Positions 1 to 64,000 of a stretch of DNA of 64,000 nt are shown here, piece by piece; positions within the stretch are counted from its first letter, which is position 1; the number at the start of each line of letters is the position of its first letter. The position numbers and the translations under genes were made by a program. The notes below the pieces were generated by a model. It saw nothing but the letters and a program-made list of their open reading frames with translations, searched no databases and was not told where the DNA came from. Origin of the DNA: Sphingobacteriaceae bacterium (GTDB lineage: Bacteria; Bacillota; Sulfobacillia; Thermaerobacterales; RSA17); the NCBI GenBank assembly GCA_035303785.1, contig DATGRI010000058.1, forward strand, positions 2,306 through 66,305, written 5' to 3'.

Positions 1-285
1 CAGGGACACGAAGGTGACCATCACCATGATGGACGCTTCCAGGGCCCCCACTTGGAACCCCCAGGGCACATACAGCCGGCCCACTTCAATCCACGGCACC
101 TGGACATGGACCGTGGCGCCGGCGATGACCTCCAGGAGGACCTTGATGGCCATCCCTAGGGAACCCGCCATGGCGACCATGCCCACCAGCGGCCCGCCCA
201 CGGGACCGAGGCGCCGGCCGATGAAGGCCTGGATGATTGCCGCCCCCAAGGGCAGCGCCGCAATCAACCATGCATGCTCAATCAC
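1..285 (-). CDS. nuoL: NADH-quinone oxidoreductase subunit L, N-terminal fragment (gene runs off window start)
   Basis: Minus-strand frame reads (GTG)IEHAWLIAALPLGAAIIQAFIGRRLGPVGGPLVGMVAMAGSLGMAIKVLLEV..., a NuoL/ND5-type N-terminus. GGGGGTGA SD lies just upstream of the GTG at 285. It follows nuoK in operon order. It is absent from the ORF track because it has no in-window stop. Confidence 0.8.
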   Translation of the reverse strand, partial: MIEHAWLIAALPLGAAIIQAFIGRRLGPVGGPLVGMVAMAGSLGMAIKVLLEVIAGATVHVQVPWIEVGRLYVPWGFQVGALEASIMVMVTFVSL

Positions 286-360
286 CTGTTGTCACCCCCA
301 GTGGCCTGGGCAAACCGAATGAGGCATGAGGCATGTACATCGGTACACATGGCGGTTGAT

Positions 361-669
361 CTATCCCTTCAGCAGGTTCAGCTTGTTGATGTCGGTAATG
401 CCGCGGCGCCGCACGATCATCAGTACGATGGCCAGGCCGATGGCCACCTCCGCCGCCGCAATGGTGATGACGAAGATGGAGAAAATCTGACCCGTCAGGA
501 GCTGGGGCGTCAGATACCGGTTGAAGGCCACCAGGTTGATGTTGACGGCGTTGAGCATCAACTCGATGCACAGCAGCACCCGGACGGCGTTGCGCCGGGT
601 CAGGGCCCCCCACAAGCCCAGGGAGAACAATACCGTCGACAGGAAGAGGAAGTAATACAGGGGAATCAT
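361..669 (-). CDS. nuoK: NADH-quinone oxidoreductase subunit K
   Basis: 102-aa three-TM ORF (MIPLYYFLFLSTVLFSLGLWGALTRRNAVRVLLCIELMLNAVNINLVAF...) typical of NuoK/ND4L. Its ATG overlaps the nuoJ stop (ATGA). Confidence 0.9.
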   Translation of the reverse strand: MIPLYYFLFLSTVLFSLGLWGALTRRNAVRVLLCIELMLNAVNINLVAFNRYLTPQLLTGQIFSIFVITIAAAEVAIGLAIVLMIVRRRGITDINKLNLLKG

Positions 670-1244
670 TGGTCCGCTCCTTCCCGCCGGGCCAGGATGA
701 TGGCGCCGATCATGGCCACCAGGAGCACGATGGACGCCAATTCAAAGGGAACGAAATACCGGGTGAACAGCTCCCGGCCGATGGCCGCCGCCGTGTTGTC
801 CACCGCCGGAGCGGTGGGCACCAGGGCGGTGATGCCGCCGAAGGATCGGATGATCAAGACGGCCATGGCCAGGGACACCACCAAGGGCGTCCAGCCCAGC
901 AGGGGCGACCGGGCCATCCGGGCCCACCGGCCCACCGGGCCTGGAGCGGCCACCGATTCGTCCACGTCCCTGTCCTTCCCCAGCTCATCCTTGATGGAAA
1001 GCATGACGGCAAAGACGAAGACCGTCAGAACGGCGCCCACGTACACCAGGATCTGGGCCATGGCCAGGAACTCGGCGTTCAGGAGGACGAACACGCCGGC
1101 CACCGTCACCAGCACCAGCCCGAAGTAAAGGGCCGCGTGGGTGACCAGTTCGGCCGTGACCACCTTGTAGGCGCCCAGCACGGTAATGCCGGCCAGTACA
1201 GCGAAGATGACAACCTGGGGAGTCAACTCACCCAATCTTTTCAC
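666..1244 (-). CDS. nuoJ: NADH-quinone oxidoreductase subunit J
   Basis: Polytopic membrane ORF between nuoI and nuoK with NuoJ/ND6-like sequence (...LNAEFLAMAQILVYVGAVLTVFVFAVML...). The start is uncertain: GTG 1244, or TTG 1235 six nt after GGAGGTG. Confidence 0.85.
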   Translation of the reverse strand: MKRLGELTPQVVIFAVLAGITVLGAYKVVTAELVTHAALYFGLVLVTVAGVFVLLNAEFLAMAQILVYVGAVLTVFVFAVMLSIKDELGKDRDVDESVAAPGPVGRWARMARSPLLGWTPLVVSLAMAVLIIRSFGGITALVPTAPAVDNTAAAIGRELFTRYFVPFELASIVLLVAMIGAIILARREGADQ

Positions 1245-1710
1245 CTCCGGCTATACGGACCGAGTCGAAGTTCTGCCAGATGGTGGCCAACTGGTTCTTG
1301 TCGAACACCAGATCTTCGGGAGCATAGCCCGACAGTTCGAAGTGCACCGCCATCTCCAGGGCGTCGAAGGGGCACGCCTCGATGCACAGGTTGCAGACCA
1401 TGCACTTGCCCATGTCGATGTTGAAGACCAGGGGCCGCCGCATGCGCTTGCCGTTGGCGTCGGTCTCTTCGATGACCTCGATGCACGACGGCGGGCAGCT
1501 GCGGGCGCACAGGCCGCAGGCGGTGCAGTTCAACTCGCCCGTTTCCGCATTGACCTTCAGCACCGGAATGCCCCGGGAGCCCGTGGGCAGGTCCGGCTTG
1601 TCGTCAGGGTAGTGGACGGTGGCCGCCGGCTGGAACATCTGGCGAAAAGTGATGCCCATGCCTGTCACGAAGCTGCGGGCCATCCGGACAGCATCTCTAA
1701 CGACGCTCAT
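1228..1710 (-). CDS. nuoI: NADH-quinone oxidoreductase subunit I (2x[4Fe-4S] ferredoxin-type)
   Basis: Two CxxCxxCxxxCP motifs (CTACGLCARSCP, CMVCNLCIEACP). ATG 1710 is preceded by GAGGTG; the track start (GTG 1713) is one codon upstream. Confidence 0.9.
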   Translation of the reverse strand: MSVVRDAVRMARSFVTGMGITFRQMFQPAATVHYPDDKPDLPTGSRGIPVLKVNAETGELNCTACGLCARSCPPSCIEVIEETDANGKRMRRPLVFNIDMGKCMVCNLCIEACPFDALEMAVHFELSGYAPEDLVFDKNQLATIWQNFDSVRIAGGEKIG

Positions 1711-1714
1711 CACT

Positions 1715-2695
1715 TCACCTCATCACGACGAAGATGCCGGTGATCAGCATGTTCAACAAGGACACGGGCAACAGGAACTTCCAGCCCAAATCCATCAACT
1801 GGTCGATGCGCACCCGGGGCAGCGTCCACCGGATCCACATCATGACGAATACGAGGCAGTAGGACTTGATCATGAACCATACGACCGGCGGCAGGAAGGG
1901 CGGTCCGTGCCAGCCGCCCAGGAACAGCAGGGTGGCCAGGGCCGAGATGGTGAACATGTTGGTGTACTCGGCCCACAGGAAGAGGCCCCAGCGGATGCCG
2001 CTGTACTCGGTGAAGTAGCCTGCCACCAATTCCTGCTCCGCTTCCGCCATGTCGAAGGGCGCCCGGTTAAGCTCGGCCAGGCCGGCGATGAAGAAGACGA
2101 TGAAGCCGAGAATCTGGGGGAACAAATACCAGGCGTTCTGCTGGGCATCGACGATGTCCCGCAGGTTCAGGGAGCCGGCCATCATCACGACCCCCAGGAC
2201 CGACACCACCAAGGGGATCTCGTAGGCCAGAAGCTGGGCGGCCGCCCGCATTGAGCCCAGCAGGGAGTACTTGTTGTTGCTGCCCCAGCCGGCCATGAAG
2301 ATGCCCACCAAGGTAAAGGAACTGATGGCAGCCAGGTAGACCAGGCCGATGTTGAGATCGCTGCCTACGGTCCAGTTGGGGCTGATGGGAATGGTCATGT
2401 AAAGCATTACGGCGGGGAAGAATGTAACCAGAGGCGCCAGGGTCCAAATCCAGCGGTCGGCCGTGGCGGGACGCACGTCTTCCTTGCTGAGCATCTTGAC
2501 GCCGTCGGCCAGAAGCTGGAGGGAGCCGTGCTTACCTACGGAGTAGGGGCCTACGCGGCTCTGCATCCGGGCGCTGATCTTCCGCTCCATCCATACGAGA
2601 AACAGGAAGTTGACGCCGACAAAGCCCAACAGGATGGTTACCTTGATTACGGTGATGATCAACTGCTGCGCGATGGGGGGAAGGCTTTCCCACAT
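1715..2695 (-). CDS. nuoH: NADH-quinone oxidoreductase subunit H
   Basis: 326-aa membrane protein with NuoH/ND1 signatures (WMERKISARMQSRVGPY, LAELNRAPFDMAEAEQELVAGYFTEYSG). TGATG overlap with the nuoD stop. Confidence 0.92.
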   Translation of the reverse strand: MWESLPPIAQQLIITVIKVTILLGFVGVNFLFLVWMERKISARMQSRVGPYSVGKHGSLQLLADGVKMLSKEDVRPATADRWIWTLAPLVTFFPAVMLYMTIPISPNWTVGSDLNIGLVYLAAISSFTLVGIFMAGWGSNNKYSLLGSMRAAAQLLAYEIPLVVSVLGVVMMAGSLNLRDIVDAQQNAWYLFPQILGFIVFFIAGLAELNRAPFDMAEAEQELVAGYFTEYSGIRWGLFLWAEYTNMFTISALATLLFLGGWHGPPFLPPVVWFMIKSYCLVFVMMWIRWTLPRVRIDQLMDLGWKFLLPVSLLNMLITGIFVVMR

Positions 2696-3933
2696 CAGCG
2701 GTCCACCTCCCCGAGGACGATGTCGATGCTGCCGATGATGATGACCAGGTCGGCCAGCAGGTGATTCTTGGCCAGCTTGGGCAGCATCTGCAGGTGGATC
2801 AGGCTGGGCGCCCGCCAGTGGATGCGGTAAGGCTTGGTGCTGCCGTCGCTGATGAGGTAGACGCCCGTCTCACCCCGGGGCGATTCCACCCGGTGGTAAA
2901 CCTCGCCCTTGGGCGGGCGGATGGCCCGGGGCAGCTTGGCCATGACGGGCCCGTCCTCCAACTGGTCCAGCACCTGGCGGATGATCTTGATGCTCTCCTG
3001 CATCTCCCGGATCCGCACCAGGCAACGGGCATGGGCGTCGCCGCCCGTTTCCACGGGAATGTCGAACTCAAACCGGTCGTAGGGCAGGTAGGGATCCACC
3101 TTGCGCAGGTCCCACTTGACGCCCGAGCCCCGGAGGACCGGACCGCTGGCGCCCCAGGCCACGGCGTCCTCGGGGCTGATGTAGCCTACCCCTTTGACCC
3201 GGTGGATGAAAATTTCATTCTTGATGAGGAGATTGATGAATTCAGGCAAGGATTCGTGTTCCAGGCGATCCAGGAACTCCTTCAGTTCGTCCAGCCACCC
3301 CGGCGGGACGTCGTTGCGGAGGCCGCCGATGCGCAGGTAGTTGTACAGGAGGCGCGCACCGGTGAGCTTCTCAAACAAGGTGTAGCACATTTCCCTGTCC
3401 CGGAAGGCCAGGAGGAAGGGAGTGACGGCCCCCGAGTCCATGCCGAAGGTGCCGAACCAGATGAGATGGCTGGCAATGCGCTGCAGTTCGAAGACCAGCA
3501 CCCGCAGCAATTGGGCCCGTTCGGGGATCTCCAGTTCCAGCAGCTTTTCGATGGCCCCGGTGATGACCTGCTCGTTGGCGATGGCCGCCAGGTAGTCGTT
3601 CCGATCGGAGAAGGGAATGACCATGGGGTAGGTCCAGCCTTCTACGATCTTCTCCCAGTTCCGATGCAGGTAGCCGATGTCCGGCTGGGCATCGATGATG
3701 GTTTCCCCTTCGACTGTGAGCAAAACCCTTAAGACACCGTGGGTGCTGGGATGCTGCGGGCCGAAGTTGATGGTCATCCGCTCGCGCCGATCCAGTTCTT
3801 CGGCCTCAAAGCGCCGCCGGATGGCTTGTTCCATTGTTTCGGTGTCTTGGGGCTGCAGTACGACCCCACGGGCCATGTCTTTATCCGCCATGGCTTCTTG
3901 CCGGTCGGCCATACGGGTCGCCCCCGTTCCCAT
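2695..3933 (-). CDS. nuoD: NADH-quinone oxidoreductase subunit D
   Basis: NuoD/49-kDa motifs (INFGPQHPSTHGVLRVLL, RIREMQESIKII, C-terminal IDIVLGEVDR). The start is ATG 3933 or one of the Met codons just downstream. Confidence 0.9.
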   Translation of the reverse strand: MGTGATRMADRQEAMADKDMARGVVLQPQDTETMEQAIRRRFEAEELDRRERMTINFGPQHPSTHGVLRVLLTVEGETIIDAQPDIGYLHRNWEKIVEGWTYPMVIPFSDRNDYLAAIANEQVITGAIEKLLELEIPERAQLLRVLVFELQRIASHLIWFGTFGMDSGAVTPFLLAFRDREMCYTLFEKLTGARLLYNYLRIGGLRNDVPPGWLDELKEFLDRLEHESLPEFINLLIKNEIFIHRVKGVGYISPEDAVAWGASGPVLRGSGVKWDLRKVDPYLPYDRFEFDIPVETGGDAHARCLVRIREMQESIKIIRQVLDQLEDGPVMAKLPRAIRPPKGEVYHRVESPRGETGVYLISDGSTKPYRIHWRAPSLIHLQMLPKLAKNHLLADLVIIIGSIDIVLGEVDR

Positions 3934-3955
3934 GTAATCCTTCGTTGATCGCCGG

Positions 3956-3991
3956 CTGCCCCTCCCCGGGATGACCGTCTCCCGGGGGCAG
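3956..3991 (-). repeat. GC-rich inverted repeat (stem-loop) in the nuoC-nuoD spacer
   Basis: CCCCGGG (3964-3970) and CCCGGGG (3981-3987) are perfect complements around a 10-nt loop. The stem is extendable with a bulge (CTGCC...GGCAG). It lies inside an unusually long ~137-nt intra-operon gap. Confidence 0.4.
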
Positions 3992-4070
3992 CCCTCCGGT
4001 TTTCATACCAGCGGCCGCCGGAAATCGGCGGCACGCCATCCGCAGAAGCTTTGCCACGCCCCTGGAACCG

Positions 4071-4838
4071 CTACCGGGGTCGTACCAGCCGCTGCCGCTT
4101 AGGCCGCTTATCCACGAAATCCTTGCGCAACGGATAGCCGCCTTGCCAGTTGGGCGGCAGCAAAAGGGTCTTCAAATTGGGATGGCCCGTGAAACGGATG
4201 CCGAACATGTCGAATATTTCCCGCTCTTGAAAATCCGCTGCGGGCCATACTTCAAACACCGACGGCAGCACCGGGTTGTCCCGGTCCACATCCACGTGGA
4301 CGGCCAGGCGGAACAGGCCTTCCGCGGGCACCTCCCCCTGGCCCGGCAAGGGCACCTGGGTCAAGTGATAGACGCTGGACAGCCGGTCCTTCCAGTCCAC
4401 CCCGGAAATGGAGCGGAGATAGTTCAGGCCTTCTTGATCCCGGAGGTGGACAGCCACGTCCGACCACTTGTCGGCCGGCACCGTGATGGCCAGTTCCCCG
4501 TCGGGATTTTCCCGGCCTTGAAAGTCCACGCCGGCAAAGGCCTGCTGCAGCCGGGCAATGAACTCCTTGTGGCGCGGGGACAGTTCCTTCGGCTTCTCTT
4601 CTTCCTTGTCTTTGCCCTTGGGCGGCACACGCCGGGCAGGCTTTTCGCCGTCGGCCCCTGCGGCCTTGGCGGCCCGCTCCGGGCGGGCAGGGCGCTCCGG
4701 CCGGTCGGGACGGGCCGGGCGCTCAGGACGCTCCGGCCGGGCCGACTTCTGTTCAGCTTCCTGGGCGGGCTTCTCTTCGGGCGCCTGTCCGTCGCCGGCT
4801 TCTGCGTCGGGGGCCCGGCGTTCTTCATCCTGGGTCAA
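4071..4838 (-). CDS. nuoC: NADH-quinone oxidoreductase subunit C with low-complexity N-terminal extension
   Basis: The C-terminal ~170 aa are NuoC/30-kDa-like (FQEREIFDMFGIRFTGHPNLKTLLLPPNW). TTG 4838 lies 6 nt after the nuoB stop with GGGGGTGAAGG upstream, so the ~85-aa E/R/P/A/K-rich N-terminus is probably translated. An internal GTG near 4628 is an alternative start. Confidence 0.85.
   Translation of the reverse strand: MTQDEERRAPDAEAGDGQAPEEKPAQEAEQKSARPERPERPARPDRPERPARPERAAKAAGADGEKPARRVPPKGKDKEEEKPKELSPRHKEFIARLQQAFAGVDFQGRENPDGELAITVPADKWSDVAVHLRDQEGLNYLRSISGVDWKDRLSSVYHLTQVPLPGQGEVPAEGLFRLAVHVDVDRDNPVLPSVFEVWPAADFQEREIFDMFGIRFTGHPNLKTLLLPPNWQGGYPLRKDFVDKRPKRQRLVRPR
4674..4739 (-). 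repeat. Short tandem codon repeat encoding RPERPERPARPDRPERPARPER
   Basis: The DNA shows reiterated cgggc.gg.cgctc(c/a)gg units. They translate to repeated (E/D/A)RP triplets inside the NuoC N-terminal extension. Confidence 0.6.
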
Positions 4839-4844
4839 GGACCT

Positions 4845-5450
4845 TCACCCCCGTACCTTGGCGAGGCGGCCCTGGGCACCTTCCAGGTTGGCCCGCGCGA
4901 TCTTTTGCTGCAGGCGGACGATGCCGTGGATGAGCGCCTCAGGTCGAGGCGGGCACCCCGGCACGTAGACATCCACGGGCACGAACTTGTCGACGCCGTC
5001 CACCACGTTGTAACCCTGCCAGTAGGGGCCGCCGTTGGAGGCGCAGGCGCCCATGGCGATGACCCAGCGGGGCTCCGCCATCTGGTCGTACAGCCTGCGG
5101 ACCACCGGCCCCATCTTCTCCGTAACGGTGCCGGCAACGATCATCAGGTCGGCCTGCCGGGGCGAGGCCCGGAACACGGAGCCGAACCGGTCCATGTCGT
5201 ACCGGGCGGCGCCCGAGGCCATCATCTCGATGGCGCAGCAGGCGATGCCGAACAGGAGGTACCAGAGGGAATTGCTCCGTCCCCAGTTGAGCAAGGTCTG
5301 GACGTTGGTGGTGACTACCCCCGGCAGCACCTGCCATACACCGGGCAGCTTCTGGCCGGCTTCCGACCACTGCCCCGTGAGTTCCCCTTCCAGGACGAAG
5401 TCTTCCTGGCGGCCGGAGGCTTCGGCAGCGCGCCGTTCCTTTATATCCAT
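4845..5450 (-). CDS. nuoB: NADH-quinone oxidoreductase subunit B
   Basis: Cluster-N2 cysteine motifs ([32 protein letters not shown]). The start is set at ATG 5450 (MDIKERR...) because the longer track ORF overlaps nuoA in another frame. Confidence 0.9.
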
Positions 5451-5797
5451 CGCAGCACACCCTTTTTGTAGGCGTATACCAGGCCCTCCACCAGGGTCAA
5501 CGCGAAGAGCAGCATGACGACATAGCCGAAGACCCCGAGGTCCCGGAGCACTACTGCCCACGGATACATGAACACTACCTCGACGTCGAAGACGAGAAAG
5601 ATCATGGCGTAAAAGTAGTACTGGATGCGGAAGCTGACCCGGGCATCGCCGAAGGGTTCTTCACCCGACTCGTACGGGTCCAGCTTGAGGGAGTAAGGAT
5701 AGTCCCGGCGCAACAGCCGGCTGAGACCTAAGTTTACCAGGGGAAAAGTAAGGCCTGCGATGAAGAAAACGACAACGTCGATCCATGGGTTGACCAC
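5441..5797 (-). CDS. nuoA: NADH-quinone oxidoreductase subunit A
   Basis: NuoA/ND3-like sequence ([43 protein letters not shown]). The start is set at GTG 5797 (AAAGGGG 9 nt upstream). The track start at 5878 would lie upstream of the predicted -10 box. Confidence 0.85.
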
Positions 5798-5861
5798 GGG
5801 CGGTCGCCCCTTTCGGCGATGTCGGCGCCGCCGGCCCATCGACCTGCCGCAGCGCCAACCC

Positions 5862-5891
5862 ATTATAATGACAGGCAAAATTGAGTGTCAA
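5862..5891 (-). promoter_or_regulatory. Sigma-A/sigma-70-type promoter of the nuo operon
   Basis: Minus strand: TTGACA (5891..5886), 18-nt spacer, TATAAT (5867..5862), about 65 nt upstream of the nuoA start. Both consensus hexamers are conspicuous in this GC-rich DNA. Confidence 0.6.
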
Positions 5892-5903
5892 GGTAACCGC
5901 CGG

Positions 5904-5931
5904 GGGGCTCGTGAAAACATGCACAAGCCCC
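5904..5931 (-). terminator. Hairpin directly after the HAD-hydrolase stop (possible terminator)
   Basis: RNA: GGGGCUUGUG, 8-nt loop, CACGAGCCCC (10 bp including one G.U). It begins 1 nt after the stop codon. There is no clear U-tract. Confidence 0.4.
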
Positions 5932-6717
5932 TCAAGCCGCCGCCGGGCCTTGTTTTATGATGTCCGGAACGTCCTCCAGACGGCCCAGATAAGTAGGCTG
6001 GGGAACGGCGGTCACTCCCTCCAATCCGGCCTCCGCCAGCCACCTTACCTCCATGGCCGGCCCCTTGCCCGGGGGCGGCTCCAGCAGGAATGTATGGATG
6101 CCCAGGCTGCCGGCGGCCATGTCCAATATAGGATCATTGCCCACCATCAGGACCCGGCGGGGATCCCCCGCCCCCACCAGGTCCAGGATGGCCTGGTAGT
6201 ATTGCACCCACGGCTTGCAGGCCCACATGTTCTCCATGCTGGTGATCAGGTGGAATTCCGCCGGCGCCAGCCCCGCCCACCGGACCCGCTCGCCGATGGC
6301 GGCGGCGGGATAGAGGGGCTGGGTGGCCAGCACCAGGCGGCGGCTGTAGCGGCGGGCCGCATCCACGGCCCGGCGGGCGCCGGGGGCCGGCTCCGCCAGG
6401 TGCCGCAAAGCCGGCAGGTGCCGGCGGTGGAAGGAGTCCACCGCCGCCATAATGACGTTCCGGTCGGCGCCGCTCAGTTCCCGGAAGGCTTCCCAGAAAA
6501 CTTCTTCATTTGAAATATCGGGGCGGGTGTCCAGCAGCACCGCCCGGACCGCCGCCTGCACCCACCCGGGCAGCCGGTCCGGGTCCAGGTGGTCCTTCAG
6601 TTCCTGGGCCATCCCCGTCAGGTACTGCTCCAGGAACTGAGTCATGCTCAATTCCAGGAGGGTGCCGTCCAAGTCGAACAGCACCGCATCCCATTTGGGC
6701 TCGACGGGATCAGCCAC
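5932..6717 (-). CDS. HAD-superfamily hydrolase (substrate unknown)
   Basis: N-terminal DxDGT motif (AVLFDLDGTLLEL) and a late GNDPILDM motif. GTG start overlapping the dat stop by 8 nt. Confidence 0.6.
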   Translation of the reverse strand: MADPVEPKWDAVLFDLDGTLLELSMTQFLEQYLTGMAQELKDHLDPDRLPGWVQAAVRAVLLDTRPDISNEEVFWEAFRELSGADRNVIMAAVDSFHRRHLPALRHLAEPAPGARRAVDAARRYSRRLVLATQPLYPAAAIGERVRWAGLAPAEFHLITSMENMWACKPWVQYYQAILDLVGAGDPRRVLMVGNDPILDMAAGSLGIHTFLLEPPPGKGPAMEVRWLAEAGLEGVTAVPQPTYLGRLEDVPDIIKQGPAAA

Positions 6718-7552
6718 CCTTGGTCACCGCCTGAAAGGCTTCCCACACCCTGCGGTAGACGGGACCCGGGCGGCCGTCGCCCACGGGCCGGCCGTCCAAG
6801 GATGTCACCGGCAGCACCTCGATGACGGTGCTGGTCAGCCAGATCTCGTCGGCCCGGCGCAGGCGAGACAGGGACACCGCCTCCTCCCGGAGGGTCAGCC
6901 CCATCTCCCGCACCAGTTCAATAACCACGTCCCGGGTCACCCCCGGCAGGATGTTGGCCAGGGGGTGGGTGTACACAGTCCCGTCCATGACGGCGAAGAC
7001 GTTGCTGGAAGTGGCCTCGGTGACCAGGCCGTCCCGGACAAAGATGGCGTCGTAGAAGCCGTAGGACTGGGCTTCCTGGCGGGCCAGCACGTTGGGCAGG
7101 AGCCCCGTGGTCTTGATCTGGCACAAGCCCCACCGGTTGTCGGGCACCGTCATGCAGGCCACGCCCTGCTCCACCAGTTCCCGGGCGGGTCCCGACACGG
7201 GGCGGGCGATGCCCACCACGTTGGGGGTCATGCCCTCGGCGGGCAGGTGGTTCCTGGGGGCCGCCCCCCGGCTCACCTGGAAGTACAAGGTGGCGTCGGC
7301 CAGGTTGTTCCGGGCCAGCAGATCGGCCCCGATGCGGCGCCATTCCTCCAAAGTGTAGGGCACGGGGATGTTCAGGGCGCCGGCGCTGTTGAACAGGCGC
7401 CGGATATGCTCATCAAAGCGGAAGGGCCGGCCCCCGTAGCACCGGATTACCTCGTAGATGGCGTCGCTGAACAGGTAGCCCCGGTCTTCCACGGGGACCA
7501 CCGCCTGCTCATAAGGAACCCAGTTACCGTTGAGAAAAACCGTCTCACTCAA
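6710..7552 (-). CDS. dat: D-amino-acid (D-alanine) aminotransferase, class IV
   Basis: Collinear with Bacillus Dat as I recall it (VEDRGYLFSDAIYEVIRCYGG, SRGAAPRNH, LVTEATSSNVFAV, ILPGVTRDVV, GRPGPVYRRV). TTGA overlap with the pcrB stop. Confidence 0.75.
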   Translation of the reverse strand: MSETVFLNGNWVPYEQAVVPVEDRGYLFSDAIYEVIRCYGGRPFRFDEHIRRLFNSAGALNIPVPYTLEEWRRIGADLLARNNLADATLYFQVSRGAAPRNHLPAEGMTPNVVGIARPVSGPARELVEQGVACMTVPDNRWGLCQIKTTGLLPNVLARQEAQSYGFYDAIFVRDGLVTEATSSNVFAVMDGTVYTHPLANILPGVTRDVVIELVREMGLTLREEAVSLSRLRRADEIWLTSTVIEVLPVTSLDGRPVGDGRPGPVYRRVWEAFQAVTKGG

Positions 7553-8277
7553 GCAAATTCCCCCCCTGGGCCGGGTCGGCCGCGGTCCAAGGCGCGGACG
7601 GCCCGGACCGTGGCCCGCAGCCGCTCCACGCCGTCGGGACGATATATGACGTTGCCTATCACGACGGTATGGGCGACGGCCGCCATGGCGGCCGCCTTCG
7701 CGCCGTCATCGATGCCGCCACCGTAAACAAGCCGGGTCGAGGCGCCCATCTGCCGGTTAAGGTGGTCCACCGCCCGGCGGGCCCGGGCCACCAGCCCGGG
7801 GGAGCCGTACCGGCCGCTGTACTCCAGGTAGACCACGGGCAGGCGCCAGAGCCCCGCCGCCAGGCGGACGCAGGCCAGCACCCCCGACAGGTCGGGAGCC
7901 TCCGCCACCCCCACCTGGCGGGCCGCCGCCGAAGCGGGGTTCATCATTATATAACCCATGGCGGCGGTGCGCCGCCAGGGCACCCGGGCGCCCCAACGGG
8001 CCAGGGCTTCCAGATGCAGCCCCGCCACCCACCGGTGGTGGGGGCTGTTCAAGGCCACGGGCACCAGGTAGCCGTCGGCGCCCGGCAGCACCGCCTGGGT
8101 GGATGACACCTCGATGAAGACGGGGACGGGCGCCGGCCGCAGGGCGGCCAGGAGCCCCATCACTTTGGTTCGGGTTATGCCTTGGGTGCCGCCCAATATG
8201 ATGGCATCGGTCCCCGACCGGGCCACCGCCCGCAGCTGGGAGCGGGACAGGGGCTTGTCCGGGTCCAGTTTCACCAC
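7549..8277 (-). CDS. pcrB: Heptaprenylglyceryl-phosphate synthase (GGGP-synthase family)
   Basis: PcrB/GGGPS-like sequence (VKLDPDKPLS..., DAIILGGTQGIT, VYLEYSGRYG, LVYGGGIDD). The start is set at GTG 8277. The N-terminus of the 407-aa track ORF overlaps gatB out of frame. Confidence 0.7.
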   Translation of the reverse strand: MVKLDPDKPLSRSQLRAVARSGTDAIILGGTQGITRTKVMGLLAALRPAPVPVFIEVSSTQAVLPGADGYLVPVALNSPHHRWVAGLHLEALARWGARVPWRRTAAMGYIMMNPASAAARQVGVAEAPDLSGVLACVRLAAGLWRLPVVYLEYSGRYGSPGLVARARRAVDHLNRQMGASTRLVYGGGIDDGAKAAAMAAVAHTVVIGNVIYRPDGVERLRATVRAVRALDRGRPGPGGEFA

Positions 8278-8333
8278 GTGGCGCCATCCCTGCCAAAGGG
8301 ACGGCACGGCGGGCTGCACCCCCGGCGACCTCC

Positions 8334-9815
8334 TCAAGAATTCAAATGTTCCCGCAGCAGCCGGTTGGCCAGCTGGGGATTGGCCTGGCCCCGGGTCAGG
8401 CGCATGACCTGGCCCACCAAGGCTCCCAAGGCCTTTTCCTTGCCGGCCTTGTAGTCGGCCACAGGGCCGGGGTTCTCCTCCACCACCTGGCGGATGATGG
8501 CGGCCAGTTCCCCTTCGTCGCTGATCTGCCGCAGGCCCTTGGCCTCCACCACTTCTTCGGCGGTGCGACCGCTTGCCAGCATGTCGGCCAGGACTTCCTT
8601 GGCCATGGTGCCCGACAAGGTGCCTTCCTTGACCATGGTCAGGAGATGGGCCAGTTCCTTGGGGCCCACGGCCAATTGGTCCACCGTCAAATTGTTGGCC
8701 CCCAAGTAGGCCAGGATTTCCGTGGACACCCAGTTGGCCACCGTCTTGGCGTCGCCCAACAGCCGGGCGCACTCCTCGAAGTAGTCGGCCAGGGCCTTCT
8801 CGGCGGTCAGCACCCCCGCGTCGTAGGCGCTGAGGCCCAACTCCTCCATGTAGCGCCGCCGGCGGGCCTGGGGCGGCTCGGGCAGCTGGGCCTTCAAGGC
8901 TTCCAGCCGCTCCCGGGTGATGATGTAGGGCGGCATGTCGGGCTCGGGCAGATAGCGGTAGCCTTCGGCTTCGTCCTTGGCCCGGGAGGGAACGGTCACC
9001 TGGGCGTTTTCATCCCAGTGGCGGGTTTCCCGGGTCAGGGCTTCGCCCCGCTGGAGGAGCTCCCACTGCCGCCGGCCCTCGTACTGAAGAGCCCGGACTA
9101 CAGAGCGGAAGGAATTGAGATTCTTCACCTCGGTGGGGGGATTCATGGAGTCGCTGCCCCGGGGGCGCACCGACACGTTGGTGTCCACCCGCAGGGAGCC
9201 TTCCTCCATGCGCACGTCGCTGACGCCGGCGTAGGCCAGGATGTCCCGCAGGTTGGTCAAGTACTCCCGGGCTTCTTCGGGGCTGCGGATGTCGGGCTCC
9301 GACACGATCTCCAGCAGCGGCACCCCGGCCCGGTTGAAATCCAGCAGGGATCCGCCGGCCACGGCATCGTGGATGGACTTGCCCGTGTCTTCCTCCAGGT
9401 GGGCCCGGTTGATGCGGATCACCTTTGGCCCGTCGGGCCCCTCGATGGTGATGGAGCCGCCGCTGCCCACGGGCAGGCCGTACTGGCTGATCTGGTACCC
9501 CTTGGGCAGGTCGGGGTAGAAATAGTTCTTCCGGTCGAAGGTCAGCCGGGGCGCAATCCGGCAGTTCAAGGCCAGGGCCGCCTTGATGGCCTGGTTCACC
9601 GCCCCTTCGTTCAAGACGGGCACCGCCCCCGGCAGCCCCAGGCAGACGGGGCACACCTGGCTGTTGGGCGGGGCGCCGAAGGTGGTGGCGCACGGGCAGA
9701 ACACCTTGCTCTCGGTCTTCAATTCCACGTGGACTTCCAGGCCGATAACCAGTTCGTAGGGGGTTTCCCCGTCCTGATGCAATGTCGTCAAGTCTTCATC
9801 CTGCCGCAGGCTCAC
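8334..9815 (-). CDS. gatB: Asp/Glu-tRNA(Asn/Gln) amidotransferase subunit B
   Basis: YELVIGLEVHVELKTESKVFC, NRAGVPLLEIVSEPD and a C-terminal YqeY-like tail (GKEKALGALVGQVMRLTRGQANP). GTGA overlap with the gatA stop. Confidence 0.93.
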   Translation of the reverse strand: MSLRQDEDLTTLHQDGETPYELVIGLEVHVELKTESKVFCPCATTFGAPPNSQVCPVCLGLPGAVPVLNEGAVNQAIKAALALNCRIAPRLTFDRKNYFYPDLPKGYQISQYGLPVGSGGSITIEGPDGPKVIRINRAHLEEDTGKSIHDAVAGGSLLDFNRAGVPLLEIVSEPDIRSPEEAREYLTNLRDILAYAGVSDVRMEEGSLRVDTNVSVRPRGSDSMNPPTEVKNLNSFRSVVRALQYEGRRQWELLQRGEALTRETRHWDENAQVTVPSRAKDEAEGYRYLPEPDMPPYIITRERLEALKAQLPEPPQARRRRYMEELGLSAYDAGVLTAEKALADYFEECARLLGDAKTVANWVSTEILAYLGANNLTVDQLAVGPKELAHLLTMVKEGTLSGTMAKEVLADMLASGRTAEEVVEAKGLRQISDEGELAAIIRQVVEENPGPVADYKAGKEKALGALVGQVMRLTRGQANPQLANRLLREHLNS

Positions 9816-11356
9816 TGCCCTTCACCTCCCCCATGGGATCCGCCGTCCCCGGCGGTGCCGGCGGTCGGGGCCCCCGCCCCGGCGGCGTTCACCGGCGGCA
9901 GCCGCCGGTGGTGGTCAAAGGCTTCCTGGTATGCCAGGGCCGCCCGGAGCAAGGTTTCCTCCCCGTAGGCCCGGCCCATAAGTTGCAACCCCACGGGCAT
10001 CCCTTCCACAAAGCCGCAGGGGATGGACAGGGCGGGGATGCCCGCCAGGCTGGCGGGCAGGGCTACAAAGTCGCCCCGGTACACGGCCCGGGTGCCGGCC
10101 CGCCAGGAATCGAAGGGGAAAGCCGTGGTGGGCGCCGCGGGGGCCGCCAGCAGGTCGTACCGGCTCAGGGCCTGCTCCAGTTCTTCCTTGATGACCCGCC
10201 GGAGGCGCAGGGCCTGCATGTAATAGGACTCGTACTGATCCCCGCTGAGAAGATGGGTACCCAGCAGGATGCGCCGCTTCACCTCGGGGCCCAAACCGGC
10301 GCCCCGGCTCTGCTCGTACAAGGCCGCCACGCCCTGCTGGTCGCCCAGGCGCAGGCCGAAGCGGACGCCGTCGTACCGGCTCATGGTGGACGAGGCCTCG
10401 GCGCTGACCAAAACGTAGTAGACGCCCAGGGAATAGGTCAGGGCCGGCAGGTCGCACTCCTCCACCTGGGCGCCCATGCCCGCCAGTTGATCCAGGGCTT
10501 CCCGCACGGCCGCCTTCACCGCCGGGTCCACAGGCTCCTGGAACAACTGCCGGGGCAGGCCGATGCGCAGCCCGTCCAGGCCCTTGGGGCCGGCTTCACC
10601 GGCCATTCCGGCCCAGTCTCCCACGGGTTCGGCCTCCGCCGATGCATCCCGGTCGTCGGGCCCCGCCACCACCTGCAGGGCCAGGGCGCAGTCCCGGGCA
10701 TCCAGGGCCAACAGGCCCACCGTGTCCATGGAGCCGGCCAAGGCCAGCAGCCCGTAGCGGGACACGCGCCCGTAGGTGGGCCGCAGCCCCGTGATGCCGC
10801 ACATGGCGGCGGGCTGGCGCACCGACCCGCCGGTGTCGCTGCCCAGGGACAGGGGCACCAGCCGGGCGGCCACCGCCGCCGCCGAGCCGCCGCTGGACCC
10901 CCCGGGCACCCGGTCCAGGTCCCACGGGTTCTTGGTCGCCTGGAAGGCTGAGTTGACGGTGGTGGCGCCCATGCCCATCTCATCCATATTGGTCTTGCCC
11001 ACGATGACGGCGCCCGCGGCCCGCAGCCGGGCCACCGCCGTGGCGTCGTAAGGAGGGATGTAGCCTTTCAAAATGTTGGAGCCGGCGGTGGTGGCCAGCC
11101 CTTTGGTGCTCAAGTTGTCTTTGACGGCCACGGGCACCCCTGCCAGGGGCCCCGGGTCTTCCCCGGCGGCCACCTTTTGGTCCACGGCCTCGGCCGCCGC
11201 CAGGGCCCCGGCTTCGTCCACCGCCAGGAAGGCCCCCAGGTCCTTGTCCAAGGCGCCGATGCGGTCCAGGGCGGCCTTGGTGATCTCCACCGCCGAAGCC
11301 TGGCCGGCCCGCACCGCCGCCGCCGTTTCCCGGGCCGTCATGATGTCGCCGGCCAT
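9812..11356 (-). CDS. gatA: Glu-tRNA(Gln) amidotransferase subunit A (amidase signature intact)
   Basis: Amidase signature GGSSGGSAAAVAA...GSDTGGSVRQPAA and VAVKDN lysine. ATG 11356 in a TGATG overlap with the gatC stop (TTG 11359 is an alternative). G/A-rich C-terminal tail. Confidence 0.93.
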   Translation of the reverse strand: MAGDIMTARETAAAVRAGQASAVEITKAALDRIGALDKDLGAFLAVDEAGALAAAEAVDQKVAAGEDPGPLAGVPVAVKDNLSTKGLATTAGSNILKGYIPPYDATAVARLRAAGAVIVGKTNMDEMGMGATTVNSAFQATKNPWDLDRVPGGSSGGSAAAVAARLVPLSLGSDTGGSVRQPAAMCGITGLRPTYGRVSRYGLLALAGSMDTVGLLALDARDCALALQVVAGPDDRDASAEAEPVGDWAGMAGEAGPKGLDGLRIGLPRQLFQEPVDPAVKAAVREALDQLAGMGAQVEECDLPALTYSLGVYYVLVSAEASSTMSRYDGVRFGLRLGDQQGVAALYEQSRGAGLGPEVKRRILLGTHLLSGDQYESYYMQALRLRRVIKEELEQALSRYDLLAAPAAPTTAFPFDSWRAGTRAVYRGDFVALPASLAGIPALSIPCGFVEGMPVGLQLMGRAYGEETLLRAALAYQEAFDHHRRLPPVNAAGAGAPTAGTAGDGGSHGGGEGQ

Positions 11357-11691
11357 CAAGCGCCGCCCCCTTCCCCTTCGGCGCCGGCCATCATGGACGG
11401 CACCCGGAAATAACCGTCGCAGGCGTCGGGGGCGTTGGCCAGGGCCTCCTCCTGGGTGAGGCCGGGACGCACTTCATCGGGGCGGAACTCTCCGGGGCGC
11501 TCCGAGGGCTCCACCAAGGGCTCCACCCCCTGGACATCGGCGTCCTGAACCTCCCGGCACAATTCCAAAAGACCCGTCAACTCCTCGGCCAGGGCGGCGG
11601 CCTCCTCGGGGCTCACCGCCAGGCGGGCCGTCCGGGCCAATTCCATCACTTGCTGCTGGGATAGAGACAAAGGGTTTCCCTCCTGCACCAT
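11356..11691 (-). CDS. gatC: Glu-tRNA(Gln) amidotransferase subunit C
   Basis: Starts [43 protein letters not shown]... and contains the GatC-type block RPDEVRPGLTQEEALANAP. ATG 11691 overlaps the oppF stop (TGATG). Confidence 0.85.
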   Translation of the reverse strand: MVQEGNPLSLSQQQVMELARTARLAVSPEEAAALAEELTGLLELCREVQDADVQGVEPLVEPSERPGEFRPDEVRPGLTQEEALANAPDACDGYFRVPSMMAGAEGEGGGA

Positions 11692-12683
11692 CAACTGCCC
11701 GCCGGCGGGGAGACCAGGTGGCAGGCGGCCCGGTGCTCCGGGCCCGCTTCCACCATGGGCGGCTCCACCTGCCGGCAAATCTCTTCGGCCACGGGGCAGC
11801 GGGGATGGAACCGGCACCCCGCCGGGGGATCCGCCGGGTTGGGCAATTCCCCCGTCAACACCACCTTGGGCCGGCGACGCTGCTCCACCGGGTCGGGAAT
11901 GGGCACCGCGCCCAGCAGGGCTTGGGTGTAGGGGTGCCGGGGCTGCCGGAACAGTTGGTCCACCGGCGCCATCTCCACCAATTTGCCCAAGTACATGACC
12001 CCTACCCGGTGGCTCACATGCTTGACCACGCTCAAATCGTGGCTGATGAACAAATAGGTCAGGCCCAGCCGCTCCTGCAGTTCCAGGAGCAGGTTGAGCA
12101 CCTGGGATTGGATGGACACGTCCAAGGCCGACACCGGCTCGTCGCAGACGATGAATTTCGGCTCCAGGGCCAGGGCCCTGGCGATGCCGATGCGCTGCCG
12201 TTGCCCCCCGGAAAACTCGTAGGGATACCGGTGGGCGTGGCCGCCGTCCAACCCCACCAACTCCAGCAAATATTCCACCCGCCGGTCCAAATCCCGCCCC
12301 CGGGCCAGGCCGTGGACCAGCAAGGGCTCGCCGATTATTTCCCCGGCGGTGTGCCGGGGGTTCAGCGAGGCAAAAGGATCCTGAAAAATAATCTGCATGT
12401 CCCGCCGCAAGGTGCGCAAGACCTTGGGCGGCAGGGCGCCCAGATCGTGGCCGGCGAACAAGACCCGGCCGGCCGTGGGCTCCAGGAGGCGCAGGATGAC
12501 CCGGGCCAAGGTGGTCTTGCCGGAGCCGCTCTCCCCCACCAGGCCCAAGGTCTCCCCGGGCCCGATGGTGAAGGAGACGCCGTCCACCGCCCGCACGGGG
12601 CCCGGCCCCCGCCGGAACCAGGAGCCGCCGGCGGGAAAGTGCTTCACCACATCCCGGACGTCCACCAAGGCCTCCGCCGCCAC
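11691..12683 (-). CDS. oppF: Oligopeptide/dipeptide ABC transporter ATP-binding protein (OppF/DppF-type)
   Basis: Walker [10 protein letters not shown], signature [15 protein letters not shown], Walker [13 protein letters not shown] and a Cys-rich Opp C-terminal domain (GCRFHPRCP...C). GTG 12683 lies 2 nt after the oppD stop, with a GAGGGGG SD. Confidence 0.88.
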
Positions 12684-12685
12684 CG

Positions 12686-13687
12686 TCAGGCAGCCCCCTC
12701 GCCCGGCAGGAGCTTTTCCCAATGCCAGCAGGCGGTGCGGCGCTGCCCCGCCACCGGCTGGAGGGGAGGCTCCTGGGTGCGGCACCGTTCGTCGGCCAGG
12801 AAGCAGCGGGGATGGAAAGGACAGCCCGGCGGCACCGCCAGGGGGTCGGGCACCGTCCCCGGAATGGTGCCCAGGCCCTGGCCCCGGGGCATGTCCAGCC
12901 GGGGGACGGCTTCCAGCAAACCTTTGGTGTAAGGGTGCAGGGGCCGGGCGAAAAGGGGTTCCACGGGGGCCTCCTCCATCACCTTGCCGGCGTACATGAC
13001 CAGCACCCGGCGGGCCATCTGGGCGATGACGCCCAGGTCGTGGGTGATGAGGATGACGGCCATCCCCAGCCGCTCCTGCAGGTCCTGGAGCAGATCCAAT
13101 ATTTGCGCCTGGATGGTCACGTCCAGGGCGGTGGTGGGCTCGTCGGCGATGAGGAGCTTGGGGCCCGCCGCCAGGGCCAGGGCGATCATGACCCGCTGGC
13201 GCATGCCCCCCGACAGTTCGTGGGGATACTGGCGGGCCCGCAGCCCGGGGTTGTTGATGCCCACCATGGCCAGCATCTCCTCGGCCCGCCCCAGGGCTTC
13301 CCGCTGTCCCCCGCCTTGGTGGCGGCGGACCACCTGGGCGATTTGCCGGCCTACGGTGTAGACGGGGTTCAAGGAGGTCATGGGCTCCTGAAAGATCATG
13401 GCCGCCCCGCGGCCCCGCAGGCCCCGCCGCTCCGGCGGGCCTTGGGGTGAAAACTCCCGGCCGTCAAAATGGATGGCGCCGCTGCTGACACAGCCCGGGG
13501 GGTCGGGCAGGAGGCCCATGAGGGACAAGGCGGTGACCGTCTTGCCGCAGCCGCTCTCCCCCACGATGCCCAGGGTCTCCCCGGGATCAACGTGGAAGGA
13601 GATGCCGTCCACGGCCTTGACGGTGCCGGCCTCGGTATGGAACCGGGTATACAAGTCTTTTACTGCCAACAGCCTGGCTGCCGCCAT
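12686..13687 (-). CDS. oppD: Oligopeptide/dipeptide ABC transporter ATP-binding protein (OppD/DppD-type)
   Basis: Walker [38 protein letters not shown]-terminal GCPFHPRC. The start is set at ATG 13687 ([16 protein letters not shown]). Confidence 0.88.
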
Positions 13688-13718
13688 GACCTCACCGCCA
13701 CCCTTTATGCCGGCTCCT

Positions 13719-18052
<4,334 letters not shown>

Positions 18053-18082
18053 CGGGCACGGACCAGGGATGGGGCCGGCAGC

Positions 18083-20464
18083 CTACCGGCCTCCTTGGTC
18101 CGGGGCGGCCACCAGGACACCCCGCTCCTGCCGGCACGGCAGGTGGATCACCACCAAGGTGCCCTTGCCCGGTTCCGAATGGACGGTCAAATAACCATCA
18201 TGGGCCTCGACGATTTCCTTGGACACCGGCAGGCCCAAACCGGTGCCCGTGGGCTTGGAGCTGAAATACGGCTCGAAAATCTTGTTTTTGTGCACGGGCG
18301 GGATGCCCGCGCCCGTATCCCCCACCGACAACATCACCATATCAGTCTGGGGAGAATAGTGGGTCCGAAAAGTAATTACACCACCACCGGCCAAAGCCTC
18401 CACGGCATTCAAGCCGATGTTGAACAGCACCTGGCGTATTTGGTTCTCGTCCACGGGCACCGGGGGCAGGTCGGGCTGCAGCATGGCGTGGATCAGAATG
18501 CCCCGGCCCCGGACCTGGGCCCACAGCAGCTTGATGACCTGCTGGGCCAATCCGTTCAGATCCACCCGGCGCCGCTCCCGGCCGGCGGGTCGGGCCAGGC
18601 CCACCAGACCCTCCAGCAGCTGCTCCAGGCGCACAGTTTCATCGATGATCAACTGGGAACTGGCGGCCAAAGCCGAGGGATCCTCCTGAACCCACTGCAG
18701 CATGCCCCGGATGGCCGCCAGGGGATTGCGCATTTCGTGGGCGGCGCCCGCCGCCACCTCCCCCAGGCTGGCCAGGCTGGCCGCCCGCTGGGCCTTGGCC
18801 GCCATGGCCTCCACGGCGGTGACATCCTGGATGCCCGCCACCACCGCCTCCAAGGTGCCGTCGGGTTCCCGCACTGAGAAGACCCGGAGCTCCAGCTTGT
18901 AGGTGTGCCCTTCCCAGGTCACCGGCAGCCGCCGCCGGGCTTCATCCCGGTCCCCCCGGAGGATGCTTCCCATTATATCCCACACCCTGGCCAGGGAGCC
19001 CCCTTGGGGCAGGGGCCGGTCCTTGATGCGAGCCCATTCATACCCGAAGACCGTCAGGAGGGCCCGGGCCTCCCGGTTGATGAGGGTGACCGTACCCTTC
19101 CGGTCGCACACGATGAAGCCCCGGCCCAGCCGGTCCAGGAGCATGCTTTGAAAGCGCTTCCGGGCCGTCACTTCCTGGAGGTGGCGCTGGGCTTCTTCGT
19201 AATTGGCGGCGTTGGCCAGGGCCAGGGCTGCGGCGCCGGCGATGAGGGTGACCAGTTCCTCCTGGTGGGGGTGGAGGGGCTCCTCCTCCCCCCTTTGGGC
19301 CAGTTCCAGCACCCCCAGGGCCCGCACCCCGTGGATCAAGGGGACCGTCAGCAGACGCCACCGGCCCGGCGTCAAGTAGAAGTAGGGCTCTCCCGGGCCG
19401 GCCGTCACCGCAAATTCGGTGGTCATGACCCGGCGGGCCAGCAGGGCTTCGGTGGCGGCCCCTTGATGGAGGCCTTGGTCCACCCCTTGCACCGCCGGGG
19501 CTATGCCCGCCGAGCGCACGATGGTGAGGCCGCTGCCGTCCTCAGCGGGCAGGGAGATCCAGCAGGGGCAGCCGGTGACACCGTGGACGGCTTCCAGCAC
19601 CCTGGCCGCCACGGCATCCACCGCCTGGGGGCTGGAGATCACCTGGAACAGCCGGTACATGGTGGCCACCCCATCGATGCGCAGCCGGGCCGGGGCGGCC
19701 TGCCGGCCGTTGAAAGGGTGAAACAAGGGACCGAGGGATAAGCCGCAGGCCCGCACCTCGGCGGAGTTTTGCCGGCGGCAGGCGTCGGCCAGGGCGGCGA
19801 ATTCATCCCGCCGGTCCGTCACCATTTGCACGAAGGTGGCCGTCATGGCCGGGTCCAGCTGGCTGCCCGCCGACCGCTCCAGTTCCGCCAGGGCCTCGTC
19901 CAGGCTGAGGGGCTCCCGGTAAGGCCGGGGGGTGATGAGGCTGTCGAAGGTCTCCAGCAATAGGAGGATGCGGGCGTTGAGGGGAATGTCGGTGCCCGCC
20001 AGGCCCATGGGGTAGCCTTTGCCGTCCCATCTCTCGTGATGATGGCGCACCACCTGGGCCACGCCGTTCAACTCGGGCCGGCCGGCCAGGCGGGCGGCGG
20101 AACGCTCGGGATGGGCGTGGACGGCCATCCATTCCCGTTGGGTCAGGGGACCGGGCCGCCGGTACTGGGGCAGGTCCCAGTCCGCCATGACGATGGCCCG
20201 GCGCAGTTCCAAGAGCTGGGAAGGAGAGAAGCTCAGGCGGCGGCTCAGCAACTCACCGTAATGGAGCAGGCGGGCGACCCGCTGGAGCTTGGAGCTCTTC
20301 CCGGCCCACTGCCCCCGGACCACCCCGGCGGTGCATTGCCCCACCATGCGGTCCATCCACCATAAAAGGAGAAAAGGCTCTGCAGCCTTGGCCAGAAGGC
20401 CGACGGACAAAGCAACACCCACTACCAGGACCCAGCGGTATGCGGATATGGCGATAAACGGCAT
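18083..20464 (-). CDS. Membrane-anchored hybrid sensor: HD-GYP-like domain + GAF + PAS + HisKA/HATPase_c histidine kinase
   Basis: N-terminal hydrophobic segment. HD-GYP signature HHHERWDGKGYPMGL, but with MADWDL where LHD(I/V)GK is expected. Central GAF-like and PAS-like regions. H-box AAHEMRNPLAAIRG. N/G boxes (LFNIGLNAVEA, VGDTGAGIP, GTGLGLPVS). No adjacent response regulator. Confidence 0.8.
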   Translation of the reverse strand: MPFIAISAYRWVLVVGVALSVGLLAKAAEPFLLLWWMDRMVGQCTAGVVRGQWAGKSSKLQRVARLLHYGELLSRRLSFSPSQLLELRRAIVMADWDLPQYRRPGPLTQREWMAVHAHPERSAARLAGRPELNGVAQVVRHHHERWDGKGYPMGLAGTDIPLNARILLLLETFDSLITPRPYREPLSLDEALAELERSAGSQLDPAMTATFVQMVTDRRDEFAALADACRRQNSAEVRACGLSLGPLFHPFNGRQAAPARLRIDGVATMYRLFQVISSPQAVDAVAARVLEAVHGVTGCPCWISLPAEDGSGLTIVRSAGIAPAVQGVDQGLHQGAATEALLARRVMTTEFAVTAGPGEPYFYLTPGRWRLLTVPLIHGVRALGVLELAQRGEEEPLHPHQEELVTLIAGAAALALANAANYEEAQRHLQEVTARKRFQSMLLDRLGRGFIVCDRKGTVTLINREARALLTVFGYEWARIKDRPLPQGGSLARVWDIMGSILRGDRDEARRRLPVTWEGHTYKLELRVFSVREPDGTLEAVVAGIQDVTAVEAMAAKAQRAASLASLGEVAAGAAHEMRNPLAAIRGMLQWVQEDPSALAASSQLIIDETVRLEQLLEGLVGLARPAGRERRRVDLNGLAQQVIKLLWAQVRGRGILIHAMLQPDLPPVPVDENQIRQVLFNIGLNAVEALAGGGVITFRTHYSPQTDMVMLSVGDTGAGIPPVHKNKIFEPYFSSKPTGTGLGLPVSKEIVEAHDGYLTVHSEPGKGTLVVIHLPCRQERGVLVAAPDQGGR

Positions 20465-20583
20465 GGCGAAAAACCTGTCCCCCTTTTGCCAAAATGCCGA
20501 ATATCGCTTCTATTAGGTCGCTGGGTTCCGATTCCTGCATCGATTGCCCGATTCTTGCAAAATAGACGAGATTTCCTATAAAT

Positions 20584-20618
20584 GGGCCTTGCCTGGACGC
20601 AACGGCCAAGCAAGGCCC
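20584..20618 (-). terminator. Intrinsic terminator downstream of purD (end of pur operon)
   Basis: RNA: GGGCCUUGCUUGG, 9-nt loop, CCAGGCAAGGCCC (13 bp, one G.U) followed by AUUUAU. It lies 35 nt after the purD stop. Confidence 0.65.
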
Positions 20619-20652
20619 CTAACGTACATATGGCCAGGATCTTGAGGCCGGT

Positions 20653-21933
20653 TCAGCCGGCGGCGGCGGCGGCGATGTCCCGGCGGAAGTGCATGCCGTC
20701 GAAATGAATCTTCTCGATGGCGGCGTAGACCGTCTCCCGGGCGCCGGCCAGGGACGGGCCCCGGGCCACCACGTTCAAGATGCGGCCGCCGTTGGTGACC
20801 CAGCCCTTGTCGGAATCCCAGCGGGTGCCGGCGTGGAACACCTGCACGTTGGGCATGCCGGGCACGTGGCCCGTCTCATCCAGCCCTTGGATGACGTCGC
20901 CCTTGCGGGGCTCCCCGGGATAGCCGTGGGCCGCCAGGACCACGCATACGGCCGCCTCATCCCGCCACACCCAAGGCTGCTGGGCCAGATTGCCCTGGGC
21001 GCAGGCCAAGGCCAAGGCGGCGAAATCGCTTTCCAGGCAGGGGAGGATGACCTGGGCCTCGGGATCTCCCAAGCGGCAGTTGAACTCCAGCACGTAAGGG
21101 CCGTCCTCCGTCAGCATCATGCCGGCGTACAGCACGCCCCGGAAAGGAATGCCCTCGGCGGCCATGCCCGCCACCGTCCGCTGCAGCACGTCCTTCTCCA
21201 GGCGGCTCACCAGGTCGGGATCCAGGAAGGGCACCGGGGAGTAGGCGCCCATGCCGCCGGTGTTGGGCCCCTCGCCCCCGTCGTACAGGGCCTTGTGGTC
21301 CTGGGAAGCGGGGCAGAGGCGCACCGTCTCGCCGTCGGTAAAGGCCAGGAGGGTGACTTCAGGACCCTGCAGCCGCTCCTCGATGACCACCCGCCGGCCC
21401 GACTCGCCAAACCGGCCCCGGCGCATCATGGCATCCACCGCCTCCAGGGCCGTTTCCGTGTCGGCCGCCACCACCACACCCTTGCCGGCGGCCAGGCCGT
21501 CGGCCTTGACCACGATGGGGCCGCCCCGGGAGCGGATGTAGTCTTCGGCTTCGGCGGGGTCGTCGAACACCTTGCCGGGGGCCGTCGGAATGCCGTGGCG
21601 CTCCATGAACGACTTGGCGTAGGCCTTGCTCCACTCCAGCCGGGAGGCCTGCTTGGTGGGGCCGAAGGCCGGTATGCCCGCCTCCTGCAGTCCGTCCACC
21701 ACGCCGGCGGCCAAGGGCGCCTCGGGGCCCACCAAAACCAGGTCCACCTTGTTGGCCTGGGCCGCAGCCACCACGTCGGCAGGCGACAACGGGTCGCCGG
21801 GGAGGCACGTGGCCCGCTTGCCGATGGCGTCACTGCCGGGCAGGGCGAAAATTTCGGTCACCGAGGGCGAAGCCAGCAAGGTCTCCACCATGGTGTGCTC
21901 ACGGCCGCCGCTGCCGATCACCATTACCCGCAT
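20653..21933 (-). CDS. purD: Phosphoribosylamine--glycine ligase
   Basis: [50 protein letters not shown]. Typical PurD throughout. Confidence 0.93.
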
Positions 21934-21959
21934 GAATGCATCCCACCCTTACGAAAAGG

Positions 21960-23648
21960 TCAATGACGGAAATGCCGAACCCCAGTCATCAACATGGCCA
22001 CACCCAGGCGGTCGCAGGCATCCACCACCTCCTGGTCGCGGATGGAGCCGCCGGGCTGCACCACCACCTTCACTCCCCCCTCGGCGGCCACCTCCACCCC
22101 GTCGGGGAAAGGGAAGAAGGCGTCGGAAGCCATGACGGCCCCTTGGGCCGCCTCGCCCGCCTGGGCCACCGCCTGGCGCACCGCATCCACGCGGCTGGTG
22201 CGGGCGGCGCCGATGCCCACGGCCCGCTGGTCCTTCACCAGGACGATGGCATTGGAAGGCAGGTGGCGCACCAGATGCCAGGCGAAGAGCATGTCGTCCC
22301 ACGCCTCCGCCGGGGGCTGGGCCTTGGTCGCCACCCGCCACTGGTCCGGCTGGACGGGCAGGTCATCCTCGTCCTGGAGGAGCACACCCCCTTGGATGCG
22401 GCGCACGTCCCAGCCGGCCAGGCCCACGCCCACGGGTCCCGTGGAGGCGCCGCCGCCCACGGGCCCAGCGCCCGCGGGCCCTTGGCCCGAACCCCCGTCA
22501 TCACCCGACGCAGCCGGCGGCAGGGGCATGGTCAACACCCGCAGGTTGGCCCGTCCCGCCAGGATCTCCTGGGCTTCAGGGGAAACTCCCGGCGCCAGCA
22601 CTACTTCCAGGAAGATGTCCGCCAGCAGCCGGGCCGTCTCCTCGTCGATGACCCGGTTCAAGGCCACGATGCCGCCGAAGATGGAAACGGGATCGGCGTC
22701 CCGGGCGCGGCGGAAGGCCTCGGCCGGGTCGGGGCCGCAGGCGGCGCCGCAGGGGATGGTGTGCTTCACCGCCACCGCCGCCGGCGGCACCAGGGTGCTC
22801 ACCAGGCGCCAGGCGGCCTCGGCATCCTGCAGGTTGTTGAAGGACAACTCCTTGCCCTGCAGCTGCCGGGCGGCGGGCAGCCCCAACTGCCAGCCCGGGG
22901 CCGTGGGGGGTATGGCGGCGTCCCGGTAGACCGCCGCCTTCTGGTGGGGGTTCTCGCCGTAGCGCAGGCCCGCTGTCCGCCGGAGGGGCAGCACCAGCCG
23001 CTGGGGGGGCTCCACCCCGGCCTCACCCGTCTCCCCCGCTTCCTGGCCCAGGGCCGCCGCCACCACAGCGTCGTAGTAGGCGGTGTGGGCGAAGGCCCGG
23101 GCCGCCAGGCGGCGGCGGAGTTCCTCGGAAATACCGCCGGCCCCTCCTTCCTGCAGGGCCTGGATGACGGCCGGATAGTCGTCGGGGTCCACCACCACCG
23201 TGACCCAGGGCCAGTTCTTGGCCGCCGCCCTGATCATGGCGGGGCCGCCGATGTCGATCTGCTCCAGCAGGTCCATGCCCTGGGCGCCGCCGTGCCAGGC
23301 CGTCTCGAAGGGATACAGGTTGACGGCCACCAAATCGATGGCCTGCAGGCCGTGGCGGGCCCAGTCGGCCATGTCCTCTTCCCGGTCCCGCCGCCCCAGG
23401 ATGGCGCCGTGGACGGCGGGGTGCAAGGTCTTGACCCGGCCTCCCAGCATTGCGGGAAAGCCCGTCAGTTGGTCCACGGGCACCACCTGCAGGCCGGCGG
23501 CAGCCAACGCCGCCAGGGTCCCGCCGGTGGAAACCAATTCAAACCCGGCCGCCGCCAGGGCGCGGCCCAAATCTTCGATTCCCCGTTTGTCCGCCACGCT
23601 CAGCAGGGCCCGCCGGACCCGGCCGGCGCCGGCATCGTTAGCGGTCAT
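21960..23648 (-). CDS. purH: Bifunctional AICAR formyltransferase / IMP cyclohydrolase
   Basis: IMPCH N-domain (RALLSVADKRGIEDLGRALAAAGFELVSTGGT, KTLHPAVHGAIL) and AICARFT C-domain (SDAFFPFPDG, GGSIRDQEVVDACD, MLMTGVRHFRH). It contains a G/P/A-rich inter-domain insertion. Confidence 0.93.
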   Translation of the reverse strand: MTANDAGAGRVRRALLSVADKRGIEDLGRALAAAGFELVSTGGTLAALAAAGLQVVPVDQLTGFPAMLGGRVKTLHPAVHGAILGRRDREEDMADWARHGLQAIDLVAVNLYPFETAWHGGAQGMDLLEQIDIGGPAMIRAAAKNWPWVTVVVDPDDYPAVIQALQEGGAGGISEELRRRLAARAFAHTAYYDAVVAAALGQEAGETGEAGVEPPQRLVLPLRRTAGLRYGENPHQKAAVYRDAAIPPTAPGWQLGLPAARQLQGKELSFNNLQDAEAAWRLVSTLVPPAAVAVKHTIPCGAACGPDPAEAFRRARDADPVSIFGGIVALNRVIDEETARLLADIFLEVVLAPGVSPEAQEILAGRANLRVLTMPLPPAASGDDGGSGQGPAGAGPVGGGASTGPVGVGLAGWDVRRIQGGVLLQDEDDLPVQPDQWRVATKAQPPAEAWDDMLFAWHLVRHLPSNAIVLVKDQRAVGIGAARTSRVDAVRQAVAQAGEAAQGAVMASDAFFPFPDGVEVAAEGGVKVVVQPGGSIRDQEVVDACDRLGVAMLMTGVRHFRH

Positions 23649-23650
23649 CT

Positions 23651-24346
23651 TTATGCTTCTGCCTCCTCCGGCACCGGGGGTGCCACATGGACCCGCCGCC
23701 CTTCAACCCGGAGGCGTCCCTGGGCGTACAGCCGGATGGCCTCGGGCAGGAGCCGGTGCTCCACCGCCTGGATGCGGCGATGAAGGGTGCCGGGGTCGTC
23801 TTCGGGCAAGACCGGCACCGCCTCCTGCAGGATGATGGGCCCGGTGTCCATGCCGTAATCGACGAAATGAACGGTGCAGCCGCTCACCTTGACGCCCCAG
23901 TCCAAGGCCTGGGTAGGAGCCTGCAGACCGGGGAAGGCGGGCAGCAGCGAGGGATGAACGTTGATGATCCGGTTGGGAAAGGCGTCCACCATGGGGGCGC
24001 TCAGCAGCCGCATGAAGCCGGCCAGCACCACCAGTTCCACCCGGTGGGCCACCAGCACGTCCCGCAGCTGGCGATCATAGTCGGCCCGGGTGGGCCAGGG
24101 GCCGGGATCCAGCCACAAGGCCGGCACGCCGGCGGCCCGGGCTTTTTCCAATGCCGGCGCATCCCCCTTGTCGGATACCACCAGAACTACTTCCGCCCCC
24201 AGGTCTCCCCGGGCCTGGGCGGCCAGGACCGCCTCCATGTTGCTGCCCCGGCCCGAGGCCAGGACGGCCACCCGCACCGGTTCCCGGGCAGGCCGGCCTG
24301 AATCGGGGGCGCTGCCCTCCTCCCGCTGGGCACCGGCCGTGTTCAT
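23651..24346 (-). CDS. purN: Phosphoribosylglycinamide formyltransferase
   Basis: VLASGRGSNMEAVL, INVHPSLLPAFPG, GCTVHFVDYGMDTGPII. ATG 24346 overlaps the purM stop (ATGA). The longer track ORF is rejected. Confidence 0.9.
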   Translation of the reverse strand: MNTAGAQREEGSAPDSGRPAREPVRVAVLASGRGSNMEAVLAAQARGDLGAEVVLVVSDKGDAPALEKARAAGVPALWLDPGPWPTRADYDRQLRDVLVAHRVELVVLAGFMRLLSAPMVDAFPNRIINVHPSLLPAFPGLQAPTQALDWGVKVSGCTVHFVDYGMDTGPIILQEAVPVLPEDDPGTLHRRIQAVEHRLLPEAIRLYAQGRLRVEGRRVHVAPPVPEEAEA

Positions 24347-25410
24347 GACCAAATCACCTCCGGCTTGCTGTCGGGCGGCGCCTCCTCTACGACGCCGATG
24401 GGCCAGGCGCCTCCCGTCAGGGGCGCCATGGCGGCACAAAATTCTTGGGCTTGGGCTGCCGGCACCACCACGGTGAAGCCGATGCCCAAATTGAAGGTGC
24501 GGCGCATTTCTTCTTCCTCCACGGGACCCAGGCGCCGGATCAGCCGGAAGACAGGCGGCTCCGGCCACGACCCGGCGTGGAGCCGGGCCCTGGTCCCCGG
24601 GGGCAGGGTGCGGGCCACGTTGTCCGTAAGGCCGCCGCCGGTGATATGGGCCATGGCCCGCAGGGAAAAACGGCCCCGGGCGGCTTTGACGGCGCCCGTG
24701 TAAAGGCGGGTGGGCTCCAGCAGCACTGTGCCCAACGGCGCCTCCAGTTCATCGATCTCCGTGGCTAAAGTCCAGCCGGTCCCCGCCAGCAGCACCCGCC
24801 GGGCCAGGGAAAAGCCGTTGCTGTGGAGGCCCGAGGAAGCCAAGCCCACGATGACGTCCCCCGGCTCCACCGACCGGCCGTCAATCAAGTCCCCGGCGGC
24901 CACCCCGCCCACGGCGAAGCCCGCCAATTCCATGTCGTCGGGGCCCATCATGCCGGGCAGCTCCGCCGTCTCGCCCCCCAGCAGGGCGCAGCCGGCCTCC
25001 CGGCAGGCGGCGGCGATGCCCGACACCACCGCTTCCGCCTGGTCCGGCCGGAGCCTGCCCATGGCCAGGTAGTCCAGGAAGAACCAGGGCTCGGCCCCGT
25101 ACACCAAAATGTCGTTCACATTCATGGCCACCAAGTCCCGGCCGGCCCCCTCCAGCCGCCCGGCTTCCCGGGCCAGGAGCAGCTTGGTGCCCACCCCGTC
25201 GGCCGCCGCCAGCAGGATGGTTTCCGGCTGGGCCCCCGGCACCCGGAACATGCCGGCAAAGCCCCCCACCCCGGACACCACCTCGGGCCGGGCGGTGGAG
25301 GCCGCCAGGGCCCGGAACCGTCCCACCAAGCTTTCGGCGGCATCGATGTCGACGCCGGCGGCCCGGTAGGTCACGGGCCGGCGGGCGTCGTCGCCCCGGC
25401 TTTCAGTCAT
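24343..25410 (-). CDS. purM: Phosphoribosylformylglycinamidine cyclo-ligase (AIR synthetase)
   Basis: YRAAGVDIDA, GVGGFAGMF, DGVGTKLLLA, HSNGFSLAR. ATG 25410 overlaps the purF 3' end by 8 nt. Confidence 0.92.
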   Translation of the reverse strand: MTESRGDDARRPVTYRAAGVDIDAAESLVGRFRALAASTARPEVVSGVGGFAGMFRVPGAQPETILLAAADGVGTKLLLAREAGRLEGAGRDLVAMNVNDILVYGAEPWFFLDYLAMGRLRPDQAEAVVSGIAAACREAGCALLGGETAELPGMMGPDDMELAGFAVGGVAAGDLIDGRSVEPGDVIVGLASSGLHSNGFSLARRVLLAGTGWTLATEIDELEAPLGTVLLEPTRLYTGAVKAARGRFSLRAMAHITGGGLTDNVARTLPPGTRARLHAGSWPEPPVFRLIRRLGPVEEEEMRRTFNLGIGFTVVVPAAQAQEFCAAMAPLTGGAWPIGVVEEAPPDSKPEVIWS

Positions 25411-26896
25411 GGGGGTCCCGATCTCCTTCCCGGTTCCCGTCGCCGGCTGCCGGCCCCTGCTCCCCCACCGGGGGGAAGCGGCCGGTGAAGCAGCCGTGAC
25501 AATAGGCATTTTCGTCTTGGCCGGTAACGGCCAACATTCCTTTCAAGGAAAGAAAGTACAAACTGTCGGCTCCCACCAGGCGCCGCATTTCCTCCACATC
25601 CCGGCCGGCCGCCATCAACTCGCCCCGGCGGCCGATGTCCACGCCGAAGGGGCACGGGTGGCGGAAGGGGGGCGAGGTGATGCACAGGTGGACTTGGGCG
25701 GCCCCCGCCTGGCGGACGGCGTTGACCAAGGGCCGGATGGTGCTGCCCCGGACGATGGAGTCATCCACCAGCACCACCCGCCGTCCGGCCACCACGTCCC
25801 GGATGGGGTTCAGCCGCCAGCGCACCCCGGCGGGCACGTAGCGGCCCCGGGGTCCGATGAAGGTGCGCCCCACATACCGGTTCTTCACCAAGCCCAGTTC
25901 GAAGGGGATGCCGGTAGCGGCGCTGTAGCCCATGGCCGCGGGCAGGCTGGCGTCGGGCACCCCCAGGACCACGTCAGCGTCCACCACGTGCTCCTGGGCC
26001 AGCTGCCGGCCCAAGGCCTGGCGGATGGCATAGGTGGAGCGGCCGCCGAAGAGGCTGTCGGCCCGGGCCAGGTAAATCAATTCGAAAACGCAGAAAGCCT
26101 GGGGGGTGTTTTCCAGGGAGGGCAGCCGCCCCCACTGCAGCCCCTGGTCATCGATCCAAACCCAGTGGCCCGCGGGCACTTCCTGGAGGGTGTCGCCGCC
26201 CACGGCATCAAAGGCGCAGCTTTCCGAGGCCAGCAGGTAAGCCTGGTCCAGGCGGCCCAGCACCAAAGGCCGGATGCCGTGGCGATCGCGAAAGCCGAGG
26301 ATGCCTTGGGGGGTGGCGTAGACGGCGGCCATGCCCCCGTCCACTTGGGTGAGGGAGTGGCCCAGGGCTTGGGGCCAGCCGTCGCCCGGAGCCCGGGCCG
26401 CCAGGTGGGCCAGGATTTCCGCGGCGTCGCCGGAGCGGAAGACGGCCCCTTGGGCCTCCAGCCGCTGCCGCAGGGCATCGGCCCCGGCCAAGGCGCCGTT
26501 GATGGCCACGGCCAGGTGGCTGTCCCGGCACCGGACCACCAGGGGCTGCCGGTCCGCCGGCTCCGTGGACTGCTGGACGTGGCCCAGGACGATGGTGCGG
26601 GCTCCCCGGGGACCTAAGGCCAGGTCGGCCAGCTCCTCCCCGGAGAACACGTCGGTGACCAGGCCCCTGCCTCCCAGCCGGGCGAACTGGTCATCCCCGG
26701 GACCCCAGGCGGCCATGCCCGTCCTTTGCTGCCCCCGGTGCTGGAGGGCGAACAAGCCTTGGTAGGCAATGTGAACCCCTTCGGGATGCCCGAAGACGGC
26801 GAACAGGCCCGAGTGGTCCCCGGCGGCGCCCCCGCCGGAGCCCGACCGGGCGCTCCCCGACCCTCCCGCCGGCGGCCTCACTGCCGGGGCGCCCAT
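25403..26896 (-). CDS. purF: Amidophosphoribosyltransferase homologue with non-canonical glutaminase active site
   Basis: The PRTase and Fe-S parts are conserved (VVLVDDSIVRGST, SPPFRHPCPFGVD, YCHGCFTG, FCVFELIY). The position of the Ntn nucleophile Cys reads Ser (DHSGLFAVFG; TCG codon at 26812..26810). GHVRY is replaced by GHVQQ. The start is ATG 26896 or GTG 26881 (GTGA overlap with the purL stop). The 813-aa track ORF is rejected. Confidence 0.85.
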   Translation of the reverse strand: MGAPAVRPPAGGSGSARSGSGGGAAGDHSGLFAVFGHPEGVHIAYQGLFALQHRGQQRTGMAAWGPGDDQFARLGGRGLVTDVFSGEELADLALGPRGARTIVLGHVQQSTEPADRQPLVVRCRDSHLAVAINGALAGADALRQRLEAQGAVFRSGDAAEILAHLAARAPGDGWPQALGHSLTQVDGGMAAVYATPQGILGFRDRHGIRPLVLGRLDQAYLLASESCAFDAVGGDTLQEVPAGHWVWIDDQGLQWGRLPSLENTPQAFCVFELIYLARADSLFGGRSTYAIRQALGRQLAQEHVVDADVVLGVPDASLPAAMGYSAATGIPFELGLVKNRYVGRTFIGPRGRYVPAGVRWRLNPIRDVVAGRRVVLVDDSIVRGSTIRPLVNAVRQAGAAQVHLCITSPPFRHPCPFGVDIGRRGELMAAGRDVEEMRRLVGADSLYFLSLKGMLAVTGQDENAYCHGCFTGRFPPVGEQGPAAGDGNREGDRDPHD

Positions 26897-29727
26897 GGCG
26901 GCTTGACTCCCCGGCCCGGCTCGGGCAGGTGATCGACAGGAGTGGACAACAAGGAGCGGCCCGCCACGGTTACGGCCAACCGCCCGCCGCCGGCGGCGCC
27001 CAGCACCGCAGCCGGGACACCCGCCGACCGGGCGGCCGCCAGCACTTGATCCGCCGCCGCCGGCGGCGTGCTCACCAGCACCCGGGAGGGCCCTTCGCCG
27101 AAGAGCAGGGCTTCGGCGTCGCCGTCCCACTGGTCCGGGGACAGGTCCACCTGCACCCCCAAAGGCCCGCCGGCGGCGGTGCGGCAGGCCCGGGCCAGGG
27201 CGGCGGCCAGGCCGCCCAGGTCTATGCCGGCGGCCGAAGCCAGCAGCCCGTCGCTGTGCAGCTGCTGGAGCAAGGCCCACAGGCGGGCTTCCAAATCCGA
27301 ATCCACTTGGGGCGGGCGGCCCTGCACCCGGCCGTAGCGGACGGCCAGGTACTCGCTGCCTGCCAGGTCGCCGGCCAAGGGCCCCAAGACGAGCACCGCA
27401 TGGCCCGCGGCCAGCCAGCCGGGGCCCAGCACCGGCCGTCCCGGCGGGAGAACCCCCACCACCCCCACCACCGGGGTGGGGTAGACGCCTTGGCCGCCCC
27501 GTTCGTTGTAAAGGCTCACGTTGCCGCCCGTCACCGGCACGTCCAGGCTGCGGGCGGCGGCGCCCATGCCTTCGATGATCTCGGTGAATTCCCACATGAT
27601 GGCGGGATCTTCGGGGCTGCCCAGGTTGAGGCAGTTGGTCAGCCCCAAGGGCTTGGCCCCGGTGCAGGCCACCCGCCGGCCCGCCTCGGCCACGGCGGCG
27701 GCGGCGCCCCGCCGGGGATCCAGCCACGTCAGCCGGCCGTTGCCCGCCAGGGCCACCACCAGATGCTGGCCCGTCCCGGGCACCGGCACCGCCGCCGCTC
27801 CCGTGGCCAGCAAGGTGTTGTCGTCGTGCTTGCCGCCCAGCCAATGGGCTTCCGTCAGGTTGGGGCCCGCCAGCAAATCCACCAGGGCTTCGTCATAGTC
27901 GGTGGAGCCGGCTCCGGCGGCGGCCTCCCCGCCGGCGGGGGCAGGCTCCCAGCGCCGGGCCAGGTCGGCGGGCTCCGCCACAGGCCGCCGGTAGGCCGGC
28001 GCCCCCTCCGTCAGAATGGTGGCCGGCAGGGCCGCCAGTTCCACATCGCCCATGGTCACCCGCACCAGGCCGTGGTCGGCCACCCGGCCGATGCAGGCCC
28101 CGGGCACGTTCCACTGGGTCAGGATTTGCTCCACCTGGGACTCCTTGCCCGCCTTGACGATGAGCAGCATCCGCTCCTGGGTTTCCGAAAGCATGATCTC
28201 GTGGGGGCTGAGGCGGGGCTCCCGGCAGGGCACCAGGTCCAGGTCCAGGTCCACGCCCTGGCCGGCCCGCCCGGCCGTCTCCGAGGCCGCCGAGGTGATG
28301 CCCGCCGCGCCCAGGTCGTTGACGCCCACCAGCAGGTCCGCCTCCATCATGGCCAGGCAGGCCTCCACCAGGCGGCGCTTCAACTGGGGGTTGGCGGCAG
28401 GCACCGTGGTGGGGGGGATGACCTCGTCGTCCAAGCCCCGGGACGAGGCGCTGGCCGCCCGCACCCCGTCGGGCCCCGTGCGGGCGCCCACCAGGTAAAT
28501 GGGGTTGCCCACCCCTTCTGCCCGGCCCCGGAACACCCGGTCCCGGTCCACGAAGCCGGCCGCCAGCACGTTGACCAGGGGCGCGGGGCGGTACCCCTCG
28601 CCGGAAAAGACGCTGGCGGTGAAGGTGGCGATGCCGGTGCCGGCAGCGTAGTCGGCCATGCCCTCGGCCGCCCCCAGCAGGATGTCTTGGTTGTTGCCTT
28701 CCTCCAGGGGGCCTACCCGCAGGGCCCCCGCCAGGAGGGCCGGCCGGGAGCCCACGGCCAGGATGTCCCGGACGATGCCCCCGGCGCCGGTGGCGGCGCC
28801 CCGGTGGGGATCCAGGCTGGAAGGATGGTTGTGGCTTTCACAGCGCAGGGCCACGGCCACGGGGCCGCCCAGGTCCACCACGCCGGCGTTCTCCCCGGGG
28901 CCCAGGAGCACCTGGGGCCCTTCCCGGGGCAGCCGGGCCAGGTGGATGCGGGTGCTCTTGTAGGAGCAGTGCTCCGACCACATGGCTCCTACCATTTCTA
29001 ATTCCAACTGGTTGGGGGCCCGGCCCAGCCCCTGGACCAAATCGTCGTATTCCTCCCGGGTCAGGCCCACGGCCTGCCAGGGCTCCCGGTGGGCCGCCAC
29101 CCGGTCGTAAACTTCCTGCCACCCCGGCTGGGCCTGCTGCTCGGCGAGGGCCAGCCGGAGGGTCCGGGGCGAGAGCTCGCCGGCCAGGAGGAGGGCGCCG
29201 TCTTCCGTGCGGCCGAACTCCAAACGCAGGTGGATCAGGTCCAGGCCCCTTTCCTTAAGGAATGAGCCCAGCACATCGTTGACGGCCAGGGCCACCTGCT
29301 CCAGCCGCTCCACTTCGTCGGGGCCGGCCAGCCCCAGCACCTGCACATGATGGTGGTTGACCAGAACCTCCTGGGACTCGTCCCCCCGGTAATAAAGCTC
29401 CACCACGGGCCGGGGCAGGGTGGAGCCGGGGGTCAGGCCCAGGCGCCGGGCCCAGGGCTCTTCCGCGGCGTTCCGCACCAGCACCGCCAGGGGGATGGGG
29501 GCTGTCCCCTGGACCAGCATCTCCCGGGGGTTCACCCGGGCGATGAAGTGGTTGGGTATGCCGGCTTCCGTCAAAACTTGAAACAGGCGGGCGGAAATCT
29601 CGTTGCCGGCCTCTTCCTTGAAATGAATCAAACAGCGATCGGGCCGGGCCGTGCCGTAAACGATCTTCGCCTCGTCTTCCCGCAGCTTCGGCCTGGCGCC
29701 GGCGTCCGGCGGCGATTGTCTATCCAT
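26878..29727 (-). CDS. purL: FGAM synthase subunit PurL fused to an N-terminal degenerate PurC (SAICAR synthetase)-like domain
   Basis: A single uninterrupted 949-aa ORF with ATG 29727 after GGGGAGGGGGAGGG. Residues ~225-949 are PurL (MWSEHCSYKS, ESHNHPS, GAATGAGGIVRD, MLSETQERMLL, GGNVSLYNE). Residues ~15-215 are collinear with PurC (GIPNHFI, PLAVLVRN, VVELYYRGD, LRLEFG, LAGELSPRTLRL) but lack the YEGKAK and DSATAFNG...GKG segments. Confidence 0.85.
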   Translation of the reverse strand: MDRQSPPDAGARPKLREDEAKIVYGTARPDRCLIHFKEEAGNEISARLFQVLTEAGIPNHFIARVNPREMLVQGTAPIPLAVLVRNAAEEPWARRLGLTPGSTLPRPVVELYYRGDESQEVLVNHHHVQVLGLAGPDEVERLEQVALAVNDVLGSFLKERGLDLIHLRLEFGRTEDGALLLAGELSPRTLRLALAEQQAQPGWQEVYDRVAAHREPWQAVGLTREEYDDLVQGLGRAPNQLELEMVGAMWSEHCSYKSTRIHLARLPREGPQVLLGPGENAGVVDLGGPVAVALRCESHNHPSSLDPHRGAATGAGGIVRDILAVGSRPALLAGALRVGPLEEGNNQDILLGAAEGMADYAAGTGIATFTASVFSGEGYRPAPLVNVLAAGFVDRDRVFRGRAEGVGNPIYLVGARTGPDGVRAASASSRGLDDEVIPPTTVPAANPQLKRRLVEACLAMMEADLLVGVNDLGAAGITSAASETAGRAGQGVDLDLDLVPCREPRLSPHEIMLSETQERMLLIVKAGKESQVEQILTQWNVPGACIGRVADHGLVRVTMGDVELAALPATILTEGAPAYRRPVAEPADLARRWEPAPAGGEAAAGAGSTDYDEALVDLLAGPNLTEAHWLGGKHDDNTLLATGAAAVPVPGTGQHLVVALAGNGRLTWLDPRRGAAAAVAEAGRRVACTGAKPLGLTNCLNLGSPEDPAIMWEFTEIIEGMGAAARSLDVPVTGGNVSLYNERGGQGVYPTPVVGVVGVLPPGRPVLGPGWLAAGHAVLVLGPLAGDLAGSEYLAVRYGRVQGRPPQVDSDLEARLWALLQQLHSDGLLASAAGIDLGGLAAALARACRTAAGGPLGVQVDLSPDQWDGDAEALLFGEGPSRVLVSTPPAAADQVLAAARSAGVPAAVLGAAGGGRLAVTVAGRSLLSTPVDHLPEPGRGVKPPWAPRQ

Positions 29728-29760
29728 GGGCCCTCCCCCTCCCCGGCAGATAGGCGGCGG

Positions 29761-31059
29761 TCACAAGCCCGCCCGGCGGTAAATGTGGTCCATGTGGCGC
29801 AAGGCCCGGGCCGGATCGAAGCATTCCCGGATCTGCTCCTCCGTCAGCTTGTCCCGGATGCGGGGATCCTGCATGACCAGGTCCGGGAACCGGCCCCGCC
29901 CTTCCCAGGCGTCCATGGCCAGGCCCTGGACGATGCCGTAGGCTTCCTCCCGGCTGAGGCCGGCGTCCACCAGAGCCAGCATCAAAGCCTGGGAGTAGAT
30001 CAAGCCGCCGGTCCGCTCCAAGTTGGCGGCCATGGCCTGGGGGTACACGTGCATGCCTTCCAAAACTACGGTCATCAGGTGGAGCATGTAGTCCAGCAGG
30101 ATGGTGGTGTCGGGCAGGATGATGCGCTCCACCGACGAGTGGGAAATGTCCCGCTCGTGCCACAAGGGCTGGTTCTCCAAGGCCGCCAGGGCGTTGCCCC
30201 GCACCACCCGGGCCAGGCCGCTGATGCGCTCGCACAAAACGGGATTGCGCTTGTGGGGCATGGCCGAGGAGCCCTTTTGGCCCGCCCGGAAAGGCTCCTC
30301 CACCTCCCGGGTTTCCGTCTTCTGCAGGTGGCGGATTTCCACGGCCATGGTCTCCAGGCTGCCGGCCAAAATGGCCAGGGCGGCCATCAATTCGGCGTGC
30401 CGGTCCCGCTGCAGCACCTGGGTGGACACCCCCGCGGGCTCCAGGCCCAAGGCCCGGCAGACGTACTCTTCCACCCGGGGGTCCACGGTGGCGAAGGTGC
30501 CCACGGCCCCCGACAGGCGGCCCACGCTGATGGTCTCCCGGGCCCGGACCAGCCGCTCCCGGTTGCGGCCGGCCTCGGCATACCACAAGGCCAGCTTGAA
30601 GCCGAAGGAAATGGGCTCGGCGTGGACGCCGTGGGTGCGGCCCACCATGATGGTGTCCCGGTGCTCCCGGGCGGCGGCGGCCAGAACCTCCCGCAGGCGG
30701 TCCAAGCCTTCCAGCAACATGTCCACCGCTTCCCTTAGGGCCAGGGACAGGGCGGTGTCCACCACGTCGTAGGAGGTGAGGCCGTAGTGGATCCAGCGGG
30801 CGTTGGGCCCCATGACCTCCCCCAGCCAGGTGGTGAAGGCTATGACGTCGTGGTGAACTTCGGCTTCGATGGCGTTGATGCGGTCTTCGTCGAAATATTC
30901 CGGCCGGCGGGCCTTCAAGTCTTCCACCGCTTCAGGGGGTACGTGCCCCAACCGGGCGAAGGCCTCGCAGGCCAGCAGCTCCACTTCCAGCCAGCGGCGG
31001 TACTTGGCCTGGTTGCTCCACAGGGCGGCCATGGCGGGGCGGGAATAACGGGGAATCAT
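29761..31059 (-). CDS. purB: Adenylosuccinate lyase
   Basis: [27 protein letters not shown], and fumarate-lyase signature GSSAMPHKRNP. ATGA overlap with the purE stop. Confidence 0.94.
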   Translation of the reverse strand: MIPRYSRPAMAALWSNQAKYRRWLEVELLACEAFARLGHVPPEAVEDLKARRPEYFDEDRINAIEAEVHHDVIAFTTWLGEVMGPNARWIHYGLTSYDVVDTALSLALREAVDMLLEGLDRLREVLAAAAREHRDTIMVGRTHGVHAEPISFGFKLALWYAEAGRNRERLVRARETISVGRLSGAVGTFATVDPRVEEYVCRALGLEPAGVSTQVLQRDRHAELMAALAILAGSLETMAVEIRHLQKTETREVEEPFRAGQKGSSAMPHKRNPVLCERISGLARVVRGNALAALENQPLWHERDISHSSVERIILPDTTILLDYMLHLMTVVLEGMHVYPQAMAANLERTGGLIYSQALMLALVDAGLSREEAYGIVQGLAMDAWEGRGRFPDLVMQDPRIRDKLTEEQIRECFDPARALRHMDHIYRRAGL

Positions 31060-31622
31060 GGGCTCTCACCGCTGCCGGCGGTTTCTTGGGGGCTGCCCGC
31101 CCCGGCAAGCCGGCGGCGCAGTTCATCGCCGGCGGCGGCCACCTGGGCCGCCATCTGCTCCCGGTGGGCCGCCAGGCGGGGCACCAGTTCCGGGTAGCGC
31201 AGGGCCAGGATGCGGGCCGCCAGGAAGGCGGCGTTGGCGCCCCCGTCGATGGCTACCGTGGCCACGGGCACGCCGCTGGGCATCTGCACCGTGGCCAGGA
31301 GGGCGTCCAGGCCGTCGGTGGCCCAGGCTTTCACGGGCACGCCGATCACCGGCAGGTGGGTGTAGGCGGCGATGACGCCGGCCAGGTGGGCGGAGCCCCC
31401 CGCCAAGGCGATGATGACGGCTATGCCCCGTTCATGGGCTGTACGGGCGAATTGGGCTACGGTGTCGGGGGTGCGGTGGGCGGAAGCGACGGTGACTTCG
31501 TAGGGAATGGCCAGTTGGTCTAGTGTAGTGGTGACCTTGGCGACCACCGGGGCATCGGAGGCACTGCCGGCCAGTACGGCCACCAGAGGCCCGGGGAGGC
31601 CGTCGCCCTGGGCGGGTGTCAC
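31056..31622 (-). CDS. purE: N5-CAIR mutase (class I PurE)
   Basis: [21 protein letters not shown] (class-I type), [22 protein letters not shown] 31622 lies 4 nt after GGAGGTGG. No purK follows it. Confidence 0.9.
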
Positions 31623-31637
31623 GGTACCACCTCCGGT

Positions 31638-31653
31638 AATGTTCGCGCTTTTC
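31638..31653 (-). promoter_or_regulatory. PurBox-like element, proximal copy (abuts purE SD)
   Basis: Minus strand GAAAAGCGCGAACATT, containing the CGAACATT core of the Firmicute PurR box (AWWWCCGAACWWT). It is followed by ACC-GGAGGTGG-TACC-GTG(purE). Confidence 0.4.
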
Positions 31654-31673
31654 CCTGGAATGTCTGTACCGAC

Positions 31674-31702
31674 ATCATGCCACATGGGCTATGGCCGGGC
31701 AA
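31674..31702 (-). promoter_or_regulatory. Candidate purE promoter
   Basis: Minus strand TTGCCC (31702..31697), 17 nt, TGg-CATGAT (31679..31674, with an extended -10 TG). The hexamers are weak, so this is tentative. Confidence 0.3.
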
Positions 31703-31733
31703 CGGGCAAACGAAAACGGTCGGATCCCCGGAC

Positions 31734-31749
31734 AATGTTCGTATTTTTC
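31734..31749 (-). promoter_or_regulatory. PurBox-like element, distal copy
   Basis: Minus strand GAAAAATACGAACATT, a direct repeat of the proximal copy (13/16 identical), 96 nt upstream of it. It is centred roughly 75 nt upstream of the transcription start implied by the candidate -10. Confidence 0.4.
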
Positions 31750-31763
31750 TCCGGCTCCGGGGG

Positions 31764-32414
31764 CTAGTCCAGGGTGACGAGCCCCTTGCGGATGGCGTAC
31801 TTGGTCAACTGCACCGCATCGTGGAGCTGCAGCTTCTCCATGATGTTGGCCCGGTGGGCCTGCACCGTCTTGATGCTGATGAACAGGCGGTCGGCGATCT
31901 GCTGGTTGGTGAGGCCGTCGGCCACCAGCTTCAGCACTTCGATCTCCCGCTCCGTCAGGCCGTCGTAATCTTCCCGCTTCTCCCCGGCGCCCCGGCCGTG
32001 GAAGGCCATCCGGGCCACCTCGGGGTGGAGAATGGTGTGGCCCTGATGGACGGCCCGCAGGGCGGTCTTCAACTCCGAGGCCGCCGACCGCTTCAGCACG
32101 TAGCCCGCCGCGCCGGCCTGCATCAGCGGTGCCACGTATTCCTCGTCATCGTGCATGCTCAGGATGAGCACCTTGGTCTCGGGGAAGTCCTTGCGGATCT
32201 TGCGGGTGGCCTCGATGCCGTTCATGCGGGGCATGCCGATGTCCATCAGCACCACGTCGGGCCGCAGTTCGGCCACCATGGCCACGGCCTCTTCCCCGTC
32301 GGCGGCTTCGCCCACCACTTCCACATCGTCCTCCCGCTCCAGCAGGGAGCGGATCCCCTGGCGCAATATGCTGTGGTCGTCCACCAGCAGCACCCTGATG
32401 CGCTCTTCAGCCAT
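31764..32414 (-). CDS. Response regulator, NarL/LuxR (DegU/LiaR-like) family
   Basis: REC domain (RVLLVDDHSILRQG, DVVLMDIGMPRMNG) plus LuxR HTH (LTEREIEVLKLVADGLTNQQIADRLFISIKTVQAHR). ATG 32414 lies 6 nt after GGAGGGG. Confidence 0.9.
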   Translation of the reverse strand: MAEERIRVLLVDDHSILRQGIRSLLEREDDVEVVGEAADGEEAVAMVAELRPDVVLMDIGMPRMNGIEATRKIRKDFPETKVLILSMHDDEEYVAPLMQAGAAGYVLKRSAASELKTALRAVHQGHTILHPEVARMAFHGRGAGEKREDYDGLTEREIEVLKLVADGLTNQQIADRLFISIKTVQAHRANIMEKLQLHDAVQLTKYAIRKGLVTLD

Positions 32415-32428
32415 CTGCACCCCTCCCC

Positions 32429-33481
32429 TCATAGGTTGGCCACGGTGCGGGGAATCACCACCTTGACGGTGGTGCCCCGGCCGCGGATGGATGCTACCGT
32501 CAGGCGGCCGCCCACCAGTTCGGCCCTTTCCCGCATGCCGAAGAGCCCCATGCCCCGCCCGTTGGCGTCGGCCTTCTCCAGCTCCAGCAAGGAGAAGCCG
32601 ACACCGTCGTCGGTGATTTCCGCCGTCAGGGACTCTTCCGTCTCCCGCATGGTCACCGTCACGCTGCGGGCCCGGGCGTGCTTCTGCACATTGGTCAGGG
32701 CTTCTTGCACGATGCGGAACAAGGCCGTTTCCACTTCGTCGGGCAGCCGGCCCTGGAAGCCTTCTACGTCCATCTCCACGTGGATGCCCAAGGGGTCCAA
32801 TTTATGTTTAACATACCAGCGCAAGGCGGGGACGAGGCCCAGATCGTCCAGGATGGTGGGGCGCATGTCGAAGGTGATGCGCCGGGTTTCCGTCAGGGCG
32901 TCGGCGGCCATGTCCCGGATGCGGCCGATCTCCTCCGCCAGTTGGGCGTGGTTGGGGGAGCCGGCCAGGGAGTCCTTGATCAGGTCCAGCCGGATGACCA
33001 GGTTGGTCAAGGCCTGGCTCGTCTCGTCGTGGAGTTCCCGGGCGAAGCGCTTCCGCTCGTCCTCCAGGGCCCGCAGGATCTGGGAGGCCACGCTGCGCTG
33101 GTGCCGGGCCAGTTCGTCCAGCATCTGGTTCAAGGTGGCGGCCAGTTCCGCCACATCGGGGTCGCCGCTGATCTCCGGCGCCCGCTTTTCCCGGTCACCG
33201 CGGCGGATTTCCTCCATGGTTTCCCGCAGCAGGAACAAGGGGTGGAAGGCCACCCGCATCAGCAGGTAGTTGATGAGGAGACTGGCGCTGATGGCCGCGG
33301 CCAGGATGACGGTGGAGCCGGTGTAGGCGCCGGCCAGATCGGGCGCCGGCTCCCGAACGATGACCCAGGCCGATGCCAGGGCGGTGCCGGCGATCAAGGC
33401 CACGTTGGCCACCAACACCTTGTAGAAGATGGGTACCTGGGCATTCAGCCGGCGGATTACGTCGGCCACTGCCTGCAACAC
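32429..33481 (-). CDS. Sensor histidine kinase, HisKA_3 (NarX/DesK/LiaS-like) family
   Basis: Two TM segments, a HAMP-like linker, H-box ERKRFARELHDETSQALT and HATPase_c (VQEALTNVQKHA, DDGVGF, GMGLFGMRERAELVGG). GTG start 7 nt after GGAGG. Confidence 0.88.
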   Translation of the reverse strand: MLQAVADVIRRLNAQVPIFYKVLVANVALIAGTALASAWVIVREPAPDLAGAYTGSTVILAAAISASLLINYLLMRVAFHPLFLLRETMEEIRRGDREKRAPEISGDPDVAELAATLNQMLDELARHQRSVASQILRALEDERKRFARELHDETSQALTNLVIRLDLIKDSLAGSPNHAQLAEEIGRIRDMAADALTETRRITFDMRPTILDDLGLVPALRWYVKHKLDPLGIHVEMDVEGFQGRLPDEVETALFRIVQEALTNVQKHARARSVTVTMRETEESLTAEITDDGVGFSLLELEKADANGRGMGLFGMRERAELVGGRLTVASIRGRGTTVKVVIPRTVANL

Positions 33482-33496
33482 TGGCGGTCCTCCGTT

Positions 33497-34726
33497 TCAT
33501 TCCCATTCGATGGTGCCGGGGGGCTTGGCGGTAATATCATAGGCCACCCGGGTGATGCCGGGCACTTCCCGCAGGATGCGGTCCGACAGCCGGGCCAGCA
33601 GGTCGTGGGGCAGGCGGGCCCACCCGGCGGTGACGGCATCCTGGCCGGTTACGGCCCGCAGCACCAGGGCCTCGCCGTACACCCGGCGGCCGTCGTCGGT
33701 GCCCACGGCCCGGGCGCCCGTCAAGACGGCGAAATACTGCCAGATGTCCCGGTCCAGCCCCGCCTGCCGGATCTCCTCCCGGAGGATGGCATCGGCCCGG
33801 CGCAGGACGGCCAGGCGCTGCGGCGTTACCTCTCCCAGCACCCGGATGGCCAGCCCGGGGCCGGGGAAGGGCTGGCGCCAGATGAGTTCCGGCGGCAGCC
33901 CCAGGGCGACGCCCACATCCCGCACCTCGTCCTTGAACAAATAGCGCAGGGGCTCCAGCAGGTCCAATTCCATCCGCTCGGGCAGCCCCACGTTGTGGTG
34001 GGTCTTGAGGGCTTTCCCCGACAGGAGCCCGCTTTCCAAGACATCGGTGTAGAGGGTGCCCTGGAGAAGGAAATCCATGTGGCCCAGGCGCCGGGCCTCC
34101 TCTTCGAAGACGGCGATGAATTCAGCCCCGATGCGGCGCCGCTTTTCTTCGGGGTCGGCCACCCCGGCCAGGGCCGCCAGGAACCGCTCCCCCGCATCCA
34201 CCGTGACTACGTTCCAGCCGAAGCTGCTGAAGGATTGGGGCACTTCCCGGGCCTCGCCCTCCCGCAGGAGGCCGTGGTCCACGAACAGGCACACCAGGCG
34301 CCGGCCGATGGCCCGGTGGACCAATGCCGCCGCCACCATGGAGTCCACGCCCCCGCTGAGGCCGGCCACCACGGTGCCGTCGCCCACCTTGTCCCGAATG
34401 GCCTGCACCGCCTGGTCCACCTGGGCCGCCGGCGACCAGCCGCCCCGACAGCCGCACTCCCGGAACAAGAAATCCCGCAGCCGGTCTTCGGCCACGGGCT
34501 CGCTGCCGGCCGCCAGGACGGGCAGTTCCGCCAATCCCGAAGCAGGGTCCTGATGGGTCGTCAACACCACGCCCCGCACCGCGGGCAGATCCCAGCCCTT
34601 GGGCGCGGTGCCGGGGGGCTGCAGTTCACAGTAAACGCCCAAGCTGCGAATTTGCCGCACCAGGCGGTGGCCCGCGCCGGTGCCGCCATCCACCACGATG
34701 ATGGCTTCGTCCCGGGAACGGAACAT
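33497..34726 (-). CDS. guaA: GMP synthase with intact ATP-pyrophosphatase/dimerisation domains but a truncated GATase domain
   Basis: The ATP-PPase P-loop ([11 protein letters not shown]) and C-terminus ([39 protein letters not shown]) are conserved. The N-terminus keeps only [27 protein letters not shown]... and then joins directly to the ...[10 protein letters not shown] linker. There is no G(V/I)CYGMQ Cys or HPE His/Glu segment. The protein is 409 aa, versus about 510-525 aa for fused GuaA as I recall. Confidence 0.85.
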
Positions 34727-34727
34727 G

Positions 34728-35321
34728 CTACGCTCCCCCGCCGTCGTCGTCCCGGCCGGCGGCGCCCGTGGCCGATTCCTTCAGCACCGCCACATGGGGC
34801 AGGTTGCGGAAGTGCTCGTCCCAGTCCAGACCGTACCCCACCACGAAGGCGTCGGGGATGGTGAAGCCCCGGTAGTGGACGGGGGCCTCCACCTCCCGCC
34901 GGTCGATCTTGTCCAGGAGCACGCACACCCGCAGGCTGCGGGGGCCCCGGCTCAAGAGATGGTCGTACAAGTAGCGCAAGGTGAGCCCGGTGTCGATGAT
35001 GTCCTCCACGATGAGGACGTGGCGGCCGGCGATGGACAGGTCCAGGTCTTTCAAAATGCGCACCACGCCCGAGTGGCGGGTGGCGGCGCCGTAGCTGGAC
35101 ACGGCCATGAAGTCGAAGGTGACGGGCACCGTTATGGACCGGGCCAGGTCGGCCAGGAAGATGACGGCGCCCTTCAAGATGCCGACGCAGATGAGTTCGT
35201 TGCCCACGCTCAGGCCGGCATAGTCTTGGGAAATGGTCTCCGCCAGTTCCTTGACCCTGGCGGCGATGACCTCTTCCGACAGGAGAACGTGATCGATGTA
35301 ATCGCCAGTCAAAGGAAGCAT
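34728..35321 (-). CDS. hpt: Hypoxanthine-guanine phosphoribosyltransferase
   Basis: PRPP motif [14 protein letters not shown], plus [14 protein letters not shown]. The start is set at ATG 35321. The stop lies 1 nt before the guaA ATG. Confidence 0.88.
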
Positions 35322-35409
35322 CCCTCCCAGCACCCGGGGGCCGCGGGGGCATGATCCCGGGGCCCGCCGGACCGTGCCGGAATCTTCGTGGATACTATAC
35401 ACCATAAGG

Positions 35410-35453
35410 AATGACAAAGCCCCCGGCAGTCCCCCAAGGGGACCGCCGGGGGC
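35410..35453 (-). terminator. Intrinsic terminator of groES-groEL
   Basis: RNA: GCCCCCGGCGGUCCCC..GGGGACUGCCGGGGGC (about 15 bp, one G.U) followed by UUUGUCAUU. It lies about 40 nt after the groEL stop. Confidence 0.7.
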
Positions 35454-35494
35454 CGGCGTAATGGGCCTCTTCCGATGCCGGGACGGCAGGATGC

Positions 35495-37156
<1,662 letters not shown>

Positions 37157-37211
37157 TCAGGGAAGGGGGCGGCTGATTCCCATCAAACCGGCCGGAAACT
37201 AGGGCCGGGGC

Positions 37212-37526
37212 TCACTTTTCGACGACGGCCAGAATGTCCCGCTCGCTCAAGATCAGGTACTCTTTGTCGTCGATCTTGATTTCGGTGCCGGCGTACTTGG
37301 AGTAGATGACCGTGTCGCCGACGGACACTTCCGGCTCCACCTTCTGGCCGTTCTCCAGCAGGCGGCCGGAGCCGACGGCTACAACGCGGCCCTCCTGGGG
37401 CTTTTCCTTGGCGGTGTCGGGCAGCACGATGCCGCCCACGGTCTTCTCCCCCTCTTCGATCACCTCGATAACTACCCGATCACCGAGGGGGCGAACCTTG
37501 AGGGCCGTGCCTTCCGTGACGGCCAT
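37212..37526 (-). CDS. groS: Co-chaperonin GroES
   Basis: [49 protein letters not shown] 37526 lies 6 nt after AAGGAGGGA. Confidence 0.93.
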
Positions 37527-37570
37527 GGGCATTCCCTCCTTGTTGGGGATGAGATTGTTCCTAGGGATTG

Positions 37571-37597
37571 TTAGCACTCGACCCTGGTGAGTGCTAG
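37571..37597. promoter_or_regulatory. CIRCE element (HrcA operator)
   Basis: TTAGCACTC-gaccctggt-GAGTGCTAG matches TTAGCACTC-N9-GAGTGCTAA with one mismatch. It lies between the predicted promoter and the groES start. Confidence 0.9.
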
Positions 37598-37614
37598 GTT
37601 CGATGCCAGTACAT

Positions 37615-37643
37615 ATCATAAGGAGCCGCCTGGGTGGCGTCAA
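37615..37643 (-). promoter_or_regulatory. groES promoter
   Basis: Minus strand TTGACG (37643..37638), 17 nt, TATGAT (37620..37615), immediately upstream of CIRCE. Confidence 0.6.
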
Positions 37644-37669
37644 GAGTTTTCCAGCCCCGGCGCCCCCGC

Positions 37670-38194
37670 CTACAAAAGCCTTATCTGAGCCTCCGTCCGG
37701 TGCTCCTGGAGCCGGGACAGGGCCGCCCGCAGCACCGGCGCCGTGATGTGGACGGCGGCGGCGATGTCGTTGGGGGCCTCGGGCAAGTTGACCACCAAGG
37801 TGCGCCCCCGCAGGCCGGCCTGGGCGCGGCTGAGGAGGAACTCGGGCCGGGCGGCGCCCAGCTGGGCCCGCATGGCCTCGGCGATGCCGGGCACCAGGCG
37901 GTGGATGACCAGCATGGTTCCTTCGGGCGCCACGTCTTCCCGGTGGAAGCCGGTGCCGCCTACGGTGAAGACCAAGGGGAAGCGGTAGTGATCGGCAAAG
38001 CGGGCGATGTTCTCCGCCACCGCTTCGGGGTCGGGCTTGACGCCGGTGTACTCCCGCACCCTCAGCCCCAAGGGGGCCAAGGCCGCCGCCAGGGCTTCGA
38101 CGCAGGCGGCCTCACCGTATTGGACAATCTGCCTGGTCCGCAGAATTACTACACCCACGTCGCCGGCATGCAGGTCGTCGGTTGACAGGCTCAT
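37670..38194 (-). CDS. mogA: Molybdenum cofactor biosynthesis protein, MogA/MoaB family
   Basis: MoCF_biosynth-type pattern ([48 protein letters not shown]). Confidence 0.7.
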
Positions 38195-38338
38195 GAGCGG
38201 TGACCTCCCGCGGGGTCAGGGTGTCCGAGGACCCGGCAGATGCACCATGCCCCATGGGACACTGCACCCCCACATGGTATTAGTGGGCCGGGCGGCCCTG
38301 CCTATATACACAGTACCCCCTAAAGAGTACCCCAAGGT

Positions 38339-39163
38339 TTACCTGTCTGTCCGGGGATCCAGGGCGTCCCGCAGCCCATCCCCCACAAAATTGATGGCCA
38401 GCACCGTTATGAAGATGAACAAGCCGGGGAAAAAGGTGTACCAAAAGTTGTTGAGCACCATGTACTCCTTGCCGTCCCGCAGCAGCTGCCCCCAACTGGC
38501 GGTGCCCGGCACGCCCAGGCCCAGGTAGCTCAAGGCCGACTCCCCCAGGATGGCGCTGCCCACGGTCAAGGTGGCGTAGACGACGATGGGGCCCGTCAAG
38601 TTGGGCAGCAGGTGGCGCAGGATGATGCGGCCCGTGGGGACGCCCACGGCCACCGCCCCTTCCACGAATTCCTGCCGGCGCAGGGCCAGCACCTCGGCCC
38701 GGGCGATCCGGGCCATGCCGGGCCAGGAAATCAAGGCCAGCACCCACACCAGCACCCAGAAGCCGGGCTCGAACAGCACCACCATGGCCAGGGCCAGGAA
38801 CATGAAGGGGAAGGTGAGCATCACGTCGGTGAAGCGCATCAACAGGCCGTCCAGGGGGCCGCCCCAGAAGCCGGCCACGGTGCCCACCACCACCCCCACC
38901 CCGGTGGCCAGGACGGCCGTCAGCAGGCCGATGGCCAGGGAGATACGGGAACCGTGCAGCACCCGGCTGAACAAGTCCCGGCCCATCTGGTCGGTGCCCA
39001 TCCAGTGGGTCCTGCCGGGCCGGGCGTGGCGCGGGCCTACAAAAGGCTCGTCGGGGTCATAGGGCGCCAGCCAGGGCGCCCCCGCCGCCGCCAGCCCCAG
39101 CAATATCAGGACTATGAGCCCGGCCACCGCGGCCCGGTTGCGCCGGAAGCGGGTTCTAGTCAT
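38339..39163 (-). CDS. oppC: Oligopeptide/dipeptide ABC transporter permease (OppC/DppC-type)
   Basis: Six-TM BPD_transp_1 permease with N-terminal RRNRAAVAGLIVLILL and an EAA-like loop (ARIARAEVLALRRQEFVEGAVAVG). Start overlaps the oppB stop. Confidence 0.88.
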   Translation of the reverse strand: MTRTRFRRNRAAVAGLIVLILLGLAAAGAPWLAPYDPDEPFVGPRHARPGRTHWMGTDQMGRDLFSRVLHGSRISLAIGLLTAVLATGVGVVVGTVAGFWGGPLDGLLMRFTDVMLTFPFMFLALAMVVLFEPGFWVLVWVLALISWPGMARIARAEVLALRRQEFVEGAVAVGVPTGRIILRHLLPNLTGPIVVYATLTVGSAILGESALSYLGLGVPGTASWGQLLRDGKEYMVLNNFWYTFFPGLFIFITVLAINFVGDGLRDALDPRTDR

Positions 39164-40115
39164 AGCGGATCCGGGGGTCCAGCAGGGCGTAGGCGATGTC
39201 CGCCGCCAGATTGCACAGCAGGGTCAGCAGGGCGGCGATGGTGAGCACGCCCATGATGGCGGGGTAGTCCCGGCTCATGACGCTGCGCCACGTGTAGAAG
39301 CCCAGCCCGGGCCAGCCGAAGACCTGCTCCGTCACCAGGGCCCCGCTCAGCAGGACGGGCACGTCCATGCCCAGCATGGTAATGAGGGGAAGCAGGGCGT
39401 TTTTCAAGGCGTGGCGGTAAAGGACCACCTTTTCCGGCAGGCCCGCCGCCCGGGCGGTGCGGATGTAGTCGGACCGGAGCACCGTCATGAGGCTGGCCCG
39501 GAGGAAGCGCATGTAGGCTGCCGCCCCCGCCGTGCCCAGCACCACCGTGGGCATGATGAGCCGCCTGCCCGTCTCTGCCGCCGACCGCCATCCTCCCTGC
39601 ACGTCCAGGCTCTCCATGCCGAAGCTGGGCAGCCAGCCCAGGCGGACGGAAAACACCCAGATGAGCAGCAGGCCCAGCCAGAAGTTGGGCATGGCCAGGC
39701 CCATGAGGCCCAGGCCCGAGGCCAGGTGATCCACGGTGGAACGGGGGCGCAGGGCGCTGAGGGTGCCCAGGGGCACCGCCACGACCAGGGCGAAGGTCAA
39801 GGCCGACGCCGCCAGCAGGGCGGTGGCGGGGAACCGCTCCTTCACCTCGGCCAGCACCGGCCGGTTGGAGGACAGGGATACGCCCAGGTCGCCCCGCAGG
39901 AAGTTGGTGAGCCAGCGCCAGTACTGGACATGCAGGGGATCGTCCAGCCCCCACCGCTGGCGGAGGCGGGCCAGCTGGGCGGGGTCCACGTTGGCGCCGG
40001 CGTACTGGGCCAGGGGATCGCCCGGGGCCAATTTGATGATCACGAAGGTGATCACGGTGATGAGGAGCAAGGTGGGCACCAAGCCCAGCAATCGGCGGAT
40101 GACATAGGCCGTCAT
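39156..40115 (-). CDS. oppB: Oligopeptide/dipeptide ABC transporter permease (OppB/DppB-type)
   Basis: MTAYVIRRLLGLVPTLLLITVITFVIIKLAPGDP (classic OppB N-terminus), plus DYIRTARAAGLPEKVVLYRHALKNALLP. Confidence 0.9.
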   Translation of the reverse strand: MTAYVIRRLLGLVPTLLLITVITFVIIKLAPGDPLAQYAGANVDPAQLARLRQRWGLDDPLHVQYWRWLTNFLRGDLGVSLSSNRPVLAEVKERFPATALLAASALTFALVVAVPLGTLSALRPRSTVDHLASGLGLMGLAMPNFWLGLLLIWVFSVRLGWLPSFGMESLDVQGGWRSAAETGRRLIMPTVVLGTAGAAAYMRFLRASLMTVLRSDYIRTARAAGLPEKVVLYRHALKNALLPLITMLGMDVPVLLSGALVTEQVFGWPGLGFYTWRSVMSRDYPAIMGVLTIAALLTLLCNLAADIAYALLDPRIRYD

Positions 40116-40171
40116 GGGGGCTCGCCGTCCCTAAGCCGGCGGGGGGCCGGAGACTGGAAATGTCCCCGGCC

Positions 40172-41929
40172 TCACCAAGCCAGGCGCCACAGGTTTGTGT
40201 ACCAAGCGGACGGGTGTACCGGGGCTATGCCCTGGAGTTCCCTCTTGGCCGCCAGCAGGCCGTCGGGATAGGCCAGCCAGATGTAGGGCAGATCCCGCAG
40301 CAAGATCTCGTTAGCCTCCCGGTAAATCTCCATCCTGCGGTCGGGATCCATCTCCTTGCGCCCCGCCTGGTCCAATTCCGTCAACCGGCCGGGCTTTTCC
40401 TCAATGACGCCCCCCTCGGAGCAGTAGTGGAGCCAGTTGTAGCCGTTTTGGGCCGGCGTGCGGGTGCACCCGAAGATCAACTCGTAGCCGCCGCCGGGGT
40501 CGCCGCCCAGGCGCCAGGCGGCGATGGCCGTCTGCCAGGGCTCCTTCACCAGGTAGTCGTTGTAGAAGGTGTTGCTTTCCAAAGCCAGCAGGCTGACTCG
40601 GAAGCCCAGGGAGTTCAGGTCCCGCTGGATCAACTGCTGGAAGTCGGTCCGGACCTTGTCCTCGTGGATGGTGACGATCTCAAACTCAAATTCCTGGCCG
40701 TCCTTGGTCCAGACGGCCCCGGGCACGATGTTGCCCTGGTCGTCCTTTTCGATGGTCCAGCCGGCCTCTTCCATCAAGGCGATGGCCCGGTCCGGATCGT
40801 ACTGGGGGTGCAGTTGGGTGAACTCGTCGGTGTAGTCCCAGCGGATGGGGTGGGTGTGGCCGCCCGAAGCCACGGTGCCCAGGCCCTGCAGCACCGTCTC
40901 CACCATCTGGTCCCGGTTCATGGCGTGGCCGATGGCCCGCCGCACCCTCACGTCCTGGAACTTGGGATCCCGGAAGTTGAACATGAACTGGTAGTAGTAC
41001 AGGTACGGATACTGGTGGGCCTGGAGTTCAGGATCCTCCAAGGCATCGAGGAACTGATCGGCGGTCAGGCCGTCCATCAAGTCGATGTCGCCGGCCTTCA
41101 ACGCCTGGTACATGGCGTCGCTGTCGGGAATGAAGCGGACCCGCACTTCATCCAGGCGGGCTTGGGCCGTCTGGCCTTCCACCTCCGGCTCTTCCCGGAA
41201 GAAGTCTTCGTTCTTGGTCAGGACGATCCACTGGCCGGGACGCCATTCCTTCCACCGGAAAGGCCCGGCCCCCACGGGGGGCAGGGTCCGCTCCGAGCCC
41301 CGCAGGGCCTTCACGCCGTTTTCCTCGACAAAAGGCTCGTAGTAATGCTTGGGCATGATGTAGACGCTGCTGCCGCCGTAGAGCAGGAAGGAGGCGTCCT
41401 TTTCCGCCAAGGTCACCTGCACCGTGAAGGGGTCGGGGGCCGACAGGCCCTCCACATCGTCGGCCCGGCCCTCCCGGTAGTCCGCGGCGCCCCGGATGGA
41501 CTGGAGGTACTGGAAGAAGGTGCCCTCGTAGTCGGGGTGCATGGCGTACTTGAAGGTCCAGATCACGTCCTCGGCGGTCAACTGCCGGCCGTCGTGGAAA
41601 TAGACGTCGTCCCGCAGGTAGAAGGTGTAGGTGAGGCTGTCTTCATCCCATTCCCAGCTGTGGGCCACACCGGGAATGACGTTGTAGTTGTAGTCCACCT
41701 CCGTCAAGGCGACGAACAACTGGCTGGTGAAGAAGCTTTCCCACACGCTGTCGGTGAGGGTGGGGAGCACGCTCTTGGGTTCGGCGGGTGTGGCGATGGT
41801 CAAGATTTTCGGGTCGTCTGCCGCCCCGCCGCCACCATTATCCGCCGGCCCAGAGCCGCAGCCGGCCACAAGAAGGGAAATCAACAAAACCAGCAAGAGA
41901 TGACCAATATATTTGTTCAATACCCGCAT
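40172..41929 (-). CDS. oppA: ABC transporter substrate-binding lipoprotein, family 5 (OppA/DppA-type)
   Basis: Lipoprotein signal MRVLNKYIGHLLLVLLISLLVAG|C, followed by an SBP_bac_5-like body. The start is set at ATG 41929 (track GTG 41947 is an alternative). Confidence 0.85.
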   Translation of the reverse strand: MRVLNKYIGHLLLVLLISLLVAGCGSGPADNGGGGAADDPKILTIATPAEPKSVLPTLTDSVWESFFTSQLFVALTEVDYNYNVIPGVAHSWEWDEDSLTYTFYLRDDVYFHDGRQLTAEDVIWTFKYAMHPDYEGTFFQYLQSIRGAADYREGRADDVEGLSAPDPFTVQVTLAEKDASFLLYGGSSVYIMPKHYYEPFVEENGVKALRGSERTLPPVGAGPFRWKEWRPGQWIVLTKNEDFFREEPEVEGQTAQARLDEVRVRFIPDSDAMYQALKAGDIDLMDGLTADQFLDALEDPELQAHQYPYLYYYQFMFNFRDPKFQDVRVRRAIGHAMNRDQMVETVLQGLGTVASGGHTHPIRWDYTDEFTQLHPQYDPDRAIALMEEAGWTIEKDDQGNIVPGAVWTKDGQEFEFEIVTIHEDKVRTDFQQLIQRDLNSLGFRVSLLALESNTFYNDYLVKEPWQTAIAAWRLGGDPGGGYELIFGCTRTPAQNGYNWLHYCSEGGVIEEKPGRLTELDQAGRKEMDPDRRMEIYREANEILLRDLPYIWLAYPDGLLAAKRELQGIAPVHPSAWYTNLWRLAW

Positions 41930-42042
41930 GCAGGCTCGGGCCTCCACTCAGATATGGCGTGTATTTTGGGGAAAGAGATTTTGCTCTCAGGGCACAAATC
42001 CTTTTTTCCAGCCGTCGATTTGGATAATTTGTTGGTTTTCCG

Positions 42043-43494
42043 TCAAAATTGGCAGGTCCGCGCCCACCCTGCCAAATATAAGGAGCCGCACACGATGACC
42101 ACGCCCTCGGGGCCGGCGGCCCGGGCTGCCTGCTCCAGGGCCTCCCCCGGCCCGTCCCATGGACGGGCTGCCAGCCCGGCGGCCCGGAAGGCGGCGGCCA
42201 CCTGATCCGGGGCATAGCCGGCCACCCCCGGCACCGGCACGGCGTGGACCATTCCCAGGCCCGGGGCGCCCGCCCAGGCGGCGGCCATGCCCGCCAGGTC
42301 CTTGCCCTTTACGACGCCGCACACCAAGGCCAGGGGCCGCCCGGGGAACAACTCTTCGATATTGCTGCGCAGGACGGCCATGGCGGCGGGGTTGTGGCCG
42401 CCGTCCACCACCAGGCTCGGGCTGCCGGGGAGGGTCTCCAGCCGGGCCGGCCAGCGGACCTGGTCCAGGCCCGCCTGGATTCGGGCCTTGGTCACAGGGC
42501 CCACGGCTTCCCGCCGGGTCCGGCCCAGCACGTACAGGCCGGCCAGGGCGGCGGCGGCGTTTTCCCCCTGGTGGCGGCCCGCCAGGGGCACCCGGTAAAT
42601 GCCCGACAGGGGCGCCCCGGGGGGAGCCATCAGTTGGAAGGTCACTCCCCCGGGCTCGTTGGCCAGCACCCGGTACCGCCACAGCACCACACCATGGTCG
42701 CCGGCCGGGTCATCCACCGGTCCCGGGGTGGCGGGCATCTCCACGATCCGGTGCACCGGGCAGCCCTGGGCCCGGGCGGCTTGGGCCACCACCCGCCAGG
42801 GCTCTCCCCGGAGGGTGGTCACCACGGGGACCCCTTCTTTGATGATGGCCGCCTTTTCGGCGGCGATGGCCGCCAGGGTGCCCCCCAGGCGATCGGCGTG
42901 GTCCACGGCGATGGAAGTGATGACGGCCAAGGCGGGACGGGCCACCAGATTGGTAGCATCCAGGCGCCCGCCCAGGCCCGTCTCCTGGATGAGCCACGGA
43001 AACCCTTCCCGGGCGGCCAGCAAGTACATGGCCGCCGCCAGCACTTCGAACTGGACGGGCTCCTCCCCCAGCCGCTCCGTCACCGCCGCCACCGCCGGCC
43101 AGACGGGGGCGACGGCGGCGGCGAAGGCTTCCCGGTCCAGGGGCCGGCCGTCCAGGCAGAAGCGCTCGCCGTAGCAGGTCAGATGGGGGGAGGTGAAAAG
43201 GGCGGTGCGCCGGCCCATGGCCCGGAGCAGCGCCCCCAGCAGGGCGGTCACCGAGCCCTTGCCGTTGGTTCCCGCCACGTGAACAATATTTGGGATGGTT
43301 TCATGGGGATTGCCCAGATGGTCCAGGAGGGCCGCCATCCGGTGGAGGCCCGGCCGGACGCCGAAGGCGTTGAGACGGGCCAGCCTGTCCACCACGGCCT
43401 GGTAGTCTCCATGGGTGGGGGGCGCCCCGGGCAGGACGGCTTCGGCCCCGGCCCCCGGGCTGTGGGGCAGGCCTAAGGACGGGCCGGTGCTCAC
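42043..43494 (-). CDS. folC: Folylpolyglutamate synthase / dihydrofolate synthase
   Basis: Mur-ligase P-loop VHVAGTNGKGSV, then ...ITSIAVDHADRLG.... GTG start directly after the guaB TAA. Confidence 0.88.
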   Translation of the reverse strand: MSTGPSLGLPHSPGAGAEAVLPGAPPTHGDYQAVVDRLARLNAFGVRPGLHRMAALLDHLGNPHETIPNIVHVAGTNGKGSVTALLGALLRAMGRRTALFTSPHLTCYGERFCLDGRPLDREAFAAAVAPVWPAVAAVTERLGEEPVQFEVLAAAMYLLAAREGFPWLIQETGLGGRLDATNLVARPALAVITSIAVDHADRLGGTLAAIAAEKAAIIKEGVPVVTTLRGEPWRVVAQAARAQGCPVHRIVEMPATPGPVDDPAGDHGVVLWRYRVLANEPGGVTFQLMAPPGAPLSGIYRVPLAGRHQGENAAAALAGLYVLGRTRREAVGPVTKARIQAGLDQVRWPARLETLPGSPSLVVDGGHNPAAMAVLRSNIEELFPGRPLALVCGVVKGKDLAGMAAAWAGAPGLGMVHAVPVPGVAGYAPDQVAAAFRAAGLAARPWDGPGEALEQAARAAGPEGVVIVCGSLYLAGWARTCQF

Positions 43495-46555
<3,061 letters not shown>

Positions 46556-46650
46556 GAACATCATCCCCTGCCGCCCGCGCATCGGCCCATGCGCAGTGAA
46601 TGTCAAAACCGGTTTATTTTATGATTTGGCCGCCCGCAAATGGCCGCCCT

Positions 46651-47172
46651 TCATCCATCTTTTGCGTCGTCATCCGAGGGGTCGCCTTGGCCGCCGGGCC
46701 GCAGCACCCGGGCCGGCACCCCGCCCACCAGGGCTCCGGGGGGCACGTCCCGGTTCACCAGGGAATGGGCGGCCACCACCGCCCCGTCCCCGATGGCCAC
46801 CCCCGGCAAGATGGTGCAGTTGGCGCCGATCATCACGTTCTTGCCGATGTGGACGGGGCCCCGGCGCCATTCACCGGTCAAAAATTCATGGGTCAAGATG
46901 GTGGTGTTGTAGCCGATGATGGCGTTGTCCTCCACGGTGATGTCCTGGGGGAAGAATATGTCCACCATGGCCATGAGGCCGAAGGAGACATCCCGGCCCA
47001 CCTTCATGCCCAGCATGCGGTAGATGGCGTTTTTCACCGTCAGCCACGGCACGTAGCGGGCCGTGACGATCCAGAACAAGTTCCACCCGGAGCGCCAGAA
47101 GCCGGCCACCTGGGGCCAGTAGTGCATGCTGTTGCGGCCGGGGGGCACGGGATGACGCTGGACCCGCCGCAT
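46651..47172 (-). CDS. Hexapeptide-repeat (LbH) acyl/acetyltransferase
   Basis: Left-handed beta-helix repeats (ITVEDNAIIGYNTTILTHE..., VHIGKNVMIGANCTILPGVAIGDGAVVAAHSLV) after a hydrophobic N-terminus. Confidence 0.7.
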   Translation of the reverse strand: MRRVQRHPVPPGRNSMHYWPQVAGFWRSGWNLFWIVTARYVPWLTVKNAIYRMLGMKVGRDVSFGLMAMVDIFFPQDITVEDNAIIGYNTTILTHEFLTGEWRRGPVHIGKNVMIGANCTILPGVAIGDGAVVAAHSLVNRDVPPGALVGGVPARVLRPGGQGDPSDDDAKDG

Positions 47173-47175
47173 CCT

Positions 47176-48192
47176 TCACAACTCCCGCAGGGGCAGGCGG
47201 TCGACGGCTTCCAGCAGCAAATCGTCCACCCGGCCCCGTTCCATGGCATAGTGGCCGGCGGCGGCGATCATAGCGGCGTTGTCGGTGCACAGTTCCAGGG
47301 GCGGCACCACAAGAGCGGCCCCCAGTTCGGCGGCGGCTGCCTCCAAGGACCGGCGCAGCAGGCTGTTGGCGGCCACGCCCCCGGCCAGGAGGATTTGGCG
47401 GGCCCCGAAGTGCTTGGCCGCCCGCACCGTCTTGGCCACCAGGACGTCCACCACCGCCTGCTGGAAGGAAGCCGCCAGGTCGGCCAGGGGCGGCTCCTCC
47501 CCCCGCTGGCGAAAATCTTCCAAGGTGTACAAAACGGCGGTTTTCAAGCCGCTGAAGGAAAAGTCGAAATTGTCCCGGTCCAGCATGGCCCGGGGCAAGG
47601 GAAAGGCCTCGGGGTTGCCCGTGCGGGCCAGGCGGTCCACCGCCGGGCCGCCGGGGTGGCCCAGGTCCAGGAGGCGGGCCACTTTGTCGAAGGCCTCGCC
47701 GGCGGCGTCGTCCCGGGTGGCCCCCAAGGTGTGGACGGAGCCGTCGCCGGGCAGGTGGTACAGGCTGGTATGGCCGCCGGAAATCACCAGGCAGACCGAG
47801 GGCTCCTCAGGGTCCCCGCCGGCCAGGAAGCAGGAATGGATGTGGCCCGCCAGGTGGTGGACGCCCACCAGGGGCTTGCCCGCCAGCAGGGCCAGGGTCT
47901 TGGCGGCGGTGACCCCCACCATGAGGGAGCCGATGAGGCCCGGTCCTTTGGTGACGGCCACCAAGTCCACGGCGTCCATGGTGACGCCGGCCTCGGCCAG
48001 GGCCTCCTCCAGGCACGGCAGCAGCCGCTCCAGGTGGCGGCGGGAGGCCAGTTCCGGCACCACCCCGCCGTAGCGGGCGTGGAGATCCCACTGGGAGGCC
48101 ACCACGTTGGCCAATATGCGGCGGCCGCCGGCCACCAGGGCCACGGCCGTCTCGTCACAGGAAGTTTCAATGCCCAGACACAATGCCGTCAC
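47176..48192 (-). CDS. tsaD: tRNA N6-adenosine threonylcarbamoyltransferase
   Basis: (GTG)TALCLGIETSCDETAVALV, VGVHHLAGHI, GGVAANSLLR. GTGA overlap with the rimI stop. The longer track ORF is rejected. Confidence 0.92.
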   Translation of the reverse strand: MTALCLGIETSCDETAVALVAGGRRILANVVASQWDLHARYGGVVPELASRRHLERLLPCLEEALAEAGVTMDAVDLVAVTKGPGLIGSLMVGVTAAKTLALLAGKPLVGVHHLAGHIHSCFLAGGDPEEPSVCLVISGGHTSLYHLPGDGSVHTLGATRDDAAGEAFDKVARLLDLGHPGGPAVDRLARTGNPEAFPLPRAMLDRDNFDFSFSGLKTAVLYTLEDFRQRGEEPPLADLAASFQQAVVDVLVAKTVRAAKHFGARQILLAGGVAANSLLRRSLEAAAAELGAALVVPPLELCTDNAAMIAAAGHYAMERGRVDDLLLEAVDRLPLREL

Positions 48193-48680
48193 TGACCAGG
48201 CTCCAGTTCCTTCACCATGATGATGGCGTCTTCCCCGTTGTCGGAATAATAGCCCCGGCGCAGCCCCTGGGCTGTAAAGCCGTATTGGGTGTAAAGGTTT
48301 TGGGCCGCCAGGTTGGACTTGCGCACTTCCAAGGTGATGGCGCGGCAGCGGTTGGCCTGGGCGATTTCCACCAGCCGGTCCATGAGCCGCCTGCCCACCC
48401 CCAGGCGGCGCCAGGCGGGGTGGACGGCGATGTTGGTGATGTGGGCTTCGTCCACCACCACCCACATGCCGGCGTAGCCGATGATCTGATCGTCCTGCCG
48501 GGCCACCAGGTAGATGGCGGCCCTGTTGTAGGTCAACTCGCTGATGAAGGCCTGGCGGGACCAGGGAGCAGGGAAGGACATGTTCTCGATGGCCAGCACC
48601 TGCTTCAGGTCCGACATCTTCATGGGCTCGATGATGATGTCCCCGGTGTGCCCTTGGCCTTCAGTGGGCGCCTTCGCCAT
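48189..48680 (-). CDS. rimI: Ribosomal-protein-alanine N-acetyltransferase (GNAT)
   Basis: IEPMKMSDLKQVLAIENMSFPAPW, NIAVHPAWRRLGVGRRLM, YTQYGF...RGYY. ATG 48680 overlaps the tsaB 3' end by 20 nt. Confidence 0.85.
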   Translation of the reverse strand: MAKAPTEGQGHTGDIIIEPMKMSDLKQVLAIENMSFPAPWSRQAFISELTYNRAAIYLVARQDDQIIGYAGMWVVVDEAHITNIAVHPAWRRLGVGRRLMDRLVEIAQANRCRAITLEVRKSNLAAQNLYTQYGFTAQGLRRGYYSDNGEDAIIMVKELEPGQ

Positions 48681-49434
48681 GGGCGGGGCCTCCCGTCCCT
48701 GGGGCTGCATCGCTCCTGGGGGCGCCGGCGGGCAGGGGCGCCACCCCCGGGCCGGGGTAGCGGGGCACGAAGGCCACCGGGTCCGTCCCGGCCTCCTCCC
48801 CTTGAGCAGCACCCAAACGGGCCACCCAGGAGCCTTGGGGCAAGTCCCAGCCCGGATCGGCCCAGCGGCTGCCCCGGGGCAGCCACGGGTCCATGGCATC
48901 CCGGTACCGGCGCCCGGCCCCCACTGCCACCAGGGGACTGCCCGCCCCCTCGGCGGCCAAAGCCTGGGCCACCTGGGCGGCCTCCCCTTCGTGGAGATCC
49001 CCCGCAGGCTCCGGGGCGGCGTCGCCGGCCCGGTACAGGCGGCCGTAAACCCGGCCCCGCCGGGAGGGCAGCAGCACCGCCAGGGGCGGGACGTGGCCGG
49101 GCCGGCCCAGGGCCATGGCCTGGGCCAAAGGGGCGGCCAAGACCTGCATGGTGTCCACCCCCACCACCGGGCAGCGGGCCCACCAGGCCGTCATCTTGGC
49201 CACCATGGCTCCCAGCCGCAGCCCTGTATAGGATCCGGGCCCGGCGGCCACGGCCACCAGTTCAATGTCCCGGGGCTGGATGCCCCCAAAGTCAAAAACC
49301 TTTTCCAGCAAGGCCGGCAGGAGCCGGCTGTGGGCTTGGGGCACCACGGCCCGCCAGTCGGCCACCACCAGCCCGTCCCGGATGAGGCCGATGGCCAAAG
49401 TGTCGCCCGCGGTGTCCAGGCCCAGTGTCAACAT
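48661..49434 (-). CDS. tsaB: tRNA threonylcarbamoyladenosine biosynthesis protein TsaB
   Basis: MLTLGLDTAGDTLAIGLIRDG, VAVAAGPGSYTGLRLG. ATG 49434 lies 8 nt after GGAGG. Confidence 0.88.
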   Translation of the reverse strand: MLTLGLDTAGDTLAIGLIRDGLVVADWRAVVPQAHSRLLPALLEKVFDFGGIQPRDIELVAVAAGPGSYTGLRLGAMVAKMTAWWARCPVVGVDTMQVLAAPLAQAMALGRPGHVPPLAVLLPSRRGRVYGRLYRAGDAAPEPAGDLHEGEAAQVAQALAAEGAGSPLVAVGAGRRYRDAMDPWLPRGSRWADPGWDLPQGSWVARLGAAQGEEAGTDPVAFVPRYPGPGVAPLPAGAPRSDAAPGTGGPAHGEGAH

Positions 49435-49438
49435 TTCG

Positions 49439-49951
49439 TCATCCTCCTGTGGGCGGAAGGGCCAGGGCGGCCAGAAGCTCCCCATGGCGGGGGCCGCCCG
49501 CCCCCAAAACCACCCGGCGGCCGGAAGGGGCGCCGGGTAAGTAACTTAATTCTACCGACAGGTGGTCGGCAGGCAACCAATCCCCCAGGCGGTCGGCCCA
49601 CTCGATGATAAGCACGGTGACGCCGTCCAGGGCTTCCTCCAGTTCCGGCAGAAAACCCCCCGGGTCCAGCCCCGGCTCAAGACGGTAAAGATCCACATGG
49701 ACGGCGGGGCAGCGCCCCTGGTAGCGGTGCATCAGGGTGAAGGTGGGGCTGGACACCGGCTCCGTCACCCCCAGGCCCGCCAGGAACCCCTGGGCAAAGG
49801 TAGTCTTGCCCACCCCCAGGGGGCCCTTCAAGGCCACGATGCCGCCGCAGGGGATGAGGCGCCCCAGTTCATGGGCCAGAGCCTGCAGGGCCTCGGCCGA
49901 GGCAATAACCACCGATCGGGACGCCCCCCTGGTCTCCCCGTTGTCGCCCAC
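49439..49951 (-). CDS. tsaE: tRNA threonylcarbamoyladenosine biosynthesis ATPase TsaE
   Basis: P-loop LKGPLGVGKTTF, SPTFTLMHRY, HVDLYRL. The start is set at GTG 49951 after GAGGAGG. Confidence 0.85.
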   Translation of the reverse strand: MGDNGETRGASRSVVIASAEALQALAHELGRLIPCGGIVALKGPLGVGKTTFAQGFLAGLGVTEPVSSPTFTLMHRYQGRCPAVHVDLYRLEPGLDPGGFLPELEEALDGVTVLIIEWADRLGDWLPADHLSVELSYLPGAPSGRRVVLGAGGPRHGELLAALALPPTGG

Positions 49952-49964
49952 CGCCGCCACCTCC

Positions 49965-50717
49965 TCAAACTTCCAGCCCTGCCCCCTTGGCCGCCGCCGC
50001 CTCCACCAAGCCGGCGAACAAGGCCATGAACCGGGGCTGGTACGCCGCCATGGTCTCGGGATGCCACTGCACCCCCAGGATGAAGGAGCCGTCGCCCTTT
50101 TCCACCGCTTCCACCACACCGTCGGGGGCCGCGGCGGCCGCCTGGAAGCCCGGCGGCACCAAATCCACGGCCTGGTGGTGAAAACTGTTGACCCGCAGGG
50201 GCCCCTCTCCCAGGAGCCGGGCCAGCAGGGTGCCCGCCGCGACGGCCACGTCGTGGGTGCCGTACCAAGGGGGGGCCTGCTGCCGGTGCTTCAGGGCCCC
50301 GGGCACCTGGCTCGGTATATCTTGCAGCAAGGTGCCGCCGGCGGCAACGCACAGCACCTGGAGGCCCCGGCAAATGCCCAGGATGGGCATGCCGGCGGCC
50401 AGGGCGTCCCGGACCAGGGCCAGTTCCGCCCCATCCCGCTCCGGGGTGATGCGGCCCAGCCGCGGCAGGGGATCCTCCCCGTAGTGGTTGGGATCCACGT
50501 CGGCGCCGCCGGCCAGCAGCAGGCCGTCCACCCGCTCCAGCCAGCAGGCCGTCAACTCCGGCTCCGCCAGGGCGGGAATGAGCACGGGCAGCCCTCCCGC
50601 CTCGGCCACCACGGCGGCGTAGGCCGCCGGCAGGGTCAACTGCCCCTCCGCGGTGTGATCCGTCGGAATGCCGATGACCGGCCGCCGTCCCCTCTCCCGG
50701 ACCAGGCTGTCCCTCAT
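49965..50717 (-). CDS. Peptidase C26 / gamma-glutamyl hydrolase-type class-I glutamine amidotransferase-like protein
   Basis: RPVIGIPTD, LLLAGGADVDPNHYGE, nucleophile elbow ILGICRGLQVL, HHQAV, GVQWHPE. The catalytic Cys/His/Glu context appears intact. Confidence 0.8.
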   Translation of the reverse strand: MRDSLVRERGRRPVIGIPTDHTAEGQLTLPAAYAAVVAEAGGLPVLIPALAEPELTACWLERVDGLLLAGGADVDPNHYGEDPLPRLGRITPERDGAELALVRDALAAGMPILGICRGLQVLCVAAGGTLLQDIPSQVPGALKHRQQAPPWYGTHDVAVAAGTLLARLLGEGPLRVNSFHHQAVDLVPPGFQAAAAAPDGVVEAVEKGDGSFILGVQWHPETMAAYQPRFMALFAGLVEAAAAKGAGLEV

Positions 50718-50782
50718 GATCTCCACATCCCTTCCAGGTTGCCCGCGCAACGGGCTGCCCTTCCAGGATGTGCAGGGGAGCC

Positions 50783-52546
50783 TCAGCCGGTGAAACCCGT
50801 CAGGCCGTAGGCCTCCAGCAAGGCCTCCTCCACTTGGTCGCCGGCGGAGGCCAGCAGGGCCGCCGCCCGGGGAACCCAGGCCGCCACCTCGCCCGCCAGG
50901 AGGCCCCGCCGCCACGGCCCGCCGGCAAAGGCGGCCGCCACCTGGCCGGCAGGACTGTCGCCGGCGGCGGGACCGGGGAAACCGCCTGTGACATCGGCCG
51001 CCCCCAGGGCAGCAGCCAGCCCGTGGATCATCACCGCCGCCTCGGCCGCCGCCAAGGGGGGCCGGCGGGCCGCCAGCAGGGCGCCGGTGATGCCGGCCAG
51101 CACATCGCCGGTGCCCCCGGCGGCCAGGGCCCCGTCCACCACGGGGCTCAGGCGTTGGGGGCGTCCGGGGGAGGCCATCAAGGTGCGGGCCCCCTTCAGG
51201 ACCACCACGGCGGGCCGCCGGGCCGCGATGGCCGCCGCCGCCCGGGGCCGGTGGGCCTGCACCTCCGCCGTGGACCATCCCAGCAGCCGGGCCGCCTCCC
51301 CCGGATGGGGCGTCAAAACCAAGGGGGGATCCTCCCCGTCCCCGCCGGCGGACGGGACGGGGGGCAGGTCCCAGGCCTGCCCTTCCTGAGGGTGAAGCAG
51401 GCGGAGGGCGTCGGCATCCAAAACTACGGGCGCGCCCCGGGCGGCCGCCGCCCGCCAGGCCCCCGCCGCCACCGCCAGGGCGTCCGGCCTGCTCCCCAGG
51501 CCGGGCCCGATGACCACGGCATCGATGTTGCGCTGGTTGAAAAACTCTTCTATGACCGGCAGGGCCTCCGGTGTGAATAGTCCGCTGCCCCCGTCGGGCA
51601 GGGGCAGGGTCATGGCTTCGGGCAGCTGGCCCCAGGCCGCTGCCTGGGCGGCGGGCAAGGCTATCGTCACCAGGCCGGCGCCGGCCCGCAGGGCGCCCCG
51701 GGCCGCCAGCCAGGGGGCTCCCCCCATGCCCCGGCTGCCCCCCACGATGAGGCAGTGGCCACCCAGGCCTTTATGGGCCAGGGCGGGCTCGGGCAGCATG
51801 GAGCGCAGGTGGGCGCCCACGGCGCCGGGCAGGCTCAGCACCGCCGCCGGCTGAGCGGTGGCGGTGTCGATGCCGATGGGGGCCAGCACCACCCGGCCCG
51901 TGTAGGGTATGGCCGGGCCCTGGAGGATCCCCGTCTTGGCCAGTCCGAAGGTGACCGTCACATGGGCCCGCACGGCAGGGCCCAAGGGCGAACCGCCGTC
52001 GGCGTCCAAGCCCGAAGGCACATCCAGGGCAATGACCACGGCCCCCCGGCGTCCCGCCTCGTTGATGGCTTCTATGGCCGCAGCGTAGCGCTCCCGGGGC
52101 GGCCCGGCCAGCCCCGTGCCCAGGAGGGCGTCGACCACCAGAGGCGGGTGGCCGGCGGCCCAGTCCAGGACGTCGGGGCTGAACTCCGCCAATGGCCGGG
52201 GCTCCAGGCCCGCCGCCAGGGCCAGCTGCCGGTGATGGGCGGCGTCAGGGGTCAGACCCTGGCCCCCGGAGGCCGCCTCCCACACGGTGACCCGGGCCCC
52301 CGCCGCCGCCAGGTGCCTGGCCACCACGTAGCCGTCGCCGCCGTTGTTGCCCCGGCCTGCCAGGACGGCCGCCTCCCGCCGGGCCAAGGGGCCCAGCTGC
52401 TCCGCCATCACGGCGAAGGCCGCCCCCCCGGCCCGCTCCATCAAAGTCTCACCGCTGACACCTTCGACGTCGATGGTGTGCCGGTCCAGCCGCCGCATCT
52501 CGGCGGCGGTCACCAAACAGCTCCGGGTGGCTGCGTCGGTAGTCAT
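50783..52546 (-). CDS. nnr: Bifunctional NAD(P)H-hydrate repair enzyme (epimerase + ADP-dependent dehydratase)
   Basis: YjeF_N motif GRGNNGGDGYVVARHL, carbohydrate-kinase-like C-domain (GPGLG..., GGTGDVLAGI). ATGA overlap with the acpS stop. Confidence 0.85.
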   Translation of the reverse strand: MTTDAATRSCLVTAAEMRRLDRHTIDVEGVSGETLMERAGGAAFAVMAEQLGPLARREAAVLAGRGNNGGDGYVVARHLAAAGARVTVWEAASGGQGLTPDAAHHRQLALAAGLEPRPLAEFSPDVLDWAAGHPPLVVDALLGTGLAGPPRERYAAAIEAINEAGRRGAVVIALDVPSGLDADGGSPLGPAVRAHVTVTFGLAKTGILQGPAIPYTGRVVLAPIGIDTATAQPAAVLSLPGAVGAHLRSMLPEPALAHKGLGGHCLIVGGSRGMGGAPWLAARGALRAGAGLVTIALPAAQAAAWGQLPEAMTLPLPDGGSGLFTPEALPVIEEFFNQRNIDAVVIGPGLGSRPDALAVAAGAWRAAAARGAPVVLDADALRLLHPQEGQAWDLPPVPSAGGDGEDPPLVLTPHPGEAARLLGWSTAEVQAHRPRAAAAIAARRPAVVVLKGARTLMASPGRPQRLSPVVDGALAAGGTGDVLAGITGALLAARRPPLAAAEAAVMIHGLAAALGAADVTGGFPGPAAGDSPAGQVAAAFAGGPWRRGLLAGEVAAWVPRAAALLASAGDQVEEALLEAYGLTGFTG

Positions 52547-52935
52547 GGCTTCCCGCCGGGGGCGCCCGTCAGCACTACGACGGCCGCGGCGTAATGGTTT
52601 TCGTGGGTGAGGGACAGGTGGACGCCGGTGACCCCCATGGCCTGCAGCCGCCGGGCCAGCCCCCCGGTCACCCGCAGGGACGGCTTGCCCAGGGGGTCGT
52701 TGACCACTTCGGCATCCAGCCAGCGGCCATCCCGCAGGCCGGTGCCCAAGGCTTTGACCAGAGCTTCCTTCGCCGCCAGGCGGGCCGCCAGGCGCCGGTA
52801 GCGATGGGGGCCGTCCCCCGCCGCCGCCTGCTCCCCGGGGGTGAAGAGGCGGTTCAAAAAGGCGGCGCCCTTGCGGCCGTGGGCCTGCTCCACCCGCCCT
52901 ACGTCCACCATGTCGATGCCCAGGCCGAGGATCAT
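52543..52935 (-). CDS. acpS: Holo-[acyl-carrier-protein] synthase
   Basis: MILGLGIDMVDVGRV, FTPGEQ, KEALVKALGTG, HLSLTHE. ATG 52935 lies 6 nt after GAGGTG (track GTG 52944 is an alternative). Confidence 0.88.
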   Translation of the reverse strand: MILGLGIDMVDVGRVEQAHGRKGAAFLNRLFTPGEQAAAGDGPHRYRRLAARLAAKEALVKALGTGLRDGRWLDAEVVNDPLGKPSLRVTGGLARRLQAMGVTGVHLSLTHENHYAAAVVVLTGAPGGKP

Positions 52936-52990
52936 CACTTTCACCTCGGCCCTTAGCTTACCGATTTATGGGGCCATTTCCTCCCGGAGC

Positions 52991-53016
52991 CCCCGCCGGC
53001 CCGGCGGCCGCCGGGG
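52991..53016 (-). terminator. GC-rich palindrome right after the glmS-like stop (possible terminator/processing hairpin)
   Basis: Perfect 16-nt palindrome CCCGGCGGCCGCCGGG (53000..53015) plus flanking complementary G/C runs. No U-tract. Confidence 0.3.
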
Positions 53017-54165
53017 TCAGTCCTCGGTGAGGCTCTTCACCAGATGGCGGGGCTGGTCCACATTGCGGCCAAGGGCTACGGCCGCGTGATAGGCCAGCAG
53101 CTGCAGGGGCACTACCGACAGCATGGGCCCGAAGATGGGCTCCACCGGGGGTATGGGCAGGAAGTGGTCGGCATGGCGGGCCAGTTCACGGCTGCCGGCG
53201 GGAGCCACCGCCACCACCTGGGCTCCCCAGCGGCGCACTTCCTGGAAGTTGCGGGCCATCATCTCCTCCAGGTCGGGCCTGGTGACGATGCCCACCACGC
53301 TGTAGTCGGAATCAATCAAGGCCATGGGGCCGTGGCGGAACTCGCCGGCGGCGCACGCTTCAGCATGGATGTAGGAAGTTTCTTTAAGCTTCAATTGCCC
53401 TTCATGGGCGGTGATCCAGTCCATCTGCCGGCCGATGTAGAAGGCGTGGCGCCGCCGGGCCAAGTCCCGGCCGGCTTGGGCCACGGCTTCCTCCTCCGCC
53501 AGCACGGCGGCCACCTGGTCGGGCATGGCCGCCAGGCCCGCCAGGATGCGGGCCGCCTCTTCCCGGGGCAAGGTCTCCTGGGCCCGCCCCAAGCCGACGG
53601 CCAGCAGGACTACCGCCACCAACTGGGCCATGTAGGCTTTGGTGGAGGCCACCGCCTCCTCGGTGCCGGCCTGGGTGATGAAGGTGAAATCGGCTTCCCG
53701 GGTGATGGCGCTGCCGGGCGCGTTGGTCACCGCCAGGACAGCTGCGGCGCCCCGCTGCCGGGCAGCCGCCAGGGCGGCCAGGGTATCCTTGGTTTCCCCC
53801 GACTGGCTGACGGCCACGGCCAAAGTGCCCGGAGGAACCCGGAATTCCCCGAAGCGGAACTCCGACGCGGGTTCGGTGCGGGCGGGCAGGCCCGCCACCT
53901 GCTTGACCAGGGCGTCGCCCACCAAGCCGGCATGGTAGGCGGTGCCGCTGCCCAAAAACAAAACATGCCGCACCTGGGCCAGGGCGGCCTGATCCAAACC
54001 CGTGCCGGACCAATCCACATCCCCCGCCTGCCGTCCCAGGCGGCCGGCCAGGGTACGGCTGATGGCCTGGGGCTGCTGGAAAATCTCCTCATGCATCTTA
54101 TGACGGTGGCCTCCCGGCCGGCCGGCGCCGGCCTGGGTCCCTTCTATGGGCAGTTCCTTGACCAT
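53017..54165 (-). CDS. GlmS-like sugar isomerase (2xSIS) protein lacking the N-terminal glutaminase domain
   Basis: 382 aa, starting MVKELPIEG...HRHKMHEEIFQQPQAISRTL, which corresponds to the start of the GlmS isomerase half. SIS motifs (FLGSGTAYHAG, VSQSGETKDTL, EEAVASTKAY). GlmS-type C-tail VPLQLLAYHAAVALGRNVDQPRHLVKSLTED. ATG 54165 lies 7 nt after AAGGAGA and only 14 nt after the glmM stop. Confidence 0.85.
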   Translation of the reverse strand: MVKELPIEGTQAGAGRPGGHRHKMHEEIFQQPQAISRTLAGRLGRQAGDVDWSGTGLDQAALAQVRHVLFLGSGTAYHAGLVGDALVKQVAGLPARTEPASEFRFGEFRVPPGTLAVAVSQSGETKDTLAALAAARQRGAAAVLAVTNAPGSAITREADFTFITQAGTEEAVASTKAYMAQLVAVVLLAVGLGRAQETLPREEAARILAGLAAMPDQVAAVLAEEEAVAQAGRDLARRRHAFYIGRQMDWITAHEGQLKLKETSYIHAEACAAGEFRHGPMALIDSDYSVVGIVTRPDLEEMMARNFQEVRRWGAQVVAVAPAGSRELARHADHFLPIPPVEPIFGPMLSVVPLQLLAYHAAVALGRNVDQPRHLVKSLTED

Positions 54166-54179
54166 GGTTGTGGTCTCCT

Positions 54180-55517
54180 TTACTGTCGGGCGGCTTCCAC
54201 GATGGCGGCCGCAATGGCTTCCGCCGCCTCCCGGGCCTGGGTTTCGTCCATCGCCTCCACCATCACCCGGATGACCGGCTCGGTGCCCGAGGGACGCACC
54301 ACGATGCGCCCCTGCTCCGCCAGCCCGGCCGAGGCCGCTGCCACGGCGGCCTCCACCGCCGGCAGGGCGGCAACCCGGTGATGGTCGTCCACGGCAATGT
54401 TGCGGTGGACCTGGGGCCAAGGCTTCATCCGGGCCGCCAGGTCGGCCAGGGAGGCCCCGGTGATGTCCATTTCCCGCACCATTTCCACCGCCGTCAACAA
54501 ACCGTCTCCCGTCATCTGGCCCGTTTCGGCAAATATGATGTGCCCCGACTGCTCACCTCCCAGAGTCAAGCCCTGGGCCATCATGGTTTCGGCCACATGG
54601 CGATCGCCCACGGGGCAGCGGACCACCCGGCCGCCGGCGGCGGCCAGGGCCTGGTCCAAGCCCATGTTGCTCATTACCGTGGCCACCAAGGCCCGCTTGG
54701 GCAGGGCGTCCCGGTCCAGCCGGCCCAGGCCCGCCACGGCCAAAATGTAGTCACCGTCCAGCAGCCGGCCCTGGTCGTCCACGGCCAGGCAGCGGTCCCC
54801 GTCCCCGTCGAAGGTGAAGCCCGCCTGGGCGCCTTCGGCCAGCACCGCCTCCGCCGCCACCTGGGGGCTGGTGGAGCCGCAGTCCACATTGATGGCGGCG
54901 CCGTCGGGGGTGTGATGCAGGGCCGTCACCCGGGCACCCGCCGCCCGGAACAGGCGGGGGGCCAGTTCCCACAAGGCGCCGTGGCCGCAGTCCAACACCA
55001 GGTGGCGGCCGGCGGCTCCGTCCCCCAGGCGCTCCAGCAGGAACTGCAGGTAAGGGTTCAAGGCATCGGGATCTTGATAAAGGCGGCCCCCGGACCCGCC
55101 GGCGGGCGCCGGCTCACCGTCCCGGGCGATGAAATCCTCCAGGGCCTTTTCCGTCTCGGGGGGGATTTTCGTCCCCTGGGGGCCGAAAAACTTGAGGCCG
55201 TTGTACTCGGGCGGGTTGTGGGAGGCGCTGATGACCGCTGCGGCAGCAGCGCCGTGGACCCGGGCCAGGAAAGCCACCGCCGGTGTAGGGACCACCCCCA
55301 GCAGGAGAACCTGCCAGCCGGCCTGGACCAGGGCGGAAGCCAAGGCGGCCTCCAACTCCACCCCCGACGTCCGGGTGTCCCTGCCGATCAGCATCAAGGG
55401 CGAGGCCTCCCCGGAATGGAGAACCCGGGCCGCCGCCCGTCCCACTTTGGCGAACAACTCCGGGGTCAAATCCTGGTGGGCGATGCCCCGGATGCCATCG
55501 GTGCCGAAGGATACCAT
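54180..55517 (-). CDS. glmM: Phosphoglucosamine mutase
   Basis: MVSFGTDGIRGIA, phosphoserine loop ISASHNPPEYNGLK, TFDGDGDRCLAVD, GGEQSGHIIF. ATG 55517 lies 6 nt after GGAGG. Confidence 0.93.
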   Translation of the reverse strand: MVSFGTDGIRGIAHQDLTPELFAKVGRAAARVLHSGEASPLMLIGRDTRTSGVELEAALASALVQAGWQVLLLGVVPTPAVAFLARVHGAAAAAVISASHNPPEYNGLKFFGPQGTKIPPETEKALEDFIARDGEPAPAGGSGGRLYQDPDALNPYLQFLLERLGDGAAGRHLVLDCGHGALWELAPRLFRAAGARVTALHHTPDGAAINVDCGSTSPQVAAEAVLAEGAQAGFTFDGDGDRCLAVDDQGRLLDGDYILAVAGLGRLDRDALPKRALVATVMSNMGLDQALAAAGGRVVRCPVGDRHVAETMMAQGLTLGGEQSGHIIFAETGQMTGDGLLTAVEMVREMDITGASLADLAARMKPWPQVHRNIAVDDHHRVAALPAVEAAVAAASAGLAEQGRIVVRPSGTEPVIRVMVEAMDETQAREAAEAIAAAIVEAARQ

Positions 55518-55569
55518 GCCTTTCCTCCCCGCTGCCGGGAGGCCCTCTCCTGCCGGGCTGGGCGCCTCC

Positions 55570-56298
55570 CTACTCCTCAGGACTTTCCCCGGGCGGTTCC
55601 GGCGCACCGGGCTCATCCTCCAGGGGCGGGCTGGTGTTGACGGGGACCACCACCCGCACCGTTTCGGGCACCACGGTGACACCTGCCACCTGCCGGCCCG
55701 CCTCGTCCACGGCGAAAACCCTGACTCCTTCGAAGACCATATTCCCGGTGATGCCTTCGATATCAACGGCGCCCACCACCCGGGCCACCTCGTTGACCCT
55801 GGTCTCGGCGCCCGTCAATTTCACCTGGCTGGGAAACACCAGGGGGCTGGCCACGCTGACCTGGCCGTTGGAGTTGCCCTCCAGGGAAATTTCCACGGGC
55901 AGCTCCCGCTCGGCGAAGGACTCCAAGGCCAGCACCGCCTCCGACGGGGTGATCTCGATGGCCTGGAGGCCGTCGGGCAGTTCCACCCGGATGACCCGGG
56001 CCACGATGCCCGCCTCGGCATCGGACAAATCCACCACCGCCGTCACTTCCGACGGCTCCAAGTCGTCGAACAGGCTGGGGCGGCCCCGCACGGTGACGCT
56101 GACCCGCTCGGGGTCCATAGTAACGATGGCCAAACCTTCGGGCAGGTTCCGGGGCACCACTTCCACCAAGGGGAAGATCTGGGTGGCCTCGGGGTTCTGC
56201 TCGCTGCTCACATACAGCCAGAGGCTGATGGCCAGCAGCACCGACAAAATCTTGATGTTGATATCCCGTCGCAACAGTCGCTCGATCAATGGCGTCAC
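55570..56298 (-). CDS. cdaR: YbbR-domain protein, CdaA regulator
   Basis: N-terminal TM (NIKILSVLLAISLWLYV), then YbbR-like beta-rich repeats. It occupies the conserved position between cdaA and glmM. The start is GTG 56298 or TTG 56286. Confidence 0.75.
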   Translation of the reverse strand: MTPLIERLLRRDINIKILSVLLAISLWLYVSSEQNPEATQIFPLVEVVPRNLPEGLAIVTMDPERVSVTVRGRPSLFDDLEPSEVTAVVDLSDAEAGIVARVIRVELPDGLQAIEITPSEAVLALESFAERELPVEISLEGNSNGQVSVASPLVFPSQVKLTGAETRVNEVARVVGAVDIEGITGNMVFEGVRVFAVDEAGRQVAGVTVVPETVRVVVPVNTSPPLEDEPGAPEPPGESPEE

Positions 56299-56326
56299 CC
56301 CGGTGCCGGACCCCGGCCGGGCTCCT

Positions 56327-57154
56327 TCAATTCTTGTTGCGCTGCCCGAACAGGAAGGGCCGCTGGTTGCCCTCGGCGGCCGGCAGCAGCAGGTTGGTCA
56401 GTCGTTGCCGCAGGGCGTCGTCGTCCAATTTCTGGATCAGCTTGCCCCCGTGGGCGATGGAGATGGCGCCCGTTTCCTCGGAGACCACCACGGCCACGGC
56501 GTCGGAATGCTCGCTGATGCCCACCGCCGCCCGGTGCCGGCTGCCCAGGGAGATATCCAAAGGCTGGTCCGTCAAGGGCAGGAAGCAGCCGGCAGCCACC
56601 ACCCGGTCGCCCCGGATGATGACGGCGCCGTCGTGGAGGGGCGTGCGGGGCAGGAACAAGTTGATGAGCAGTTCTTTGGACACCAGGCCGTCGATGGGTA
56701 TGCCCGTCTCAGCCACGTCCCCCAGACCGGTAGTCCGTTCGATGACGATGATGGCGCCGGTGCGGTTCCGGGACAAGGTTCGGGCCGCATCGGCCACCAC
56801 CTGGATGACCTGGCTCACGTCGGGCTCCTGCCCCAGGTATGACAAGGAACGGCGGAACAGGCCCCCCTGGCCCACTTGCTCCAAGGCCCGGCGCAGTTCC
56901 GGCTGGAACAGGATGGGGATGCCCACCAAGAGGGCGATTTGGGCGTAGCCCAGCAGCCAGTGAAGGGTTTCCAAGCGCAGCCAGCGGCTCACGGGAGTGG
57001 CCACCAGGACGACGGCGAGGCCGGTGATGATGGCGGTGGCCCTGGTTCCCCGGATGAGGAGAAAAAACCGGTAGATGATGTAAGCGACGATTAAGATGTC
57101 GATTACGGCGAGGACCACATCGAGAAAAGTCAGGCTGCGCGCTAGGGAAATCAT
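56327..57154 (-). CDS. cdaA: Diadenylate cyclase CdaA
   Basis: Three N-terminal TMs, then the DAC domain (TGAIIVIERTTGL, PLHDGAVIIRGDRVVAAGCFLPL, LGSRHRAAVGISEHSDAVAVVVSEETG). Confidence 0.92.
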   Translation of the reverse strand: MISLARSLTFLDVVLAVIDILIVAYIIYRFFLLIRGTRATAIITGLAVVLVATPVSRWLRLETLHWLLGYAQIALLVGIPILFQPELRRALEQVGQGGLFRRSLSYLGQEPDVSQVIQVVADAARTLSRNRTGAIIVIERTTGLGDVAETGIPIDGLVSKELLINLFLPRTPLHDGAVIIRGDRVVAAGCFLPLTDQPLDISLGSRHRAAVGISEHSDAVAVVVSEETGAISIAHGGKLIQKLDDDALRQRLTNLLLPAAEGNQRPFLFGQRNKN

Positions 57155-57199
57155 AGATAGATGTTACCCCCCGGCGAAGCCTTCTGCCAGCCTCGCCCC

Positions 57200-57877
57200 T
57201 CAACCCCGGGTAGAGCCCATGTCTTCCTGGCGGCGGCCTGCAGACACGTAGTAGGCCAGGCTCCGGAGTTCGATGCTCAAGTCGATGTTTTGCACATACA
57301 CCCCCGGCGGAACCCGCAGCTGGGTTGGGGAAAAGTTCAATATGGCTTCCACGCCTACCTGCACCAGGCGGGAGGCCATCTCCTGGGCCGCTTCGGCGGG
57401 CACCGTGATGACGGCCATGCGGATGCCTTGCTCGGGGACCACCTTCTCCAGATCGTCGGTGGCAAGGATGGGCACCCCTTCGATGGACGTCCCCACCTTT
57501 TGGGGGTCGTTGTCGAAAATGCCTACGATGCGCACGTCCCGATGGCGGAGAATGTTGTAGCGGGCCAGGGCGGTGCCCAGATTGCCGGCGCCCACCAGGG
57601 CGGCGGGCACTTCCCGGTCCAGGCCCAAAATTTCCCGCAGTTGGATGCTGAGGGTCTCGGTGCGGTAGCCGACGCCGCGGGTGCCGAAGGCGCCGAAATA
57701 AGTCAAATCCTTGCGGATCTGCTCCGAGGAGAAGCCGGTCCGGCGGGCCAGCTCCGCCGACGAAACGATGTCGATTTCCCGCTGGCGCAAATCTTCCAGC
57801 ACGCGCAGGTAGACCGGCAGCCGCCGAACGGCGGCGTCAGGCACCCGTCCTGAACGTGCACCCCGTCCACTGCGCAT
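57200..57877 (-). CDS. rex: Redox-sensing transcriptional repressor Rex
   Basis: RRLPVYLRVLEDL, SSAELARRTGFSSEQIRKDLTYFGAFGTRGVGY, Rossmann GAGNLGTAL. ATG lies after GGAGGC. Confidence 0.92.
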   Translation of the reverse strand: MRSGRGARSGRVPDAAVRRLPVYLRVLEDLRQREIDIVSSAELARRTGFSSEQIRKDLTYFGAFGTRGVGYRTETLSIQLREILGLDREVPAALVGAGNLGTALARYNILRHRDVRIVGIFDNDPQKVGTSIEGVPILATDDLEKVVPEQGIRMAVITVPAEAAQEMASRLVQVGVEAILNFSPTQLRVPPGVYVQNIDLSIELRSLAYYVSAGRRQEDMGSTRG

Positions 57878-57899
57878 TAAGCCTCCTGCCTCCGTTCAC

Positions 57900-58913
57900 T
57901 CAAAAACGCCGGGCCGCCACGAAATCGGCCACGGCCAGCAGCCGCTCCCGGGCCGGTCCGGCGGGAATGTGCACCAACCCCGCCTTGGCTTCGTCGATGT
58001 ACTTCTGGGCCACCCGGTAGGCATGCTCCACGCCGCCGCTGGCCCGGACCAGGTCGATGGCCTGGGCCACCTGCTCATCGGTCAAGGGCCGGTTGGCCAG
58101 GATGGCCTCCAGTTCCCGGCCCCGGGGACCCTGCAGGGCGTACAGCACCGGCAAGGTGTAGATGCCGCTGCGCAGGTCGGTGCCGTTGCGCTTGCCCAGT
58201 TCCGCCTCCCGGCCCACCAGGTCCAGGATGTCGTCCACGATTTGAAAGCCCATGCCGATGCCGTAGCCGAAGCAGCGCAGGGCCTCCGCCGCCCCTTCGG
58301 GGGCCGAGGCCACCAGGGCTCCCACCCGGCAGCACTCGCCGATGAAGTAGGCCGTCTTCTTGTCGATTTGCCGCAGGTAATCCCGCACCGTGCGGCTGGT
58401 GTCGTAGGCGCCCGTCAACTGCTCCAGCTCGCCGCCCGACATGCGGAAAACCACGTCGGCCATGGCCCGGACCACCCGGCTGTCGCCGGCGGAGGCCAAG
58501 GTGGAGAAGCCCAGGGCGAACAGGTAGTCCCCCAGGAGGACCGACGCCCGGTCTCCCCAGCGGGAGTTGACGGTGTCCACGCCCCGGCGCAGGCTGGCCC
58601 GGTCCACCACGTCGTCGTGGACCAAAGTGGCCGTGTGGATCAATTCCACGGCGGCGGCCACGGGCACCAAGGTTTTCCACCGGTAGTCAAAGGGCAGGCC
58701 CGAGATGAGGACCAAAGCGGGCCGCAGCCGCTTGCCGCCCCCTGCCAGCAGGTGGTTGGCCAACTCCTCCAGCAACGGGTTGTCGGCCGTGAGGAGCCGT
58801 TCCATTTCGGCCTCGACCCGTAGCACATCATCCCTGACCTCGGGAAAAAGTTCGGCGATGACGGCGTGAACCCCCCGGTAGCCGGTGGGATGCTGCTGGA
58901 CTTGTGCCTTCAA
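57900..58913 (-). CDS. Long-chain polyprenyl diphosphate synthase (HepT/IspB-like)
   Basis: FARM LVHDDVVDRASLRRG and SARM FQIVDDILD motifs. TTG start after GGAGG. Confidence 0.85.
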   Translation of the reverse strand: MKAQVQQHPTGYRGVHAVIAELFPEVRDDVLRVEAEMERLLTADNPLLEELANHLLAGGGKRLRPALVLISGLPFDYRWKTLVPVAAAVELIHTATLVHDDVVDRASLRRGVDTVNSRWGDRASVLLGDYLFALGFSTLASAGDSRVVRAMADVVFRMSGGELEQLTGAYDTSRTVRDYLRQIDKKTAYFIGECCRVGALVASAPEGAAEALRCFGYGIGMGFQIVDDILDLVGREAELGKRNGTDLRSGIYTLPVLYALQGPRGRELEAILANRPLTDEQVAQAIDLVRASGGVEHAYRVAQKYIDEAKAGLVHIPAGPARERLLAVADFVAARRF

Positions 58914-58982
58914 AGCGGGTGTCCTCCTACCTGCCGGTATATGACCGATGGGCCCGGCGCCGGGAAGGGCCGGGAGGTCGGC

Positions 58983-59939
58983 TTACGTGTTTTTCGCATA
59001 GGGGATGCTCAATCCCTTTCTGCCATCATGCCCGGCGGCGTTCCCGTCGGGCGGGGCGGGCGGGCGGCCCACATCCCTATGTTCCGTAGTAACCGAGGGC
59101 AGCCGGCCCCGCAAGTGCTCCCACAGCATGTTGCCGATGACCACCGACCTGTGCCGGCCGCCGGTGCAGCCGATGGCGATGGTCATGTGGGCCTTGCCTT
59201 CGTTGACGTACTGGGGAATGAGAAAGTCCAGCAGCCCCTTGAGGCGCTCCAGCAGCTGGTGGGTGATGGGCCACTTCAGCACGTAGTCCTTCACCGGCTG
59301 GTCGTTGCCCGTCAGGGGGCGCAGGGAGGGCACGTAATAGGGATTGGGCAGGAACCGCACGTCCAGCACCAGATCGGCGTCCATGGGCAGGCCGTGCTTG
59401 AAGCCGAAGGTCAAAATGGTCAGGGTCATGCCCGAGGCCTGGGGATCGGCGTACCAGTTGCTGAGGCGCCGGGCCAGGTCCCCGGGGGTCATGCTGCTGG
59501 TGTCGATGATGCGGTGGGCCCGGCCCCGCAGGACTTCCAGGCGGCGGGCCTCCATGGCGATGCCGTCGGCGATGCGGCCGCCCAGGACCATGGGGTGGCG
59601 GCGCCGGGTCTCCTTGAAGCGGCGCACCAAGGTGGCCTCGTCGGCCTCCAGGAAGAGGACCTGATAGGAGATGCCCATGGTGTCCAGTTCATCCAAGGCT
59701 TCCACCGTACGGTCGAAGAAGGCGCCGCCCCGCACGTCCATGACCACGGCGGCCCGGCTCACCCGGCCGTCGGTTTGCAGGCAAAGCTGGGCAAAGGTGG
59801 GCAGCAGGGCGGGCGGCATGTTGTCGACACAGAAAAACCCCAGGTCTTCCAGGCATCGGATGGCCAGGGTCTTCCCCGCACCCGAAAGACCGGTGATGAT
59901 CAGGAACTGGAGGTCGTTGCGCTCCCGGCCTTGGGTCAT
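58983..59939 (-). CDS. rapZ: RNase adapter / nucleotide-binding protein RapZ (YvcJ)
   Basis: LIITGLSGAGKTLAIRCLEDLGFFCVDNMP, and C-terminal IAIGCTGGRHRSV. The start is set at ATG 59939 (the 453-aa track ORF is rejected). Confidence 0.9.
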   Translation of the reverse strand: MTQGRERNDLQFLIITGLSGAGKTLAIRCLEDLGFFCVDNMPPALLPTFAQLCLQTDGRVSRAAVVMDVRGGAFFDRTVEALDELDTMGISYQVLFLEADEATLVRRFKETRRRHPMVLGGRIADGIAMEARRLEVLRGRAHRIIDTSSMTPGDLARRLSNWYADPQASGMTLTILTFGFKHGLPMDADLVLDVRFLPNPYYVPSLRPLTGNDQPVKDYVLKWPITHQLLERLKGLLDFLIPQYVNEGKAHMTIAIGCTGGRHRSVVIGNMLWEHLRGRLPSVTTEHRDVGRPPAPPDGNAAGHDGRKGLSIPYAKNT

Positions 59940-60036
59940 CCTTTTGCCCCTTTCTGCTGCTGCAGGTCGATCAACAGACGGCCTCTTCCAGGGAACCAGG
60001 TCCGCTCCGGCGAAGGAGCCGGGAGGAGGCACCGAC

Positions 60037-61101
60037 ATGCGCATCACAGCCCGCGCACCCACCCGCATCGACCTGGCCGGCGGCACCTTGGATTTGCATC
60101 CCCTGTCTCTTTTCGTGCCGGGAGGGCTTACGGTCAACGTCGCCCTCTCTTTACAGTGTACCGTTGAATTGGTGCTGGGGGAAAATCCGGCGGCCGGCGA
60201 AGCTCCTGCGGTCATAGCCGCCCGGGACGGCGGGGAGCGGCTGGCGGCCCCTTCCGCGGCAGCCTTGCCGGAAGAGGGTCCCTTGGCCCCCGTGGCGGCG
60301 GCGGTGAAATATTTCGATCCGCCGGCGCCCTTTCGCCTGACCACCTACAGCCCGGTGCCCCGGGGCTCCGGCCTGGGGGCCTCCTCAGCCCTGCTCCTGG
60401 CAGCCTGCGCCGCCCTCAACGTGGCGGGCCGGCGCCTCCACTCCTTGTTGGAACTAATCCACCTAACGGCGGCCCTGGAAGCCCGGGCGGCGGGAGTTCC
60501 CGCCGGTTTCCAGGATCAGTACGCGGCGGCCTTCGGCGGTATGTCCATCCTCCACTGGGAACTCCGGGGGGCCCGGCGGGAAAGGGTGCCCCTGACCGGA
60601 GCCGACAGGGAGGAACTGGGCCGCCGGCTCCTGTTGACTTGGAGCGGCCAGGCCCACCGGTCGGGTTCCATCAACTGGGAGATGTTCAAGGCATACGTGG
60701 ACAGACGACAGGAGGCCGTGGCAGGCTTCCATCAAATCGCCGGGACGGCCCGGGCCATGGCCGATGCCGCCAGACAGCGGGACTGGGCTGCTGTCGGACC
60801 ATTGCTTCAACAGGAATGGGAAGCCCGCAGGGCCATCTCGCCCTTGGCCACGGGGCCTGCCCTGGAGCGGCTGGCGTCGGCCGCCGCCGCTGCCGGTGCT
60901 TCAGGCAGCAAGGCCTGCGGCGCCGGCGGGGGTGGCTGCCTCCTGACGGCGGTGCCGCCCGGCCGGCGGGATGCCGTCAAGGCCGCCTTGGAACAGGCGG
61001 GGGGCCGGGTGCTTCCCCTGGTTCCCCAAGGGCAAGGCTTGGCGGTGGAGCTGCACCGGCAGGCGCCGGTCAGTGGGACGTCTTGGGCTCCGGGGGGATG
61101 A
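60037..61101 (+). CDS. GHMP-family (sugar) kinase
   Basis: MRITARAPTRIDLAGGTLDL, motif II PRGSGLGASSAL, motif III KACGAGGGGCLL. ATG 60037 lies 7 nt after GGGAGGAGG. It is the only convincing plus-strand gene in the window. Confidence 0.8.
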   Translation: MRITARAPTRIDLAGGTLDLHPLSLFVPGGLTVNVALSLQCTVELVLGENPAAGEAPAVIAARDGGERLAAPSAAALPEEGPLAPVAAAVKYFDPPAPFRLTTYSPVPRGSGLGASSALLLAACAALNVAGRRLHSLLELIHLTAALEARAAGVPAGFQDQYAAAFGGMSILHWELRGARRERVPLTGADREELGRRLLLTWSGQAHRSGSINWEMFKAYVDRRQEAVAGFHQIAGTARAMADAARQRDWAAVGPLLQQEWEARRAISPLATGPALERLASAAAAAGASGSKACGAGGGGCLLTAVPPGRRDAVKAALEQAGGRVLPLVPQGQGLAVELHRQAPVSGTSWAPGG

Positions 61102-61264
61102 TGGCCCAGGCGATGAAGTAAAGCAGGACGCCTGCTCCCTTGAACAGGCTGAGGACGGCCCACGCCAGGCGGATAAAGGTGGGGTCCACCCCGAAGTGCT
61201 CCGCCAGGCCGCCGCAAACCCCGCCCAGCATGCGGTCCTTTTCGGAACGATACAGACGACGCAA
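61070..61264 (-). CDS. PspC-domain membrane protein
   Basis: 64 aa: RLYRSEKDRMLGGVCGGLAEHFGVDPTFIRLAWAVLSLF... plus one TM. Classic PspC domain. TTG start. Confidence 0.85.
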   Translation of the reverse strand: MRRLYRSEKDRMLGGVCGGLAEHFGVDPTFIRLAWAVLSLFKGAGVLLYFIAWAIIPPEPKTSH

Positions 61265-61288
61265 TTCCTGCCACCCCCCTGGGAAGAT

Positions 61289-62434
61289 CTAACCGTCGGT
61301 TTCCCTGGCACCTACTATGATATCACCGTGGCTCGTCTGGGCGCGGATGAACACCCGCCGGGGCTGCTCCCCGAAATGGGCGCTGCGGGCCCGGACCAGG
61401 TCCCTGCCCGTGGTGCCCAGGGGGCCCGTCTCGAACTCCAGATGGGGCAGGTCCACCTGGATGCGTCCCAGGCCGGTGGCGGCGTCGATGTCGTAGCCGA
61501 TGTCGCCGGCGGCGACGATGGTGACGCCGATGCGGGCATGGGAGGTGCCCAGGTGGATGTCGGCCCGGGGGCCGGTGATGTCCTCCAGGTCCAGTTGGAT
61601 GCGGCCGTGGCTGGTGCCGGCCCGCAGGTCGCCCCACCGGCCGGCCAGCTCGATGCTGCCGTTGGCGGTGCTGAAGGAGGCCCGGGGGCAAACCACCTGG
61701 GTGGCCGTGATCTGCCCGTTGGCGGTGGTGGCCTCCACCTGGGCGGCCTCCAGTTCGGCCAAGGTGATGCGGCCGTTGGCCGTGCGCAGGATGAGGCGGT
61801 AAGTGCGATTCCGGGGCAGCCACAGCCGGATGCCCACGCCGGCCTGGCCCGGCCCCGGCTCAGCCCGGACGTGCAGTTCCCCCTGCTTCTCGCTGACCTG
61901 GGCCATGCCCACGGCCAGCTCGGCGGCTTCTTCTTCCCGCCGGTGATGGACCAGTTTGGTCAGCAGGAGGCGGTAGCCCGGCTCGTCCCATGTGGTGACG
62001 GAAATCTGGCCGTGGTAGGTGTCCACCACCACCGTCACCGGCTCGGGGCCGGGGGGCAGTTCTCCTTTGATCTCCTCCTGGAAGCGCCAGCGGGGTCCCA
62101 GCAGGTGGCCCAGAGCCGGCAGGTCCAGCCGGGCCGCCAGGTTCTCCACCATGCCCGGCAGGCGGCTCAGCATCTTCTCCACGTCGGCGGCCACCCGCCC
62201 GGCGCCCCGGGCCACCTTGGACATGACCTTCTCGCCCTGGTGGCTCAACCTTTCCACTACCCGCTCGGCCCGGGCGGCCACCTGGGCGGCGGTGTCCCCG
62301 GGCTCCTCCCGCCGGTCGTCGTCCTCCCGGCGGTCCAGTTCTTCCTCCAAGGCCTCCAGCAGTTCGGCGCCCTCGGCGGCCGTCAGCCGGCCTTCCTCGA
62401 TCATCTTCAAAATGAGCATGCGTTCTTCATTCAA
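61289..62434 (-). CDS. YvlB/LiaX-like protein (N-terminal helical SHOCT-like region + DUF4097 beta-helix)
   Basis: N-terminus MNEERMLILKMIEEGRLTAAEGAELLEALE, an acidic linker, then a C-terminal repetitive beta-rich region with reiterated (T/S)xNG(x)I(x)L motifs (TANGRITLAE, TANGQITATQ, TANGSIELAG, TSHGRIQLD, TSHARIGVT, TSHGDIIVG). Confidence 0.65.
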   Translation of the reverse strand: MNEERMLILKMIEEGRLTAAEGAELLEALEEELDRREDDDRREEPGDTAAQVAARAERVVERLSHQGEKVMSKVARGAGRVAADVEKMLSRLPGMVENLAARLDLPALGHLLGPRWRFQEEIKGELPPGPEPVTVVVDTYHGQISVTTWDEPGYRLLLTKLVHHRREEEAAELAVGMAQVSEKQGELHVRAEPGPGQAGVGIRLWLPRNRTYRLILRTANGRITLAELEAAQVEATTANGQITATQVVCPRASFSTANGSIELAGRWGDLRAGTSHGRIQLDLEDITGPRADIHLGTSHARIGVTIVAAGDIGYDIDAATGLGRIQVDLPHLEFETGPLGTTGRDLVRARSAHFGEQPRRVFIRAQTSHGDIIVGARETDG

Positions 62435-62819
62435 GGCTGTCCTTCCCCCAGTTCCCTTTCAGGCGGCGTACCGCTTCTGCGGCCGTCAACTCCCCCCGCT
62501 CCAAGGCGGCCAGCACTTGACGACGATCTTCCTCCCGGGCGGCCTCCCGCTCCACTTCGTAGCCCAAGGCCTTCAAGACGCCATCCAAGCGATTGCGGAC
62601 CGTGGGGTAAGAAACCCCCAGCTCCCGCTCCATCTCCCGCAGATTACCCCGCACCTTCAGAAAGGTGACCACGAAGTCCCGCTGCTCAGCCGTCAACCGG
62701 GACAAGGGGGATGCTTGGAAACGGCCCTCGATGGTGGTGCCGCAGCTGCTGCAGTGGAGGCGGACAACATGGGGAGCCCCGCCGCAGACGGGACAGCGGG
62801 CAGGTGTGGGGTAAGCCAC
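62427..62819 (-). CDS. DUF2089-type zinc-ribbon/HTH protein
   Basis: CPVCGG...LHCSSCGT zinc ribbon, then LTAEQRDFVVTFLKVRGNLREMERELGVSYPTVRNRLD (HTH). GTG lies 5 nt after AAGGAGAGG. Confidence 0.7.
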   Translation of the reverse strand: MAYPTPARCPVCGGAPHVVRLHCSSCGTTIEGRFQASPLSRLTAEQRDFVVTFLKVRGNLREMERELGVSYPTVRNRLDGVLKALGYEVEREAAREEDRRQVLAALERGELTAAEAVRRLKGNWGKDSLE

Positions 62820-62869
62820 CTTATCCTCTCCTTACCGGGGCTTGGCGCCCCTGAGGGGCTTTGGGGGAA

Positions 62870-62898
62870 ATGCTAAACTCAACCTTGAACTTTGTCAA
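62870..62898 (-). promoter_or_regulatory. Promoter of the DUF2089-yvlB-like-pspC unit
   Basis: Minus strand TTGACA (62898..62893), 17 nt, TAGCAT (62875..62870), in an AT-richer spacer. The leader contains a small GCCCC-UCA-GGGGC hairpin. Confidence 0.55.
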
Positions 62899-62937
62899 TG
62901 TCGACCTGATTATCTTTAATGTCTCCTATGCATAAAA

Positions 62938-64000
62938 TCAAGCCCCGGCGCTTTGGCGCCACCGGCTACGGGCGGTCCGGAGAGGGGCGGCCCCGGCGGG
63001 CAAGGCAGCGGCCCCGGGGAGCCGCCAGCGGGCACGAAAGTCCCGGCCGTCATCCCACGGGAGGCCGGCGGCCGTCATGGCCTGCAAAGGGGCCAGGGCC
63101 CGGCGGCTGGACTGAAAGTCGGGCAGCCGGGCCAGGTCGTCCCAGATGACGCCCAGCCGGTCCCGGAAGGGAGCCTGGTCCCCCCGGTAAAAGGCGGCCT
63201 GCAGGGCCGGATCCTGAAACAGGTGCAGAGACAGGCGCCGGTGCCCCCGGGCCACCAGCCAGGCCAGGTGCAGCACTCCCCGGGTCAGGGCCGGGTCCAC
63301 CAGCCAACTGGGCAGGGTGCGGTATTCGAAGCCCCCGTGACGCTTCAAGCGCACGTCGCCCAGGAAGCCGTGGCGCCGCCGGCGGGCTGCGGCGGCTTCT
63401 TGGGGCTCCAGCATGAACACCGGCACCGCCAGGTAGGTGTCCAAAGCCCGCAGCAGGCTGCCCGACAGGGCCACCCCGCTGAAGTGGATGTGGCCGCCGG
63501 TGGGATAGCCGTTGAAGGGCTGGGCGCCGGCCAGCCATTCCAGATCCCCCGCGGCTCCTTGCCGGGCGGCCAGGGCCAGGCAGCGCCGGATTTCCCGCAG
63601 GAGGCCGTCGGGATGGGATCGGGCGTTGGGGCGCAGTTCCCCCACGGGGTATTCCCCCGGGCCGGCCCCCGACTGGGTGTCGCAGCCTACGGCACCATAG
63701 CGGGAAAAGAAATGGGATGCGGCCACCATGCGGCCGCTGTCGCGATGGCGCAGCATGAACTCGGGGTCGGCCCCCAGGCGGATGGACCCGGCCCGGTCCT
63801 GGCCCGACACCCGTTGCGCCAGGAGTTCCTTCAACTTGGCGGCTCCCTGGCGGCCCAGCATGGGTCCCAGGCGGATGCCCGCCACCGCGGGATCCCGGGC
63901 CGCCTCGCCGTCCACGGCCAGGGACACTACCGCCGAATCCAGCCCCAGGCAGTGGAGGGCCCGCAAGGCCGTGCCGGTGATCCGCTCCCACCGGCGCCAT
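62938..64000 (-). CDS. Putative amidoligase (phiEco32-like COOH-NH2 ligase type 2 / GCS-superfamily-like), 5' end possibly beyond window
   Basis: IRLGADPEFML, ELRPNA, YPTGGHIHFSG and GGFEYRTLPSW resemble, from memory, the COOH-NH2 ligase type-2 family. The reading frame stays open from the TTG at 63966 to the window edge. Confidence 0.45.
   Translation of the reverse strand, partial: WRRWERITGTALRALHCLGLDSAVVSLAVDGEAARDPAVAGIRLGPMLGRQGAAKLKELLAQRVSGQDRAGSIRLGADPEFMLRHRDSGRMVAASHFFSRYGAVGCDTQSGAGPGEYPVGELRPNARSHPDGLLREIRRCLALAARQGAAGDLEWLAGAQPFNGYPTGGHIHFSGVALSGSLLRALDTYLAVPVFMLEPQEAAAARRRRHGFLGDVRLKRHGGFEYRTLPSWLVDPALTRGVLHLAWLVARGHRRLSLHLFQDPALQAAFYRGDQAPFRDRLGVIWDDLARLPDFQSSRRALAPLQAMTAAGLPWDDGRDFRARWRLPGAAALPAGAAPLRTARSRWRQSAGA

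Follow-up and report, generated by a model that had tools for sequence, protein, structure and literature searches.

A GlmS homologue without a glutaminase domain, a candidate ammonia-using GlcN6P synthase in a compost bacterial lineage

Genetic organisation of the locus

The window, i.e., the whole 64-kb stretch of DNA that was analysed, carries on its minus strand the genes cdaA, cdaR and glmM, followed by a shortened glmS gene, referred to here as headless glmS:

56327-57154, minus strand: cdaA, diadenylate cyclase (TIGR00159, 256 bits, above cut-off)
55570-56298, minus strand: cdaR, YbbR-domain regulator of CdaA (Pfam YbbR)
54180-55517, minus strand: glmM, phosphoglucosamine mutase, 445 aa as called on metagenome contigs (TIGR01455, 480 bits, above cut-off)
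54166-54179, minus strand: glmM-headless glmS spacer, 14 nt, carrying AGGAGA, without an Rfam match
53017-54165, minus strand: headless glmS coding sequence, 382 aa, isomerase/synthase half of GlmS only, two SIS domains
53017-53058, minus strand: codons of the diverged C-terminal tail DQPRHLVKSLTED and stop codon (N600H, A602V, V605L, V607E and E608D relative to canonical GlmS)

Headless glmS runs from an ATG at 54165-54163 to a stop codon at 53019-53017, and the span 53017-54179 singled out by the original prediction corresponds to this coding sequence together with the spacer. The glmM stop codon (TAA, 54182-54180) is followed by the Shine-Dalgarno sequence AGGAGA (54179-54174) and then by 8 nt, CCACAACC, before the ATG. 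The Shine-Dalgarno site, the start codon and the 14 nt separating the latter from the glmM stop had all been correctly recognised, and the predicted distance of 7 nt after AAGGAGA is trivially amended to 8 nt after AGGAGA. The in-frame sequence further upstream had been dismissed as overlapping glmM, and extension to the TTG at 54420 indeed adds no Pfam domain. The position of the gene downstream of cdaA-cdaR-glmM, also part of the prediction, is borne out by Pfam and NCBIfam matches and by contig synteny.

The spacer leaves no space for a promoter or a glmS ribozyme, and neither a promoter-like nor a terminator-like site was found at the junction. In line with the earlier claim that there is no room for the ribozyme, Rfam returned none in the whole window at the gathering score and none at E<=1 in the 52.5-57.5 kb region. 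In the nearest full-length relatives (52%; a Thermaerobacterales MAG and others), the arrangement is cdaA-cdaR-glmM-ribozyme-glmS, and the gene order of two full-length relatives, L014 and L016, is the same as in the cdaA-cdaR-glmM slot of the window. The ribozyme is detected by Rfam at 72-110 bits in L014, L015, L016 and L105; RF00234 was not found in L001, L007, L011 and L106. The loci of the headless clade use the same slot, with a spacer of 14-40 nt and no ribozyme.

The exact headless protein, with identical synteny, recurs on 17 independent contigs of metagenome assemblies from ENA, Logan and JGI, and compost is at least one of the source samples (Ga0079224; PMC8986864). The lineage is carried by ERZ27256727, SRR13522557, SRR15110391, SRR15110393, SRR29457790 and JGI 3300009095. 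Four lineages (64-100% identity) keep headless glmS directly after glmM, with a Shine-Dalgarno site that is conserved across the clade, and the gene shows a dN/dS of 0.15-0.23 against the three other lineages, similar to glmM and cdaA. A search of the GTDB species set with the headless protein returned a single archaeal contig, encoding an ordinary full-length GlmS of 619 aa, so the lineage is absent from this set. Among the JGI metagenome matches listed for two universal GlmS motifs as query, only generic GlmS was present, at 37-48% identity. A second full-length glmS, a nagB or nagA salvage may sit elsewhere in the genome, beyond the 64-kb window.

Relationship to GlmS and to isomerase-only enzymes

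The protein had been described as an isomerase-only GlmS homologue devoid of the Ntn glutaminase domain. Both points hold, as Pfam recognises two SIS domains only, and tblastn of the 64-kb window with full-length E. coli GlmS found no match to the glutaminase domain. Compared with the full enzyme, the headless protein lacks the N-terminal Ntn glutaminase domain of ~240 aa with its Cys1 (Pfam GATase_6/7), which excludes glutamine-dependent GlcN6P synthesis in cis. NCBIfam GlmS models accordingly align over profile positions 245-605 of 607 only, with scores of 364-371 bits that stay below the equivalog cut-offs (TIGR01135, 364.2 vs 418.05 bits; NF001484, 370.9 vs 381). The models of isomerase-only relatives are missed as well, with 90.4 bits vs a cut-off of 580 for GlmD (NF041128), 111.7 vs 430 for NagB-II (NF046059), 28.6 vs 529 for AgaS (TIGR02815) and 36.8 vs 430 for FrlB (NF008481). 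With the headless protein as query, PDB entries of GlmS reach 288 bits, against at most 85 for deaminases.

The headless protein is 40-41% identical to E. coli GlmS, with residues 20-35, HRHKMHEEIFQQPQAI, aligned to YRHYMQKEIYEQPNAI of the E. coli enzyme and the tail DQPRHLVKSLTED to DQPRNLAKSVTVE. In neighbour-joining analysis, the headless protein groups with GlmS, leaving AgaS and FrlB outside, in 98 of 100 bootstrap replicates. Profile scores, PDB matches and tree agree in placing it with GlmS and not with GlmD/NagB-II, AgaS or FrlB, which is the distinction that the original prediction had proposed to settle by phylogeny. Judged from these comparisons, the protein is derived from GlmS and is not a member of a deaminase family. 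As for its placement inside GlmS, E. coli falls outside a group formed by the headless protein and P0005 in only 47 of 100 neighbour-joining replicates, and the headless clade lay at the base of the sampled GlmS in the first neighbour-joining tree.

The headless form resembles GlmS (TIGR01135/PRK00331) by its two-SIS synthase domain (40-52% identical), by the presence of all catalytic and ligand residues and by the slot shared with its nearest relatives; it differs by the absence of the glmS ribozyme, by HLVKSLTED in place of NLAKSVTVE, by K503R and I489T, and by its 364 vs 418 bits. Its residues 14-380 align with residues 2-366 of 1MOQ, the lab-made isomerase domain of E. coli GlmS (E=1e-84), and headless GlmS amounts to a naturally occurring form of this construct. 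However, the lab-made isomerase domains (E. coli 1MOQ and C. albicans Gfa1 2POC) are engineered and bear a canonical C-tail, whereas headless GlmS is natural and selected and has a remodelled tail.

Isomerase-only enzymes with two SIS domains are already known. GlmD of Thermococcus kodakarensis (NF041128; PDB 2CB0, 2DEC) is described as acting on GlcN6P and Fru6P (PMC10201695, citing Tanaka 2005). The headless protein matches the GlmD entries of the PDB at 64-67 bits, and, in contrast to headless glmS, GlmD does not belong to a glmM/glmU operon. The context of GlmD is archaeal chitin catabolism. NagB-II of the Shewanella SO3506 family (NF046059; PDB 3HBA, 8EOL) is a SIS-fold GlcN6P deaminase without a glutaminase domain (PMC10201695); unlike the headless protein, which clusters with GlmS, it is allosterically activated by GlcNAc6P and encoded in nag catabolic regulons. 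AgaS and FrlB are likewise SIS pairs with equivalents of Glu488 and His504 and an Arg at the K503 position, but they are only ~21% identical to the headless protein, lack the Lys603 tail and act on different substrates.

Catalytic residues, C-terminal tail and recurrence

The headless protein keeps T302, S347, Q348, S349, T352, K485, E488, H504 and K603, and the two SIS domains are present in 16/16 headless proteins along with Lys485, Glu488, His504, Lys603 and the phosphate-binding Ser347/Gln348/Ser349/Thr352. In contrast, the C-tail has diverged, reading PRHLVKSLTED where the invariant form, which closes the site, is PRNLAKSVTVE; NLAKSVTVE is the C-terminal end of 105 of the 110 full-length GlmS matches. 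A602 is replaced by T or V in all 16 headless proteins, whereas it is A in 113 and changed in 4 of 117 full-length GlmS. Further sites that are near-invariant in these 117 proteins are affected: K503 is changed to R in 13/16 headless proteins and I489 to T or S in 14/16, and the headless set also differs at the terminal residues V607 and E608. The window protein itself carries V602, R503, T489 and the tail LTED. In GlmS, the C-tail contributes to the ammonia channel, and communication between isomerase and glutaminase runs through its four terminal residues (PMC3224219). Divergence of the tail and of other glutaminase-linked positions in 16/16 proteins would be expected if no GlmS-type partner docks.

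We propose to define headless GlmS by a start within ~30 residues of the Y-x-H-F/Y-M-x-K/E-E-I motif, conserved catalytic residues, A602T/V and a non-VTVE terminus, usually combined with K503R and I489T/S; the window protein falls within this definition. Twelve further headless GlmS clusters share the signature A602T/V, K503R and I489T. One headless gene (L106) follows glmM in a 55%-GC Moorella-labelled MAG, and another (L107), which has E. coli GlmS as its nearest full-length relative, follows glmU on a 40%-GC contig; neither context contains nag genes. Both contexts are biosynthetic, and the bacteria are unrelated. Monophyly of all 16 headless proteins is recovered in 0 of 100 neighbour-joining replicates, although trees built from simple distances do not fully tell recurrent loss apart from effects of rate. 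Recurrent loss is favoured by the different operons (glmM vs glmU), by GC contents of 69, 55 and 40% and by the fact that the nearest full-length relatives differ. The L106 protein (HHP50805.1) is labelled simply GlmS by present pipelines, and a literature search found no paper on natural headless GlmS or multi-enzyme glutaminase loss; of the sample accessions, Ga0079224 alone turned up there.

Some short GlmS proteins were considered and rejected. P0056 (373 aa, canonical tail), a candidate for a second headless or split GlmS, stems from a +1 frameshift in a G-run of a normal ribozyme-preceded glmS, and nine more short proteins that have the canonical tail and lack the substitution signature are probably fragments.

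Parallel loss of glutaminase function in the window

Three other amidotransferase genes of the window are altered in their glutaminase part, and one stand-alone GATase is intact:

25403-26896, minus strand: purF, Ntn glutaminase site inactivated (Cys1->Ser, Arg73->Gln, Tyr74->Gln, Asp127->Ala; 4 aa deleted from the Arg73 loop)
26878-29727, minus strand: purC-like domain fused to purL in one ORF, 949 aa, dN/dS 0.21
33497-34726, minus strand: guaA, catalytic core of the GATase domain deleted from Cys86 to His181/Glu183 (ATP-PPase and dimerisation domains intact)
49965-50717, minus strand: stand-alone class-I GATase/peptidase C26, PuuD-like, 250 aa, intact Cys-His-Glu triad (motifs GICRGLQ and WHPE)

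The purF changes are common to two other clade members and affect positions (C1, R73, D127) that are kept in 116-117 of 120 PurF homologues, and the gene shows a dN/dS of 0.16. The purS and purQ genes, the latter encoding the glutaminase subunit, are missing from the position that they normally occupy, between purC and purL, and from the window; the same purC-purL fusion (943 aa) is found in L103, and the glutaminase domain of E. coli PurL has no match in the window or in L103. GuaA, for which 17 related short forms were found, retains ~95 N-terminal residues of the GATase domain as a remnant with a dN/dS of 0.45, vs 0.14 for the ATP-PPase part. Decay of the Pur pathway as the cause of the PurF/PurQ lesions is ruled out for this lineage, in which all pur genes have a dN/dS of 0.11-0.21. 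As read from these genes, PurF, GuaA and FGAM synthase are strictly anabolic enzymes that appear to be without glutaminase function while under selection, and only another nitrogen source could then serve them.

Glutamine hydrolysis is not given up everywhere, since GatA and the C26 GATase keep intact active sites. It may also be that purQ, purS or a GATase subunit for GuaA lies outside the window.

Proposed function and alternative explanations

Altogether, these findings lead us to a model in which headless GlmS is probably a reversible free-ammonia GlcN6P synthase, in a lineage that would be leaving glutamine as nitrogen donor. The ancestor would have been a normal Firmicutes glmS at the same place, which lost its 5′ half, encoding the Ntn glutaminase domain, and the upstream ribozyme. 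The remaining two-SIS synthase domain would most likely catalyse Fru6P + NH3 <-> GlcN6P + H2O directly. In this scheme, opening of the sugar ring would fall to His504, the Schiff base at C2 to Lys603 and the ketimine-to-aldose isomerisation to Glu488, with free ammonia in place of channelled ammonia. The GlcN6P product would pass to GlmM, whose gene is presumably co-transcribed, and probably translationally coupled, with headless glmS. Without glutamine hydrolysis, the reaction would be reversible and thermodynamically self-limiting, and we propose that GlcN6P feedback through the ribozyme could thereby become dispensable. We infer that the substrate is free NH3, that the reaction runs in the direction of synthesis and that headless GlmS is the main GlcN6P source of the cell.

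Anabolic formation of GlcN6P from ammonia, as put forward by the original prediction, is a proposal that gains strength, because the headless state is conserved and selected in four lineages, because independent headless genes occupy canonical slots after glmM and glmU, because the catalytic residues are kept although the glutaminase-serving C-tail has diverged, and because PurF, GuaA and FGAM synthase of the window are also without glutaminase function. This suggests that the lineage may make amino-sugar and nucleotide precursors directly from free ammonia.

Several points count against the proposal. As a catalyst of Fru6P amination, the isolated E. coli domain is poor, and at ammonium concentrations below approximately tens of millimolar the equilibrium lies on the side of deamination. 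The isolated isomerase domains of E. coli GlmS and C. albicans Gfa1 reportedly show weak or partial ammonia activity. Moreover, full-length GlmS has been described as unique among amidotransferases in refusing ammonia (PMC9272926). A precedent is offered by the NadE family of amidotransferases, in which glutaminase-less, single-domain forms use free ammonia in vivo (PMC3376133). NadE is, however, an unrelated enzyme, and its single-domain form is thought to be ancestral, whereas the loss in headless GlmS would be secondary and recurrent.

It could be argued that headless GlmS acts instead as a catabolic deaminase of the GlmD/NagB-II kind, draining excess GlcN6P to Fru6P and NH3, with GlcN6P supplied by imported or recycled amino sugars or by another GlmS. 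The reaction is the same in reverse, with an equilibrium that favours deamination, K503R is common to AgaS and FrlB, and a second glmS elsewhere is possible. The characterised isomerase-only relatives (GlmD, NagB-II, AgaS and FrlB) are all deaminases or deglycases (PMC10201695; NCBIfam model names). Nevertheless, we consider this reading unlikely: the scores lie far under the GlmD (90 vs 580 bits) and NagB-II (112 vs 430 bits) cut-offs, the genes reside in glmM/glmU biosynthetic operons of three lineages that are unrelated, where the surroundings contain no nagA, transporter or regulator, and the headless gene replaces the ancestral glmS and is not an addition to it. Glutaminase loss in strictly anabolic enzymes likewise points to ammonia as the donor.

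The protein could also be one half of a split GlmS on which a separate glutaminase docks, either a GlmS-type Ntn protein encoded elsewhere or the nearby C26 GATase. Two-subunit amidotransferases are indeed common, a two-subunit NAD synthetase exists beside single-domain forms (PMC3376133), and every locus of the clade has the intact C26 GATase three genes downstream. Yet the C-tail and the positions that are invariant in the presence of the glutaminase domain have diverged in 16/16 headless proteins, no glutaminase gene adjoins those of L106 or L107, the C26 protein matches PuuD best (133 bits, below cut-off), and the sole apparent split case, P0056, is the frameshifted ordinary glmS, all of which makes a split enzyme rather improbable. 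As a dedicated partner, the C26 GATase was rejected, since it is conserved nearby in the clade of the window only and no comparable gene adjoins headless glmS in L106 or L107; as a trans glutaminase, it is possible but unsupported.

Lastly, although contig ends and frameshifts often give rise to truncated GlmS calls in metagenomes, as with P0056 and the nine short canonical-tail proteins, the reading of headless glmS as an assembly artefact or a decaying pseudogene is effectively refuted, the former being ruled out by the single structure shared by 17 independent contigs and both being opposed by an ORF that stays intact over 36% protein divergence under the dN/dS given above, by the conserved Shine-Dalgarno site and by the lack of the specific substitution signature in fragments.

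Significance

Beyond the free-ammonia function proposed for this lineage, we tentatively put forward a broader view that may well prove too wide. Headless GlmS might be a recurrent, unrecognised natural ammonia-using GlcN6P synthase that arose independently from canonical glmS in several phyla with convergent substitutions (A602T/V, K503R, I489T and loss of the VTVE terminus), and that in the compost lineage would be part of a wider switch of GlmS, PurF, FGAM synthase and GMP synthase to ammonia. GlmS is the textbook ammonia-refusing amidotransferase and is treated as the universal, essential amino-sugar entry point and as a drug target. If the proposal is true, the synthase half alone can sustain the cell-wall amino-sugar pathway, and an evolutionary route would lead from GlmS to deaminases of the GlmD/NagB-II type. 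The convergent signature would mark residues that serve only the glutaminase domain (C-tail, K503 and I489), and it offers annotators a means of distinguishing true headless genes from fragments. The glutaminase decay of PurF, GuaA and PurLQS suggests that nitrogen transfer can be switched from glutamine to ammonia across a whole organism, which could explain ammonium-dependent compost thermophiles. If the broader view is true, ammonium-dependent growth in ammonia-rich habitats, of which compost is one, would have a genetic basis.

Identity and locus of the headless GlmS

The isomerase-only GlmS homologue of the original prediction is confirmed, and it is encoded immediately behind glmM:

54165 (ATG) to 53017 (stop), minus strand: headless glmS, 382 aa
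54182-54180, minus strand: glmM stop codon

Pfam recognises only two SIS domains in the protein, and the same two alone in an ORF extended upstream to a TTG at 54420, where it overlaps glmM. The NCBIfam GlmS models score 364-371 bits, just under their cut-offs, and are matched at positions 245-605 of 607, i.e., over the C-terminal 60%. In the PDB, the protein scores 288 bits against E. coli GlmS and the isolated isomerase domain 1MOQ, residues 2-366 of which align with residues 14-380 of the headless protein; SIS-fold deaminases reach at most 85 bits. As claimed, a glutaminase domain is absent: tblastn with full-length E. coli GlmS found none in the 64-kb window.

The conserved cdaA-cdaR-glmM-glmS slot likewise stands, as cdaA, cdaR (YbbR) and glmM each exceed a family cut-off or Pfam threshold. 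At the junction, AGGAGA comes directly after the glmM stop and a further 8 nt lead to the ATG, which gives the 14-nt spacer of the original prediction. No glmS ribozyme, also predicted to be missing, was matched in the window (Rfam), nor around the headless glmS locus even at E<=1.

Conservation and probable origin from full-length glmS

The headless gene is real, conserved and under selection. A homologue search returned three more headless relatives, P0002 (87% identity), P0003 (66%) and P0004 (64%), ahead of full-length GlmS, which enters the list at 52% and below. P0002 and P0004 lie directly 3' of glmM and share the window's long stretch of syntenic genes. On the short contig of P0003, an ORF fragment the size of glmM precedes the gene. 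Upstream spacers in the clade measure 14-40 nt. Pairwise dN/dS of headless glmS (0.15-0.23) is comparable to that of glmM (0.19-0.27) and cdaA (0.12-0.15). A collection-wide search found the gene in no species-representative genome of the GTDB-based collection; compost is the source of one of the metagenomes that carry it, Ga0079224 (PMC8986864).

Neighbour-joining unites the four headless proteins in one clade (99/100 bootstrap). The closest full-length GlmS proteins are P0005 (Thermaerobacterales MAG), P0006 (JGI contig) and P0009 (Caldinitratiruptor). The P0005 and P0006 loci read cdaA-cdaR-glmM-[255-389 nt]-glmS, the gap holding a glmS ribozyme (92-110 bits), and a ribozyme is likewise present at P0009 glmS; the headless loci of the clade have neither gap nor ribozyme. 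The simplest history would be a deletion of ~1 kb, which would have removed the ribozyme-bearing leader together with ~230 codons and brought the isomerase half up against the glmM 3' end.

Residues kept and changed

Every Fru6P-binding or catalytic residue of E. coli GlmS is kept in all four headless proteins, namely Thr302, Ser347, Gln348, Ser349, Thr352, Val399, Ser401, Lys485, Glu488, His504 and Lys603. Full-length GlmS (111 sequences) share 128 columns with at least 93% conservation; the headless clade keeps 85 of these, and at 25 of them three or all four of its proteins deviate. The changes concentrate most conspicuously at the C-terminus (N600H/S, A602V, V605L, V607E/D/T, E608D), where 105 of 110 full-length hits read NLAKSVTVE. 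Floquet et al. (2007) reportedly mutated Ala602 and Val605 as residues of the ammonia channel. Lys503, invariant in full-length GlmS, is replaced by Arg in the window's clade; AgaS and FrlB have Arg here too. Catalytic roles have been assigned to Glu488, His504 and Lys603 (PMC9272926); the GlmS C-tail contributes to the ammonia channel, and the isomerase and glutaminase domains depend on its four terminal residues to communicate (PMC3224219). In these alignments, an intact active site goes together with a relaxed or remodelled glutaminase-facing surface.

Headless GlmS in unrelated loci

In an exhaustive HMMER search against 1.84 billion cluster representatives, the window's clade collapsed to one representative, and twelve additional headless clusters (345-391 aa) came up that have non-canonical tails and a Met start a few residues ahead of the Y-x-H-F-M-L-K-E-I motif. 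Short GlmS proteins whose tail is canonical are probably fragments. One apparent split GlmS, P0056, was rejected as an ordinary, ribozyme-preceded glmS with a frameshift in a GGGGGG run, which shows that fragments can mimic headless genes. Genomic contexts were retrieved for two of the clusters, P0373 and P0488; the other ten are P0361, P0364, P0366, P0376, P0380, P0385, P0387, P0416, P0439 and P0490.

L105 2742-4567: apparent split GlmS (P0056), 235-aa glutaminase ORF and 373-aa isomerase ORF
L106 8001-9092: headless glmS P0373 (HHP50805.1, publicly annotated GlmS)
L107 2907-4025: headless glmS P0488, 3' of glmU, downstream of atpC

Residue signatures in 117 full-length and 16 headless sequences
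Position 602: full-length, Ala 113/117; headless, Thr or Val 16/16
Position 503: full-length, Lys 117/117; headless, Arg 13/16
Position 489: full-length, Ile/Val/Leu 113/117; headless, Thr or Ser 14/16
Position 607: full-length, Val 112/117; headless, changed 15/16
Catalytic residues: full-length, conserved; headless, conserved 16/16

The MAG that carries P0373 (55% GC) bears the label Moorella mulderi, and the gene order there is cdaA-cdaR-glmM-15 nt-headless glmS. For P0488, E. coli GlmS is the nearest full-length relative; the P0488 contig (40% GC) reads atpC-glmU-8 nt-headless glmS, which is the classical glmUS position of Proteobacteria. Both loci lack a ribozyme, and no glutaminase gene adjoins either headless glmS. 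Each headless cluster is 49-59% identical to some full-length GlmS versus 42-48% to other headless clusters, and monophyly of all headless proteins was recovered in no bootstrap replicate. Absence of the head in canonical biosynthetic slots of unrelated loci argues for its recurrent loss, probably followed by the same substitutions.

As a separate observation, a CRISPR array (L106 10431-10733; RF01315 repeats, five copies reaching the contig end) lies ~1.3 kb downstream of the P0373 gene.

Other amidotransferases and neighbouring genes

26896..25403, minus strand: purF, Ntn domain kept, glutaminase residues replaced
34726..33497, minus strand: guaA, GMP synthase match from model position 179 onward only
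26878-29727, minus strand: purC-like::purL fusion, one 949-aa ORF
L103 (88% lineage) 6312-9143: purC-like::purL fusion, 943 aa
49965-50717, minus strand: stand-alone PuuD-like class-I GATase (peptidase C26), triad intact
62938-63966, minus strand, and upstream; L011 1-2478: phiEco32-like COOH-NH2 ligase genes

In the window PurF, Cys1 is replaced by Ser, Arg73 and Tyr74 by Gln, and Asp127 by Ala; the Arg73 loop is four residues shorter, and a leader of ~28 residues precedes Ser1. Relatives at 88% and 57% identity share these changes, with Ser or Gly at position 1; Cys1, Arg73 and Asp127 are retained in 116-117 of 120 PurF homologues. The metagenomic PurF proteins P0129, P0130 and P0132 keep Cys1 and have degenerate Arg73-loop motifs (GHVRHTADEDG, GHVCSAGSAG and GHVRCAAPDED); they may represent partly decayed glutaminases in other lineages.

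The first ~95 residues of GuaA are a class-I GATase remnant in which the segment from catalytic Cys86 to His181/Glu183 is deleted, while the ATP-PPase and dimerisation domains are intact. This short state is common to 17 related proteins (404-430 aa), all metagenomic. A more distant lineage from the same sample (L102; ENA ERZ27256727, contig k141_4628767) has a short GuaA at 58% identity in the order purB-purH-groEL-PRTase-guaA'-pcrA, with purC/L/F/M/N not at the locus; the set of purine genes may differ within the group.

The window's pur operon reads purE-purB-[purC-like::purL]-purF-purM-purN-purH-purD. It is missing purS and purQ, and the window has no sequence similar to a PurL glutaminase domain. 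The purC-like part scores 114 bits against a purC cut-off of 190 and lacks a segment that B. subtilis PurC has; the window shows no further purC and no purK. Against the 88% lineage, dN/dS of the pur genes and guaA is 0.11-0.21, so these genes are not decaying; the relaxed parts alone give 0.45 (GuaA remnant) and 0.34 (purC-like part). Going by sequence, three strictly anabolic enzymes (PurF, GuaA and PurL) must draw their nitrogen from something other than glutamine hydrolysed in cis; high intracellular ammonia would be the economical common explanation. The active sites of GatA and the C26 GATase are intact, so glutamine hydrolysis is not lost across the board. The latter gene is kept in the clade three genes downstream of headless glmS (glmS'-acpS-nnr-C26-tsaE-tsaB-rimI-tsaD), and its dN/dS in the closest pair, 0.38, is above that of its neighbours.

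Elsewhere in the window, a RapZ-like yvcJ (~58980-59940, minus strand) is followed by a polyprenyl synthase gene and rex; in B. subtilis, yvcJ is followed by yvcK (glmR) and whiA. GlmR is an activator of GlmS, and the absence of glmR 3' of yvcJ might be related to headless GlmS. One or two phiEco32-like COOH-NH2 ligase genes (PF14395) adjoin DUF2089/PspC and are conserved across the clade.

Proposed function

The original interpretation is supported and extended, with the anabolic, ammonia-using role as its probable functional reading. Headless GlmS is most likely a stand-alone synthase domain (Fru6P + NH3 <-> GlcN6P). GlmM, with which it would be co-expressed, would draw the product toward UDP-GlcNAc, and high intracellular ammonia would push the reversible reaction in the synthesis direction. 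This reversibility would also explain how a GlcN6P-sensing ribozyme became dispensable.

The Fru6P/GlcN6P equilibrium favours deamination at low ammonium, which counts against synthesis. Full-length GlmS has also been reported to be unable to use ammonia (PMC9272926), which counts against the ammonia-using reading. A GlmD-like catabolic deaminase is unlikely, if conceivable: headless GlmS is predicted to share its chemistry with GlmD and NagB-II, yet it scores far under the cut-offs of the isomerase-only families (NagB-II 112, GlmD 90, FrlB 37 and AgaS 29 bits) and is thus a member of none of them. The phylogeny called for by the original prediction places the four headless proteins with GlmS and E. 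coli AgaS and FrlB outside (98/100, neighbour-joining), a grouping that concerns only the exclusion of AgaS and FrlB and leaves the clade's place inside GlmS undecided. A partner glutaminase acting in trans, less probable still, has a precedent in the two-subunit NAD synthetase (PMC3376133); an intact active site with an altered glutaminase-facing surface fits an enzyme that has ceased to pair with a GlmS-type glutaminase. An artefact is barely credible, as the identical protein recurs with identical neighbours on 17 contigs, drawn from independent assemblies of ENA, Logan and JGI.

As a stand-alone synthase, headless GlmS is predicted to work like the laboratory-made GlmS isomerase domain. 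The searchable literature yielded no description of natural headless GlmS proteins, and public annotation names them GlmS. The window's protein departs from GlmS in three defining features: it has neither a glutaminase domain nor the canonical C-tail, and it falls short of the family cut-off. A new, recurrent GlmS-derived variant is the most fitting description.
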